A stretch of 62,550 nt of DNA, the filler included, from Dimorphilus gyrociliatus (taxonomy: Eukaryota; Animalia; Annelida): assembly GCA_904063045.1 (NCBI GenBank). It is 3 parts of 3 records of this genome, joined end to end, with 100 filler letters (N's around TTAATTAATTAA, not from the genome) between each part and the next. Parts side by side here need not be neighbours in the genome. Positions count along the whole stretch, not along the records: positions 22,826 to 48,030 come from CAJFCJ010000162.1; 2 more parts are not named here. One strand, written 5' to 3'. Under the pieces are notes generated by a model that saw only the letters and a program-made list of their open reading frames with translations, was not told the DNA's origin and did no database searches. Shown here piece by piece: positions 1-62,550 of the stretch (positions are counted from its first letter, which is position 1; each line of letters opens with the position of its first letter). Both the position numbers and the translations under genes were made by a program.

Positions 1-1299
1 TCTGATAACATTCTTTGATATGCTGGCATAAGATCAATTCCTCACTTCCTCAGTTTAAAGTCAATTTTTATGAAGAATTTGAAATTTGTCATTTAGTATA
101 TTGGAGTGATCAGAAGTGTCAATATTCTTGTTCATGTGCAGATCGATATTGCAAAGCTGTTCACATTAATTTCTATAATATTGAACAATCTCTTAAAATT
201 GTGAAATTAAATTTTCATAATGAAATCACTAAATAACATTTTTCTATAATAGAATGTTTTGGTTGTCTAGTAGCTATTTTTAAATACATATGTACTTTAT
301 TGTCACATGATAACAATTCTATTATTACCAAAAAATTAAAATAGTATTGAGTTGAGAGTTCATTTCTCTATAATGATGTATTTTCAAAAAGTTTGAATGA
401 ATTGTTAAAAGAATGTAACAGTTTAAAGATATTGAATACATTATATATTATTGTTCAACAATATTCTCAAACCTATATTTCAAACTATCCAACATTCTCA
501 TATCATATTGTACAACAAATTTTTGATTGTTTAAATGCAAGTCTTTTCACACAGTCTCAGCTTACTTAATTTTGCATCATGTGATGTAAACAATAAACCA
601 GCTGAACAAGCTGAATTCAAGATTTCAGAACTTTAGAAAGAGTTATATTTCTTAGGAAATAGATTATTTACTCATATTAGATAGAGTCATATGGAATTAA
701 CAAAGGAACAAAAAACATGGAAAAGATGCATGCCAAAGTTGTTACATCTTATTCAAGACTATGTGGTGTGAGTACTTTCGTGCATTAATAAATGATTGCA
801 AAGGGCAAATACCATTCTCAAGAAGCAGAAATTCCTACAAAGTTAATTGAAAAAGACTATTACTAGACTCCTAATTGATACTAATGAAAAATCTAATACA
901 GTTATCTTTAGGCCCTAATCTGGTGAAAAAGAAAAACAAACCAGTTTTAAAAATTTTCTTTAAAAAAAATAAGACTCTGCTTTTGATTGTTGTATTGAAA
1001 TGGATGAAAATGGAGTTTTAAATACAAAATCTCTGAAATAGTCACAGAAACAAATATCAACAAGAGGATGGATATAGAAATGGATGGCGTGAATATAGAT
1101 GTAGAAGGTATAGATAAGAATAACTCAAATGACGAACAGATTTTAAATAAAAATATTTTTGACAACAAATCAAAAATAATGGAACCACACTTTTTTGAAA
1201 TTGAAGATGGAGTCTCCATTGAAATTGAAAATGTTCAATGTATTGAGGATTTACCCAAGAAAACATAATGAAAATTTCTTCTTCTTTCAAACTATTAAA

Positions 1300-4200
1300 T
1301 CATATTCCTATTCCATTTACTTCACTCATCTTGTTATTGAGATCAGCTTATTTCAAAATATGTGATGATTTTGTCAAAATTCATTTCATCATCCCTAATT
1401 GGAGATACGCCTAAAACAAATCAATAGATGATTTGGTTGATTCATGACATTGTATTGATATGTTTGGAGTACATAAAAACACATAAAGTTTCTACAAGCA
1501 AACAGAAAGCATCAACAATTTTCTTAAGATGAGGAATAGTATTAATAACCAATAGTAGAATTAGGTATATCCAGTTCACTATTTGTAATTTCAAAGAAGA
1601 TACAAAACAATATTCAGTTTGAAAAATTATATGAAAAAGATAAACATTTCTAGAATAACAATGATTTAAACATGATGAAAAATTTGTAATTATTATGGAA
1701 CTCATTCCATTAGGAGTTCTCTATTATTTAATTTCTTATCTTCCATAAGAGTCATTCTAAAATTTCTCTTTCCAAAATTTTCTTTGAAAAAAAAATAGTA
1801 TTTTAATTTATTTTAAATTTTAAAAAGTAATTTTAAAACCTTGTATCTTTCCAAATAGTTTAACTTCACAAATTTTAACTCATTAGAGGTTGTTGCAGTA
1901 TCTATATTCTTTATTAAAAGTAGCTCATTTCCAATACTTGTTGAAGACATTTTATCTCGATAAGAGATTCAATTATTGTTTCATTTGTATTGAGATTGCC
2001 ACAAAAATTTATTATATAATATTCACCTTCTACTTTTGCACTATATAAGAAATATACTTAAAATCTAAGAAAATGTATAGATATATATAAATATAAATAT
2101 ATTTATAAGATAGATACAGTTTTCACATCAAAAAATGTTGAAGGATTACATGATCAATAAGAAAAAGTTGATGAAATTTAAATGTAAGAATAATCTCTCC
2201 AGTTGATGATATCTTTGAACAAGATGAATATTTTTGTACATTTCAATATTGTAAAAATTCCACTATAATTTTCAGAGGAGAATTCTCAAAGTTCCATAAA
2301 GACAATTCATTCAAAGTGACTTCTACATTGGAATCTTTGTAAATTTACATCATGATATTTTTCCATATGCCAATATTTCAAAAATTTCCAAGTGATTTGT
2401 ATTCGAATCTTGAATGAATAGAGAAATCTGCCATAACTATCATGAATACATTTCCATCGAACTGTACCGCATGTTTAGAATTACCATTTATATTGGAGCA
2501 ATCAGATATAATTAATTCTTCGAAAGGATTAAAGTCATCAAGATTCTCTATGATTTTAAACTCAATTTCATTGTATTTCTGTGATTCATGAGAAGTTCTA
2601 TGAATACAATATAATCAATTTTATACATAATAATAAGATTTATAAGCATCCATTGTATTTGTGTGTCAATAATACTAGCAGCCATGTAGTGTGTATTAAA
2701 GCCATCAGTAGCAAATGTTGCATAAAATGGATATTCAGTATTATTCATGTCAGAAAGTGTTGAAGACAGCCAACAAGGTTTTCCTCTAGCAATGTTTACA
2801 AAGCCTTGTTGTTTAAAAAAAATAAATCAAAATTCCTTTTTGTATGGAACTATTATTTTACTTACGTGGCTCAGATATAAACATTCCAATGATATTGATA
2901 CTTGCAAATGTTATTCTACTTTTTCCACTACTGGATCCAAATAGTGAAACATATTCAGCTAATAATATATTCTCACATTAATATAAAACATATTCATGAT
3001 CATATTCTATGGTTGAATCAAAACATTTTTCATCATCATAAAATTGCTTTATATCAGCAAAAATGTCTCTGTTTATGATAAAAATTTGTAGAAAGTCTTT
3101 AATAGAGAAATCAAATAGTTCAATATCATAAATTATAAATTTTCCTTTTAGGTGAACACAAAAAAAATGTTCATTTTCTTCTGATGATTTATAAATGTTT
3201 GATACTGGTTGTCCTTCCAAAGCATATCCAGCATAAAACTTATTATTTCCTTTTACACTTGAAACAAATGAGTCTGCATTAAGAGCTAAATTATCTGTAT
3301 TTTTAAAAATTTAAGAGAGACAGAGAGAGATAGGATGAAAAAAAAAATAAGAATATTACATGAATAATATGTTAGAGATACTGACTTGTATAAACTTCAA
3401 TTTCACATATTGTAACACTTGTTGAATCAAAAATAGAAATATTTACAAATTGACCAGGAGAAATATCATTTTTGCATTGAAATATGTTAATTTTATTTGT
3501 TAAAGATAGAAAATTATTGTCTGGATTCATAGCATTATTATCAAGGCATAAATTAGGTGAAGAAAATGAATAAGAAGTGTTTGTAACAGATATTGTAATT
3601 GTTTTGTTGTATCCTGGGAAAAGTTATTGAATAAATTAAGAGAGAGAGAGAGAGAGAAATATAAGAAAGACTATTCAAACAGAATAACAAATTCACAAAT
3701 CTATATATCTACCTGAAATATCTGGAGGATATATAATTAATTGTCTTATTGTATATATTTTAATCAAATTAACAGAAATCCAAATTTGGCTAGAATCTTG
3801 TAAACCATCATTATCAACAAGTAATTGGGTACAACCACCTAAATTTTGATTTGAGTGAATAACGCCATCTGTTAAATGATTTCCATGATAAATATACTCA
3901 GGATATGCAATATAATGACTATGCATTATTTCTTTATTTAGGGCAATATTATATTTTCCAGGAGATTAAATACCATTGCATAAATCTGTTTGAATAGAAT
4001 TTGATACATTTAAATTTTCTATTCTTTGTGAAAAATTCTCAATATATTCTTTAGTCTCTTTGAAAGAATGATGATAAAAAATATTTTCCATTTGTCTATA
4101 GGTTCTCTCTAACCAGAATTTATTTGAAGAACAATTTGAATATCTTCTCCATGAACCAATAATACATATAACAGCATGTAGGTTTTTATAGGCAGCATCT

Positions 4201-5152
4201 GGACAAAAAACTTTCTCAAAATCATCTAAAAAGAAATATAGAGACAAAATGTCAGTTTCTCTTTCCAATTTATGTAGCTATAAAAGTCAATGATGGAAAA
4301 ATTGAAACACTGAAAATTTTGACCATTATAAATCATATCTTTAGTAAGGTTTTATGTGTTCCCAATTAGACTATGGATAAGGCTCTTTGCTGGCCAATGA
4401 ATAGGAGAGATTACTTTTATTTCTTCTATAACAAGAATATACAGCCAAATTAAAAAAAAATATTCATTAAGCAATACACAATATAAATACAAAAGTGTTT
4501 TCTCATAGTAAAAAGGAATTATAATTTTTTGGCAGTGTTCCAATATTTACATTGACTTTAAAATTTAAAAATTTTTTATTTTCTACCTAATGTAACCAAG
4601 GAATAAACTTTAGAAATGGTACTTAAAATTGAGTTAAATTTCTTCGGTTTACAAGAACTTTTTAAATAGCAAACATAATTTTTAAACACTTTTTTAATTC
4701 CTACTGTCATAACTTTACATTCCATAAGTTTTTTACACTCTTGTAGACATTGAAAAAGGGCTTTTGAAATTGTAAAACTCTTATCCATACTCATATGTTC
4801 TAAATTGTTTCCTAGACAATCCAACTCTGAAGGTACATAATCTTGAACTATATAGATGAAAAAAAAAATTATCCTAAGGATTTTTTCTAGCAAAACAAAA
4901 AAGAAAAAAATAAAAGTTTACTTTCATCACATAACAAACCATGATAAGGTTCATTGCATTGGCAAATTCCTTGAATGCATCTTCCATAGAAAAACAAACA
5001 GTCTTTATGAGAATTGCAGTATTCTTTGAAGAAGCATGTATAATTAAAAAGAGAATAAAATCTATTAAATTTATTAAAAAAAAGATTTTACTAGTAAAAT
5101 ATATTTGAAAGGATGATGATAATATAAAAAGATAAATGAAAAATTTAGCCAT
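1300..5152 (-). CDS. Multi-exon secreted mosaic lectin-like gene (signal peptide, EGF-like, PAN/apple, several F-type lectin/F5-8C-like domains); possibly disrupted; boundaries approximate
   Basis: Signal-like exon from ATG 5152 (MAKFFIYLFILSSSF). EGF-like exon near 4930-5030 (CNSHKDCLFFYGRCIQGICQCNEPYHGLLCDE). PAN-like motif in ORF 4576-4893 (FQCLQECKKLMECKVMTV..CYLKS). F-lectin-like motifs: HLTDG..GGCTQ..WISVNL..YTI (3693-3926), GQFVNISIFDSTSVTICEIEVY (~3390-3460), NLALNA..SS..YAGYALEG (~3210-3300), NIARGKPCWLSST..ATFATDG..QWMLINL (~2640-2800) and KICEVKLFG (~1850-1880). Some frame breaks seen. Confidence 0.5.
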
Positions 5153-6194
5153 TTTGTAATGAAGAGAAGAGAAAAATTATCTTTAATATAATTTAATATA
5201 AAGAATAATTATTGAATTATCATCTATGTAAATTATTCATATTTCCATTGGTATTAATTATCTATTGTAAATAGTCAGTGACTGTAAAATATTGTACTTT
5301 ACTGCTTAATTAATTATTTGGTAAGTATAAACTTTTATTATTATGGATCTTATTGATCAATGCCTCAGGCTGATAGAGTGTTTAAGTTGCTTTAGTAATT
5401 TTCTACCATTAAATTGACACCTTTTTTTTCAATTATCTATTGAAACACTAACAGTAGAAAAATCTATTATTTGCTAGTTTGGATTAGGAAGATGCCATTG
5501 ACACTTTCCTACTTCTTTACAATTGTACTAGCTAGATTTTCCATGTGAATCTTTTAAAGAAATCATCTTACAAAGTTTATTGTGTTCTCTCTTCCTTTCT
5601 AACAAATTTTCATATTTCTATTTTTATGCTGAAATAAACTGATAAATATTCATTTAAGAATAGCACTTGACAAAACATTCCAACAGATGTCACCATTAGC
5701 CTTAACTGATTATTTTTACAGTTAATCTTCCCTCAATTCTACATTTCTCTTCTAAGTAGCTTACTCATAATTTGGTTCTATTTGGACTAGTACTTACCTA
5801 CAATCTGATAGCAAGAAAGTACAAACTTCCTTGCAATATATCTATTTGTATTTACCAGATTTGATAATCTTTATTGAGGTATACACTTTAAAAATGAAGA
5901 CTATTGGAATGCTTCTGTCTACTGCAAAGTTATTAGAGTGTTCACATCACTACTCTATGGTAATTGTTTATTTTTAGAAAAAAGGAAGCATAAAAGGAAA
6001 TCATCTTTTATTGCAAAAGAATATTTCATATTCAATTCAAAAGATTACTAGCATCTCAACAAATTGGGCATGCCCACAAAGATCCAAGAAACAGATATTT
6101 CTAACATATATTCTGCAAAAGGGTTCAAAGTTTGTTATCAAAAGAGAACATATCCATTCCATTTTACTAACTGTTCTATTCACATTGTTGGATT

Positions 6195-7664
6195 TTAATC
6201 AAGTAATTTCAATCTAGAACAAAGTTTGAGCAAATTTTCAATCTCTCCACTTTGTTCTTCTTTTAAATCACAGCCAAAAAAATCCAAATTTTTTAAAGTT
6301 TTTGATGACCTTTGAAGTCCTTTACAAATATTCAAAAATCCATATCCCATATTTTCATTCCATGATAGATTTATTGTTTCTATTGTGGAACAATGTTTCA
6401 GCAAATTTCCCATCTCTGTACTTTGTTCAACATTTAAATTACAGCCTTTTAATGTCAGATTTTTCAAAGTGTTTGCTGACATTTGAAGGCCTTCACAAAT
6501 ATTCAAAAATCCACTTCCCATATTTTTATTCTGTGATAGATCAATTGTTTCTATTGTGGAACAATGTTTCAGCAAATTTCCAATCTCTAAACATTGTCCT
6601 ATATTTAAATTACAGTCATATAATTTCAGATTTTTTAAAGTGTTTGATGACATTTGAAGTCCTTCACAAATATTCAAAAATCCATTTCCCATATTATTAT
6701 TCCACAATAGATCAATTGTTTCTATTGTGGAGCAATGGTTTAGCAAATTTCCAATCTCTGTACTTTGCTCTGCATTTAGATCACAGAACCTTAAATTGAG
6801 ATATTTCAAAGTTTTTGATGACCTTTGAAGTCCTTTACAAATATTCAAAAATCCATATTCCATATTTGTATTTTGTGATAGATCAATTGTTTCTATTGTA
6901 GAGCAATGTTTCAGCCTATTTCCCATCTCTGTACATTGTTCAACATTTAAACCACAGTTATTTAATGTTATATTTCTCAAAATATTAGATGATTTTTGAA
7001 GACCTTTACAAATATTTAAAAATCCACTTCCAATATTTTTATTCTGTGATAGATCAATTGTTTCTATCATGGAACAATGTTTCAGCAAATTTCCAATCTC
7101 TGTACTTTGCTCTATACTTAAATCACAGCCTTTTAATGTCAGATTTTTCAAAGTGTTTGATGAAGTATGAAGTCCTTCACAAATATTCAAAAATTCATTT
7201 CCCATATTTCTATTGTTTGATAGATCAATTGTTTCTATTGTGGAACAATGTTTCAGCAAATTTCCAATCTCTAAACATTGTTCTACACTTAAATTACAAA
7301 ACCTTAAATTGAGATTTTTCAAAGTTTTCAAGGATCTTTGAAGTTCTTCACAAATATTCAAAAATCCATTTTCCATATTTTCATTCCATGATAGATCAAT
7401 TGTTTCTATTGTGGAACAATGTTTCAGCAAATTTCCAATCTCTGTACATTGTTCTACATTTAAATCACAGTCTGTTAATGTCAGATTTTTCAAAATATTT
7501 GATGATTTTTGAAGGCCTTTACAAATATTCAAAAATCCATTTCCCATATTTCTATTGTTTGGTAGATCAATTGTTTCTATTGTAGAGCAGTGTTTCAGTA
7601 AATTATCAATCTCTGTTAACTGTTCTTTGTTTAGATTGCAAACACATAAATCTAGATTCAACAA
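6195..7664 (-). CDS. Ribonuclease-inhibitor-like (NLR-type) leucine-rich-repeat protein, C-terminal part
   Basis: 489-aa ORF built from ~8.5 copies of a 57-aa (171-bp) two-LRR unit (LKNLxLxxCxLxxEQxxEIGNLLKHCSTIETIDLSxNxNMGNGFLNICxGL). No ATG start; the upstream LRR continuation is frameshifted near 7665. Confidence 0.85.
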   Translation of the reverse strand: MLNLDLCVCNLNKEQLTEIDNLLKHCSTIETIDLPNNRNMGNGFLNICKGLQKSSNILKNLTLTDCDLNVEQCTEIGNLLKHCSTIETIDLSWNENMENGFLNICEELQRSLKTLKNLNLRFCNLSVEQCLEIGNLLKHCSTIETIDLSNNRNMGNEFLNICEGLHTSSNTLKNLTLKGCDLSIEQSTEIGNLLKHCSMIETIDLSQNKNIGSGFLNICKGLQKSSNILRNITLNNCGLNVEQCTEMGNRLKHCSTIETIDLSQNTNMEYGFLNICKGLQRSSKTLKYLNLRFCDLNAEQSTEIGNLLNHCSTIETIDLLWNNNMGNGFLNICEGLQMSSNTLKNLKLYDCNLNIGQCLEIGNLLKHCSTIETIDLSQNKNMGSGFLNICEGLQMSANTLKNLTLKGCNLNVEQSTEMGNLLKHCSTIETINLSWNENMGYGFLNICKGLQRSSKTLKNLDFFGCDLKEEQSGEIENLLKLCSRLKLLD

Positions 7665-8708
7665 TATTGTTTGGCAGCCATTTTGAAACCATGGCTTTTT
7701 TTGTTATACCTTCATTTTCTATATTTGAAGATATATTCCATTTTCTTTAGTACAATTTCCAACCTTTTATCAAATAAGTGAGCAATTTTATAGCTGGAAG
7801 ATATGCAATTATAAATATTTTAAGCAAATAACGTAATATCGTAAAAAGGTATTACTAAAACATGGACTATTATGATACATGTAAAGGAAATGTTATATAC
7901 AGTATAGGGAAAGAGTCCCCAGCCAGCTTATCAAATTTTTAGTTTAGATATTAAGATATACTGAATAACTACTTTGAATTGATAATAATAATTCTAAATA
8001 GGTAGAAACTTACAAAAACACAATGTAACATGCTTTCTAGTAGTAGACTTAATTCAATACTATTTGATATGAATGTTTAGCAGTAACATTGCGCTTTAAG
8101 TACACACAATGCAATTATATACAGAAATGCATACAGGCACATGCATTTATGAAACTCTTACAAATGAATATAAGGAATTTAGAATTAATTATAGAATTAC
8201 AATAGTCTTAATTTAACTACCAGCCAACATTAAATTTATAGCCAGCTAAAGGAGTACAAAAAGGTCAAAATTGACTGTTGTTGACTTTTGAATCAGTTCT
8301 AACCTCTCACATTTAAATCATTGAATTTGAATGTTTCCAAATTGTTACATCTTAGGAAAGCAGCTGACCACCTAAATCTACCTGACATACTTAAAATAAA
8401 GTTCAAGTTTTCTCATCTAGAGGCCTCACTAACATGATCTACTGTGATATCATCTTAAGTAGGGTAACAATCAAAATCATTAAAAATTTTATTCAGTTTT
8501 TGCACTTTATAAGTCAAGCATATGTAAAAGTGACACTACTCCAATTTATATTTTTCACATTTGATATAATCCATTGTTGGACTCCTAAAATAACATTCCT
8601 TTCATTCTTCATTAAAATCACATAAATAACTTGAGATGCATTCTAATGTATATTTTATAGGGAGGAGTAAATTTCAAATTATTGAAAATCCATTTCTCAA
8701 ATTTCATT

Positions 8709-9012
8709 AATCAGATATACTTGCTCCTTATATACTGATGCTAAATTTACTAACTCAATCAATTGAATATCATTATTAAAGTTGAATATAAAAACAGTGA
8801 AATATACAATCTACACATTTTCTTGATTGTTAGACTTGTTCTATTAAAATTGTTACATCTTATGCAATTCTCCAACCTTTGAAATTCAACTATTATTTAG
8901 AAGAGGAAAACAATAAAAACATGACCATATTTAGAACTTTTCTTTGTCTTAAAATGTTACTTTTATTTTTGTGAACATTGACATTTGTGAACTATCAACC
9001 CTTAAAGAGTAT
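8709..9012 (+). repeat. Dispersed ~300-bp repeat (LRR-gene-like remnant), copy 1
   Basis: Closely matches 43452-43750 (aatcagatatactt..ctgatgctaaatttactaactcaatcaattgaatatc..gaagaggaaaacaataaaaacatgacc). A partial relative lies at ~40570-40810. Confidence 0.8.
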
Positions 9013-9249
9013 TTAAGTGTTTTGTTGATTAATTTCTACTAAAATTACATTTGTTAGACTATTTACTTAAACTTAAAAGGTTCTATTTGGACAAGTACTT
9101 TGACAAATTGGTAAATGATTGGAAATGACGATTACAGTTATGACAAACAAGAAATTCCTACAATTACTATACAACAATGCACATTTCCCAACATTTACAA
9201 CTTTCTTCATATAATTCACAAAATAAATTAGAAATTTCTTTTTTAAGTG

Positions 9250-9470
9250 TGTTTGGACTTGAGAAGCTGATCAGAAATGTCTGGAAATGCACTTTTAATT
9301 TCTGAATCTCCATACAAATGTAATTCTTTTATTTTAGAGCAATTTTTCAACAACTCTGCTAAACATTTGCCTTTTTCCTCATCTAAATTACAATCTCCAA
9401 GATCTATTTTCTCTAGATTATTTTTAGAATAAACATATAACCATTGACTACTTTGGGATTTTTGTATTTC
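9250..9470 (-). pseudogene. LRR gene fragment
   Basis: Minus strand reads SKNNLEKIDLGDCNLDEEKGKCLAELLKNCSKIKELHLYG..QLLKSKHT then stop. Same RI-like LRR class as 6195-7664. Confidence 0.55.
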
Positions 9471-9883
9471 TGTTCAATACAAGGCAAAAAGTACTAATGA
9501 TAATAAATCATCTGGAAAAACAATTGCAGATGACATTATCTGTAAATATTAAACTGGAAATTCTACTTTACATTTTAATCTAATTTTCAGCTTGATTAGA
9601 TGGATTTCTTTCAAATTAATCCAAATAAACCTATGTATTTTTTTACAACTTATTTTATAGGAACAATACACTTTCAGTCAATAGTAACATGTATAAGTGA
9701 TTACATTTGAAGAGTAGAGAAATCCCCACCAACAAGGAGAGATTAGGATTTAATGTTTAGGGTTATTAACCTTCACTTGACCTAATTAATTCTATATGAC
9801 CTTATCATTTTCCATATTTGATTCAAATTCAAAGTTTCAGTTTATTTATTTTAATTTCAAGATAAAATTTCTGATAATCATCA

Positions 9884-11761
9884 TTATCCAGAAACACAAA
9901 ATAAAACAACAGATGTCATTTTATATTTGTCACTATAGACAGGATTTGCAGACACCACTGAAACAATATCTGCTTCTTCCAGTTGAAGTAGTCCTGTCCT
10001 ACTCATAGTGTGAAAGGCTGGAAATACATTTCTTACATTGAACATTCTCAATTTTATCTCATCATTTACAAACACTTCAACAAGTGATTGACTATAAGGA
10101 TGAATTCCAACTGAAATATCAATAAAGTATAGGCCAGCCACAGCAACATGGTATGTATTATCTGATGAACTCCAAGAGAGTGTACTATCCAAGGCAATGG
10201 TATCATAGGCAATTCTTATTTTAGACACAATCTGTTGAGTAGATGTTCTAAAAGCAAAGAATGCTGGATATTCATCAGTTACATTCAACTTGAATCCTGT
10301 CATATATAAACTTATGTATCTGTTCTCTATTTGACCACTTATAAATTTGTAACCAATTTTATCAAGGGCTTCCAACTCGACAAGAAATCCTCTAGTTACC
10401 TGACTTGAACCAGTGTCCACTCTGTGTCCTTTACCTAGACAATATTCAGGTATAACTGTGTCATTATTTATGACAAGACCAATTTCAACAGAGCTACGTA
10501 CATTACCTGCTCCCATGTTTATATAGTACCAACCCTTAGTTGACACAGATAAATAGAGTTGATTTTCACCATAGCTAACACCACGCAAAGAAACAGCATT
10601 ACTAAGGGATACAATACTTGGGCGAACTATTGCTGCATTGTTGTAAACAAAGAAGACATTGTTTGTTTCATAATGAAAAGCTAGCCAAGATGTCTCACTG
10701 CCTTCAGTTGACCCAATTACTGATACATTGACACCCAGTAATGTATGGATATCAGTTACAAGTCTATAGTTAAAAACTCCAGTTCAAGACAGTGTAAATG
10801 AACTTTCTTCATGATGCTTAAAAACTGCAAATGATTCCCTTGGCTTTGTTCTCAGTGTGATTAGTCTGGTCCCCATGCTGCCTGTTGCAGTCAGGGACAT
10901 AAAATAAAATCCAGGCTCCTTAATCTTTAATGAATTTGTTGAAATATTCAACATTTCATTATTGTTAAAATTAATTCTTTGCCATTTAAAATGTTCAGAA
11001 GCAGTCACTGACTCTCTAACAAATGATACCATAAAAGATGGATTTTTATATGATGTGCAAGGTGTACTGGAACATATGTCTATATCAACTGAATTGCCAG
11101 AGCAGTCAGCACCTCCATTTGCTGGTGGTGGATTTGTACAACTTCTTACATGAGTTCTAAGACCAGGACCACAGGCTGGTCTACAACTAGACCATGCTGA
11201 CCATTGAGACCACCCACCAGCTAATTCACATTTAGCTTCTTCATGTCCAACACACGTCCTTAAATTACAATCTCTAACATTTAATGATGGACTGACATAA
11301 TGTCCTGTTGGACACATTTGTGGCCAGGAGACGTTTTGGTGGCAGTGATAATATTGTCTGCAGTCATTAAAATTTGGATAGGTTCCATCTTCCTTACCTT
11401 CGCATTCTGAATTCTTCAAATAGCAGAGTTCATTGTTATTGCCATTTTTAGAGCATTCTTCAACAATTTTCTTATTTATGATAGGTAGTGAATTTTTCCC
11501 AGGACAATTAGCCAGTTCTGGTTGTACACAAGCTGTGTATTGGCAATTGTATGAATAGATGGTAAAAAGTAGTCCAGGAGGACATTGCTGCATATGAGAG
11601 GTTCCATTGATGCAATGATAGTAGATACTGCAGTAATTTGGATCTCCAAAGACACCATCAATGGGTTTTAGGTTTGAATTTATAGGACATTGAAATGCTG
11701 AATTAGTTGAAAATGCAGACAACAGAATTACTGTAAAAAACACATATAAGTGAATTTTCAT
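9884..11761 (-). pseudogene. Secreted chitin-binding (2x CBM14) - TSP1 - C1q-domain protein with one in-frame premature TGA
   Basis: Signal peptide, two peritrophin-A-like Cys motifs, TSP1 (WSQWSAWSSC..CGPG.RTHVRSC) and then C1q-like repeats. ORFs 10784-11761 and 9884-10588 are in frame, and the 65 codons between them are open. The only stop is TGA at 10784-10786. Confidence 0.8.
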
Positions 11762-12888
11762 ATTGTCTAATTGTCACCTGAATCCAATTTGAACGAAACA
11801 AGTCAACAAAATATTATTTTATAGGCTTGAATTGTCTATCACGTGACCTCTAATCATTAACTAAAGAAAAAGGGCAGTGTTGAACTAATAAAAGTTGTTT
11901 ATTTTTTGATCAGTGTGTCAAAAGTATTTGTTTTCCCTAGATAAAAGAATTCTTATATTTATTATCAGATTATAAATGTGTCAAAGGTTAAAAGTAAGTG
12001 TTTCATATATAATATAAAAAAATATCTTTATAATAACTCCAATGAACAATCTATCAGTTGGGGAAATTTAGGTGACAATTTCTCTTTGAAATTATTCATT
12101 CTAGTCATATTTAACTCCTTACATACTTAAAATCCTAAAAGTTCAGCAGGAATAAAAGTAGATATTTATCAACTGAAAGATTATAAATTGTACTTTCATC
12201 TAACCTCTCATAGACTTAATATGAGATTAATAATCTGATAATAAAGTTATTAAAGTCAAAATATAGAATACAATAGATTATGAATTGGGTTTATTCTCAA
12301 AATGAAACAATTGATACATTGATGCTAATTTCAAAGTATTATCAATGAGTCTTTTCTTCATTTGGGATAGTATAATCTAATACTTTCTCTTTAATGTCCT
12401 TTGACTAAGTAGTTTTTAAGAGAAAACCTTCAATTGTTGATATGTCCTAAGAGAATGTAGTCACCAATCATTCGATTTGTTCAGGTCTTATCCTTCTCCT
12501 TCAGCACAACATGTATCTGACAGTATGTAACAACTGATATTTTGATTAATGACTTACGAGTATGACAGACAGGAGCAGGTGAAACAGATGCAACAGAAAA
12601 CATCCACAAATCAGTGCTTTTACCCTAACCCTAATCCAGCCCTTAGCTGTACCTAACCTTTTCTATTACCCCTAACCTTCTTAAAATTTAAGAAGGCTGT
12701 GGAAAGCCGCCATTTTTAGATATGCAATGGATATGGATAGGAAAATACTGACACACTGAAATTACCCAACTGCATATTTGCCAATTGTATGAATTTATTT
12801 ATTTATATTTGTTTATTATGAGGAATTAAAGCGTAGCTGAGTGAAACAATTACTTCGATAGGAATAACTAAGGGTCAGCTCGAATTAT

Positions 12889-13028
12889 GGAGAAAACGTC
12901 CACTGGAGAAAACGTCCACTGGAGAAAACGTCCACTGATTGGAGAAAACGTCCACTGGAGAAAACGTCCACTGATTGGAGAAAACGTCCACTGGTTGGAG
13001 AAAACGTCCACTGGAGAAAATGTCCACT
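12889..13028 (+). repeat. Left TIR subrepeat array (8 x GGAGAAAACGTCCACT)
   Basis: Read directly; 4-nt spacers follow some units and the last unit has CG>TG. Confidence 0.95.
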
Positions 13029-13438
13029 ATGTGAAGAATATATTAAAAAATACTTTTTCAAATTTAAATTTTTATTATTGATTTTGAGATATATCCAATA
13101 CATTCCCATAATGCAATCACTTTTGGTAGCCATTTTGAAATCCAGACAGGAAACAGTTCTGGGATCTTCTATGTTTTTCATGGAAAGTGAATATTGTGCA
13201 TATTTCATCTACAATTTTTCAGAATTTTTTGCAGTTTGAAATATATTTCACTATTGAAAACCATCAGACAAAACACAAACTTTAGAATTGATATCAGTAA
13301 GTTATAGAATATTGTGTTGAAATGATTTATTTATAAATTAGCTTTATTTTTATAGCAGCCATTTTGTTTATCATTATTGTTAATTGTTTAATTTTTAAAT
13401 TTATACAGTTGGTTATTGATAGAGATTCCAAATTGAAC

Positions 13439-15389
13439 ATGGCACCAATTTGTTACATTTGTGAAGAGAGAATATATGGAAGACAAAATCAAGAGAAATG
13501 TCAGCTTTGCTGTCATTTATTTAAAATACATAAAAAATGTTTGGATTATAAAGGTTTGTTTAAGTTTTTTGTCACTATCCTTCCTTACAAATATGTTTTT
13601 ATATTTTTTCACAGATCAATCATTTTATTGTAACATTTGCTGTGACATATCAATGAAGAAATGCATTGTTGCACTTCAAAGGCTACCTTCTAGTGCATCT
13701 GCTAATGAAGAAATAAGACAAACACCAAATTTTGATACAGCAAATAATAGAAATGAGCAAACTATTGTTTGTGAAAATCATTGTGGAAATTCAAGTGGAA
13801 ATGATACAAATGCCAGTATTATGGAATCACACAATGTTTTAGTTGAAGATCTTCCAGCTCAGCAAAATAATATGATGGAAGTTTCATTTATAGTTTCTCC
13901 AAAATCAGATTGTGAGAAAGAAAGTTATTCATTTAAAATCTTAAAGGGAATGAGCCAGAAAGGAAAAGATTTGTTACTTTTCAACAATTTCTGCTACAAT
14001 ATTAAAGAAAAAAGAAACAAGACAACATTCTGGATATGCAGTGTTAGGAACAAAAGAAACAAATGTTCAGCAACAGTTAGTCAGCATGGGAACAGTTTTT
14101 ATCCTGGAAAGTTATCCCATTCTCATGAAAGAGTACCTGATTTGGAACAAAAAATAATGATTAGGAATGAACTAAAAAATGCTTGTAATAAAGATATCAG
14201 TAGTTCAAGAAAACGTTTAGCTGAAGATGTTCTGGTGAAACATTGTAGTTCTGGTGAAGTTATTCCATCTCTAGATAATTGTACAAGACTGGCAAACTGG
14301 ACAAGAAAGAAGTTTAGACCAGCTGAACCTCAAAGTATTCACTTCAACTTGGCTAAAACTTTTATTCCTGATGATTTTTTACAAATGGATATACAAATGG
14401 AGAATGATAGAATACTAATATTTTCAACTACAAAGCAAATTGAATTATTATCTAAAGGCAAAATATGGTTTATGGATGGCACATTTAAATGTGTGAAAGA
14501 CCCTTTTTATCAACTTTTTTCTATTCATGGATTTATAAAAAAAAATGGAGAAATAAAACAAATTCCAATGGCTTTTGCTTTTATGGGATCTAAGAGAAAG
14601 ACAGCCTACAAGAAATTATTTAAGGTACAATAATTTTGCATTTTAAATTGAATAATCTAATTTGTTAAATTAACAGGCAATACAAGATTTAACAAATGGG
14701 CATAGCCCCAAAAAAGTTGTTGTAGACTTTGAAAAAGCTATTTGGAAAGCACTATCATTCACTTATCCTGAAGCAAACATTAAAGGGTGTGTTTTTCACT
14801 GGACACAGGCAATATACAGAAAGATTCAAGTAATACTTTAATTTAATATTTGAGGTCTAGATAGAACTGACATATTTATTTCCAGGAATTAGGATTATGT
14901 AAGATGTACAAGGAGAAAAAAGCTGAATATAGAATCATGAAGAAATTAATGGCATTACCATTCCTGCCCTCTGATCTGATAGAACCAACATTTAAGACTA
15001 TTAAAGAAATAAGTCCTATTGAAATGAAGTCTCTATTGGAGTACATTGAGACACAATGGATAAATGGATTTTATAAACCAGAGGTATGGTCTGTTTATGG
15101 TGAGGCTATAAGGACAAATAATGATCTTGAAGGATGGCATCACAGGCTTAACAAGAATCTTTGCTCTAACACTGCATTCTATTTGCTTTTAGATGAACTG
15201 AAAAGAGAAGCTGATCTGATAAAGCTATATAAAAAATTACTGAGTGAAAAGAAAATTTGTAGACAGCAAAGAAAAGCATATCAGAATATTCAGAGCAAAA
15301 TATTCAGCTTATGGGAACAATTTGAAATTGCCTCAATTACCTCCCTGGACTTACTTGATAAAGCTTCTGACATTTATTCACCAGTTTAA
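13439..15389 (+). CDS. MULE transposase with N-terminal PHD-like finger and FLYWCH domain; 4 exons (13439-13553, 13615-14624, 14677-14829, 14886-15389)
   Basis: GT-AG introns of 61, 52 and 56 nt keep the frame open. PHD-like C..C/C..C/H..C/C..C spans intron 1. FLYWCH motif (LLLFNNFCY..FWICS..C..HSH) and MULE motifs WFMDGTF, VVVDFEKAI, GCVFHWTQA and RTNNDLEGWH are present. Confidence 0.88.
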
Positions 15390-15571
15390 AATACCTTTAT
15401 TCTTTAATGTTGTTACACTGTTGTCAATCATTCTTGTTATATTGCTTCTTTTTACTTAATCAATATATTAATATTTAAATATTTGTAATTCTTATTATTC
15501 ATTTTTTCCTGTCAAATTGCTCTAAAAACTCCATCTATCAAATATCTTATATCTTACTTTGAAGTTTTATA

Positions 15572-15658
15572 ATGGATGTTTTCTCCAGTGGACGTTTTCT
15601 CCAAGCAGTGGACGTTTTCTCCAAACAGTGGACGTTTTCTCCAGTGGACGTTTTCTCC
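15572..15658 (-). repeat. Right TIR subrepeat array (5 inverted units)
   Basis: AGTGGACGTTTTCTCC units are the reverse complement of the left array. Confidence 0.95.
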
Positions 15659-16964
15659 TGTACCCGGTCAGCTCATTGCTGTTCACCCTTAAGGGATAGA
15701 CATTTAAAGTAATTGTAAAAAAGACAGTCATTGAAAGCATAGTTTAATACATTATTCCTACTTTGGATTTGTTATGGCCTGCTCTGGGTAAGATTTCACT
15801 CAATATTTATATGTTGATTCAAAGATTGAAGATTTACTCTAAGAAGGTTTTAACAAAACTTGTAGTTTTCCATAGTTTAAGCTAGTAAAAAGTTACTTGA
15901 TTGTTTTGGAGGTCTAGGAAAAACAATGGGATTTCTTAATCATGAAAACAATTTCAAAGTGTCTGGGTCATTCATATTGCTGTAAATCCAGGATCATGCT
16001 ATGTACTAAAAGGTAACAGACAAAAAAAAATAATATAATATCATTAAATGCATCATACATACATCATGTGATTACTTCTAGATTTACAGAAAAAATTCTT
16101 TCATAGCACAACCAATTTTGAAAAAAGGATGCCTCATTTACAAGTCATATGTATATGTAAGATGATCAATGTGAAAAATTGATCCTCTGCTTTGAGCTAC
16201 CAAATAATTTTAGCATGCAGATTTATTGACAAACTTGCGCTAAATCAACCTTACCGGCTACATCTATATTGAAAAAAGTGTCCTATTAATCCCCATGTCA
16301 TAAATCTTTTTATCATTCTCCATCTTGAATGTGTGGATTGATAGATTGATGCATGTAGATATAATGATATATCAATATTTAGACTTTAGATATAAAGGTA
16401 CATTAGAAAGACTTTTATTTTGTAAAGTAGAGCTTTTAGTACTTTAAAAAGAAATCTATTTCGTAGGAAATAGACTCTTTGACTTTAACAAATGGTGGCT
16501 ACTTGAAAATTAATAAAGGAATAAAGAACATGGAAAAGAAGCATGTCAAAGTTGTTACATCTTATTCAATGCTATATTCTGAAGATGCAGTCTTAGTTTG
16601 CAGTGGTACATCATGGCTACATGGACCTAATCTTAGGATTATATTTTATGTGTGAAATAACAGTCTTTCGTATTTTTGCTACATGAGAATTATGAAACTG
16701 CCACATTTCATATTTGCTGGTCAGCTCAGAAAATTGTGAACAAGCAAAGGCCAAAAAAGGCCAAGAGCTTCAACCTAACAAACAGAATATTTCCAAATAC
16801 TCCAATTATGTTTGATAGGGAACTTGACATATTCAAAAGCTTCCTGGCAGGAAAAAATGAATAATGAAAATTCCAAATATTTAAATATCAATATATTGAT
16901 TAAGTCAAATGAAACAGTTGTAACATTATTAATTGACAACAGTGCAATGACACTATACAACACA

Positions 16965-17165
16965 GATATATTAAATAAATGTCAGAAGTCTTATCAAGTA
17001 AATACAGGGAAATGATTGAAGCAATTTCCAATTGTTCCCATAAACTGAATAATTTGCTTTGAATATTGTGATATGCTTTTCTTTTCTGTCTTCAAATTTT
17101 CTAAACACTTCTTGTGAATCTTAAATACATGACAGCAAAGCTGGCACTTCTCATGATTTTGTTTT
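16965..17165 (-). mobile_element. Internally deleted relic of the same MULE family
   Basis: Minus strand carries a piece matching transposase exon 1 (NHEKCQLCCHVFKIHKKCL) joined directly to sequence matching the transposase 3' end at 15270-15385. Confidence 0.7.
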
Positions 17166-17739
17166 CCATTTATTGACTTTTTTCTATAATTTCAAATTTA
17201 GAGGAATTGCAAAATTTAATATAAGATGGCTTTTTTTTTCAAGTGAGTTTTCTTCAAAATCATTAACTTCAAAATTGGGATCACTCCCTACACTTAAGTT
17301 TGTAATATTAATAGAAGGATTATCAATGTCTATATCTACAATCATAATGAAATGGTATTTGATAATCATTTGTACTATTGTTATCACTGACATTTTCTGC
17401 AGTTTTATCAGCATATTGTATCACTTCTTATGATAATTATAATGGCAGATATTACATTTGAAACCAGTGTTATTTCATTTGATAATTTTTTTACAAATAT
17501 TACTTCAAGCCATACTTTTTTGCAAATTTCTTGATGTTTTGATACTAAAAATAAACTGATAAAGAAGAGTTTTTTTAAGAATGTTAGAATTTGATTTACA
17601 AATTTTAGGAATTAGTTTTAATTTTCCCTATTTTAATAAGAGTGAGTGAGTGAGTGCTTTGGTAAGTTGATAAATGATTGGAAAGGACAAATACTGCTCT
17701 GAAGAACGAGAAATTCCTACAATTACAATACAACAAAGT

Positions 17740-18635
17740 ACAGCATTAGAATGGGCTGAAATGTCATGACCCCATTTGAAAGTAATACTAGTCAAAGAGA
17801 CAATTATACTGATGATTTACATTTCAAAATTTTACCAAATGACAGTCAAAAATGAAAAGATCCTGTCATCCACAAAGAAAGTGTTCTGCAAGTATCAATC
17901 AAAAAAGAAACAATTTTGTAATTGGTAAAGTGAAACACAATCATTCACCATTGAAAAATGCAGAAGAGCAGATTATATTTAGAAAAGATACCAAAGAGAA
18001 CTGCCTTAGTGATAATAAATCATCTGGAAAAAGGATTACAGAAGACATTCTTTTAAAATATTCATATGGGAATTTACACAGGATTAGTAGAAGTAGCCAA
18101 CTATAACAGGTTAAAAAAATAGACCAGCTGAGCTTGATAATGTCAACTTTCAACTTGATTTGACTTTTATACCATAGGGATTTCTAAAGAAAGATATTTA
18201 TTTAAACAATCAAAGAATATTAGTATTTACAACTGATCCTCAGTTAAAACTTTTGTGTAAGGCTAAAATATGATATGTGGATAGTACTTTTAAAATTGCC
18301 AAGGATCCATTTCTCCAAATGTTCTCAATCCACTGATTCTTAAGGAAAAATGGAGAGTTGAAGCAAGTGCCATTGCTTTTTTCATTCTTATCTTTTAAAA
18401 AGAAAAAAGCTTATAAATTACTATTCAAGGTAAGTTATATTTTTAGATACTTAAATCAAAGATAATTTGTGCATTTAGGCTGTAAATGAATCAACTGGTG
18501 ACATCTCTGTTCAAAAAATTGTTTTGGACTATGAGAAGGCCATTTGGAAAAGTATTAGAGACACATGGCCAGATGTTACCATGGTTGGTTGTTCTTTTCA
18601 TTGGTCACAAGCCAGTTTTCAAAAAATTCAGGTTA
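17740..18635 (+). pseudogene. Decayed MULE/FLYWCH transposase of a related family
   Basis: Frameshifted remnants KCSASI..HNHSP, YVDSTFK..KDPFLQ, LKQVPL, DYEKAIW and GCSFHWSQA. Intron positions appear equivalent to the intact copy. Confidence 0.75.
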
Positions 18636-19089
18636 GGAATAATATTAATAAGTATAAAAATTGAAGAATGGCTCATGTTTAACTACTCCCTTTTTTCAAG
18701 GTAAATCTTAACTTTTCTTTTAAACTTTTCTTTTAAACATTTTATTTAGAATTAATGAATTTTCATTACTCAATATTTGAAAATTAGGGCACTAGTTTTA
18801 GCCTAACCAACCTCACATTAGTAAAAAGTCACTCAATTGAAAGTAATCTAATATTTTAGATAGTAAAATAAAACCTAGCAAGCATGTTCGACATAAAATT
18901 ACATTTGCTGTCTTTTGCTTGCATATTGTGCAGTTGAGATCAAGTTGACTTTCAGTGCTCATTTTCTTTTGGTAATTGAGTTGTTTCAATCTGTGATTTA
19001 ACAAAAACTAAAAAACAAAATTGAAACTGATGGGTTGATAGTACTAGAATGATTGATTCATTGTATAGTTTTTATTCATTATTGATAAG

Positions 19090-19600
19090 CTGGATCCATT
19101 TGAAGCGTACTTTATAACAAACAACTTAGATCATTTGCTGATCATTACTCATTCAACATTTTTTTTAATAGTTCCCTCCATTGTTTATGCATGTCTGCCA
19201 TTTGATTGGCAGTAGATCGATGCCATTCCAATAAAAAGAGAACGGTTTTCTCCTAAGGGAATTTTCTGATATCTTTATATAGGTAAAATAGGCCTATTTG
19301 ATTCTGGATCATAGAGATGAACCCAAGATTCATCCCCAGTAACCATCTCTTTCCTAAAAGTCTTCTTTTTCTACCATGTACCTAAGAAATAGTTCAGCAC
19401 AATGGCTCACCTTCACCTCCTGTTGATCCTCATTCAGATCATAGGAGATTCATTTGGACAAATTTTTCCTTGATCATCTTCCAAACAGCCTCTTGGCAAG
19501 TATCCAATTTTTTCGCAATTGCTCTCTGAAATGTAGTTTGATCTTCCCAACTGCTTCTCTATTTTGATCGGTTAGAGATATCTTTTGGCAACTAGATTTT
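19090..19600 (-). mobile_element. Mariner-type transposase fragment
   Basis: Minus strand near 19300-19345 reads VTGDESWVHLYDPE. Surrounding sequence has stops and frameshifts. Confidence 0.7.
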
Positions 19601-19619
19601 GGTAAGTCATAAAAACTGG

Positions 19620-19845
19620 ATGGGGGTGTGAACGTACCCATGGCGGGTTGAAGCCTACCTTAATATATCTGAAATTGAGTGTAATATCTGTGTTTTTTAT
19701 ATTCCCTAACCCTAAATTGGAGCCCCTCTAACAATAAATTCATTCTTTCAAAAAAAGAAAGAAATATTCAAACTAACCCTTTCCTAAAATGTTTTCATGG
19801 TTGGAAATATTTGCTAACAGGTACGTTCGCACCTGACCCCATAAA
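19620..19845. mobile_element. Small MITE-like element with imperfect terminal inverted repeats
   Basis: GGTGTGAACGTACC (~19625) versus GGTACGTTCGCACC (~19820), with an internal ccctaaccctaa motif. Confidence 0.45.
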
Positions 19846-20369
19846 AACTATTTCTTTCTTTTTTTATGCACATACCCACCTTCTTACCAAACCTTCACTC
19901 AGAGTTTCATCACCAAAATAGCATTTTAACTGTATATAAATATTCTTTGAAGAGGCCTTGCAGTTGCTAGTGCCAAAATTATTTTGTATTGGCTTGGCAA
20001 AATAGAATGAAAGTTTACAGATTAAGTAACACTGGTGGAAAGTATCAATAGTATTAGTTAGGCCATTTTAAAATATGTATAATATGGTAATCATACATGA
20101 TATATAATATTGACTATGTGACATATTACAACTATAGCTTGAGTAATAATTTGTACTTTTCATGAATTCATTAATTGTAACTATTGATAAAATTTTTGTC
20201 TTTTGTTTTCTTTCATTTATAATTTGAAAAGTCAATTGTGTTTGTAATTTTAAAAAATGATAAGTAGTTGTAAAATATTTAAAAAACAAAAATATAAGCA
20301 AAGTAATAATTAAAAATATCTGGTAATAAAATTATTATTTTATGAAATTTTATGACAAAGGAATTGTGT

Positions 20370-21216
20370 CTATAAATCTGGAAAAGTCTTACCAGTTTCT
20401 ATGGTACAGCCAGTTTTAATGTAATAGTAATTACCTCCACTTGAATAAGAATTATCTCTTGATTTTAGAATACACTGTTTAGATCCACTATAAAAAATAA
20501 TTACTCTACAAACAAAATGAGAGAGTTACATTTTAATATTCCAGTTTTGGTATTTAAATCTCTTTATAGGGACTCACCTACAATTTTCGTATTTATCACA
20601 AAGTCTTTGACATTCATCAAGTTCAATGGTTTTTGAACCTGAACCCCATTCTGGCATAGAAAAACTATTACCATCTCTTTGTTTTCTATGAGTAACATAG
20701 TGATAAGTACACTCTGCAAAAAAAAAGATTAGAAATGATAGTTTGCGAAAAACAAACAACAATTTACATACCAATTTTACCAATACTTTTTAAATAGAAA
20801 TCATAAGAGCTCTCTGAAATTTTTGGCTGAGTTCCAATTTGCTTCTTATTCATATGGCATTTTCCACTTGGTTTATTAAAGCTAAATGATCTGTACAATG
20901 TTTTCTTAGCTTAAATAAATCAATATTGCAATTATCTTACCCGCAATTATCATATTTTGAGCATAAAAATTCACAATATTCTCTCTTTTCAATTTTTTCA
21001 AATGAATTCCATTCAGGTACCACAAAATCATCACCACTTCCAGTAAAATTTACAAACTTTTTATAATAAAAGTCTAAAACACAACAAAAATAAATTAATA
21101 ATGAACTGTTTTAGGAAAAATTAACAAAAGCTTTTAAATGGTTTACCAGCTGAGAATATATTTTCAATATTTGTAAGAATTAGTAGAAGAATTTGAAATT
21201 TGATGATATCACCCAT
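20370..21216 (-). CDS. Multi-exon secreted protein with two PAN/apple-like domains; 3' end uncertain
   Basis: Signal exon MGDIIKFQILLLILTNIENIFSA followed by GT. Two related repeats, VVPEW..REYCEFLCSKYDNC and SMPEW..LDECQRLCDKYENC, each end at a GT donor and continue into segments such as FSFNKPSGKCHM and YSGSKQCILK. Confidence 0.55.
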
Positions 21217-21924
21217 CTTCCTTCAAGCTTTGTAAGTTTTAAAATAAGAAAGCCAGTTTTATATTCAATCATATATTTTTCAAAATTAAACAATCTATCA
21301 TGTATGTTTGTCTCATATCATTAAATTATTTAGGTTGGATTCATTACTGATCTGACAGGTAAATAAATTATTTATACATTGTTTCAAATCGTTTTACCTT
21401 TTTGTTGTCTATAGAGATGTTCATATGGACATGAGGCAATTTACTATACTTTATGAAATATGTAAAATATAAGTCAATTCTAAATTTTAAAAATTCACCT
21501 TGATACCTATGAAACAAACATATTTCTCTACATGATTGAAAATATTTTTATTCTAAAAAATGACTTTCAATTCATATTCAATGTAAGATGGCTCTCTCTA
21601 CCATAAAAGAATTAAGAATTAATTTGACTATTGTTGAAATATCTCTTTATTGAAATAGTGATTTTAAACCTAGGCCAATAAAATTTCTTATTTTTAACTA
21701 GAGAGAAGCTTTAATGAACAGGATTTTTTTTATCTAAAATTCTTTTTAGGTTTTCTTCTATTTCTTTTAAATTTTTCATTGAGAAAATTTTACAAGTCTC
21801 AAGCTTGCTATTCAAACATGAAGAACATAATCCTTGGATATTGTCTGTTTGGCAATAGACATCTGATTTGTTTCCATGATGTTTGCATAGATTTTTTCAA
21901 ATAATGTATAAATTCCAATTTGAC

Positions 21925-22725
21925 TCAATAATTTATGGCATATCCTTTCTTTTGGATGACATGAGAGCATCTCTTTTTTATGGAGCTATATAAATTTTTT
22001 ATACAGTATAGTCTTCAGAAATTGAAAAATATTTCTCCTCTATGATAGCCTTCAAATCCTCTAGATTTTTTGGAATTCTCTTGTAAACTCTCTGTTTGAG
22101 CACTGCCCAGAGATTCTCTATAATGTTCAAGTCTGGACTTTGTGCTGGCCAATCTTTTAAATATTTTATTTTGTTTTTTCTCAAAAAAGATTTAGACACT
22201 TTTGAGGTGTGGCATTGTGCCCCATCTTGTTGGAAGATGTTCTCCCTTTTATAGATAGGCAGTAGATGCTCTTTCAAAGTTGAGATATATTTCTCTGAGT
22301 CTATTGAATCAGAGCAATATGCTAGAGCTCTGGAACCATCATATTTGATGGCTCCCCAGATCATCAGCTTACCTGTCTTGAATTTTGAAACTGTTCCTTG
22401 TATTTCTTGGCTTGTCCTTATGCTCCCATTTACATCTGAATCTGACTCTTTGTTTAGGATAAAGGTCAAAAGTTGTTTCGTCAGAAAAAATATTGTTCTC
22501 AAGCTCATCCTCCTTTTTTTAAGGGTTCTTTTAGCAAAAAGAATTCTCTTTTTTCGATTCCCCAATTTTGTTAAAGGTTTTACTTTTGCCACATAGCTTT
22601 TTAATCCATAATGAAATAGAATCTTCTTAGCAGATGATAAACTCACCTTATCTGCCATGGCCCATTGGCTATAAGCTTGTCTGGCTGTATAGAAGGGATT
22701 CTTTTTTTGAATCACAATAAGATTT
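21925..22725 (-). mobile_element. Tc1-family transposase, frameshifted and cut by the contig end
   Basis: Motifs YVAKVKPL, MIWGAI, FQQDGAQCH and WPAQSPDLNIIENLW. Confidence 0.85.
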
Positions 22726-22825
22726 NNNNNNNNNNNNNNNNNNNNNNNNNNNNNNNNNNNNNNNNNNNNTTAATTAATTAANNNNNNNNNNNNNNNNNNN
22801 NNNNNNNNNNNNNNNNNNNNNNNNN
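22726..22825. other. Artificial contig-concatenation spacer
   Basis: 44 N + TTAATTAATTAA (stop codons in all six frames) + 44 N. Confidence 0.95.
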
Positions 22826-23451
22826 CCTAACCCTAACCCTAACCTAACCCTAACCTAACCCTAACCCTAACCCTAACCCTAACCCTAACCTAACCTAACC
22901 CTAACCTAACCCTAACCTAACCTAACCTAACCCTAACCTAACCCTAACCTAACCTAACCTAACCCTAACCCTAACCCTAACCCTAACCCTAACCCTAACC
23001 CTAACCTAACCCTAACCTAACCCTAACCCTAACCTAACCCTAACCCTAACCTAACCCTAACCCTAACCTAACCCTAACCTAACCTAACCCTAACCTAACC
23101 CTACCCTAACCCTAACCCTAACCCTAACCCTAACCCTAACCCTAACCCTAACCCTAACCTAACCCTAACCTAACCCTAACCCTAACCTAACCTAACCCTA
23201 ACCCTAACCCTAACCTAACCTAACCCTAACCCTAACCCTAACCTAACCCTAACCCTAACCCTAAACCTAACCCTAACCTAACCCTAACCCTAACCCTAAC
23301 CCTAACCTAACCTAACCCTAACCCTAACCCTAACCCCTAACCCTAACCTAACCCTAACCCTAACCCTAACCTAACCCTAACCTAACCCTAACCCTAACCT
23401 AACCCTAACCCTAACCTAACCCTAACCTAACCCTAACCCTAACCCTAACCC
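22826..23451 (+). repeat. Telomeric repeat array (CCCTAA mixed with CCTAA), left chromosome-end orientation
   Basis: About 625 bp of pure C-strand repeats at the start of the contig. Confidence 0.95.
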
Positions 23452-23787
23452 TTTAAAGTTTAAAATAAAAAGTTGATGAAAAAGAAAAAATTTAATTGTT
23501 ATTGAATAAGACTAAGAGTTTGACAGAGCACTGAAGCACCAAGGAGCTCAGACATAGAGAACTCCTACCTATTGGAAAATTGGTAGAACCCTGGAACACC
23601 AACTAACCAGTTCCCAAAACCTGACTAAGACTGGGAGCCCAGATCTATAATCCTGACCAAGGAGAACCCCTACCTAACATTGAGTAAAAGTTAGGTATTA
23701 CACTGGAACACTAGCTAACCAGTTCCCAAAAACATTACCAGAGTTGTGTGAGTGGCCTAACCCATAACCCTTACCAAACCCTAACCT
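23452..23787 (+). repeat. 5' pLTR (5'-truncated) ending in telomere-like tail
   Basis: Apparently identical to 28655-28987 and 29060-29390. Ends CCTAACCCATAACCCTTACCAAACCCTAACC and contains two internal CTGGAAC..CCAGTTCCC repeats. Confidence 0.9.
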
Positions 23788-23807
23788 ACCCAGTACAGAC
23801 TTTGGCA

Positions 23808-24590
23808 ATGGACCCTAAACAAAACCAAGCTCCTAGAAGAACAAAAAAAACAGGAAGAAAGACACCCTACTCCAGAGCTCCAGACAAACCCAGATGGGTA
23901 CAAGTCACAAAGAGCCAGACTGCACCTGATGCAAATGGTTTTAAAGGTTCTCTAAGTGACAAGGAAAAAGCCCTGACTAGAGCTATGAGTAAAACTTACA
24001 GTTCTATTCACCAGATTGAGAGACTTAAGGAATATAACCCTTGGACCAAAAAGGCCATGGATATGATGGACTCAATTAGAATCACAGGAGGTCCCATTAC
24101 TGGGGAAAGACTCAACCAACTACATGAAATAGCCAATACTTGTGCTAGAGAAACAAATAGAGTGGTGCTGGAGGAGCTCAATGAGAGGCTCTCTAAAATG
24201 AGGGACAAGATAAAAAATGATCAGCAAAATTACAATCAATCAGAGGTTAAGAAAGCTATTGAAGTAGCTAAAACCAGATCGATACAAAAATATGGCAAAA
24301 AGATTAATTGGGCCCAACTTAAAGAAAGTGTATACTTGGTTACCAAAAATCTAAAAGCTCCCTTAGATGACTCTTTCAATAGAGAGCTCCATGAAAATTT
24401 CAAAGAGCTCCCTACCATACAGAGATCCAAGAAACCAGCAGACAAAACCAGACACAAAGAACCTTACAAGAACTCTAAGGATGAAATCTCAGAACTAAGA
24501 AAGGAATTGGCAATCATGACTGTCTTATTTAAAGGAATTACAGAGAAAATGAGTGCTGATGAGGAGACTATGGACCAGGGAAACTCCTAA
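23808..24590 (+). CDS. PLE ORF1, basic and coiled-coil protein (260 aa)
   Basis: First ATG at 23808. Basic N-terminus with heptad-like segments (EELNERLSKMRDKIKND, DEISELRKELAIM). Also present in the second copy. Confidence 0.8.
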   Translation: MDPKQNQAPRRTKKTGRKTPYSRAPDKPRWVQVTKSQTAPDANGFKGSLSDKEKALTRAMSKTYSSIHQIERLKEYNPWTKKAMDMMDSIRITGGPITGERLNQLHEIANTCARETNRVVLEELNERLSKMRDKIKNDQQNYNQSEVKKAIEVAKTRSIQKYGKKINWAQLKESVYLVTKNLKAPLDDSFNRELHENFKELPTIQRSKKPADKTRHKEPYKNSKDEISELRKELAIMTVLFKGITEKMSADEETMDQGNS

Positions 24591-24661
24591 CTCTTCAAGC
24601 ACAACAGCATAACAATTATAATGTTTTTAAACATGTTTTTATCAATAAAACAGAACCAAGT

Positions 24662-26938
24662 ATGGTTTTTAACCTATGTAGGAACTCTAACATCAAGAGT
24701 TCTTGCCTGAACACTATGGCACAAGGTCTGGGCTTTGCCTGGACTTGGGCCCCAAATAAATTTATAAACTTGCACTTCACAGGGATCTTGGATTATACAT
24801 TAAAATGGCTAAAGATCATTGAGAAAAATGGTACACCAAGATTTCGAAATAATCCACTAAAGAAAAAACTTCTTGACATACAAGCACCATCTCTACCTGA
24901 ACTAATGAGGAAGTTAAATTACATGCCCTCTAGTCATATTCCAGAAATTAACCATATCACAGACAGGATATATGACATTATAAAGGGCTCTGAAAAAATT
25001 AATAGAGCCCAGAAGGGTTTTGAAAATCAAGGCCTAATGAAAAACTTCCTCAACAATCATCCTAACATTATCATTAAACCAGCTGATAAAGGAAGAAGGA
25101 TTGTCTTAATGGACAAAGAGGACTATGTCTTTGAAGCCATGACACAGCTCTGTGACAGAACAACCTACAAACAGGTCAGCAATAAAATAAGCTCTACCCA
25201 ATGGACCCGGTTAAATGAAATCCTTAATGAATTGGTTACAATGAAAATTATTACCAAATCTACAGCAACTCTGATGGCTCCACAGAATAGCCCAGGAGAT
25301 AGAAAGTTTTACCTCCTACCTAAAATTCATAAACACAGCTCCCAATGGAGAGTACCATATAGGATCCCCAAGGGGAGACCAGTGGTGAGCTATGTAGGCT
25401 CTGATCTATATAAAATATCTAAATTTGTTGATCACTATCTGGTCAAAATGGCAAAAAGTACCACTAGCTATGTTAAAAACACCCAACATTGCATTGGCAA
25501 ACTATCTATGATACATAATTGGCAAAACAGAGGGATCTTCACAGCAGATGTAGAAGCTCTATACCCAAGCATTAACCCTCAATGGGGCATAAAAGCTGTT
25601 AAAGAGTTCATGTTAACCCACTACCATGAAGGTAGACCTGATGAACTAATCTTGGAACTCCTTTGGATTTGTCTCAACAACAATGATTTCACCTTTGGGA
25701 ACCACAGGTTCCTGCAAATAAAGGGCACAGCTATGGGAGCTCCATTTAGTCCTGCATATGCAAACATAGTGTTACACACCTGGGAACATGAATTGGTCAC
25801 AGATTTTACAGAGGACATTGAGTACTATGGCAGGTACATTGATGATATCATTTTGGTCACTAAACCAGACAGGGACATCATGGAGTTCAAGACAAGACTA
25901 AACAACAGAAATCCAGATATCAAGCTCACTTGGTCCCAGAACCCTAAATCAAGTACTTTTCTGGACTTGGACCTACATATACTAGGGAACTCTCTTTCCT
26001 GGGAAACCCATTTTAAGGCTACTGACTCCAGAATACTGCTACACACCAAATCCAATCATCCACCACACACATTCAGAGGTATCCTAATGAGCCAGCTAAC
26101 TAGATATATGAGAAACTGCAAAGATCCCAAAATGGCTATCTCACAGTTCAAAGATCTCATTAGAATCAATAAAGTCAATGGCTACACCTGGAGAATGGGG
26201 AGGGACACCATTAAAAAATTCAACACCAGAGCTGAAGAAAAAAAGGCACTGAGGTATAAAGTCAATAAATGTTGTAACACTAGATGTGATACTTGCCTCA
26301 GACTGGACTCCAGAGATGAGGTATTTGACCTATACCAGGTCAACTCTTGGAGCTTAACCCAAAGCATTAACTGTAACACCAAGGGTTGTGTCTATATCCT
26401 ACAATGCTCTATGTGTGGGTTAGCATATGTGGGTATGACTACAGATACTATCAAGTGTAGATGGGGTACCCATAATTTGGGCTTCAAAAACAAGATAGAT
26501 AGACCACTATATAACCATATGGCAACACATGATATCAAGAAGTTCAAGATCTACATAGCTGCTGTAGCTCCTAAGGAACTCACAGAGAGCTCAGTAATAG
26601 TTTGGTTAATGAGAAAAGAAACTGAAATCATCAACCATTTGGATACACTGTTCCCACATGGTCTTAATAAACATGAAGGTTTTACCACCAAGGAAATGGT
26701 ACCACTCCTCATACCACAACACAATGGAGCCCAACTAATAGCTGAGAAAGTCAAGAGAACAATCCACCAGCTAGCCCCTAACAGCTCTCACTTCCAAATG
26801 TATAAGTCAATAACTGCCTTTAGGATTCCAACTACTACCAGACACTGGCTTATCAATAAGAAGGTTGATGAGATGATGGAAAAACACATAGAAAAAATTC
26901 TACTCCAGAAAAGCCAAAGTGAACTCCAAGAACTGTAA
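24662..26938 (+). CDS. PLE reverse transcriptase + Cys-rich linker + GIY-YIG endonuclease (758 aa, intact)
   Basis: RT motifs IIKPADKG, FYLLPKIHK, GRPVVS, TADVEALYPSI, GTAMGAPFSPAYANI, RYIDD and FLDL. Linker CCNTRCDTC. Endonuclease motifs CVYILQCSMC..YVGMT..R..H, KETEII and HGLN. Confidence 0.95.
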   Translation: MVFNLCRNSNIKSSCLNTMAQGLGFAWTWAPNKFINLHFTGILDYTLKWLKIIEKNGTPRFRNNPLKKKLLDIQAPSLPELMRKLNYMPSSHIPEINHITDRIYDIIKGSEKINRAQKGFENQGLMKNFLNNHPNIIIKPADKGRRIVLMDKEDYVFEAMTQLCDRTTYKQVSNKISSTQWTRLNEILNELVTMKIITKSTATLMAPQNSPGDRKFYLLPKIHKHSSQWRVPYRIPKGRPVVSYVGSDLYKISKFVDHYLVKMAKSTTSYVKNTQHCIGKLSMIHNWQNRGIFTADVEALYPSINPQWGIKAVKEFMLTHYHEGRPDELILELLWICLNNNDFTFGNHRFLQIKGTAMGAPFSPAYANIVLHTWEHELVTDFTEDIEYYGRYIDDIILVTKPDRDIMEFKTRLNNRNPDIKLTWSQNPKSSTFLDLDLHILGNSLSWETHFKATDSRILLHTKSNHPPHTFRGILMSQLTRYMRNCKDPKMAISQFKDLIRINKVNGYTWRMGRDTIKKFNTRAEEKKALRYKVNKCCNTRCDTCLRLDSRDEVFDLYQVNSWSLTQSINCNTKGCVYILQCSMCGLAYVGMTTDTIKCRWGTHNLGFKNKIDRPLYNHMATHDIKKFKIYIAAVAPKELTESSVIVWLMRKETEIINHLDTLFPHGLNKHEGFTTKEMVPLLIPQHNGAQLIAEKVKRTIHQLAPNSSHFQMYKSITAFRIPTTTRHWLINKKVDEMMEKHIEKILLQKSQSELQEL

Positions 26939-26939
26939 T

Positions 26940-27180
26940 GAATTTCAGCAGCTACAACAAGCTCTACAAGCTACAATGAACTCCAAAAGCTACAGTTAGC
27001 TACAATAAGGTCCAAGAGCTCCAAGGAGCTACAGTAGCTCAGTTGAGCTCCAATACCACAGGAGACCTTGAAGAGCTCAGTAGAGCTCCAAGAACTCAGT
27101 AGAGCTCCAAGAGCTCTAAGAGCTCAGTAGAGCTCCAAGAACTCAATAGAGCTCCAAGAGCTCAAGTGAGCTTCAACAGT
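26940..27180 (+). repeat. GAGCTC-rich tandem repeat spacer between ORF2 and ORF3
   Basis: About 10 GAGCTC palindromes in short imperfect units such as AGAACTCAGTAGAGCTCCA. Also present in the second copy at ~44560-44790. Confidence 0.8.
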
Positions 27181-27295
27181 TCCCACAACTTAGTACTCAA
27201 CACCTCTGACAGTACTCAACTATACCACTATATATACTGGTGCAGAACCTCAGTCATCCTCTTCACTTGACAGTGTTAACAAGTACTTCCTAAAG

Positions 27296-28501
27296 ATGCC
27301 AGCTTCTAGATGTATGACAAATAAGTGCAAACTTTGCCCAGCCCTAATACAGGGAGGGTCCTGGAGCTCCAGAGATGGCCGTATTACTAAAAAGATTGAG
27401 GGAGACCTCAATTGTAATTCAGACCACTTGTTCTTCATTGCTGATTGCAAAAAGTGCAACTGGGCTATGGCTAGTTTCACCATATCTCCACTACATAGAA
27501 TGTATGGATTTTCATTAAAAAAATCAAAAACAAGCAAAGACAATGTTGGAGCTCTGGCTCTTCATATGAGGACCTGCAACACTACCAACATAAGAATCCT
27601 TCCTATCATGGTCCAACCAGAGACAGAACACTTCCATGTCAAGAAAGTGAGTACATTGTTGCAATTACTATATAATGCTGACTGGGTAGAAATAGCTAAG
27701 TTTAAGAAAAGTAACCCAGACATTAGAGGGACAAGCCCGAATGAGTTCCCTTGTGGTATCAGACCAACAATAGTTAGTATCCAAGGGGTTACCCTGGAGC
27801 TCTTGGAGAATTTTAATACACCCCTGCCTAAGGAGTTAGCTCATGAGCAATATGAGAACTCAGTTCTCTGTAACAATAAATACTCTTATGTGGGTCTGAG
27901 TAGACCCACATTGAATAACCTACGAAAAGATAATTTTGACCTTAGAAACAAAGTGGTAGAGCTAGAAAGTACAATTAAAGCAAACTCCAGTAAGCTGGAG
28001 GAAGCTAGTAATAAATTACAGGAAGCTAATAATAAATTAGAGGAAGCTAATAAGAGAAACAGAGAGCTCCTACTGGAACTAGAGAAAACTGAACAAAGAA
28101 CTCCAAATAGCAATGAATGGGACTGGTCAAAAGCTCTTCCTATTAAGGGAAGGGGCTTCATCAAGTTCTTCCCACTTCCAGAACAAGATACTGTGGAAAA
28201 ATTCAAAATAGAGCCAGTGACAATTAACCTTGAGGATCTTGACTCCAACTCTACACCAGGAACTCAACAAACTATAGACAGAGGAGCTCAACAAACTCCA
28301 GACAAAGAAATGGTCCCTACCAAGGAACAGACTGAGGAAGAAGAAGATGATGACAACTATGATGATATGGAAGATGGTGAGTATCAATATGAAAGTACTC
28401 CAAAAGAGAATAGCAATATTGGAATACAACAAAGACTCCTAATCAAAAGATCAGGTGATGAATTTGAAGTAGTACCTTCAAAGAAACAAAGAAAAATGTA
28501 G
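27296..28501 (+). CDS. PLE ORF3: degenerate Zn-linker/GIY-YIG-like domain, coiled coil, acidic tract, basic C-terminus (401 aa)
   Basis: N-terminus aligns by eye with the ORF2 endonuclease (RCMTNKCKLC ~ KCCNTRCDTC; LNCNSDHLFFIADCKKC ~ INCNTKGCVYILQCSMC; LALHM ~ LYNHM). Heptads KLEEASNKLQEANNKLEEAN, then EEEEDDDNYDDMED and PSKKQRKM. Confidence 0.8.
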   Translation: MPASRCMTNKCKLCPALIQGGSWSSRDGRITKKIEGDLNCNSDHLFFIADCKKCNWAMASFTISPLHRMYGFSLKKSKTSKDNVGALALHMRTCNTTNIRILPIMVQPETEHFHVKKVSTLLQLLYNADWVEIAKFKKSNPDIRGTSPNEFPCGIRPTIVSIQGVTLELLENFNTPLPKELAHEQYENSVLCNNKYSYVGLSRPTLNNLRKDNFDLRNKVVELESTIKANSSKLEEASNKLQEANNKLEEANKRNRELLLELEKTEQRTPNSNEWDWSKALPIKGRGFIKFFPLPEQDTVEKFKIEPVTINLEDLDSNSTPGTQQTIDRGAQQTPDKEMVPTKEQTEEEEDDDNYDDMEDGEYQYESTPKENSNIGIQQRLLIKRSGDEFEVVPSKKQRKM

Positions 28502-28604
28502 TTAGGTGGCGCTAGTGCAAGGGCAGCCATCTTGTTTTCATGTTTTATATATAAATTTTTTTTGTGGTGATGGTATAAATACTTATGTTTGTGTTCAGTT
28601 TAAC

Positions 28605-28649
28605 TTACAACCTGATGAAGCCTCAAGTAGAGGCGAAATATTGTTGTAA
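28605..28649 (+). ncRNA. Minimal type I hammerhead ribozyme in the 3' pLTR
   Basis: Stem I TTACAAC/GTTGTAA, core CTGATGA(A), stem II GCCTC-AAGTA-GAGGC, GAAA, palindromic AATATT in place of stem III. Predicted cleavage after 28642. Confidence 0.85.
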
Positions 28650-29000
28650 TATGTTTTAAAGTTTAAAATAAAAAGTTGATGAAAAAGAAAAAATTTAATT
28701 GTTATTGAATAAGACTAAGAGTTTGACAGAGCACTGAAGCACCAAGGAGCTCAGACATAGAGAACTCCTACCTATTGGAAAATTGGTAGAACCCTGGAAC
28801 ACCAACTAACCAGTTCCCAAAACCTGACTAAGACTGGGAGCCCAGATCTATAATCCTGACCAAGGAGAACCCCTACCTAACATTGAGTAAAAGTTAGGTA
28901 TTACACTGGAACACTAGCTAACCAGTTCCCAAAAACATTACCAGAGTTGTGTGAGTGGCCTAACCCATAACCCTTACCAAACCCTAACCCTAACCCTAAC

Positions 29001-29390
29001 CAGTTTAACTTACAACCTGATGAAGCCTCAAGTAGAGGCGAAATATTGTTGTAATATGTTTTAAAGTTTAAAATAAAAAGTTGATGAAAAAGAAAAAATT
29101 TAATTGTTATTGAATAAGACTAAGAGTTTGACAGAGCACTGAAGCACCAAGGAGCTCAGACATAGAGAACTCCTACCTATTGGAAAATTGGTAGAACCCT
29201 GGAACACCAACTAACCAGTTCCCAAAACCTGACTAAGACTGGGAGCCCAGATCTATAATCCTGACCAAGGAGAACCCCTACCTAACATTGAGTAAAAGTT
29301 AGGTATTACACTGGAACACTAGCTAACCAGTTCCCAAAAACATTACCAGAGTTGTGTGAGTGGCCTAACCCATAACCCTTACCAAACCCT
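29001..29390 (+). mobile_element. Additional pLTR unit of the same PLE, flanked by short telomeric tracts
   Basis: Copy of 28596-28980, preceded by about 3 CCCTAA units (28981-29000) and followed by CCTAA/CCCTAA to 29410. Confidence 0.9.
29010..29054 (+). ncRNA. Minimal hammerhead ribozyme, second copy
   Basis: Same sequence as 28605-28649. Confidence 0.85.
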
Positions 29391-29410
29391 AACCTAACCC
29401 TAACCCTAAC

Positions 29411-29657
29411 ACCTCACCCAAAGGGGATAGGTCCATTTCATATTATATACTTGCTCCTAACCCTTGAAAGAATACCCCACCTACTAAAGACACTAAAACC
29501 AAAATCATAAGTTAGACAAAAGGAAAAACTGGAACTCACCTTCCCCCAACAAGACAGGTCAACCAGTTCCTACAAAATACAATCATCAAAATCTGATCCA
29601 GGAGTGTTTTGTGAGTGGCCCCAATCCTAACCAAACCTAAACCCTAAACCCTAACCC
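29411..29657 (+). mobile_element. 5'-truncated pLTR of a related PLE family with telomere-like 3' tail
   Basis: Different sequence, but shares CTGGAAC..CCAGTTCC and GTGAGTGGCC with the main pLTR. Ends AATCCTAACCAAACCTAAACCCTAAACCCTAACCC. Confidence 0.65.
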
Positions 29658-29700
29658 TTTTGGCAAGAATATTTAACTTGTATTGACAAAATTCAAAAAT

Positions 29701-30760
29701 TTAATAAACATATTGATTTTTCAACTTTGGTTTAATTAAATCATCAAACGGCAACAAAATACATGAAATTCCATGTCTTTCTTCCAATTTACCCACCAAT
29801 TTTTCATTATTAATCTGCACACTCACTCTTCCCATTTCACTAACGTTACCTTCCTCAATCGTAACTTTTTTCTGGCCAACGTCACCGAGGATGCCGCAGA
29901 ATCGATCGTCATCATTCAGTATCTTCTCCTCCAAGTTCTCAAAATTCACATCAAAGTGCCAAATGCCAAAGTTATTTTTCGATTTTTTAACATAGATAGT
30001 CAATTCGGCATTTTTATTTTCATTCTTTGTCTCAATTCTCATTTCGTCATTGCTTATCGTAATGAGAAAATCGGAAAAAATCATTTTACCATTTTTCATC
30101 CATCTATACTCTTGATCTTCGTAGATAATACTCTGTTTATCGACAATCATTGTACCCGAATGATGTACAATTCGAACCTCGTGAATGTAATAATCATCGA
30201 GAAGGATTCCTTCAACTTTTACGCCGAGTAAACGATCTTCCAGAATGAAAATTGATTGCCGACTTTCGCCCGAAACATCATAACAAATTTTTGTCGCCTC
30301 CTTCGTTTTCGAATCGTAGACGGTTTGAATAAAGTGATATTTGTCCGAATGGAAAAGGAATCCTTGAACATTTTGAAAGTACAAAAGTACTTTGAACGTC
30401 CTTCGTATCAATCTCGTTGTAAGGTTTCGTTGGTTCTTTTTTTGTTTTTGATAAAAATAACAACATTAGATAAGACAATACGAAAATGAGAATGTTTTCC
30501 TTACTGGAGGTGATAAGAAACAGCAGCTTGAAATGTTCCGGTTCAACAGCAACTGTCGTTAATTCACTACCGACTGAGCCGGAAAGGATTGGTGGCAAAA
30601 ATCTCCATTGTACTAGATTATGATCTTGATCATATACGGAAAGCCAACATCCCATTGAACCTTGATTATCTAGAGTTCTCGTATGAATTTTTGTTTCGGG
30701 ATTAAGCTGGATATGATGAAAAATTCTGCAGTAAGCAGGAGGAGATACTAAAATAAACAT
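29701..30760 (-). CDS. Gene with an inter-alpha-trypsin-inhibitor heavy-chain C-terminal-like domain (multi-exon or frameshifted)
   Basis: ORF 29701-30411 has HFIQ..ICYDVSGE..ILED..VKVEG, HFDV and GILG motifs. The upstream portion lies in ORF 30278-30760. Confidence 0.55.
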
Positions 30761-30911
30761 AATCGATGTTAAAAACCAGAGTTAACTGTTAAGAAATGAA
30801 ATGAAAGAGGAAAGATAAATATACCGAAAGGACAAAAATTCCACAACGTTGGATTATCAATTTCTGATTGGAAAAAAAGAAAATTCAATTAATTTTTGTT
30901 ATAAAAATTTA

Positions 30912-31601
30912 CTAGAAAAAGACAATAGGATGATGATACGTACTACTGGCACAATCGTACTTTCCTTTGGTGTATAGTGAACCTGCAAAGAAGGACCCCG
31001 GACTTCTCGGAGTGGATAATTGACCACATTTATTAATTGCTGGAGAATTCGGTGATGAATTTGGTAAATTCCACTCTGGAGCTACGTCATCGAAAAAGTA
31101 GGGCATTTGTGAACATTTCGAGTAGACGAATGTATCGATGATATTATTCTGAGAAAGTTCGTCATATTGCTCCTCATTCAATTCAGCTGTTTGTGTAAAT
31201 ATTGTCAGTTACAATCATAATTATTAAAGAAATGCAGTCTGTACAAAACATAGAAATTACTTTTTATTACCTGAAGTTAATACGAATAGCAACTGGAGAT
31301 GAGAATCAGAATCAGGAATATTCAGAGTTTCAATAATGTAACTATTTTTTTCCGTCAACAATAATGACGTAACCAAGTTATGATTCTGATCAAAGACATA
31401 TAACCAAGTAGTCTCTCTTCCAATAGCATTTGGAGGTGAAGCTTCAATCGTTAACGTCTGTGCAGTTTTGTAAAAATTGAGGAAAAGCGGATGTTCTCGC
31501 TGACACGCAATCAACTGGAAGCTGAAGCTGAAGACAAGAAGGAAGCAGGCTAAGCGACAGTTTCTCATATTCAATAGACAGGAATTGAATACGGAAGTCA
31601 C
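30912..31601 (-). CDS. Secreted protein paralogous to the N-terminal part of the adjacent gene
   Basis: WLYVFDQNHNLV ~ WLSVYDQDHNLV, LQLLFVLTSG ~ FKLLFLITSS and TFVYSKCSQMPY ~ TFVLSKCSRIPF. Hydrophobic signal-like start. Confidence 0.45.
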
Positions 31602-32023
31602 TCTACTTCGTTGTATTTTATACTAATGAATATAGGCCGAAAAACATAAAAACCGTTAATAGGACTCGTTACATTTGCGTTGTCGCAAAAATCTAGAACA
31701 CAGAAAAACAATAAAGAAACAATTAGTTTTGCTATTTGAATAACAAAGCAACTCAAATATAAGTTCGTGTGAACGTTCAAGTATCTCATTTTAGTTCATT
31801 AATTTTTACTGCCAGACTGGTTTGATAACTAGAGCAACTGGATTATTTCGGTACAGTAAAAACATGTTGACGGCTAGAAAAATACACGAAATTTATCTGT
31901 CTTTTATCCATTTTACAAATGTAGGCTTAGGTGAATTATTTACTGCAAAAGCAATATGATAGAGTTGTAACCCTTTGAATTATTAACTCAAAGTCTATTG
32001 CTCGTAATAGTCGTTTCTACTAT

Positions 32024-33027
32024 ATGAAATATATGCAATTGCTTTGTTGTTCTTCCTCTCTGTAACAATACTGTTTCTATTAACGTAACGTTTCGCAGGC
32101 TTCTACTAGTTGACGATTTATCAACCGCAACATTTCACGATTTTGACCTAGATGTTGTAAATGAAAATGGTCGTAAGCCTTTATTAGATGGTTTTATTGA
32201 TTCTGAACAACACGATAATACGGCGATCGTAAGCCTTACAACAATTCTCAGCAACGACTCGCCAAAGACGATTACATTGAGAGTAGATTGGCAAAATCAG
32301 GGGGATAATCAAGTTTACGTTGAAGATCTTGAATTTACAATCGTACCAGCAGCGACTACAGGCGGCGATCCCCATTTCGTGCAGAGATAATTACCGACCA
32401 ATTAAACAACCGTCTCTATTCAATTTGTTACGACGTTCAAGGCGAAAGCGGGCAGATTATTCGTATATTTACAGACTCAAAGTCGCAATTAAAGGTTGAA
32501 GGAGAGTTGAAAGATGACTATTGCATGCATAAAATCTATATCAAATTTCGCAACGTTCGCTTCGAAATTACCACAAAGAGAATATGGAACAATCTGATGA
32601 AAATGTTTGATTGGGATTACGTCAATTATAGAATGTGGACAGAATGGCGAGGATTTCTCGTTCGACGAGACAACAATTACCTGCAAATAGGAGACAAAAG
32701 TTACGGTATTGAACTGTCAATTGCCGTCTATAGGAGAACTCAACAAACTGGCGCCGTATATTTGGACGTTTCGATTATTGGATTAAAAAGCGACTTATAC
32801 AGGACAAGATGGTTTAATTGGTCGAATTGGAAATAATCAATATTATATTTACCGTCCAGTTCAAGAGGGTGATTTGAATTCTAGAAAAAGAATTGATATA
32901 AATGGAATAGATGTGTAATGGTCGCTTGGATAAACGCTCCGGTCGAGATTGTATTTTAATCGACGTAAGAGATGCACTATATCCTTACGACGAATTGTTT
33001 TATTTTCAATTGGAAGAGCTTAATTAG
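32024..33027 (+). pseudogene. ITIH C-terminal-like secreted protein gene with several frameshifts (pseudogene or assembly indels)
   Basis: GGDPHFVQ..ICYDVQGESG..LKVEGELKDDY, YLDV and GLIGRIG. Homologous to 29701-30411, with AATAAA at 33071. Confidence 0.6.
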
Positions 33028-33884
33028 AAATCAAAACATATCTATAATCTATATCTATATTATACAATCAAATAAACAGTGTAATAAGATCTTAAAATTC
33101 TGGCAGTGATTATTTGTCAGTTTTTTCGCCTAGAGACAATTTTCTCGAAACAGCTAGTCAAACGACGCCCTAGTGACGTTGAGTTGTTTTCATACATTTA
33201 CCAATTCAGAGTCGCTGTCGAAAGTGTTCTTCTTAATCGACGCGAAATGAACATCGTCAAATGCTATTAATTTAAGATAATAAATTAAAAAACAAAAGAA
33301 ACTAGCGATCGGCGTTTTTGTAAATATTCGATTGCAGGCAGGAGGAGAAGGATAGAATAGTCTGTAGTTTGATTCTTGTATCAATCAACTAGTGAACCTC
33401 TTGCAGATATAATGTTCTGCCGTTGTGAAGCACTGTTCAAGTTATTTTTCAACTTATTTTCAAAAAGGAAAGGGCTTAGAAAAATGTCTAAAGAGTTCAA
33501 TTAAACGATGAAAACATGAATGAGGAGACAGGGAAAATGATTAGGATGGGAATTGAAGGTGATACATTATATTAACAGAATTAGGTGTGTTCAGTATGCT
33601 AATTGTGTAGAATAGGTGAATAACGTCTCTTTAATTGCCACTTTTGAATTAGGTGATTTTTTTTACATCGGCAAGAATATAGGTGAATAACAAGAGTGGA
33701 AAAAAACTAGGTCAATTGGCGAGTTAAAAATAATAATTAAAAAAAATAAGAAAAAAGTAACGTTTAAACTGAAAATTGGATAGGTAGATAGCTGAACAAC
33801 ATTAAAGAATATTGAAATTGAATAAAAGTACTCTTGAACGTCGAGAAAATCAAAAACAACAAGAAATATTGAAAAGAGTTTTGG

Positions 33885-34596
33885 NNNNNNNNNNNNNNNN
33901 NNNNNNNNNNNNNNNNNNNNNNNNNNNNNNNNNNNNNNNNNNNNNNNNNNNNNNNNNNNNNNNNNNNNNNNNNNNNNNNNNNNNNNNNNNNNNNNNNNNN
34001 NNNNNNNNNNNNNNNNNNNNNNNNNNNNNNNNNNNNNNNNNNNNNNNNNNNNNNNNNNNNNNNNNNNNNNNNNNNNNNNNNNNNNNNNNNNNNNNNNNNN
34101 NNNNNNNNNNNNNNNNNNNNNNNNNNNNNNNNNNNNNNNNNNNNNNNNNNNNNNNNNNNNNNNNNNNNNNNNNNNNNNNNNNNNNNNNNNNNNNNNNNNN
34201 NNNNNNNNNNNNNNNNNNNNNNNNNNNNNNNNNNNNNNNNNNNNNNNNNNNNNNNNNNNNNNNNNNNNNNNNNNNNNNNNNNNNNNNNNNNNNNNNNNNN
34301 NNNNNNNNNNNNNNNNNNNNNNNNNNNNNNNNNNNNNNNNNNNNNNNNNNNNNNNNNNNNNNNNNNNNNNNNNNNNNNNNNNNNNNNNNNNNNNNNNNNN
34401 NNNNNNNNNNNNNNNNNNNNNNNNNNNNNNNNNNNNNNNNNNNNNNNNNNNNNNNNNNNNNNNNNNNNNNNNNNNNNNNNNNNNNNNNNNNNNNNNNNNN
34501 NNNNNNNNNNNNNNNNNNNNNNNNNNNNNNNNNNNNNNNNNNNNNNNNNNNNNNNNNNNNNNNNNNNNNNNNNNNNNNNNNNNNNNNNNNNNNNNN
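33885..34596. other. Scaffold gap (712 N)
   Basis: N run without the TTAATTAATTAA linker. Confidence 0.95.
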
Positions 34597-35034
34597 TTCT
34601 TTATTTGTGAGCTTTATGAAATATTCGTCAGGGTTAAACTAACTCTGTTATTAATAATCATAAAGCTTTCAAAGTTGGTATAGATTAATATTAGTGGGCC
34701 TATTATAAATCTTTTTACAGAATCCAAATATCTCTTTTAGCTCAAAAGTTATGGCAACTTTATATTTTAATTGATACTTTGTATATAGACCTACAAAAAA
34801 CATTTGTCGTCTGAAATCTAACTTTGTTATTACTTAACTTAGAGCTTTGAAACTTGGTATATTGACTATTTTTGGTTTGCCAATCTCAATCTGCTTACAG
34901 AATCCAAATATCAGTTACTATTAGAAGTTAAGGTGTTTTACATTTTGCTATTATAAGGAATTAGAAACAATTCCAACAGAGTGTTTATGTAGAAAATTTT
35001 CTACTACCAGAATGGAAAGTCATTTAAAATAGCC
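34597..35034. repeat. ~440-bp inverted repeat arm (partner at 41954-42398)
   Basis: Near reverse complement of 41954-42398. Internal subrepeats contain GAGCTTTGAAACTTGGTATA and TTACAGAATCCAAATATC. Confidence 0.85.
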
Positions 35035-35926
35035 AAATGCAGTTTATTGACTAATTGTTGTTAATTAAGATAGAGATTTGAAATTCAGTACATACATTAA
35101 TACTATAATGCTGATATCAAGTTACAACAAACTCTTATCTCTCTTTAACATGTTTGTAGAACTTTCTCACACTCAGATGTAATTTGATTATCAGTGATTT
35201 TAAAGTTTACTAACTAACTTCATGTTCCACATTGGTGTTATATATTTTATCTAGGCCAGATTAGCTTATGGCATGTTCCACAGGATTTTCCATGTGTCTT
35301 ATATATATTATAAATGTTTTTTTCACAGAAATCATTTATAGTTTGAAGATTAAGGAGTCAACATCACTTAAAAATAGCTGGTCTTATGAACAACTTCTAC
35401 AATTCCTTTCAAAATATACATCTTCAATGATATAATGGTATGTAGATATGTCATTGAACAGGAAAGTGTGTTATATATATTTTGAATGTTTTATTCACTG
35501 GTTCATATTTAGTTTGAAGAATAAGGAGTCAAAATCACATTTAAAAATACCAGTTAAATGAACATCCCTACAATTGCTGATGATTTTAAAATGGTATGTA
35601 CAAATTCTGATATACAGTATCATAATACATAGCACTTTCAATATGATATATATTAAAAAAAACCTGGCGATTGTATTTCTCTCAAAGGTTTTTGAATAAG
35701 TAGTACACAGGTATAAAATAGTAACAGATTAATTTTGTTTACAGCCTTCAGAAGCATATTACACAGTATTGAGTTATTGAAGTCTTAAACTGGTTTTTTT
35801 GCTATTCATTTTATCATAAACTCCATATTGTCAAAAAAATATAAAAGATATATATATGTATATATATCAACTAGAATATTTTATACTTTCACACATTTCA
35901 AATCTTTTACAAGCTACTTCCAAATC

Positions 35927-36231
35927 ATGAAATATCTTTTGGGCATTTGTCTTGTAATTATGCTGGCACATTGTGCAATTTCTGCACCATTTCAAAGTGA
36001 ATTGATGGAGTTATTAGATGGAAGAGATGAAGGATTGATGGAAACTCTTCTTATGAGAGAATTATTGGAGAAGGTATTATATATAGAAAATTTATTCCAT
36101 AAGCTTTATTTGTACTTTTCCTTCAGCGATATACTAGCAGAAATTCTTGCCTACATTGCAAACGACAATTTTTTGAGAATTGTAATTCAAGAAGATCATA
36201 TTGTCTTGCAACCTATAATATATCTTTCTAA
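35927..36231 (+). CDS. Small secreted prepropeptide, 83 aa, 2 exons (35927-36073, 36127-36231)
   Basis: Signal peptide MKYLLGICLVIMLAHCAISA and an acidic pro-region. A 53-nt GT-AG intron yields K|R, followed by YTSRNSCLHCKRQFFENCNSRRSYCLATYNISF and stop. Confidence 0.65.
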
Positions 36232-36825
36232 TATCAGAAAGAAGGGGAGAAAAGCTTATGTAAAATTAACAAAAGCTCCACACATTAAGGAAAAACACTA
36301 GAATGCATAATTTTTTGAGAGTAGAATGTTTTTATTACATCTGATATTTTTTCTCTTTAATACATATTTTACAAGATTTATGATTACTTGTATTGTACTT
36401 TGTTGTATTGTGATTGTAGGAATTTTGTTCTCATCCCCAAACATATTTGTCCATACCCCTCATTTAATATTACACCAAAGCACTTGTCCAAATAGAACCT
36501 CAACAAATGAATGATATTTGTCCAAAGTTTTATATCAAACTTTCAACAAAAAGCCAGTGTTTTCCAAATAAGATATGTATTGAATATTCTGAGCTTTTAT
36601 CTCTATCTGTACCCAGCTCACAATGCTATTGTTAAGTATTCATATTAAATAGTATTGAATTAAGTCTATGGTTTTCTAAAAGAGCATCTATATTGAACTG
36701 AAGTATCACAATTTATTTTTAAACATTCATTTTTTCACTCACACAGTACTGTCACATATTTTCCCTTTTATACCTCTCACAGTTACCCTTGTCATTTAAG
36801 TGTGGGCCTGATTCTACTCATCTTC

Positions 36826-37200
36826 AATATTACTAAAAAGATTGAGGGAAACCTCAATTGTAATTCAGACCACATGTTTTTCATTGCTGATTGTAAAAAG
36901 TGTAATTGGGCTATGGCTAGCTTCACCATATCTCCACTACTACATAGAATGTCTGGCTCTTTTGCAAATACCAACACTCTGAATCTATTAGAATGTTGGC
37001 CATCCCCATGGTGGCATATTAAAACAGTCTTCAATAAACCACAAAACAAATTCTCTATTGTGAATAACATAGAGAGCCTGAACAACAGCAATGACACAAT
37101 TCTCACCATGGCCAATAGCTGGGTGGGGGATGATCAGGATAGTAGTTTTGCAGGTATTAATCTCCTATTGGAGATACAGAGAGAAATTGACAGTGAATGA
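36826..37200 (+). mobile_element. Relic of PLE ORF3 from a diverged copy
   Basis: KKIEGNLNCNSDHMFFIADCKKCNWAMASFTISP closely matches ORF3 (27380-27500); the sequence diverges afterwards. Confidence 0.8.
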
Positions 37201-38619
37201 AAATTAATAGGGCTAGTTATTGGCTGAGTAGGGATTGAACACCTCTTTAATGGGGAACAGGTTGTGGTAGTTGGCAGTGAACAAACAGTTCCCCAACAAA
37301 AACACCACATCTGGTTCCTATATCCTAACCCTAAGCTATAGCCCCCTAAAAAGATACAAATTAGTGAAACTTTACAACTAACCCTAACCTAAGATAATGG
37401 AACCAACACTTAACTTAGCAGAGAAGAAGGTACAGACTGGACAGACATGGGACCTGTTCAGAACAAATTGTTAAATAAAAAATGGGGTAATTTGTGGGGA
37501 GACACCTCTCTATGAGAGAACAGATGGTTGACAGTTGGCAGTGAACAAAAGTTCCCCAGCAACATGGGTCTACAGACCTTATGCTACATAGTACCCAAAG
37601 GATATATATATATCAATGAGTTAGTTTTGATCCAAAAAAATCAGTGCTGTGGCAAAAATTCCCAATTCTGGGCCGTTTAGGAGTTTCGTTATGCGTCATC
37701 CTAGACGTTTCAATTTTGTTGGAGGTGATAGAGCTCAAAAAGAGCTTTTCACTGATATGCTACACGACCATGTAGCTTTTACAGTTCAGGAGTGGCTGAG
37801 CTTCGAAAATCAAAAATTTTCCGAGTCCAGGCAGAAAAATAAAAATATTTTTTTCTATCTTTCTGACGTAGGGGCAAGCTTGGATTCAAGTTTGAAAGCA
37901 ATCCGATGATTTTGAAAAATTGGCCTTCACTGAGGCTCTGGACTTGTAAAGATTTCTCGAAAATCATTAATTTTCTAAGTTCTTTGTCAGGTTAATTACC
38001 TGTAAAAACGTTACATTCGCCTGGGTACTTAGAAAGATTTTGGAAAAAATATTTTCCGAAAATATTCTAAGTCCAGCCTAACACAGTGTTAGGTTTTGGA
38101 CTTAGAAAAATTTTGACTGAAAAAAGTCGATAAATTTTTCAAAAATATTCTAAGTCCAAACTGGAGGTGAAATCACCCCTTATCTTAGATTCAGTTATAT
38201 TTCATGGTGCGGTAATGAATAGGGCTCTGGACTGCCCCATGCAAATAGGATTGGCCATATATGTACAGAGGAAGGAACATAGAATTGAATCTAGGTCTTC
38301 TTCTGTTACATTTTATGAAAAGTGACTTACCTGATTGTTATACCTGCGATTTTTGAAAGGTTACCCTCTAATTACTATAGAACGTAGGGTCGAGATACTG
38401 GTAATAGAGTCTAAGGCTGCCAGTCAGCCATCCTCACCTACCACCGTTAACTTCAAAGCTCCATAGCTCTGCAACAGCTGGGCCGATTTCGTTCAAATTT
38501 TGCACAGTTGCTCAGTTCAATTAGATCTAGCACTGTGTAAAATTTCATAACAATCGGAGCAAGTTGAAATTTCAACTTTCGTCAGTGGTCGACTTGCTTT
38601 ACTGACCACCAAGTAGGTG

Positions 38620-39007
38620 ATTTGTAGCGAAAAAAGTGTGGGATTGAACCAGTACCTACCCTAAGGTATAGTAAGCCTCTCAGAGATCAGTCTGGTGGCA
38701 ATCTAACCAGCCACTTTTCCCCTCTCACTTGATAAAGGAGGAATACCTCCGAAATATTGTGAGTTTTAATCTGGTGACATTGTTTTAGTTGCTAAATACA
38801 GGTTCTCTTCACCCTTGTGGAGAATTTGTAAGTGGTTTTGTTGGAGATACAGTTACAGCTTAGGCTGGGGAATTGCTACTCAAGATAGCAACTCCTCAAT
38901 AGCTACACCAACCCTTAGCCAAAGCTTGGTTATAAGTGTGTGTGCACTTTTGGGATTACCAGTCTGTACTGATTGTGCTAATCCCTAACCCCAAAACCTA
39001 AACCCTA
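38620..39007 (+). mobile_element. pLTR-like relic of a third PLE family with degenerate hammerhead and telomere-like tail; 5' boundary approximate
   Basis: Hammerhead-like fold at 38724-38763; ends CCCTAACCCCAAAACCTAAACCCTAA at ~38984-39007. Confidence 0.55.
38724..38763 (+). ncRNA. Degenerate minimal hammerhead (core mutated)
   Basis: Stem I CTCAC/GTGAG, core TTGATAAA in place of CTGATGAA, stem II GGAGG-AATA-CCTCC, and the same GAAATATT. Confidence 0.6.
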
Positions 39008-41953
39008 ATCAACAATTCTCCTATTCTTTGCTCCAAAGAAATAATATGTGTAAAAGTTAGTTCTTAGATACACTTTACATTTGACTGCCCTTGTTTCAAT
39101 TTCATGTAACTTCAATTCATAGATGTCAGCTGTTATTGTTTTTGTTTGCTGGGCTTCTATGCTACAAACAGGTTCCTCTGCTAGATCAAATGCCTGAGTA
39201 GTGTACAACTTTCGTTCTATTTTATTCTTATACTATTATCTATAACTTACTTAAAACCTATGCAAGGAAATACAATAACATGTGGCCTAACACAGACATT
39301 GGTTTGTCATACTTGAGGTTCATCCTTAAGTACCAATTAAGCTTTGGCCAAGTTATAATTCAATTAGCTTGCCTAGGGTGTGGCCAAGATACCATTTAAT
39401 TAGTTTAGCCAAGGTGTGGTCAAGTAATAATTCAATTAGCCTTCCTAAATGTTGAACCTTGTAACATCCTCTTACTAAAGATAAATGTAAACTAGACAGT
39501 TTGACAGTCATGAAGTGGTGATTGGACACTAGAGAATAGTCTTCAAGTATATAACTCCTCACTGCTTTACTCCAATTGGCTAACCTCAACCTGGGAGGAT
39601 CAACTGGAACCATCACCCACTGGGATCTTTCTACTTCCTCAACATTGGACACTAGTTTGGTAATTTGGCAATCTACTGTTACCCACTACTTACTCTGCTA
39701 TTGAACTTTCTTATTGTTACTTGCTTAAGTATTATTTTCAATAAACCACTTTAATTTAAACACTTTGTTTAAAGGTTCGAGTAGAACCAGTACTGTTATA
39801 AGTTGCAAATGCATAAATTGGCAAGACCAAAGCAGTACAATATTCACTTCTCCTAATAATGTATCACAGGCAGACCTAGATTCAGTTCTATGTTCCTTCC
39901 CATGTACATATATGGCAGCCCAGAGCCCTGTTCATTACTGCACCATGAAATTCAACTGGATTGATAGTAAGGGGTGATTAAACCTCCAGTTTGGACTTGG
40001 AATATTTTTGAAAAATTGATATTTAACACAGCTACACATACTTTTTTGTTTCTAAGTCCAGCACCTAACACTGTTTGAACACATTTAGGCAGTTCATAGG
40101 TACTGAATACATAAGCTTATAACCAGGCTCACGAATTCATAAACACAATACACCGAAATTGTTACATTTCATTCATTGATGGAAAGCAATATTGAAAGAG
40201 TATTATATAGTACTCTACACGCCTAAAACTACAACATACACTATTTAAACTTAGTTGTAAAAGTATTTTCCAAGTTAGATGTTAACCCTAATTATTATAC
40301 ACATCATATTTAATGAATATTAATTATATCTTCCACTATTCTATTTATATTTGGAGTTTTTAGATTATTGTCACTTTTGAACAGTATTGTATGCACAATA
40401 CTATATTAGATGATTAAGTTTAATACTTTTATCCTACCAGTTCTTTACACAGAAACATATTATCTTACACAAACAATTATTATTAATAATTTGTTATATA
40501 TTAAAATGGCATCAAGTTGACCTTTTCCTATTTTTGTGTTTTGGAATCAATCCAACTTCTATTAATAATTGTTACATCTTAGGCAACTTTCTGACCTACT
40601 AAAATAGGGAGCAAAAGTTCTCCAAGATAAAGAAAAAGTAACAAACATGGAAGTATATTTGAATCTTTCCCTTTATCCAAATTGTTACATTTGTTTGTGT
40701 GAATATTTGTGATCTGTGAACTGTCAACTATTGAAAAAGTATATAAACCCTACGAATTCAACAGTAGGTAGTTCAGTTCTCTAACCATTAACTGGTTGTT
40801 TAAACTTGCTTGTTTATTTAAATAAGGTTATGATCATATTTTTATTTCTTATTATTTCTTCTAAAAAGTTTTTTCCTTAAAGTTTAATCTTACATTACAA
40901 CTCAGTGAAAATTTTTCATTATAGAGCTGTAAAGTTTTTTTTACCTAAAACAAAAGTTAGCTAATACAATATTAATGTATTGAATAGGTTTTATATGTTA
41001 CTTTCCTCTTTCTCAAATATATATATATAATTGATTTCATTAAACATTGGAGAGATATATAAAGAATACTTTTATCAATTTAACCACAGCAAACCAAATG
41101 CTACAATTCAAGATTCCTTTTAAAAGTATATAAAAATATTCAAAAGAATGATTTCCATCAGAACCAATAGAAAAAGTTTTGGGAAGAAGAGGTGTATAAG
41201 AAAAGGATTGAGACAATAAGAAAAATAAACATGGTAAACAAGAAAACAAGAAAAAGGAACAGGAGAAACAGAAGGAAAACAAGAAGAGAAACAAACTCAC
41301 CAAAAGGATGAGCAAGCAGAAAAGGCAGAGATGAAGAAAGTGTTATTTATTTTAAAGAAATAGATATTAAAAAAAATGATAAAAATATATATTAACCAAG
41401 AAATTTGATTCAAACATTTGGTAAAATATTATTAAACTGAGAAGAATTGATCACTCTTACAAATAACTTTTGTTTTTGGCTAAAATTCATAAAAAAATAT
41501 TAATTATAGTAAAGAATGAAAAGTAATTATTATAAATTTAATACCAACAGCAAGACAGAATTGTAAAGTTATATTATATTATATATTTACTTTAAATTTC
41601 AATTTTGCCTTAAACTTTAATATATTTTCTTTATACAATTCATCACATTTCTATTAATATTTTTGGAATAAGAAATATTTATGTATTATGCAGAACATCC
41701 CTCTAATTGTTATTATTTTTTCCTGACAATAATTTTAGTTCAAATTTGATCAAAATCGGCCCAGTAGTTGCTGATATTAATCATACTGGCCTTAAAAAAT
41801 ATTCGTCATCTGAAAACTAACTTTCTTATTAGTTAGCTTAGAGCTTTGAAACTTGGTATATAGACTAATTTTGGTATGCCGATCTCAAATCTGCTTACAG
41901 AATCCAAATATCAGTTACCGTTTTTGAGCTATTTACAATTAAAGTGTTTTACA

Positions 41954-42398
41954 GGCTATTTTAAATGTACTTTCCATTCTGGTAGGTAGAAAATTTTTCT
42001 ACATAAACACTCTGTTGGAATTGTTTCTAATTTCCTTATAATAGCAAACTGTAAAACACCTTAACTTCTAATAGTAACTGATATTTGGATTCTGTAAGCA
42101 GATTTGAGATTGGCAAACCAAAAATAGTCAATATACCAAGTTTCAAAGCTCTAAGTTAAGTAATAACAAAGTTAGATTTCAGATGACAAATGTTTTTTGT
42201 AGGTCTATATACAAAGTATCAATTAAAATATAAAGTTGCCATAACTTTTGAGCTAAAAGAGATATTTGGATTCTGTAAAAGGATTTATAATAGGCCCACT
42301 AATATTAATCTATGTACCAACTTTGAAAGCTTTATGATTATTAATAAGAGAGTTAGTTTAACCCTGACGAATATTTCATAAAGCTCACAAATAAAGAA
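41954..42398. repeat. Inverted repeat arm, part of a foldback-like repeat extending ~41790-42560
   Basis: Reverse complement of 34597-35034. The subunit at ~41805-41915 is locally inverted relative to ~42070-42190. Confidence 0.8.
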
Positions 42399-42704
42399 TA
42401 ATGAATAAAACTTGACAGCGCCATATCTTTTGAACCATAAAAGATAATTGAGTTCTGTAAAAAAATTTGATATAGGCGTAATAATATCAATCTATGTACA
42501 GAATTTGAAAGCTTTAACTTAATTAATAACAGAATAAAATTTGTGACGAAAATATGATTATAGGCTGACATTTAATGTACTGTTCAAAAGTAACTTATAT
42601 AAAAAAATAAATTATTTAATGATTACATAAAAGAGATGCACTAAACTTCAAGGCAACGTAGTCCTCAAAAACTATAAGAGATAACAAAATTCTGTAAAAA
42701 AGAT

Positions 42705-42728
42705 TAACCTAACCCTAACCCTAACCCT
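42705..42728 (+). repeat. Short interstitial telomeric tract
   Basis: TAACCTAACCCTAACCCTAACCCT. Confidence 0.7.
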
Positions 42729-43451
42729 GAATACATACAGGATACTTTGACTAAGCATAGAGAGCATATTAACTTTGCAAATGATTTAGGAATTGATGCA
42801 GCCTTGTCACCAACACAACATCTATTTTCTTCATGGATAAGAAAACCTTTCAAAATACTAATAGACACACTTCTGCCAATTATACTCTTGATTGGAATGG
42901 ATTCTTCATCTACTTTATTTGAAGAAAAAACTGAAAAAGAGTTCAATTTACCAGACTGTCTAAACTACTGACAAAAACAAAAAAGATTACCTTCAGCTCC
43001 AACAGCTGAATCAGAAGAAATAGAACTGCAAAATTATCCTATGTCAGAAAAAGTGTGATAACATAATTGTCACAAGTCCTAGACCTTTCGTGGAAGCAAG
43101 GCTTAAAGGAGTGGATGTTTGTACACATACATCGTCAGCTATATTCTACAATAGAGAAGTAGTATTGAACCAGTATGTACTATGCAGATAGCACTGATAA
43201 AGATAAGCAGTAGTGACCTAGTTTCGCATAGGGCAGTGCATACACATTATGCAGTAATAAAACCTATTGAATTATATAAAGAATATTTGCTATTTGCAAC
43301 CTAGCATTAATATTACAATTTATTAATCCATAAATTTATGATTTCGAACTAAAACTAGTTCAATTAATTATCAATTATGCTTAAATTCTAAGTTAGATGT
43401 AATCACTATTCAACAGTATTGTAACACAATACTGTTCTTTTTAACATGCAT

Positions 43452-43750
43452 AATCAGATATACTTCCTCCTTATATGCTGATGCTAAATTTACTAACTCA
43501 ATCAATTGAATATCATTATTAAGTAGAATATAAAAACGGTCAAATATACAATCTACATGTTTCTTGATTGTTGACTTGTCCTACTAAAATTGTTACATCT
43601 TATGCAACTCTCCAACCTTGAAATTCAACTATATTTAGAAGAGGAAAACAATAAAAACATGACCATATTTAGAACTTTTCTTTGTCTTCAAATGTTACTT
43701 TTGTTTTGTAACATTGAAATTTGTGAACTATCAACCCTTAAAAGAGTATA
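43452..43750 (+). repeat. Dispersed ~300-bp repeat, copy 2
   Basis: Matches 8709-9012. Confidence 0.8.
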
Positions 43751-43845
43751 TAAACCCTACGAAATTAACAGTTGATAGTTCAGTTTTCTAACCATCAGCT
43801 AGTTGTTTAAACTAGCTTGTTTAGAACTAGAAGCTCATTTTACTC

Positions 43846-46800
43846 AGGGTTAGGGTTTGGTAAGGGTTATGGGTTAGGCCACTCACACAACTCTGGTAAT
43901 GTTTTTGGGAACTGGTTAGCTAGTGTTCCAGTGTAATACCTAACTTTTACTCAATGTTAGGTAGGGGTTCTCCTTGGTCAGGATTATAGATCTGGGCTCC
44001 CAGTCTTAGTCAGGTTTTGGGAACTGGTTAGTTGGTGTTCAAGGGTTCTACCAATTTTCCAATAGGTAGGAGTTCTCTATGTCTGAGCTCCTTGGTGCTT
44101 CAGTGCTCTGTCAAACTCTTAGTCTTATTCAATAACAATTAAATTTTTCTTTTTCATCAACTTTTTATTTTAAACTTTAAAACATATTACAACAATATTT
44201 CGCCTCTACTTGAGGCTTCATCAGGTTGTAAGTTAAACTGAACACAAACATAAGTATTTATACCATCACCACAAAAAAAATTTATATATAAAAACATGAA
44301 AACAAGATGTGCCCTTGCACTAGCGCCACCTAACTACATTTTTCTTTGTTTCTTTGAAGGTACTACTTCAAATTCATCACCTGATCTTTTGATTAGGAGT
44401 CTTTGTTGTATTCCAATATTGCTATTCTCTTTTGGATGCTTTCATATTGATACTCACCATCTTCCATATCATCATAGTTGTCATCATCTTCTTCCTCCTC
44501 AGTCTGTTCCTTGTAGGGACCATTTCTTTGTCTGACTAAGTTGTAAGAACTGTTGAAGCTCACTTGAGCTCTTGGAGCTCTATTGAGTTCTTGAGCTCTA
44601 CTGAGCTCTTGAGCTCTTGGAGCTCTACTGAGTTCTTGGAGCTCTACTGAGCTCTTCAAGGTCTCCTTGGTATTGGAGCTCAACTGAGCTACTGTAGCTC
44701 CTTGGAGCTCTTGGACCTTATTGTAGCTAACTGTAGCTTTTGGAGTTCTTGTAGCTTGTAGAGCTTGTTGTAGCTGCTGAAATTCATTACAGTTCTTGGA
44801 GTTCACTTTGGCTTTTCTGGAGTAGAATTTTTTCTATGTGTTTTTCCATCATCTCATCAACCTTCTTATTGATAAGCCAGTGTCTGTAGTAGTTGGATCC
44901 TAAAGGCAGTTATTGACTTATACATTTGGAAGTGAGAGCTGTTAGGGCTAGCTGGTGGATTGTTCTCTTGACTTTCTCAGCTATTAGTTGGCTCCATTTG
45001 TTGTGTATGAGGAGTGGTACCATTTCCTGGTGGTAAAACCTTCATGTTTATTAAGACCATGGGAACAGTGTATCCAAATGGTTGATGATTTCAGTTTCTT
45101 TTCTCATTAACCAAACTATTACTGAGCTCTCTGTAGTTCCTTAGGAGCTACAGCAGCTATGTAGATCTTGAACTTCTTGATATCATGTGTTGCCATATGG
45201 TTATATAGGGTCTATCTATCTTGTTTTTGAAGCCCAAATTAGGGTACCCCATCTACACTTGATAGTATCTGTAGTCATACCCACATATGCTAACCCACAC
45301 ATAGAGCATTGTAGGATATAGACACAACCCTTGTGTTACAGTTAATGCTTTGGGTTAAGCTCCAAGAGTTGACCGGTATAGGTCAAATACCTCATCTCTG
45401 GAGTCCAGTCTGAGCAAGTATCACATCTAGTGTTACAACATTTATTGACTTTATACCTCAGTGCCTTTTTTTCTTCAGCTCTGGTGTTGAATTTTTTAAT
45501 GGTGTCCCTCCCCATTCTCCAGTGTAGCCATTGACTTTATTGATTCTAATGAGATCTTTGAACTGTGAGATAGCCATTTTGGATCTTTGCAGTTTCTCAT
45601 ATATCTAGTTAGCTGGCTCATTAGGATACCTCTGAATGTGTGTGGTGGATGATTGGATTTGGTGTGTAGCAGTATTCTGAGTCAGTAGCCTTAAAATGGG
45701 TTTCCCAGGAAAGAGAGTTCCCTAGTATATGTAGTCCAAGTCCAGAAAAGTACTTGATTTAGGTTCGGACCAAGTGAGCTTGATATCGGATTTCTTTGTT
45801 TAGTCTTGTCTTGAACTCCATGATGTCCCTGTCTGTTTAGTGACCAAAATGATATCATCAATGTACCTGCCATAGTACTCAATGTCCTCTGTAAAATCTG
45901 TGACCAATTCTGTTCCCAGGTGTGTAACACTATGTTTGCATATCTGGACTAAATGGAGCTCCCATAGCTGTGCCCTTTATTTGCAGGAACCTGTGTTCCC
46001 AAAGGTGAAATCATGTTGTTGAGACAAATCCAAAGGAGTTCCAAGATTAGTTCATCAGGTCTACCTTCATGTAGGGGTTAACATGAACTCTTTAACAGTT
46101 TATGCCCCATTGAGGTTAATGCTTGGTATAGAGCTTCTACATCTGCTGTGAAGATCCCTCTGTTTTGCCAATTATGTATCATAGATAGTTTGCCAATGCA
46201 ATGTTGGGTGTTTTTAACATAGCTAGTGTACTTTTTGCCATTTTGACCAGATAGTGATCAACAAATTTAGATATTTTATATAGATCAGAGCCTACATAGC
46301 TCACCACTGGTCTCCCCTTGGGATCCTATATGGTACTCTCCATTGGAGCTGTGTTTATGAATTTTAGGTAGGAGGTAAAACTTTCTATCTCCTGGGCTAT
46401 TCTGTGGAGCCATCAGAGTTGCTGTAGATTTGGTAATAATTTTCATTGTAACCAATTCATTAAGGATTTCATTTAACCGGGTCCATTGGGTAGAGCTTAT
46501 TTTATTGCTGACCTGTTTGTAGGTTGTTCTGTCACAGAGCTGTGTCATGGCTTCAAAGACATAGTCCTCTTTGTCCATTAAGACAATCCTTCTTCCTTTA
46601 TCAGCTGGTTTAATGATAATGTTAGGATGATTGTTGAGGAAGTTTTTCATTAGGCCTTGATTTTCAAAACCCTTCTGGGCTCTATTAATTTTTTCAGAGC
46701 CCTTTATAATGTCATATATCCTGTCTGTGATATGGTTAATTTCTGGAATATGACTAGAGGCATGTAATTTAACTCCCTCATTAGTTCAGGTAGAGATGGT

Positions 46801-48030
46801 GCTTGTATGTCAAGAAGTTTTTTCTTTAGGATTATTTCGAAATCTTGGTGTACCATTTTTCTCAATGATCTTTAGCCATTTTAATGTATAATCCAAGATC
46901 CCTGTGAAGTGCAAGTTTATAAATTTATTTGGGCCCAAGTCCAGCAAAGCCTAGACCTTGTGCCATAGTGTTCAGGCAAGAACTCTTGATGTTAGAGTTC
47001 CTACATAGGTTAAAAACCATACTTGGTTCTGTTTTATTGATAAAAACATGTTTAAAAACATTATAATTTATGCTGTTGTGCTTGAAGAGTTAGGAGTTTC
47101 CCTGGTCCATAGTCTCCTCATCAGCACTCATTTTCTCTGTAATTCCTTTAAATAAGACAGTCATGATTGCCAATTCCTTTCTTAGTTCTGAGATTTCATC
47201 CTTAGATTCTTGTAAGGTTCTTTGTGTCTGGTTTTGTCTGCTGGTTTCTTGGATCTCTGTATGGTAGGAGCTCTTTGAAATTTTCATGGAGCTCTCTATT
47301 GAAAGAGTCATCTAAGGAGCTTTTAGATTTTTGGTAACCAAGTATACACTTTCTTTAAGTTGGCCCAATTAATCTTTTTGCCATATTTTTGTATCGATCT
47401 GTTTTGGCTACTTCAATAGCTTTCTTAACCTCTGATTGATTGTAATTTTGCTGATCATTTTTTATCTTGTCCCTCATTTTAGAGAGCCTCTCATTGAGCT
47501 CCTCCAGCACCACTCATTTGTTTCTCTAGCACAAGTATTGGCTATTTCATGTAGTTGGTTGAGTCTTTCCCCAGATGGACCTCCTGTGATTCTAATTGAG
47601 TCCATCATATCCATGGCCTTTTTGGTCCAAGGTTATATTCCTTAAGTCTCTCAATCTGGTGAATAGAACTGTAAGTTTTACTCATAGCTCTAGTCAGGCT
47701 TTTTCCTTGTCACTTAGAGAACCTTTAAAACCATTTGCATCAGGTGCAGTCTGCTCTTTGTGACTTGTACCCATCTGGGTTTGTCTGGAGCTCTGGAGTA
47801 GGGTCTTTCTTCCTTTTTTTTTGTTCTTCTAGGAGCTTGGTTTTGTTTAGGTCCATTGCCAAAGTCTGTACTGGGTAGGTTTAGGTTTGGTAAGGGTTAT
47901 GGGTTAGGCCACTCACACAACTCTGGTAATGTTTTTGGGAACTGGTTAGCTAGTGTTCCAGTGTAATACCTAACTTTTACTCAATGTTAGGTAGGGTTCT
48001 CCTTGGTCAGGATTATAGATCTGGGCTCCG
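43846..48030 (-). mobile_element. Second copy of the three-ORF PLE, inverted, with ORF3 deletion and many 1-bp indels; cut by the contig end inside the 5' pLTR
   Basis: Reverse complement of ~23633-28988. 3' pLTR at 43846-44240, ORF2 equivalent ~44786-47020, ORF1 equivalent ~47090-47866. Lacks the equivalent of 27195-28298. Confidence 0.93.
44187..44231 (-). ncRNA. Minimal hammerhead ribozyme, third copy
   Basis: Reverse complement of 28605-28649. Confidence 0.85.
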
Positions 48031-48130
48031 NNNNNNNNNNNNNNNNNNNNNNNNNNNNNNNNNNNNNNNNNNNNTTAATTAATTAANNNNNNNNNNNNNN
48101 NNNNNNNNNNNNNNNNNNNNNNNNNNNNNN
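48031..48130. other. Artificial contig-concatenation spacer
   Basis: 44 N + TTAATTAATTAA + 44 N. Confidence 0.95.
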
Positions 48131-48360
48131 GCGATGCAGATATTTTAAACCAATCTCTGGATATGAAAGAAGGTGAACTGATCATTTACGATAACAACAA
48201 TCGATTAGTAGAAAGTTTAAAAATCACATCTGATTTAAGTTTAGATGAAATTTTAAAATCGAGCATTCAACGACATCAAACAGCACATATACGTTACCTT
48301 GTTTTTAATATTACAGGAACAACGTCATCCATTCGTGGAAAAATTTTATTTGAAGATTAA
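48131..48360 (+). CDS. 3' end of a bacterial protein, possibly a T9SS C-terminal-like domain
   Basis: Partial ORF (ELIIYDNNNRLVE..YLVFNI..GKILFED) followed by a terminator. Confidence 0.4.
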
Positions 48361-48369
48361 TCACCCTTA

Positions 48370-48400
48370 ACGACTACCCCTCTTTTGGGGTAGTTGTTTT
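48370..48400 (+). terminator. Intrinsic terminator
   Basis: Hairpin ACGACTACCCC-TCTTTT-GGGGTAGTTGT plus T tract. Confidence 0.75.
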
Positions 48401-48682
48401 CCTTTATTTCTTCACTAAATTATTTAACCTGTACAACCTTCACCTAAAATACTTCCTTCATTCCAAGCATCAAAATCATCTAAAAACTAATACTTACCCT
48501 CCCCTACAAGTAATTTCCACCTGTTTCTTAAAACAGGTAATTACCTCGTTTTATTTCTTACCTAAGCCCGCTACGTTTATGGTGCTCAAATGTGCTCTGG
48601 TTTATGGCTCTCCACAAGTGTATAAACACGACACTAAATCAAACATTTAACAACACTATAAACAAACATTTAATTCACTACT

Positions 48683-49501
48683 ATGAACAACTTAATTTCA
48701 ATTATTTCGCCAGTGATTGATCAAATGGAAGAGTCCCATATCAAATCACAATTGTCAGCCTATTTCCCATTGCAAAAAGAGCAATTTTCAACCATCGAAA
48801 ATGCATTTAGAGCACTTACATCTGGAAAACAAGACTCGGACACACTCAGATCATTCTTTAAAAGCTGGAGTCAAACCAACAACAGCGCTGTAACCGTTGC
48901 CGGATTAAGTAATCGTATGACCATGATAATCCATAAAGATCAACCGGTAGGTAGTGAGCACGATCTATTTAAATCTGTGGCCAGTTTGAATCGAATTGTT
49001 GATGAAGATTTAGCCGTAGTCGGACATGTGTTACACTCTAAATTATTCTATACTATGGCCACCAGCATCTCTGGTGATGATTCATGGCTTTCGAATAAAT
49101 ACCTGAATACCGAAGCCATCAACTTTAAAGCCTGGAAAGACAAAAACTCTCTACGTAATAAAGACATTATGATTGGGCTCTTGACTACACTGGTGCATGA
49201 AATTTACACACATGGTGAAGTAGAGTTTATCATCCCTTTATTTGAGAGCTGGTTAAAAGCCGAAACAGACTTCTCTGATTCAGAAATTAAAAAATCATTG
49301 GCATGGATTAGTGTCCATTGCGGACCAACAGAAAAAAACCATTTCTTCCATGCAGTAGATGCCGTGAATTCATTCTCCAAAGCTTTCGACATCAATATTA
49401 ACGATTATGATTTGCAACAAATCATTACCGACTATTTGGACCTAAAATCCAAAGTTATGGCCACTTTAAATGCCCAAATCGCTGAGGAAAGTTTAGTGTA
49501 A
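48683..49501 (+). CDS. Heme-oxygenase-like diiron oxidase (TenA/PqqC/CADD-fold) family protein
   Basis: All-helical 272 aa with spaced Glu/His clusters: VDEDL..HVLH, HEIYTHGEVE and WISVH..TEKNH. Confidence 0.65.
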   Translation: MNNLISIISPVIDQMEESHIKSQLSAYFPLQKEQFSTIENAFRALTSGKQDSDTLRSFFKSWSQTNNSAVTVAGLSNRMTMIIHKDQPVGSEHDLFKSVASLNRIVDEDLAVVGHVLHSKLFYTMATSISGDDSWLSNKYLNTEAINFKAWKDKNSLRNKDIMIGLLTTLVHEIYTHGEVEFIIPLFESWLKAETDFSDSEIKKSLAWISVHCGPTEKNHFFHAVDAVNSFSKAFDININDYDLQQIITDYLDLKSKVMATLNAQIAEESLV

Positions 49502-49519
49502 TCTTCATAAAAACCACAC

Positions 49520-50776
49520 ATGAATATCCCAAAAGAAATTGAAGATCCATTCGTCATTGCACACTCCAAAGCGCATTTGAATTATTCTGATCTATTACCG
49601 CAACTAGAGAAATATTTTAAGAATATTCCCTTCAACGGTAAGAATACATTTATGAATGTTCCGGTAGAAGTAGATGCTCCACAGTTAGAGTCCTACCGCA
49701 AATTATGTGGTATTCTGGAGCGCGCACTTCATCAGGTCGTGTCTCATTATTTCGAAGATGACCGAATTCGAGACATCTACAGGCTAGATGCCGAATTGGA
49801 ATCTATCTTACAAATCGCAGCCCCTACTCCATATAAAGTGGGGCTTTATAGACCCGACTTTGTCATCGATAAAAACGGGCAATCCAGGATTTGTGAAATA
49901 GGTTGTAGATACCCGTTAAACGGTTGGATGCTGAGCTATTATATGAATTTGATTATGGACAAATTCTCTGGTCCGGATTGGCAAGCTATTCCGAATCAGA
50001 CTCAATTTGTTCAGGAGATTTCCGAAGGTCTGGATTTCACGCAACCGCTGTACTATGTACATGAAGATGAAAAGGGTACCGAAGCTTATCAGTTTTTTGA
50101 TGAATTGAATACACACGGGTTTGCTATCGCTGATATTTCACCAAAGAAATTGAAAGTTAGCAATGGTAAACTCACTGTAAATGGAGCACCTGTTACACAA
50201 CTCATTCTTGAAATGGATCGTGAGGAACTCAAACGAATCAACCCCGAAGTAATCCAGGCACTTGTTCAATCAAAAAAGTGCTTGAATGACGTACGCTCTC
50301 TGATTCTGGTTCATGATAAACGTGTACTGTCGGTATTATATAATCAAGACATTATGTTGGACTATATAAATGAAGAAGACTACAACTTTTTGAGACGTTT
50401 TCTTATTCCTTCATATACGCTGGATTCTGAACAAATAAGACATCAAATCATGCACTCCACCTCCAATTGGGCTCTCAAAAAAAATAGCGGAGGTCGTGGA
50501 ATTGATATTTATGTAAAAGATGATTGTACTACGAAAGCCTGGATTGAGGTTATTACCCGGGAATGGCCCCACTATATGGTTCAGGAATATGTCGATCAGA
50601 AGGTATTTGAACTGAAGCAAAATGATCAGACAGAATCAATAAATATCGTAGGTATGCTCTTATGTTATAATGATCAGTTCTTTGGCACAGGAATTTTCAG
50701 AGGTTCATCCAAAAGCGTGATCAATGTACATAGTGGTGGTTATATTTTACCTGGTATTACATCTCATTTGCCATGA
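49520..50776 (+). CDS. Circularly permuted ATP-grasp (glutathionylspermidine-synthase-like) ligase
   Basis: YRPDF..RICEIG, HDKRVL, WALKKNSGGRGIDI, YMVQEYV and VINVHSGG. Confidence 0.75.
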   Translation: MNIPKEIEDPFVIAHSKAHLNYSDLLPQLEKYFKNIPFNGKNTFMNVPVEVDAPQLESYRKLCGILERALHQVVSHYFEDDRIRDIYRLDAELESILQIAAPTPYKVGLYRPDFVIDKNGQSRICEIGCRYPLNGWMLSYYMNLIMDKFSGPDWQAIPNQTQFVQEISEGLDFTQPLYYVHEDEKGTEAYQFFDELNTHGFAIADISPKKLKVSNGKLTVNGAPVTQLILEMDREELKRINPEVIQALVQSKKCLNDVRSLILVHDKRVLSVLYNQDIMLDYINEEDYNFLRRFLIPSYTLDSEQIRHQIMHSTSNWALKKNSGGRGIDIYVKDDCTTKAWIEVITREWPHYMVQEYVDQKVFELKQNDQTESINIVGMLLCYNDQFFGTGIFRGSSKSVINVHSGGYILPGITSHLP

Positions 50777-51708
50777 ATTTCTCCATAGTAATTCCGCTAT
50801 ACAACAAAGAGGATTATGTTGAAGAAACATTGCAATCCGTTTTTGACCAAACCAAACTACCGAGTGAACTGATTATTGTAGATGATCAAAGTACGGATGG
50901 GAGTTTGCAAAAAGCAAGAGATTTTTTGGATCGTCTTCCTTCTAAATTTAATGATGTTCGTATTGAAATCATTGAACTGGAAAAAAATGGAGGCGTGGGA
51001 CGCGCACGTAACATTGGTTTTGAAAAAACAACCGGAGATGTTGTCAGTTTCTTGGATGCGGATGATATTTATGCTCCTGATTTGCTCCAAACCACTGATG
51101 AGTTAATGTCATTACATGATATCGATTTTCTTGTGGTCGGGATTCATCTATTTCCAAGCAATGAAATCTCACCTGATTTAAGGAAACTTAATCAAAAACT
51201 CACGACCATTATACCAGATGCCTATCGTATGGATGAACCATTAAAGGTAGTCACATCTATGGAGTTTTTAATGGGTGTGGGCAGCAACCTACTGGTTCAA
51301 AGGAAATGGATGAAAGCATTTATGTTCTATGAGAAACCCAATTTTTATGAAGGCATCGATTACTGGTTTCGCGTTTTAAAGCATATTCTCAAACACAAAA
51401 GTGGAAGCATTGGACTTTTAATGGGAGAACGACTTAAAGTACGAGAAGTTCCCGGTAGTGCCTCCCGCAAACGGTTTAATCATTGGAAGGAAGCCCATTA
51501 CCCACCTCTTCTTATCTCATTTAAAGGAAGTCGCGATACTTATGACCAATTGATGATGGGTGTAGTTGGTAAACGATGGTTACGCTATTGCATACGCAAC
51601 CTCAACTCCACTCAGCAGAAGCTTATTTTCATCTACAAATACAAATATCTGTTTTGGAATCAATTTCGATATTTCTTACTCCGAAACTTTCTTCAATTAA
51701 AATCTTAA
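50773..51708 (+). CDS. Glycosyltransferase family 2
   Basis: SIVIPLYNK, IIVDDQSTDGS, ARNIG and FLDADD. Confidence 0.9.
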   Translation: MNFSIVIPLYNKEDYVEETLQSVFDQTKLPSELIIVDDQSTDGSLQKARDFLDRLPSKFNDVRIEIIELEKNGGVGRARNIGFEKTTGDVVSFLDADDIYAPDLLQTTDELMSLHDIDFLVVGIHLFPSNEISPDLRKLNQKLTTIIPDAYRMDEPLKVVTSMEFLMGVGSNLLVQRKWMKAFMFYEKPNFYEGIDYWFRVLKHILKHKSGSIGLLMGERLKVREVPGSASRKRFNHWKEAHYPPLLISFKGSRDTYDQLMMGVVGKRWLRYCIRNLNSTQQKLIFIYKYKYLFWNQFRYFLLRNFLQLKS

Positions 51709-51709
51709 C

Positions 51710-52885
51710 ATGATAGACCAAAGGTTACAAGATTATTTTTCCGTTGTAAGAGAATCATCTCTTTTCAAAAAGTATTACCAAAATGTAAATGAGACCTCCA
51801 CAGTACCTGTAATGGAAAAACATGTCCTTCGGGATGTGCTGGAAACTGAATTCAATCTTCAGTCAGAAACCAAAGGCGTATATCTGGTACGTTCCGGAGG
51901 GTCTACAGACAAACCTCTGATTTTCCCGGTAGATATTCAGGAGAATTTATATCAGCGTGAATTATTGGCTCAACAACTCATTCAGTATGGTATGTTTTCA
52001 TCCCAAACCATTGCTTTAAACTTGTTTAGCTATTGTGATATGTATCGCTCTGCAGGAATACTGGACGATATTCTGGAACGATGTCAGGCCACGACTATAC
52101 CATTGGGCTCAAAATCTTCATTTGACTTTATGCATACCACTTGCCTTAAGTTTAAACCCAACATGTTAATCGGAACACCATCGGTGCTTACTTTGTTTGC
52201 CCAATATCTATCAGAGCAGAATCTCAGTATTTCTGTAGATCACTTGATGTTTGCCGGAGAATATGTACTGGATTCTCAGGTAAAACTGTTCCAAAAGGTA
52301 TTCCATACACAACGTATATATTCCCTTTACGGATCGGCCGAAACCGGAATCTGGGGATGGTCTACCTATTCTGGTCCATCCACCTCGTTTGAAATTTTAG
52401 ACGACATTATTGTTGAAATCGCAAACCCGGATACCGCAGGAAACGGGACTATAATTGTTACCAATCTGCTGCGAAAACGTTTCCCTGTTTTTAGATATAC
52501 CATGGGTGATATTGGACGTCTGGAATACAAAAACAACAAACGCATACTGACATTAAAATCCAGAGAACCCAAATCATTTTCCATTGAGGCCAACTCTTAT
52601 TTTTTAAACGATTTTGACGGTCTTTTAAACCTGATAGATCGATTTCAAATTCAACTGTATAATGTTTCTGCGGTTTTGACTCGTTTGAAGTTTTTAATTG
52701 TCAAAGCAGATTGTAAAAAAGATGAAACACATGATATAGAACAAATGGTAATACATGCATTACATCAAACCTTGGACCTGAATCCTTCATTTTTACAATT
52801 AGAAGTGGAATTGGTTTCTGAGTCTGATTTATATGCCAATCCTACAACATCAAAAACACCTGCGATAGTTGATTTCAGAGATTAA
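51710..52885 (+). CDS. Phenylacetate-CoA-ligase-like (PaaK/CapK-type) adenylating enzyme
   Basis: RSGGST, YSLYGSAETG, VTNL..FPVFRYTMGD. Confidence 0.8.
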   Translation: MIDQRLQDYFSVVRESSLFKKYYQNVNETSTVPVMEKHVLRDVLETEFNLQSETKGVYLVRSGGSTDKPLIFPVDIQENLYQRELLAQQLIQYGMFSSQTIALNLFSYCDMYRSAGILDDILERCQATTIPLGSKSSFDFMHTTCLKFKPNMLIGTPSVLTLFAQYLSEQNLSISVDHLMFAGEYVLDSQVKLFQKVFHTQRIYSLYGSAETGIWGWSTYSGPSTSFEILDDIIVEIANPDTAGNGTIIVTNLLRKRFPVFRYTMGDIGRLEYKNNKRILTLKSREPKSFSIEANSYFLNDFDGLLNLIDRFQIQLYNVSAVLTRLKFLIVKADCKKDETHDIEQMVIHALHQTLDLNPSFLQLEVELVSESDLYANPTTSKTPAIVDFRD

Positions 52886-52889
52886 TCCT

Positions 52890-53639
52890 ATGATACCAAA
52901 TACAAATCTCCAAATTGAACTTTTTGTGCTTTGTTTTAATGAAGCCCAAATGATTCGGCATACGTTAAACTACTATTCCCGAATCTGCTCTAAAATCACG
53001 GTTATCAATAATCAAAGTACTGATGACTCCATACAACTCGCCAGTCACTTCAAAAATGTAAAAATCAAATCTCTGGATTCCGGAAACGAATTTATCGAAG
53101 ACGTGCTCACCGAATCCCGAAATAATTGTTGGAAGGGAAGCACAGCTGATTATGTCATTGTGTGTGATATGGATGAATTTCTTTACGATGATCATTTAAT
53201 CGAAAAACTACTTCTGGCTAAGAGTCAGCGGATCGCTATTCCTATGATTGTGGGTTACAACATGATGAGTCCTGAATTTCCGGCCAACTATGAAAAACTT
53301 ATTACCCAACAAGTCAAGCATGGTGTCAAGTCCTGTCGCTTCGATAAGAACATCATTTTTGACCCTAAAAGAGTTAAGGAAATAAACTATAGGCCCGGAG
53401 CACATATTTGCTATCCGGAGTTTTACGAAGGCATCATTGTAGAACCATTAATAGAACTGAAACTATTGCACTACAAATATCTTGGACGGGATTATTTATA
53501 TACAAAACATGAAGGTTATGTCAATAGAATGAGTGACATCAGCAAAGAAAAGCGACATGGATATGAATATCTGGATGGCAACGATCACGTAGATCGTGTT
53601 TTCGATTCATCCAACCACTTAACCCAAATCATCAACTAA
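52890..53639 (+). CDS. GT-A fold glycosyltransferase (family 2-like)
   Basis: VINNQSTDDS, YVIVCDMDEFL and LLHYKY. ATG at 52890. Confidence 0.75.
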   Translation: MIPNTNLQIELFVLCFNEAQMIRHTLNYYSRICSKITVINNQSTDDSIQLASHFKNVKIKSLDSGNEFIEDVLTESRNNCWKGSTADYVIVCDMDEFLYDDHLIEKLLLAKSQRIAIPMIVGYNMMSPEFPANYEKLITQQVKHGVKSCRFDKNIIFDPKRVKEINYRPGAHICYPEFYEGIIVEPLIELKLLHYKYLGRDYLYTKHEGYVNRMSDISKEKRHGYEYLDGNDHVDRVFDSSNHLTQIIN

Positions 53640-53653
53640 AACATGAATACAAA

Positions 53654-54622
53654 ATGGACTTTACAATAGAATTTACATCAGGAGGAAATCATGGACATCA
53701 ATTAAAAGACGCCTTAGGAGGTTTAACCATTGGTCGATTAATGCACCTAAATTTCGTCCACACTCCGTATGAATACCTGGATTATTTTGGATTTGGCTAT
53801 CAATCTCCAGTAGTAAAAAAATCTGAGCGTTTATTGAAATACAAACGCGTAGTTCCTGTGGATGGCCCGTTATGGTGTGGGATAGATGATTATGCGGAAC
53901 TATTGGAATACTTTGACCAGGCACTTCCCCAAAGAGATGATGAGACTTTGGTTGTATTTGGAAATGCCTTAAGAATCCATCCTTTTCAAACGATTCCCTG
54001 GCATTTGGAAGGAAAAACACAGCGTAACATATTTTCAGAAATCCAACAAGAAGCATCTCATAAGTTCAATGCATTGCATTCTTTAAGTATTTCAGACTTA
54101 AAATCCCCCATTGAAGTGGCCATGCACATTAATCGCGGAACGGATTATGACAAAGAAAAATTTCCACATCACTTTAGTACTCCTTTTGCGGTGAGATATA
54201 TGTTTGATATGGATTATTATGAAAATATCCTTCTACACATAGAAAAAGCTTATGGCGTGGGTAATGTGCGTTTTAATATCTACACAGAAAAGGAAAATTC
54301 CGAGGCTATTATAAATCGTTTTAATGATAGAAAACACACTACTGTGCATATTGGATCCAATCGTGAAGAAAAAAACTACGATCAGATTCATGCCATTTTT
54401 AAAGCCTTTGTTGAAGCCGATATCCTGGTGTGTTCGAATAGCAGCTTTTCAGTCATGTGTGCTTATTTCCGAAAAGGCAGAAAAACGATTTATCATCCAC
54501 ATCTTCAATTAAGATATCTACCGGAACCTAATTATATAGCCACAGATGAACAAGGTCATTTAGATATTGAACTACTGCAACAGGAAATTATCGCAGATCG
54601 GTATTTGACCCCGGTCATTTAG
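53654..54622 (+). CDS. Fucosyltransferase-like (GT11/GT23-type) glycosyltransferase
   Basis: GNHGHQL, VAMHINRGTDY and ADILVCSNSSFS resemble the GT11 motifs GNQMFQ, HVRRGDY and NSTFSWW. Confidence 0.6.
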   Translation: MDFTIEFTSGGNHGHQLKDALGGLTIGRLMHLNFVHTPYEYLDYFGFGYQSPVVKKSERLLKYKRVVPVDGPLWCGIDDYAELLEYFDQALPQRDDETLVVFGNALRIHPFQTIPWHLEGKTQRNIFSEIQQEASHKFNALHSLSISDLKSPIEVAMHINRGTDYDKEKFPHHFSTPFAVRYMFDMDYYENILLHIEKAYGVGNVRFNIYTEKENSEAIINRFNDRKHTTVHIGSNREEKNYDQIHAIFKAFVEADILVCSNSSFSVMCAYFRKGRKTIYHPHLQLRYLPEPNYIATDEQGHLDIELLQQEIIADRYLTPVI

Positions 54623-54646
54623 ATCAAAATCTTTTAAATGCTACTC

Positions 54647-55036
54647 TTATTTTGAAATACTCTTTCGTTCTAATCTCCAGGTCACCCATGAAAAGAAAAT
54701 AATCCCGACCGCATCGGCTATCACATCTACATAGTCCATATTCCTGGTAGGTAACCAGCCTTGACTTAATTCCTCCAGGACGGCAAAAACTGCAATTAAT
54801 ACCGCTCCCAAATACGGTTTAAAGCTAAAAAATGAAATCCGTTTAAACTTCAAAGCTAGATTCACCAGTAAAGTTAGTACTCCATATAAAATGCAATGCC
54901 CCCATTTATCCGGATACGGCAAAAAACGAATCATTTTGGTAAATACCAATGTTCCCCCAGTATCAACAGTATAGATAATCCAAAAAATAAATAATGCAAA
55001 GGTAGCGGCAAGTATATTTATAGCCTTTGATTTCAT
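54647..55036 (-). CDS. VanZ-like membrane protein
   Basis: DKWGH..YG, EELSQ..PTR..D..DVIADAVG. Confidence 0.85.
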   Translation of the reverse strand: MKSKAINILAATFALFIFWIIYTVDTGGTLVFTKMIRFLPYPDKWGHCILYGVLTLLVNLALKFKRISFFSFKPYLGAVLIAVFAVLEELSQGWLPTRNMDYVDVIADAVGIIFFSWVTWRLERKSISK

Positions 55037-55137
55037 GCCTTAGCAACGGATGTATTTTGTCAATATTGGGGACCAAATGTTAACAACTGTAAATATAATT
55101 TTAACCCGTACAAATGATCTGAAATTGAATCTGTCAT

Positions 55138-55170
55138 AAAAAAGCCCTGAAGTATCCTTCAGGGCTTTTA
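55138..55170 (-). terminator. Intrinsic terminator, probably bidirectional
   Basis: AAAGCCCTGAAG-TATC-CTTCAGGGCTTT with A/T tracts, just after the decarboxylase stop codon. Confidence 0.8.
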
Positions 55171-55177
55171 ATTTTAA

Positions 55178-56440
55178 TTACCAGTTAAGTACATCGGTAC
55201 GTTTTCCCAGACATTGTCTAACGTTCATAAGAACCGGATGATCCGGATCTTCAACAGGTTTTGCACCTACCTTAAACTGTAAATCCATTCCCGGTTCAAA
55301 AGCTAAAACAATAGAAGAACCTCCATAACCGAAGTGTCCCATATATTGTCCTTTCTCAATCATAGCTCCATTCTCAATCACATTTTCGATACTACCTACA
55401 CCCCAGAAACCAATCGCGATCATCGCCACAAGCCCTAGATTTTCAGTTTGAATCACCCAAACATAACGTTGATGCTTTCCTAATTTTTCATACCAACCTA
55501 CACGATCACTATCTGGTGGTAAGCTTGGTGCAAAATGATCTTTTGGATCATAATCTCCAAAATCATAATTGAATGAACCTTCATACAATCCCTGATCAAT
55601 TACTCTTCCTGAAACTGGTGCATGGAAATGGTGATAATCCGTAAACCAAAGTAAAATATCTAACAATGGTCCACCCAGGAAATATCCACCATATCCTGGA
55701 ATCGCCTGTAATAAATCAAAACGATCTGATTTACCCGGTAAATTGTACGTTTTGTTCGCCACCTTTGCAGCATCCTCAGCATTCTCTATGATATTTCCAC
55801 GCGTCAAGTAAAAGATTCCTCCGTCACATGGTGCAGCAATGACATCTTCAGTTGGACCTGCAGTACACAAAGGTCTTTGGCCTTCTTTCAAGTTACGCAA
55901 GAAGAACTGATTAAAAGAAGCAAATCCGCCTGTTGGGACTTCATAATCATCGATGTTAAAAGGATGTGCATTCGTACCTTTATACGTCATCCATTGGCTT
56001 AAAGTAGCTGTAGAAGATGTACTATTGATCCAGTCTCCATGGAAATTTAAAAACTCACGGAACCATGGTTTAAAATCCGTATCATTTACTAAAATTAATC
56101 CTGAATCAGTATTCACCAGGTAATCCCAGTATACAATGTACTTTCCAGGACCTTCTGGCGTCTCTGGAGTTGTTGGTGGTGGTGTAAAAGTCAACCACTC
56201 TGTAAAAAAGTCCTTCAGGTTTTTTTCACCATATAAGTAAGGCAACCAGTAAGAGGCCGTCTTACCTCTACTTTGGATACGTTGCTCTGCACATACTTGC
56301 GACAGTGCTTCCAGATATAACATATGGTTTCTCGGATTTGCAAATAGCTGCTCTAACTCAGCAATATGTTGTTGTGCCGCAGCTTCTTTTGTGTTCCAAT
56401 CTATAGGAGTTGGAAGTTTAATGGGTGTTATCTCACTCAT
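55178..56440 (-). CDS. Phosphatidylserine-decarboxylase-family pyruvoyl enzyme (long form)
   Basis: SFNQFFLR, APCDG, DYHHFHAPVSG and GHFGYGGSSIV (self-cleavage motif). Confidence 0.85.
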   Translation of the reverse strand: MSEITPIKLPTPIDWNTKEAAAQQHIAELEQLFANPRNHMLYLEALSQVCAEQRIQSRGKTASYWLPYLYGEKNLKDFFTEWLTFTPPPTTPETPEGPGKYIVYWDYLVNTDSGLILVNDTDFKPWFREFLNFHGDWINSTSSTATLSQWMTYKGTNAHPFNIDDYEVPTGGFASFNQFFLRNLKEGQRPLCTAGPTEDVIAAPCDGGIFYLTRGNIIENAEDAAKVANKTYNLPGKSDRFDLLQAIPGYGGYFLGGPLLDILLWFTDYHHFHAPVSGRVIDQGLYEGSFNYDFGDYDPKDHFAPSLPPDSDRVGWYEKLGKHQRYVWVIQTENLGLVAMIAIGFWGVGSIENVIENGAMIEKGQYMGHFGYGGSSIVLAFEPGMDLQFKVGAKPVEDPDHPVLMNVRQCLGKRTDVLNW

Positions 56441-56691
56441 AATATTTTTATTAAATTGTTATTCCCTACTCTGTTTACCACAGGGTTTTCAGGTTTTGCC
56501 CCTACAATCCAAAAAGTGATAGTAGCTACTCTAGTGAATTTTTGCTTTCGATTGCATTCCAAATCTCCTATTATATCTGAAGAATTTTAATAGTATAAAT
56601 ACCCATTTTAAAAAACGGGTATTTATACCTGAGTAGATTGACAATTTAACGGGGTGATTTATCTTTAGCCATTAATTGTATTTAATTATAA

Positions 56692-57089
56692 ATGGTGAAA
56701 ACAAATTTTGTTTGGATATTGCTTTCGACTTTAATAATAAGCTGTTCTGATTCTATTGAATTGAAGGATGGAGTTTATTTAAAGAAAAACAACCCTAAAA
56801 AATTTGAATTGATTTTTGACCGGGAAACAGAAGAAGAACGGATATATAAAAATGTTGATTCTCTATCCATTGCCCCAAATTATTATGGCTTTTTATTTTT
56901 GGAGTCAGTCCTGGGAACGCTGAGAAAAAATGGTATTATGTCACTGGTGCTTCATTAGAATTTAAAAAAGAATTTGGTTCCTGGTATGATTCCGAATTCA
57001 GAAAATATAGACTAAATGAACTCTCAAATGGCCAACAACTTTATGAGAATTTACAATCGACTGAGCAGATTTGGAATGAGCTCAACTAA
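56692..57089 (+). CDS. Hypothetical lipoprotein, probably frameshifted near 56940
   Basis: Signal peptide with ISC lipobox-like motif. The reading frame appears to continue in another frame to TAA at ~57089. Confidence 0.4.
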
Positions 57090-57122
57090 AACAACATCAT
57101 CTTAAAAAGATGATAGTCCTTT

Positions 57123-57595
57123 ATGAAAAAACACAATTACGAAGTCAAAATTGAGTGGACCGGAAACGAAGGAAATGGCACGCAAAATTATACCTCCTAT
57201 AACCGAAACCATACCATAATCGGCCAGGGAAAGTACGATCACATTCTAGCGTCATCTGATCCTTCTTTTTCAGGAGATCCTTCCAGATATAATCCGAAGA
57301 TTTGTTTTTATCATCCCTGTCCGCATGTCATATGCTTTGGTACTTACATCTGTGTTCGGTGCATAAAATTATCGTGACTGAGTATTCGGATAATGCAACC
57401 GGGGTTATGGAAGAATCTCAAAATGGAAGTGGTCAATTTACACAAGTGACACTCCATCCAACGGTTAAAATCACAGATGCCCGAATGATTCCCAAGGCCA
57501 ATCAATTACATGAAGAAGCCAACAAAATGTGTTTTATAGCCAATTCATGTAATTTTAAAATTAGACATCACCCCCGTACTACTGCCGAAAATTAA
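57123..57595 (+). CDS. OsmC-family protein split by a 1-bp frameshift near 57297
   Basis: MKKHNYEVKIEW..SSDPSFSGDPSRYNP followed by (E)DLFLSSLSACHMLWYL..CFIANSC. Confidence 0.85.
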
Positions 57596-57624
57596 ATCAC
57601 CTTTACTTTTGGATTAATACTATT

Positions 57625-58407
57625 TTGAAAACACACAAATTGCAAACAAGGACAACCAACATAAATCTCAGTGAGATCGCTGTAAAACGAATTGATCGTT
57701 ATCCCGGTCGACCAACAATCATTTTTCTACATGATTCTTTGGGATGTATTCAACTCTGGAGAGATTTTCCCGAAAAACTAGGAGAACTCACAAAATGCAA
57801 CGTATTGGTATACGATAGACAAGGTTATGGAGCATCTTGTGCTTTTTCTTATACGCAAAGAGATTTACTTTATATGGAACACGAAGCTGATATTTTAGCT
57901 GAGTTGCTAGACTATTGGGAAATTAAAGACACGCTCCTTTTTGGTCACAGCGATGGGGGTTCTATCGCTTTAATCGCAGCAGGAAAGTATCCAGAAAAAA
58001 TAAAAGGAATCATCACTGAAGGCGCCCATATTTTTGTGGAAGACGTAACGATTAACGGAATTGAAGAAGCCATCCAACTATACCAAACCACCGACTTAAA
58101 AACAAAACTGGAAAAGTATCATGGTTCAAAAACCGAAGATATGTTCTGGGCATGGGCAGCCACATGGACTACAAATGAATTTAGCCATTGGAATATTGAA
58201 AAGTTTCTACCTCATATCCAATGTCCGGCTCTGATCATTCAAGGAGAACTAGATGAATATGGCACTTTAAAACAGGTTGAAAATATTGTATCTCAAACCA
58301 ATGCGGCTATTCCATTTGTCATTCCGAATATCAAACATACACCCCATAAGGAAGTTCCGAATCTGATTTTAGACCAGGTTGGATCGTTTGTTCAACAACT
58401 TAAATAA
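57625..58407 (+). CDS. Alpha/beta hydrolase
   Basis: FLHDSLG, GHSDGG nucleophile elbow, QGELDEYG and HTPH. Confidence 0.9.
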   Translation: MKTHKLQTRTTNINLSEIAVKRIDRYPGRPTIIFLHDSLGCIQLWRDFPEKLGELTKCNVLVYDRQGYGASCAFSYTQRDLLYMEHEADILAELLDYWEIKDTLLFGHSDGGSIALIAAGKYPEKIKGIITEGAHIFVEDVTINGIEEAIQLYQTTDLKTKLEKYHGSKTEDMFWAWAATWTTNEFSHWNIEKFLPHIQCPALIIQGELDEYGTLKQVENIVSQTNAAIPFVIPNIKHTPHKEVPNLILDQVGSFVQQLK

Positions 58408-58415
58408 TACTGATT

Positions 58416-59093
58416 ATGAAGAACACATCCCATTACAATTACAAACACTTTGATCCAAAGGACTATAATTTCAATGATTTTAAGGGTCCGAAACCGGGAG
58501 AAAAGTTTATCGACTTCGAGGCAAAAACGTTGGATGGAAATACTGTTAAACTATCAGATTTCCTGGATCAAACCATCATATTAGATACCGGAAGTATAAC
58601 TTGCCCTATGTATGCGAATACCAAAAGTCCCATGAATCAATTACAAGAACAATATCCTAACATGCATTTTTTGCTATTGTATGTTCGCGAAGCACACCCA
58701 GGTGGCAGAACCCAAGAAATCTCCCGCTATGAAGAAAAAATGAACAATGCAAAATCCATGGGGCATTTGTACAATGAAAAAAGAACAGTACTGGTTGATT
58801 CTATTGAGGGTACCGCACATCAATTATATGGTGCAATGCCCAATATGACTTATGTCATTGGAACAAATGGTGTGATCAAATTCAGAGCCAACTGGACCAA
58901 TATTGAAGCCTTAAAAAAGGTGCTGCAACATCCGAATAAAATCGAGACCAACGATTATTATAGTGTAATTAAACCGCCCATTTATATTGCAATAAGAACA
59001 CTTATGATAGGCGGGTTTAGAGCGTTATTTGAATTTTTAAATGGGCTGCCTCAATTGCTTAAGCAACATCAGGAAGCTGATGCAAAAAAGTAA
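58416..59093 (+). CDS. Iodothyronine-deiodinase-like thioredoxin-fold protein (Cys form)
   Basis: GSITCPMY and FLLLYVREAHP match the deiodinase motifs GSxTUP and YIxEAH. Confidence 0.7.
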   Translation: MKNTSHYNYKHFDPKDYNFNDFKGPKPGEKFIDFEAKTLDGNTVKLSDFLDQTIILDTGSITCPMYANTKSPMNQLQEQYPNMHFLLLYVREAHPGGRTQEISRYEEKMNNAKSMGHLYNEKRTVLVDSIEGTAHQLYGAMPNMTYVIGTNGVIKFRANWTNIEALKKVLQHPNKIETNDYYSVIKPPIYIAIRTLMIGGFRALFEFLNGLPQLLKQHQEADAKK

Positions 59094-59164
59094 CGCATCC
59101 CATTTCGCTATAATTAAACCCGGTCATTTATCTTTACACCCCTATTGACCTTTGACCAATAAAA

Positions 59165-59857
59165 ATGAAAAAACTATTTGCGATCATCATCGGGTTATAC
59201 ATAACTCCAACATTGTTTGCCCAAACTGATACCGTGTTTATGAACACAAAATCGGGATTATTCTCTGAATTTCAAATCATCTATCCGCAAGGGAAGCAGG
59301 GAATTCAAGAAAACTATTCTTTTTTTAAAAACCGATACTGGTTAGTGGAAACAGACACTATATCCATTGAGGCATATATCGTTACTGAAAATGGCCTTCG
59401 GGAAAATAAAAGCAGAAAGCCAAAAGTCTATGAGAAATATAGTGTTTGTGATACTACTATAAATCTAATTCGAAATAGTGCCTCATACTGGAAAATGATG
59501 GCTGATGTAAATCAAATAGCTAGAGATAAAATTGGATACGATAACAAGGATTTCAATGCCTACCAATATGGACAAGAAAACCATTTAAAGCGGCTATCCA
59601 ATCAATGTTATGCTACATATAAAACAGACGAAGAATTGCTACAGCATAAACTTATCGCTCAAATAAAGTCTATTCAAAAAACCAAACAAGACCGGTTTAT
59701 TCACCTGAAAAATAATAGTGAGTCTATCCATGCAGAAACCATTTCCAAATTCTTATCTACCTTTAATCAATGCAATGATGATCTCAAAAGTTTAGAAATT
59801 ATTATCCTAAATCAACCCAAACTATTTTTACAGGAAGTTGAAAACTGGATGAATTAG
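59165..59857 (+). CDS. Hypothetical secreted protein
   Basis: 230-aa ORF with a signal peptide. Confidence 0.6.
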   Translation: MKKLFAIIIGLYITPTLFAQTDTVFMNTKSGLFSEFQIIYPQGKQGIQENYSFFKNRYWLVETDTISIEAYIVTENGLRENKSRKPKVYEKYSVCDTTINLIRNSASYWKMMADVNQIARDKIGYDNKDFNAYQYGQENHLKRLSNQCYATYKTDEELLQHKLIAQIKSIQKTKQDRFIHLKNNSESIHAETISKFLSTFNQCNDDLKSLEIIILNQPKLFLQEVENWMN

Positions 59858-60079
59858 ATTTTTATACATTCACCTTCAAGTTAGGGGCTTTCCATAAAGA
59901 AGCAGATTTAAACAAAATGAAAGCAACTCTAAATCAATGTGATATTAAAACTTCAAGAAAGAAAAAAATCATAAGAAAATTGGACAACAAGTCTGCCCAA
60001 AGCTAAATGATCTCACAACCCATAATCGTATGAATATCCTATTAGACTTTGATCATAACATTCCAAATTTCATCAATTA

Positions 60080-60868
60080 ATGAGAATGCAATTAAAAGAC
60101 CTGGAAATGGAATACTGTTTATCGGGTGAAAAAAACACCGAAACCATTCTTTTCGTACACGGGTTGGCAGCTAACCTTTCACAATTCAAGCGACAACACG
60201 AACATTTTAGCAAAGAATTTAAAGTATTATCGGTTAACCTAAGAGGTCATGGAAATTCCAAACTATCCAATGATTTTACCAGTTCAGACTTCCAACTTTC
60301 CTTAATGGGTAATGATATTATTGAATTATTAGATTTACTACACATCGAGAATGTACATTACGTGGGTAACTCTATGGGCGGAAACGTTGGCTATGAAATT
60401 CTTAAATCTAAACCTCAGATTCTTAAGTCGTTCACCACATTTGGAACAACAGCTCAATTAAGTACTTCGCCTATTACCTTAGGAATACTGAAATTCTCCT
60501 ATTCCATTTTAAGCCTTCATCTCATTGGAAATATGTCCAAAGCAACGGGGCAAACTCTATCTTCCAAAGAACAAATTAAAGATATGATTGCCGGGGCTGA
60601 CAAATCAGTTATTCTTGCCATACTTCCTAATCTGGCAAATTTCAATTATTTGGAAGTGATCAAGAAATCTTCGGTCCCCTGCATGATCATAAAAGGTACG
60701 CAAGATCATGACATTAATAAGTCCATTGACAGTACCGTTACAGAGTTTAAGAAAAGAGGGCATTTTAATTTATTTATATCTCCGGATGTAGGTCATTTTG
60801 CCAATTTGGATAACCCCAATGTATTTAATCATGCATTGGGGAATTTTATTAAAAGTATGGTTAACTAA
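60080..60868 (+). CDS. Alpha/beta hydrolase
   Basis: FVHGL, LRGHG, GNSMGG and GHFANL. Confidence 0.9.
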   Translation: MRMQLKDLEMEYCLSGEKNTETILFVHGLAANLSQFKRQHEHFSKEFKVLSVNLRGHGNSKLSNDFTSSDFQLSLMGNDIIELLDLLHIENVHYVGNSMGGNVGYEILKSKPQILKSFTTFGTTAQLSTSPITLGILKFSYSILSLHLIGNMSKATGQTLSSKEQIKDMIAGADKSVILAILPNLANFNYLEVIKKSSVPCMIIKGTQDHDINKSIDSTVTEFKKRGHFNLFISPDVGHFANLDNPNVFNHALGNFIKSMVN

Positions 60869-60968
60869 TTATATCTATCCATTATACATCTCACTCAATT
60901 AATGTATTTTGGGCCAAAATATACTCACGACATGACGTTATAATGATCGAGTTACTTAAATCTAAAAA

Positions 60969-61585
60969 ATGAAAAAAATTATCACGCATCTAACGATTAC
61001 CATTCTTGGGCTCCTATTATTTACAATTCAACTAAAAGCACAATCTCTATCCGCTGGATTTGAATTTGGAACGGGTTCTTCTTATATGGGAGAAAACTTT
61101 GAATCGGGAAATCAAATTGATTTCAGAGCTTCCATGACTACTGGATTAAACCTAAAATACACCCCACATGATTCTTATTTCGGACTGAGACTGAATGTAC
61201 TCTATGTAAGCACTTTGTTTTATGGTCATGGTTTATGGAACTCCAAATATGACGGTGAAATCTCCACAGTCACCACGTCTATACTTTTAGAACATTTAAA
61301 CGAATACAAAAAAATCAACTTTGGATATAATTGGGGGTTGGGATTACCAGAGAGAATTATACCTCACAAGAATTATGGAACCGTAGATCAGAAGTGAGAA
61401 ACTTTATGAGCATTTCTATTGGAGGTATTCTTTCATATTCATTATCTGAAAGATCTAATTTAAATCTATCCCCTAGCCTACTTTGGACGGATCCGGTAAA
61501 TACATTCCGTACAAATAACTGGTATAGCGGTGGCGAAGATATCAGCGCTCTGATTCAATTGGGATATACCTATAAGTTGAAGTAG
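60969..61585 (+). CDS. Outer-membrane beta-barrel protein, frameshifted near 61335
   Basis: Signal peptide, alternating beta-strand pattern and terminal QLGYTYKLK, spread across two overlapping ORFs. Confidence 0.65.
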
Positions 61586-61627
61586 AAAACAATCTCACCT
61601 CATGAACAAATCATTACCTTACATTGT

Positions 61628-62298
61628 ATGGATCATTTTTATGGGTCTCATTTCATTCGATGGATAGGACAAAAACTCATGACAGCGCGTTATGAAGTCA
61701 CCCCAAACATGCTTTTAGATATTGCGCAAAAATACCCTTCAAAAAAAGAAAGTATTGAACAGAAGATCCATAATGAAGTACCCAGATTTATTGATTTCAT
61801 ATTGATTGATCATGATTTAATTCAATGCTTTTGGGGATACGATCAGCAGCTCATCAATATTAAGATTTATTCCAACAAGGAGAATAAAATGATTTATATT
61901 GACCATAATAATGAAGTTAAATTTGAATCTAAATCATTTGAGTTTGATTCTTTATCTGTCCGTCCTCAAATCGAATCGGATTCTGTTTTCACCTATCAAA
62001 TTAATGAAAAGGAGCTATACCCATCACTATTACGGTAGACCACCCCATTTCTGAAACGGACTTCAAATACCAATCTAATTTCGGGCAATATCCTGAAAAT
62101 ACTATAGTTACTGAACTCTTGATTTTTCCAAGTCGTTACATCATGGGAAGTCCAAAGGCTATGTTAACCAACGAACTAATTCCCAATAACGCACTCCATA
62201 ATATCATCAGCGTAGAAGAATATCTTCACCTGCTAAAGCACATCAAATCAAAAGACGAAAGATTACAATTTATACAAAAGCTAATAGCTAAAGAATAA
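61628..62298 (+). CDS. Hypothetical protein, probably frameshifted near 62030
   Basis: ORF 61628-62038 appears to continue in another frame to TAA at 62296-62298, abutting the next start codon. Confidence 0.45.
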
Positions 62299-62299
62299 A

Positions 62300-62550
62300 A
62301 TGATCAAATCCCTTACCATATTATTGACTGCCTTATCTCTGTTTTGGAGTTCGTCCTTAATAAATGATATTAACCTTGAAGTCAAATGGGAACGACCAGC
62401 AGTGGTCTTTCCAAAGGACAATCTATTGTCAGAAGCCAGTATAGAATTGGGGAGTTCATTATTTTTTGAGACTTTATTATCACAAGATTCTACGCTGAGT
62501 TGTCAATCTTGTCACTTGATCACAGAGGCATTCGCAGATCATTTACCCTA
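62300..62550 (+). CDS. Di-heme cytochrome c peroxidase (MauG-like) family, 5' partial
   Basis: Signal peptide, then ELG..LFFE..LS.D.TLSCQSCH (CxxCH). Confidence 0.8.
   Translation, partial: MIKSLTILLTALSLFWSSSLINDINLEVKWERPAVVFPKDNLLSEASIELGSSLFFETLLSQDSTLSCQSCHLITEAFADHLP

Follow-up and report, generated by a model that had tools for sequence, protein, structure and literature searches.

We describe a Penelope-like element (PLE) of the annelid Dimorphilus gyrociliatus that appears recently active, keeps a fused and conserved GIY-YIG endonuclease, and probably integrates by telomere-repeat-primed reverse transcription. PLE reverse transcriptases (RTs) are the closest relatives of telomerase, and the case for a continuum between the two rests mainly on PLEs that lack an endonuclease and attach to telomeres. 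In the literature searched, telomere-complementary tails were reserved for endonuclease-free PLEs, and a published description of the Dimorphilus element was not found.

The window (the whole stretch of DNA analyzed, 62,550 nucleotides) includes a piece of GenBank assembly GCA_904063045.1 (CAJFCJ010000162.1, window positions 22826 to 48030); near-identical copies of the element (97 to 100%) are present in this assembly. The piece opens at its first base with a telomeric array, oriented as expected for a left chromosome end (Table 1). The array directly caps a partial unit of about 335 bp (junction 23452/23453, as assembled), which begins 12 nt 3' of the point where the hammerhead is predicted to cleave and passes into the complete unit through a fixed junction at 23787/23788. 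An earlier note on this DNA had placed the element's 5' end against the telomere; the contact is there, but a 5'-truncated partial unit makes it, not a true 5' end. The stack consists of three pieces of family A and one of family B, with 10 to 16 nt of telomeric repeat between them, and the family-B tail meets unique DNA at 29657/29658. Every stacked copy (22826-29657) has the C strand as its sense strand and four telomere-like tails were located on that strand, in agreement with the earlier reading of a C-rich sense strand with a CCCTAA-like tail on each copy.

Table 1. Features of the terminal stack and of further copies on the same piece (window coordinates)
Feature	Position	Strand	Details
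Terminal telomeric array, C-rich strand	22826-23452	+	627 bp, CCCTAA mixed with CCTAA units
5'-truncated partial unit ("upstream pLTR")	23453-23787	+	Corresponds to unit 28655-28989 (99.7% identity)
Encoded tail at pLTR/ORF1 junction	23756-23791	+	Six degenerate C-strand repeats
Complete family-A unit	23788-29000	+	5,213 bp, three ORFs
ORF1	23808-24590	+	260 aa, open, basic N-terminus
ORF2	24662-26938	+	758 aa, open; DKG motif, RT, linker, endonuclease
ORF2 RT domain	25328-25912	+	aa 223-417; Pfam RVT_1, E 1.4e-10
ORF2 CX4CxxC linker	26270-26296	+	C537-x4-C542-x2-C545
ORF2 endonuclease	26381-26638	+	GIY-YIG (PF01541), E 3.3e-6, aa 574-659; CCHH
19-nt tandem repeat	27006-27175	+	About nine copies, between ORF2 and ORF3
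ORF3	27296-28501	+	401 aa, open
Type-I hammerhead	28605-28649	+	Helix I 7 bp, CUGAUGA, helix II 5 bp, GAAA, minimal palindromic helix III; cleavage predicted after 28642
Full-unit tail	28959-29000	+	Then ~10 nt perfect telomeric repeat, replacing tandem-junction continuation
Older family-A copy, 5'-truncated	29001-29410	+	From unit 28596, hammerhead included; own tail and ~16 nt telomeric repeat
Telomere-like tail	29364-29410	+	
Family-B 3' end, 5'-truncated	29411-29657	+	Oldest in stack; 98.8% to L004 339-584
Telomere-like tail	29610-29657	+	
Scaffold gap	33885-34596		
Internal 5'-truncated chimeric copy	36828-39008	+	129 bp of family-A ORF3 fused to family-C 3' half; own hammerhead 38724-38763, tail 38985-39008
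Second family-A copy	43846-48030	-	Deletion variant without 27195-28298 (most of ORF3)

Homopolymer indel errors in the long-read assembly probably account for the mixed unit lengths of the array: aligned to the unit, the second family-A copy shows 59 gap openings and only 8 substitutions, and a short-read contig from another sample has perfect CCCTAA repeats. A true mixed TTAGG/TTAGGG telomere was rejected on these grounds. Frameshifts in the second copy likewise cannot safely be read as decay.

The stacked arrangement recurs at two further assembly loci (L004 and L088), with the same polarity and with telomeric tracts of 10 to 116 bp between stacked copies. L088 begins at a contig end with at least 3.3 tandem copies, 5' ends outward. 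Farther inward, a 116-bp repeat tract precedes a truncated copy of 57 bp, and another 32 bp of repeats leads into unique DNA. The order at L004 is a family-A copy, 35 bp of repeats, a truncated family-B copy, 98 bp of repeats, and unique DNA. Both loci hold tandem arrays of 3 to 4 units with one fixed junction, and the tail junction at 23756-23791 recurs between these tandem copies. In the short-read contig the truncation point is another one, with CCCTAA repeats joined to unit position 28582. We consider it very improbable that this is an ordinary dispersed endonuclease-positive PLE, whose tail is an AC-rich RT start element and which piles up near chromosome ends without targeting, because of recombination in subtelomeres, relaxed selection, or artefacts of assembly. 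Contig ends are indeed common in high-copy repeats of any kind, the invariant-junction tandem arrays could have grown by unequal recombination and not by transposition, and the assembly has scaffold gaps beside copies and many indel errors. Against these points stand stacks that mix two families, with varied truncation points and telomeric tract lengths and always in one orientation, the additional junction in an independent short-read sample, and the strand ratio of tails among relatives (see below).

Copies also occur away from the telomere, and to call the element a telomere specialist, as the earlier note suggested it may be, is too strong. The chimeric copy on this piece has unique DNA at both junctions. 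So do the internal copy at locus L003, which has about 20 nt of telomere-like sequence on either side, and a 1.67-kb fragment at L001. The second family-A copy sits beyond the scaffold gap; the piece stops before its 5' end is reached, and the tail meets unique DNA at 43846/43845. Its orientation is "wrong" for a terminal model, unless the join across the gap is arbitrary. Codon differences between intact copies (11 synonymous versus 3 non-synonymous) suggest that the element has been active recently, under selection.

The element has the features of the PLE class, namely an RT with DKG and YIDD, pLTRs from tandem arrangement, and a pLTR hammerhead. All three ORFs are open and the hammerhead is present, which bears out the description of an intact, three-ORF, endonuclease-positive element. 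ORF2 likewise proved as first read, with an intact RT and a complete GIY-YIG domain: both have Pfam matches, and catalytic and zinc residues are conserved. ADKG (aa 141-144) and YIDD (aa 392-395) are invariant or nearly so in 612 homologues, and relatives at 31 to 44% identity all keep Y578, C582, C585, Y589, G591, R600, H604, H619, E653, and N669. With every catalytic residue kept, the endonuclease looks functional. The linker cysteines are kept in the closest relatives and absent in fish Poseidon-type matches. Public assemblies gave no exact ORF2 match, and copies were reached via neighbouring gene models.

ORF1 is homologous to ORF1 of loci L002 (E 1e-19), L005, and L006 and distantly matches the large ORF1 of other endonuclease-positive PLEs (hhalign 90.5%, E 1.3e-6). 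Its family numbers just 15 among 1.84 billion proteins, and a related large upstream ORF was found in 64 of 69 endonuclease-positive relatives. By these matches ORF1 is a shortened form of the common ORF1 of such PLEs and hence not new. The idea that its presence tracks the tail was rejected, ORF1 being nearly universal across that set.

Of the two accessory ORFs put forward as novel, only ORF3 can be called unusual. Its residues 4 to 109 are a paralogue of the linker and GIY-YIG module in which the Cys/His ligands are retained and the catalytic residues lost; a coiled coil (aa ~203 to 267) and an acidic C-terminus follow. A protein-atlas search with the N-terminal domain gave a weak match to GIY-YIG clusters, and AlphaFold2, run without an alignment, was confident of the coiled coil alone (mean pLDDT 41). 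A three-ORF relative is present in another organism. ORF3 is a catalytically dead linker-endonuclease paralogue that also has a coiled coil; it most likely serves as an accessory for DNA binding and is dispensable in cis. In what is rare for a transposon, the element has copied its own nuclease and disarmed the copy, presumably so that DNA binding alone is retained.

The hammerhead was spotted by eye and regular expression; an Rfam scan of the whole piece (E ≤ 1) did not detect one. Folding (-15.4 kcal/mol, z -3.3) and covariation then supported it: across families A to C, both helices (I and II) covary around a conserved core, and the family C hammerhead carries a paired U3/A8 change.

Among 84 related endonuclease-positive loci, 16 have telomere-like tails on the sense strand and 0 on the antisense strand (16 versus 0.42 expected by shuffling). 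Tails occur in at least five clusters of environmental relatives (about a fifth of the sample), with and without the zinc-finger linker, and the catalytic endonuclease residues are kept in all tail-bearing relatives. Other relatives end in (AC)n, (CT)n, (ATAC)n, or (TAT)n. The Dimorphilus RT groups with endonuclease-positive relatives in a tree of these relatives alone. Judged from these sequences, the tail is not confined to the Dimorphilus lineage, and its strand bias suggests a common, overlooked trait.

In the mechanism that we favor, the unit would be transcribed as a tandem, multimeric RNA with a run of degenerate CCCUAA repeats where pLTR and ORF1 meet. This run would pair with a DNA 3'-OH that ends in TTAGGG, and from there the ORF2 RT would copy the RNA. 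The 3'-OH could be supplied by a chromosome end, natural or eroded, or by an endonuclease nick in telomeric or telomere-like duplex DNA. The cDNA would usually stop early, leaving a 5'-truncated copy that telomerase would re-cap, and repeated rounds would build polar stacks with 5' ends outward, tails inward, and short telomeric tracts between. The tail at the pLTR/ORF1 junction is the proposed site of pairing and of the RT start, by analogy with PAc (Poseidon, Anolis carolinensis), the sole PLE reconstituted in vitro. PAc also has a tandem multimeric RNA template and a pLTR hammerhead, and its reverse transcription starts internally, at an AC-rich element near the pLTR/ORF junction, yielding the PLE "tail." It cuts AT-rich DNA and starts without target homology, whereas the AC-rich element in Dimorphilus could pair with the primer, being complementary to the G strand of the telomere. 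In 8 of 8 non-tandem 3' junctions, the change from encoded tail to perfect telomeric repeat falls at the same few bases; several tails meet unique DNA directly, without repeat past the encoded tail.

How the primer arises divides two further readings. It is unlikely that the process is pure endonuclease-independent terminal retrotransposition, in which an uncapped end uses its single-stranded G overhang as a primer on the tail, as for Athena and Coprina, and the endonuclease is kept solely for occasional internal insertions. The polarity, the repeat-capped 5'-truncated copies, and the short proximal tracts (10 to 116 bp) do resemble additions to eroded ends, and the innermost tails that meet unique DNA directly look like chromosome healing. 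Against it, the catalytic and zinc residues are conserved throughout the lineage and in all relatives that bear tails, internal insertions exist, and sister families have other microsatellite ends, a known signature of endonuclease-targeted insertion. Of the G-strand-primed terminal retrotransposition proposed earlier, the terminal-PLE polarity and tails are supported, and priming from the G overhang without the endonuclease is unlikely.

The second reading, that the linker-endonuclease nicks the G strand of duplex (TTAGGG)n and the nick pairs with the tail in ordinary TPRT, is possible, if somewhat doubtful. Telomeres would then be the largest supply of a preferred microsatellite, much as for the silkworm elements TRAS and SART. 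It would account for the conserved endonuclease and linker and for the microsatellite ends of relatives, and published work ties the linker to microsatellite targeting; truncated copies with repeats on both sides (L088) and the telomere-like flanks of the L003 copy also favor it. It fits less well with the tail-bearing families that have no linker, with proximal tracts far shorter than the distal array, with the tails that meet unique DNA, and with the behavior of PAc in vitro. Telomere-repeat-primed reverse transcription, the reading that we prefer, accommodates either source of primer: given a conserved endonuclease and the other microsatellite ends of its sister families, the structure fits endonuclease-guided insertion into an existing array and end addition equally well.

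The element shares traits with several known systems. It resembles Neptune and Nematis in its C-terminal GIY-YIG with CCHH, CX2-5CxxC linker, DKG and YIDD, pLTR/tandem organization, pLTR hammerhead, and optional upstream ORF1, and the Neptune-like label given earlier to the RT-linker-endonuclease is an assignment by motifs (linker, CCHH, DKG, and YIDD). Unlike them, it has a tail of host telomere C-strand repeats, polar telomere-capped terminal stacks, and a third ORF from a duplicated, inactivated linker-endonuclease module. With Athena and Coprina (including Coprina-1_Alen) it shares a sense strand equal to the C strand of the telomere, a 3' end with short telomeric repeats in reverse complement, a hammerhead upstream of the tail, telomere-capped 5'-truncated copies, and an ORF1 before the RT ORF. 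Those elements are endonuclease-free by definition, whereas here the endonuclease is fused, complete, and conserved, internal insertions occur, and the RT falls with endonuclease-positive relatives in the tree of relatives.

Terminons too are telomeric PLE-related units, some with a separate GIY-YIG ORF (linker and CCHH), to which ORF3 can be likened by domain layout, although ORF3 is without catalytic residues. Bdelloid Terminons are giant (tens of kilobases) and multi-gene with an Athena-type endonuclease-free RT, whereas the Dimorphilus unit is 5.2 kb with an RT-endonuclease fusion. TRAS1 and SART1 of Bombyx mori encode an endonuclease and amass in telomeric repeats in fixed orientation. 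The analogy is functional, as they have an unrelated non-LTR RT, an AP-type endonuclease, and poly(A), with no hammerhead and no pLTR.

An element that keeps its endonuclease and yet stacks head to tail at chromosome ends, like endonuclease-free PLEs, blurs the textbook division. There is a real possibility, which we rate a little short of even, that telomere-complementary tails, and so telomere-repeat priming, are widespread in endonuclease-positive PLEs, that the division is wrong as a rule, and that pairing of a C-rich template with the G strand is an old PLE-telomerase property. If true, G-strand pairing would be shared by PLE and telomerase RTs and would not be a specialization of Athena and Coprina. 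The Dimorphilus lineage would then show the genomic outcome, with telomerase-capped stacks, a kept endonuclease, and a nuclease-dead copy as third gene. One protein makes it testable whether a TTAGGG 3' end is used by base pairing and whether the endonuclease is needed; an in vitro system is already available for a Poseidon element, and the 74-Mb genome and laboratory culture of D. gyrociliatus make follow-up practical. A conserved endonuclease combined with a full telomeric lifestyle (C-strand-like internal template, polar stacks, and telomerase re-capping) would be the missing intermediate.

Downstream of its opening telomeric repeats, the piece beginning at 22826 (CAJFCJ010000162.1) holds a stack of Penelope-like element (PLE) copies, followed by unique DNA from 29658 onward. 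For all stacked pieces the plus strand is the sense strand and the telomeric C strand, and every one terminates in a run of degenerate C-strand repeats. At non-tandem junctions, this encoded tail switches within the same few bases to 10 to 16 nt of perfect telomeric repeat, and then the next piece starts. The earlier note had the element's 5' end fused to the telomere; its polarity and telomere-like tails stand, but the piece touching the array is the last ~335 bp of the element and not a full 5' end.

Elements and repeats located in the piece (window coordinates)
Feature	Position	Strand	Remarks
C-strand telomeric repeats, 627 bp	22826-23452	+	Start of piece
Partial copy (element's last ~335 bp)	23453-23787	+	Abuts telomeric array directly
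Complete family-A unit, 5,213 bp	23788-29000	+	Reached from partial copy via fixed junction
Type-I hammerhead ribozyme	28605-28649	+	Motif, folding, covariation
5'-truncated family-A copy	29001-29410	+	Same orientation as full unit
Family-B 3' end, 247 bp	29411-29657	+	98.8% identical to L004 339-584
Internal 5'-truncated chimera (129 bp family-A ORF3 + family-C 3' half)	36828-39008		Unique DNA at both junctions
Second family-A copy	43846-48030	-	Tail against unique DNA; 5' end off piece

DNA copies of the three-ORF element (family A) were found at 97 to 99.7% identity in the D. gyrociliatus assembly (GCA_904063045.1), and ORF1 is DgyrCDS14471 (100% identity). Locus L088 starts at the end of contig CAJFCJ010000041.1 with at least 3.3 (about four) head-to-tail copies, 5' ends outward; inward of these, the tail leads into 116 bp of telomeric repeat and then a 57-bp 5'-truncated copy, which another 32 bp of repeat separates from unique DNA. 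At locus L004 (CAJFCJ010000107.1), 35 bp of repeat separate the tail of a family-A copy from a 5'-truncated copy of the second family, B, and 98 bp of repeat lie between that copy and unique DNA; at least three tandem copies face this block from beyond a scaffold gap. In a short-read contig from another sample (X2), perfect CCCTAA repeats run into the unit at position 28582, a truncation point that differs from the window's 28655. On the evidence of L088, L004, and this contig, telomere-capped, 5'-truncated, one-orientation stacks are a recurrent trait of the family and no single-contig accident. The copies are young, and codon differences between intact ORFs were 11 synonymous versus 3 nonsynonymous. 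The D. gyrociliatus genome paper mentions neither Penelope elements nor telomeres.

Aligned with the unit, the second family-A copy shows 59 gap openings but just 8 substitutions, and the assembly's telomeric tracts (22826-23452; L004, 261-358) mix CCCTAA with CCTAA. Given this imbalance and the perfect CCCTAA of the short-read contig, homopolymer errors of long reads, rather than biology, probably account for the 5-nt units and many "frameshifts." A scaffold gap (712 N, 33885-34596) divides the piece into two contigs. At both outer ends sits an element copy whose 5' end points outward, so the scaffold may be a tail-to-tail join of two chromosome-end contigs. Because this gap intervenes, scaffolding may have decided how the second copy is oriented relative to the telomere. 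L004 is the mirror case, with two blocks head to head over a gap (6555-6607). An inverted repeat of ~440 bp (97.5%; 34597-35034 and 41954-42398), with further diverged copies in the flank, is probably another small repeat family.

Internal copies also exist. The chimera was found in three runs; locus L003, with ~20 nt of telomere-like sequence on each side, is a complete family-C copy within an 86-kb contig, and the 1.67-kb fragment at locus L001 lies 131 kb inside a contig of 305 kb. Capped stacks recur, but with these insertions the telomere specialist proposed earlier is too strong a reading. Within the chimera (36828-36967), the family-A ORF3 fragment is in frame with the C terminus of family-C ORF2, a fusion that looks as though reverse transcription had switched template from one element RNA to another; its junctions are loose ends in three runs, including that of a differently labelled organism B.

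All reading frames of the unit are open (ORF1, 260 aa; ORF2, 758 aa; ORF3, 401 aa). The reverse transcriptase (RT; YIDD) and complete GIY-YIG endonuclease (EN) read earlier in ORF2 were confirmed by domain matches (RVT_1, E 1.4e-10; GIY-YIG, E 3.3e-6) and by residue conservation. In an alignment with relatives at 31 to 44% identity, DKG, YIDD, the CX4CxxC linker, and endonuclease residues Y578, C582, C585, Y589, G591, R600, H604, H619, E653, and N669 were invariant or nearly so. The hammerhead comprises helix I (7 bp), CUGAUGA, helix II (5 bp), GAAA, and a minimal palindromic helix III (fold, -15.4 kcal/mol; z, -3.3), the architecture described for metazoan PLE hammerheads; Rfam models did not detect it. 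Its core is common to families A, B, and C, with compensatory changes in both helices. In family C (38724-38763; L003, ~15075-15115), UUGAUAA replaces CUGAUGA, and core positions 3 and 8, paired in the active ribozyme, are altered together (U3/A8).

The two accessory ORFs had been put forward as a novelty, which did not hold for ORF1. Homologues are ORF1 of L002 (E 1e-19), L005, and L006, and the family comprises just 15 of 1.84 billion representative proteins. By profile comparison, its core corresponds to the N-terminal part of a 560- to 715-aa ORF1 (hhalign 90.5%, E 1.3e-6); of the 69 related loci whose upstream sequence is long enough, 64 have this larger ORF ahead of the RT-EN ORF. Since the published PLE domain scheme also allows an upstream ORF1, ORF1 is, judged by this profile link, not the novelty. 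Family C occurs with ORF1 (L091, 9654-11388; P0130, 325 aa) and without it (L003, 10141-10225), so the upstream ORF can be lost within one family.

The first ~105 residues of ORF3 align to the linker and GIY-YIG profile (hhalign 98.5%, E 2e-15), and an ORF3 model hits the endonuclease domain in dozens of PLE ORF2s (E as low as 1e-13). The Cys and His ligands are retained, but the GIY/YIG tyrosines and the R, E, and N residues have been lost. A coiled coil (aa 203-267), the sole confident part of the structure model, precedes an acidic tail. Families A and B have ORF3, as does L002 (27% identity, E 9e-18), which comes from another organism; searches beyond these showed no further occurrence. 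A deletion variant fuses 27194 to 28299, removing 1,104 bp (ORF3 residues 1-335); it is abundant, with ORF1 and ORF2 intact in two of four copies. ORF3 is dispensable in cis, since this variant builds the L088 array (1-13538) and the window's second copy and turns up among the contigs of two runs. Between ORF2 and ORF3 lies a 19-nt tandem repeat (~9 copies, 27006-27175) that recurs, in other copy numbers, in the L004 copies.

The closest relative, L002 (a Logan contig from SRR23372230; ORF2 43% identical), shares the three-ORF layout, with telomere-like sequence immediately preceding ORF1. A metagenome scan with an ORF2 alignment yielded 80 loci, and with four earlier loci 84 were scored for tails (three or more CCCTAA-type units in tandem, located either 3' of ORF2 or ahead of ORF1). 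Sense-strand tails were present in 16/84 and antisense tails in 0/84 (shuffling expectation, 0.42 loci; composition-matched control motif, 0). Of the 16 tail-bearing loci, 15 were examined, and each has a complete endonuclease that keeps the catalytic residues; the linker is present in some and absent in others. In a quick-search tree without named references, tail-bearing loci spread over at least five clusters; L002 is the nearest neighbour of the window's element there, with L005 next and family C/L006 after it. Further relatives terminate instead in (AC)n, (CT)n, (ATAC)n, or (TAT)n, which is the published microsatellite bias of EN+ PLEs, attributed to the linker. Metagenomic relative L007 (5120-5750) carries ~600 bp of degenerate CCCTAA with a conserved GC-rich motif every ~180 bp, a pattern resembling very short 3'-end copies stacked one after another. 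A 194-nt coral metatranscriptome contig (X6; ~93% match to the ORF1/ORF2 boundary, 24587-24780) may reflect a transcribed relative carried by a related worm in the coral samples, although DNA carry-over is another possibility.

In the most complete PLE survey, reverse-complement telomeric repeats and terminal location belong to endonuclease-free Athena and Coprina, and EN+ elements are single-ORF and intrachromosomal; a 2026 paper restates this division. No endonuclease-bearing telomeric PLE was found in the literature searched, which left out Repbase reports. The Dimorphilus element works like Athena and Coprina but has the endonuclease whose absence defines them, and it resembles Neptune in its motifs. 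We rate it as a variant of a known PLE kind, undescribed in the literature searched.

The only PLE reconstituted in vitro uses a multimeric RNA template and starts reverse transcription internally, near the junction of pLTR (the partial upstream unit) and ORF, at an AC-rich element; starting there yields the PLE "tail." In the Dimorphilus families, the element at this position is complementary to the telomeric G strand. A TTAGGG-ending 3'-OH would pair with the tail element and be extended, and the junctions are as expected for this, with a constant switch from tail to perfect repeat, many 5' truncation points (28582, 28596, 28655, and ~28931), and C-strand repeats on truncated ends. Tandem copies with invariant junctions are best explained by multimeric RNA copying or recombination. 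The primer may be either a natural end or a nick made by the endonuclease in telomeric duplex. The conserved endonuclease, microsatellite-ended sisters, and internal insertions favour a role for the nuclease; the very short proximal tracts and tails adjoining unique DNA favour addition to an eroded or broken end. Most likely the element would operate in a dual mode, combining endonuclease-assisted insertion with end addition.
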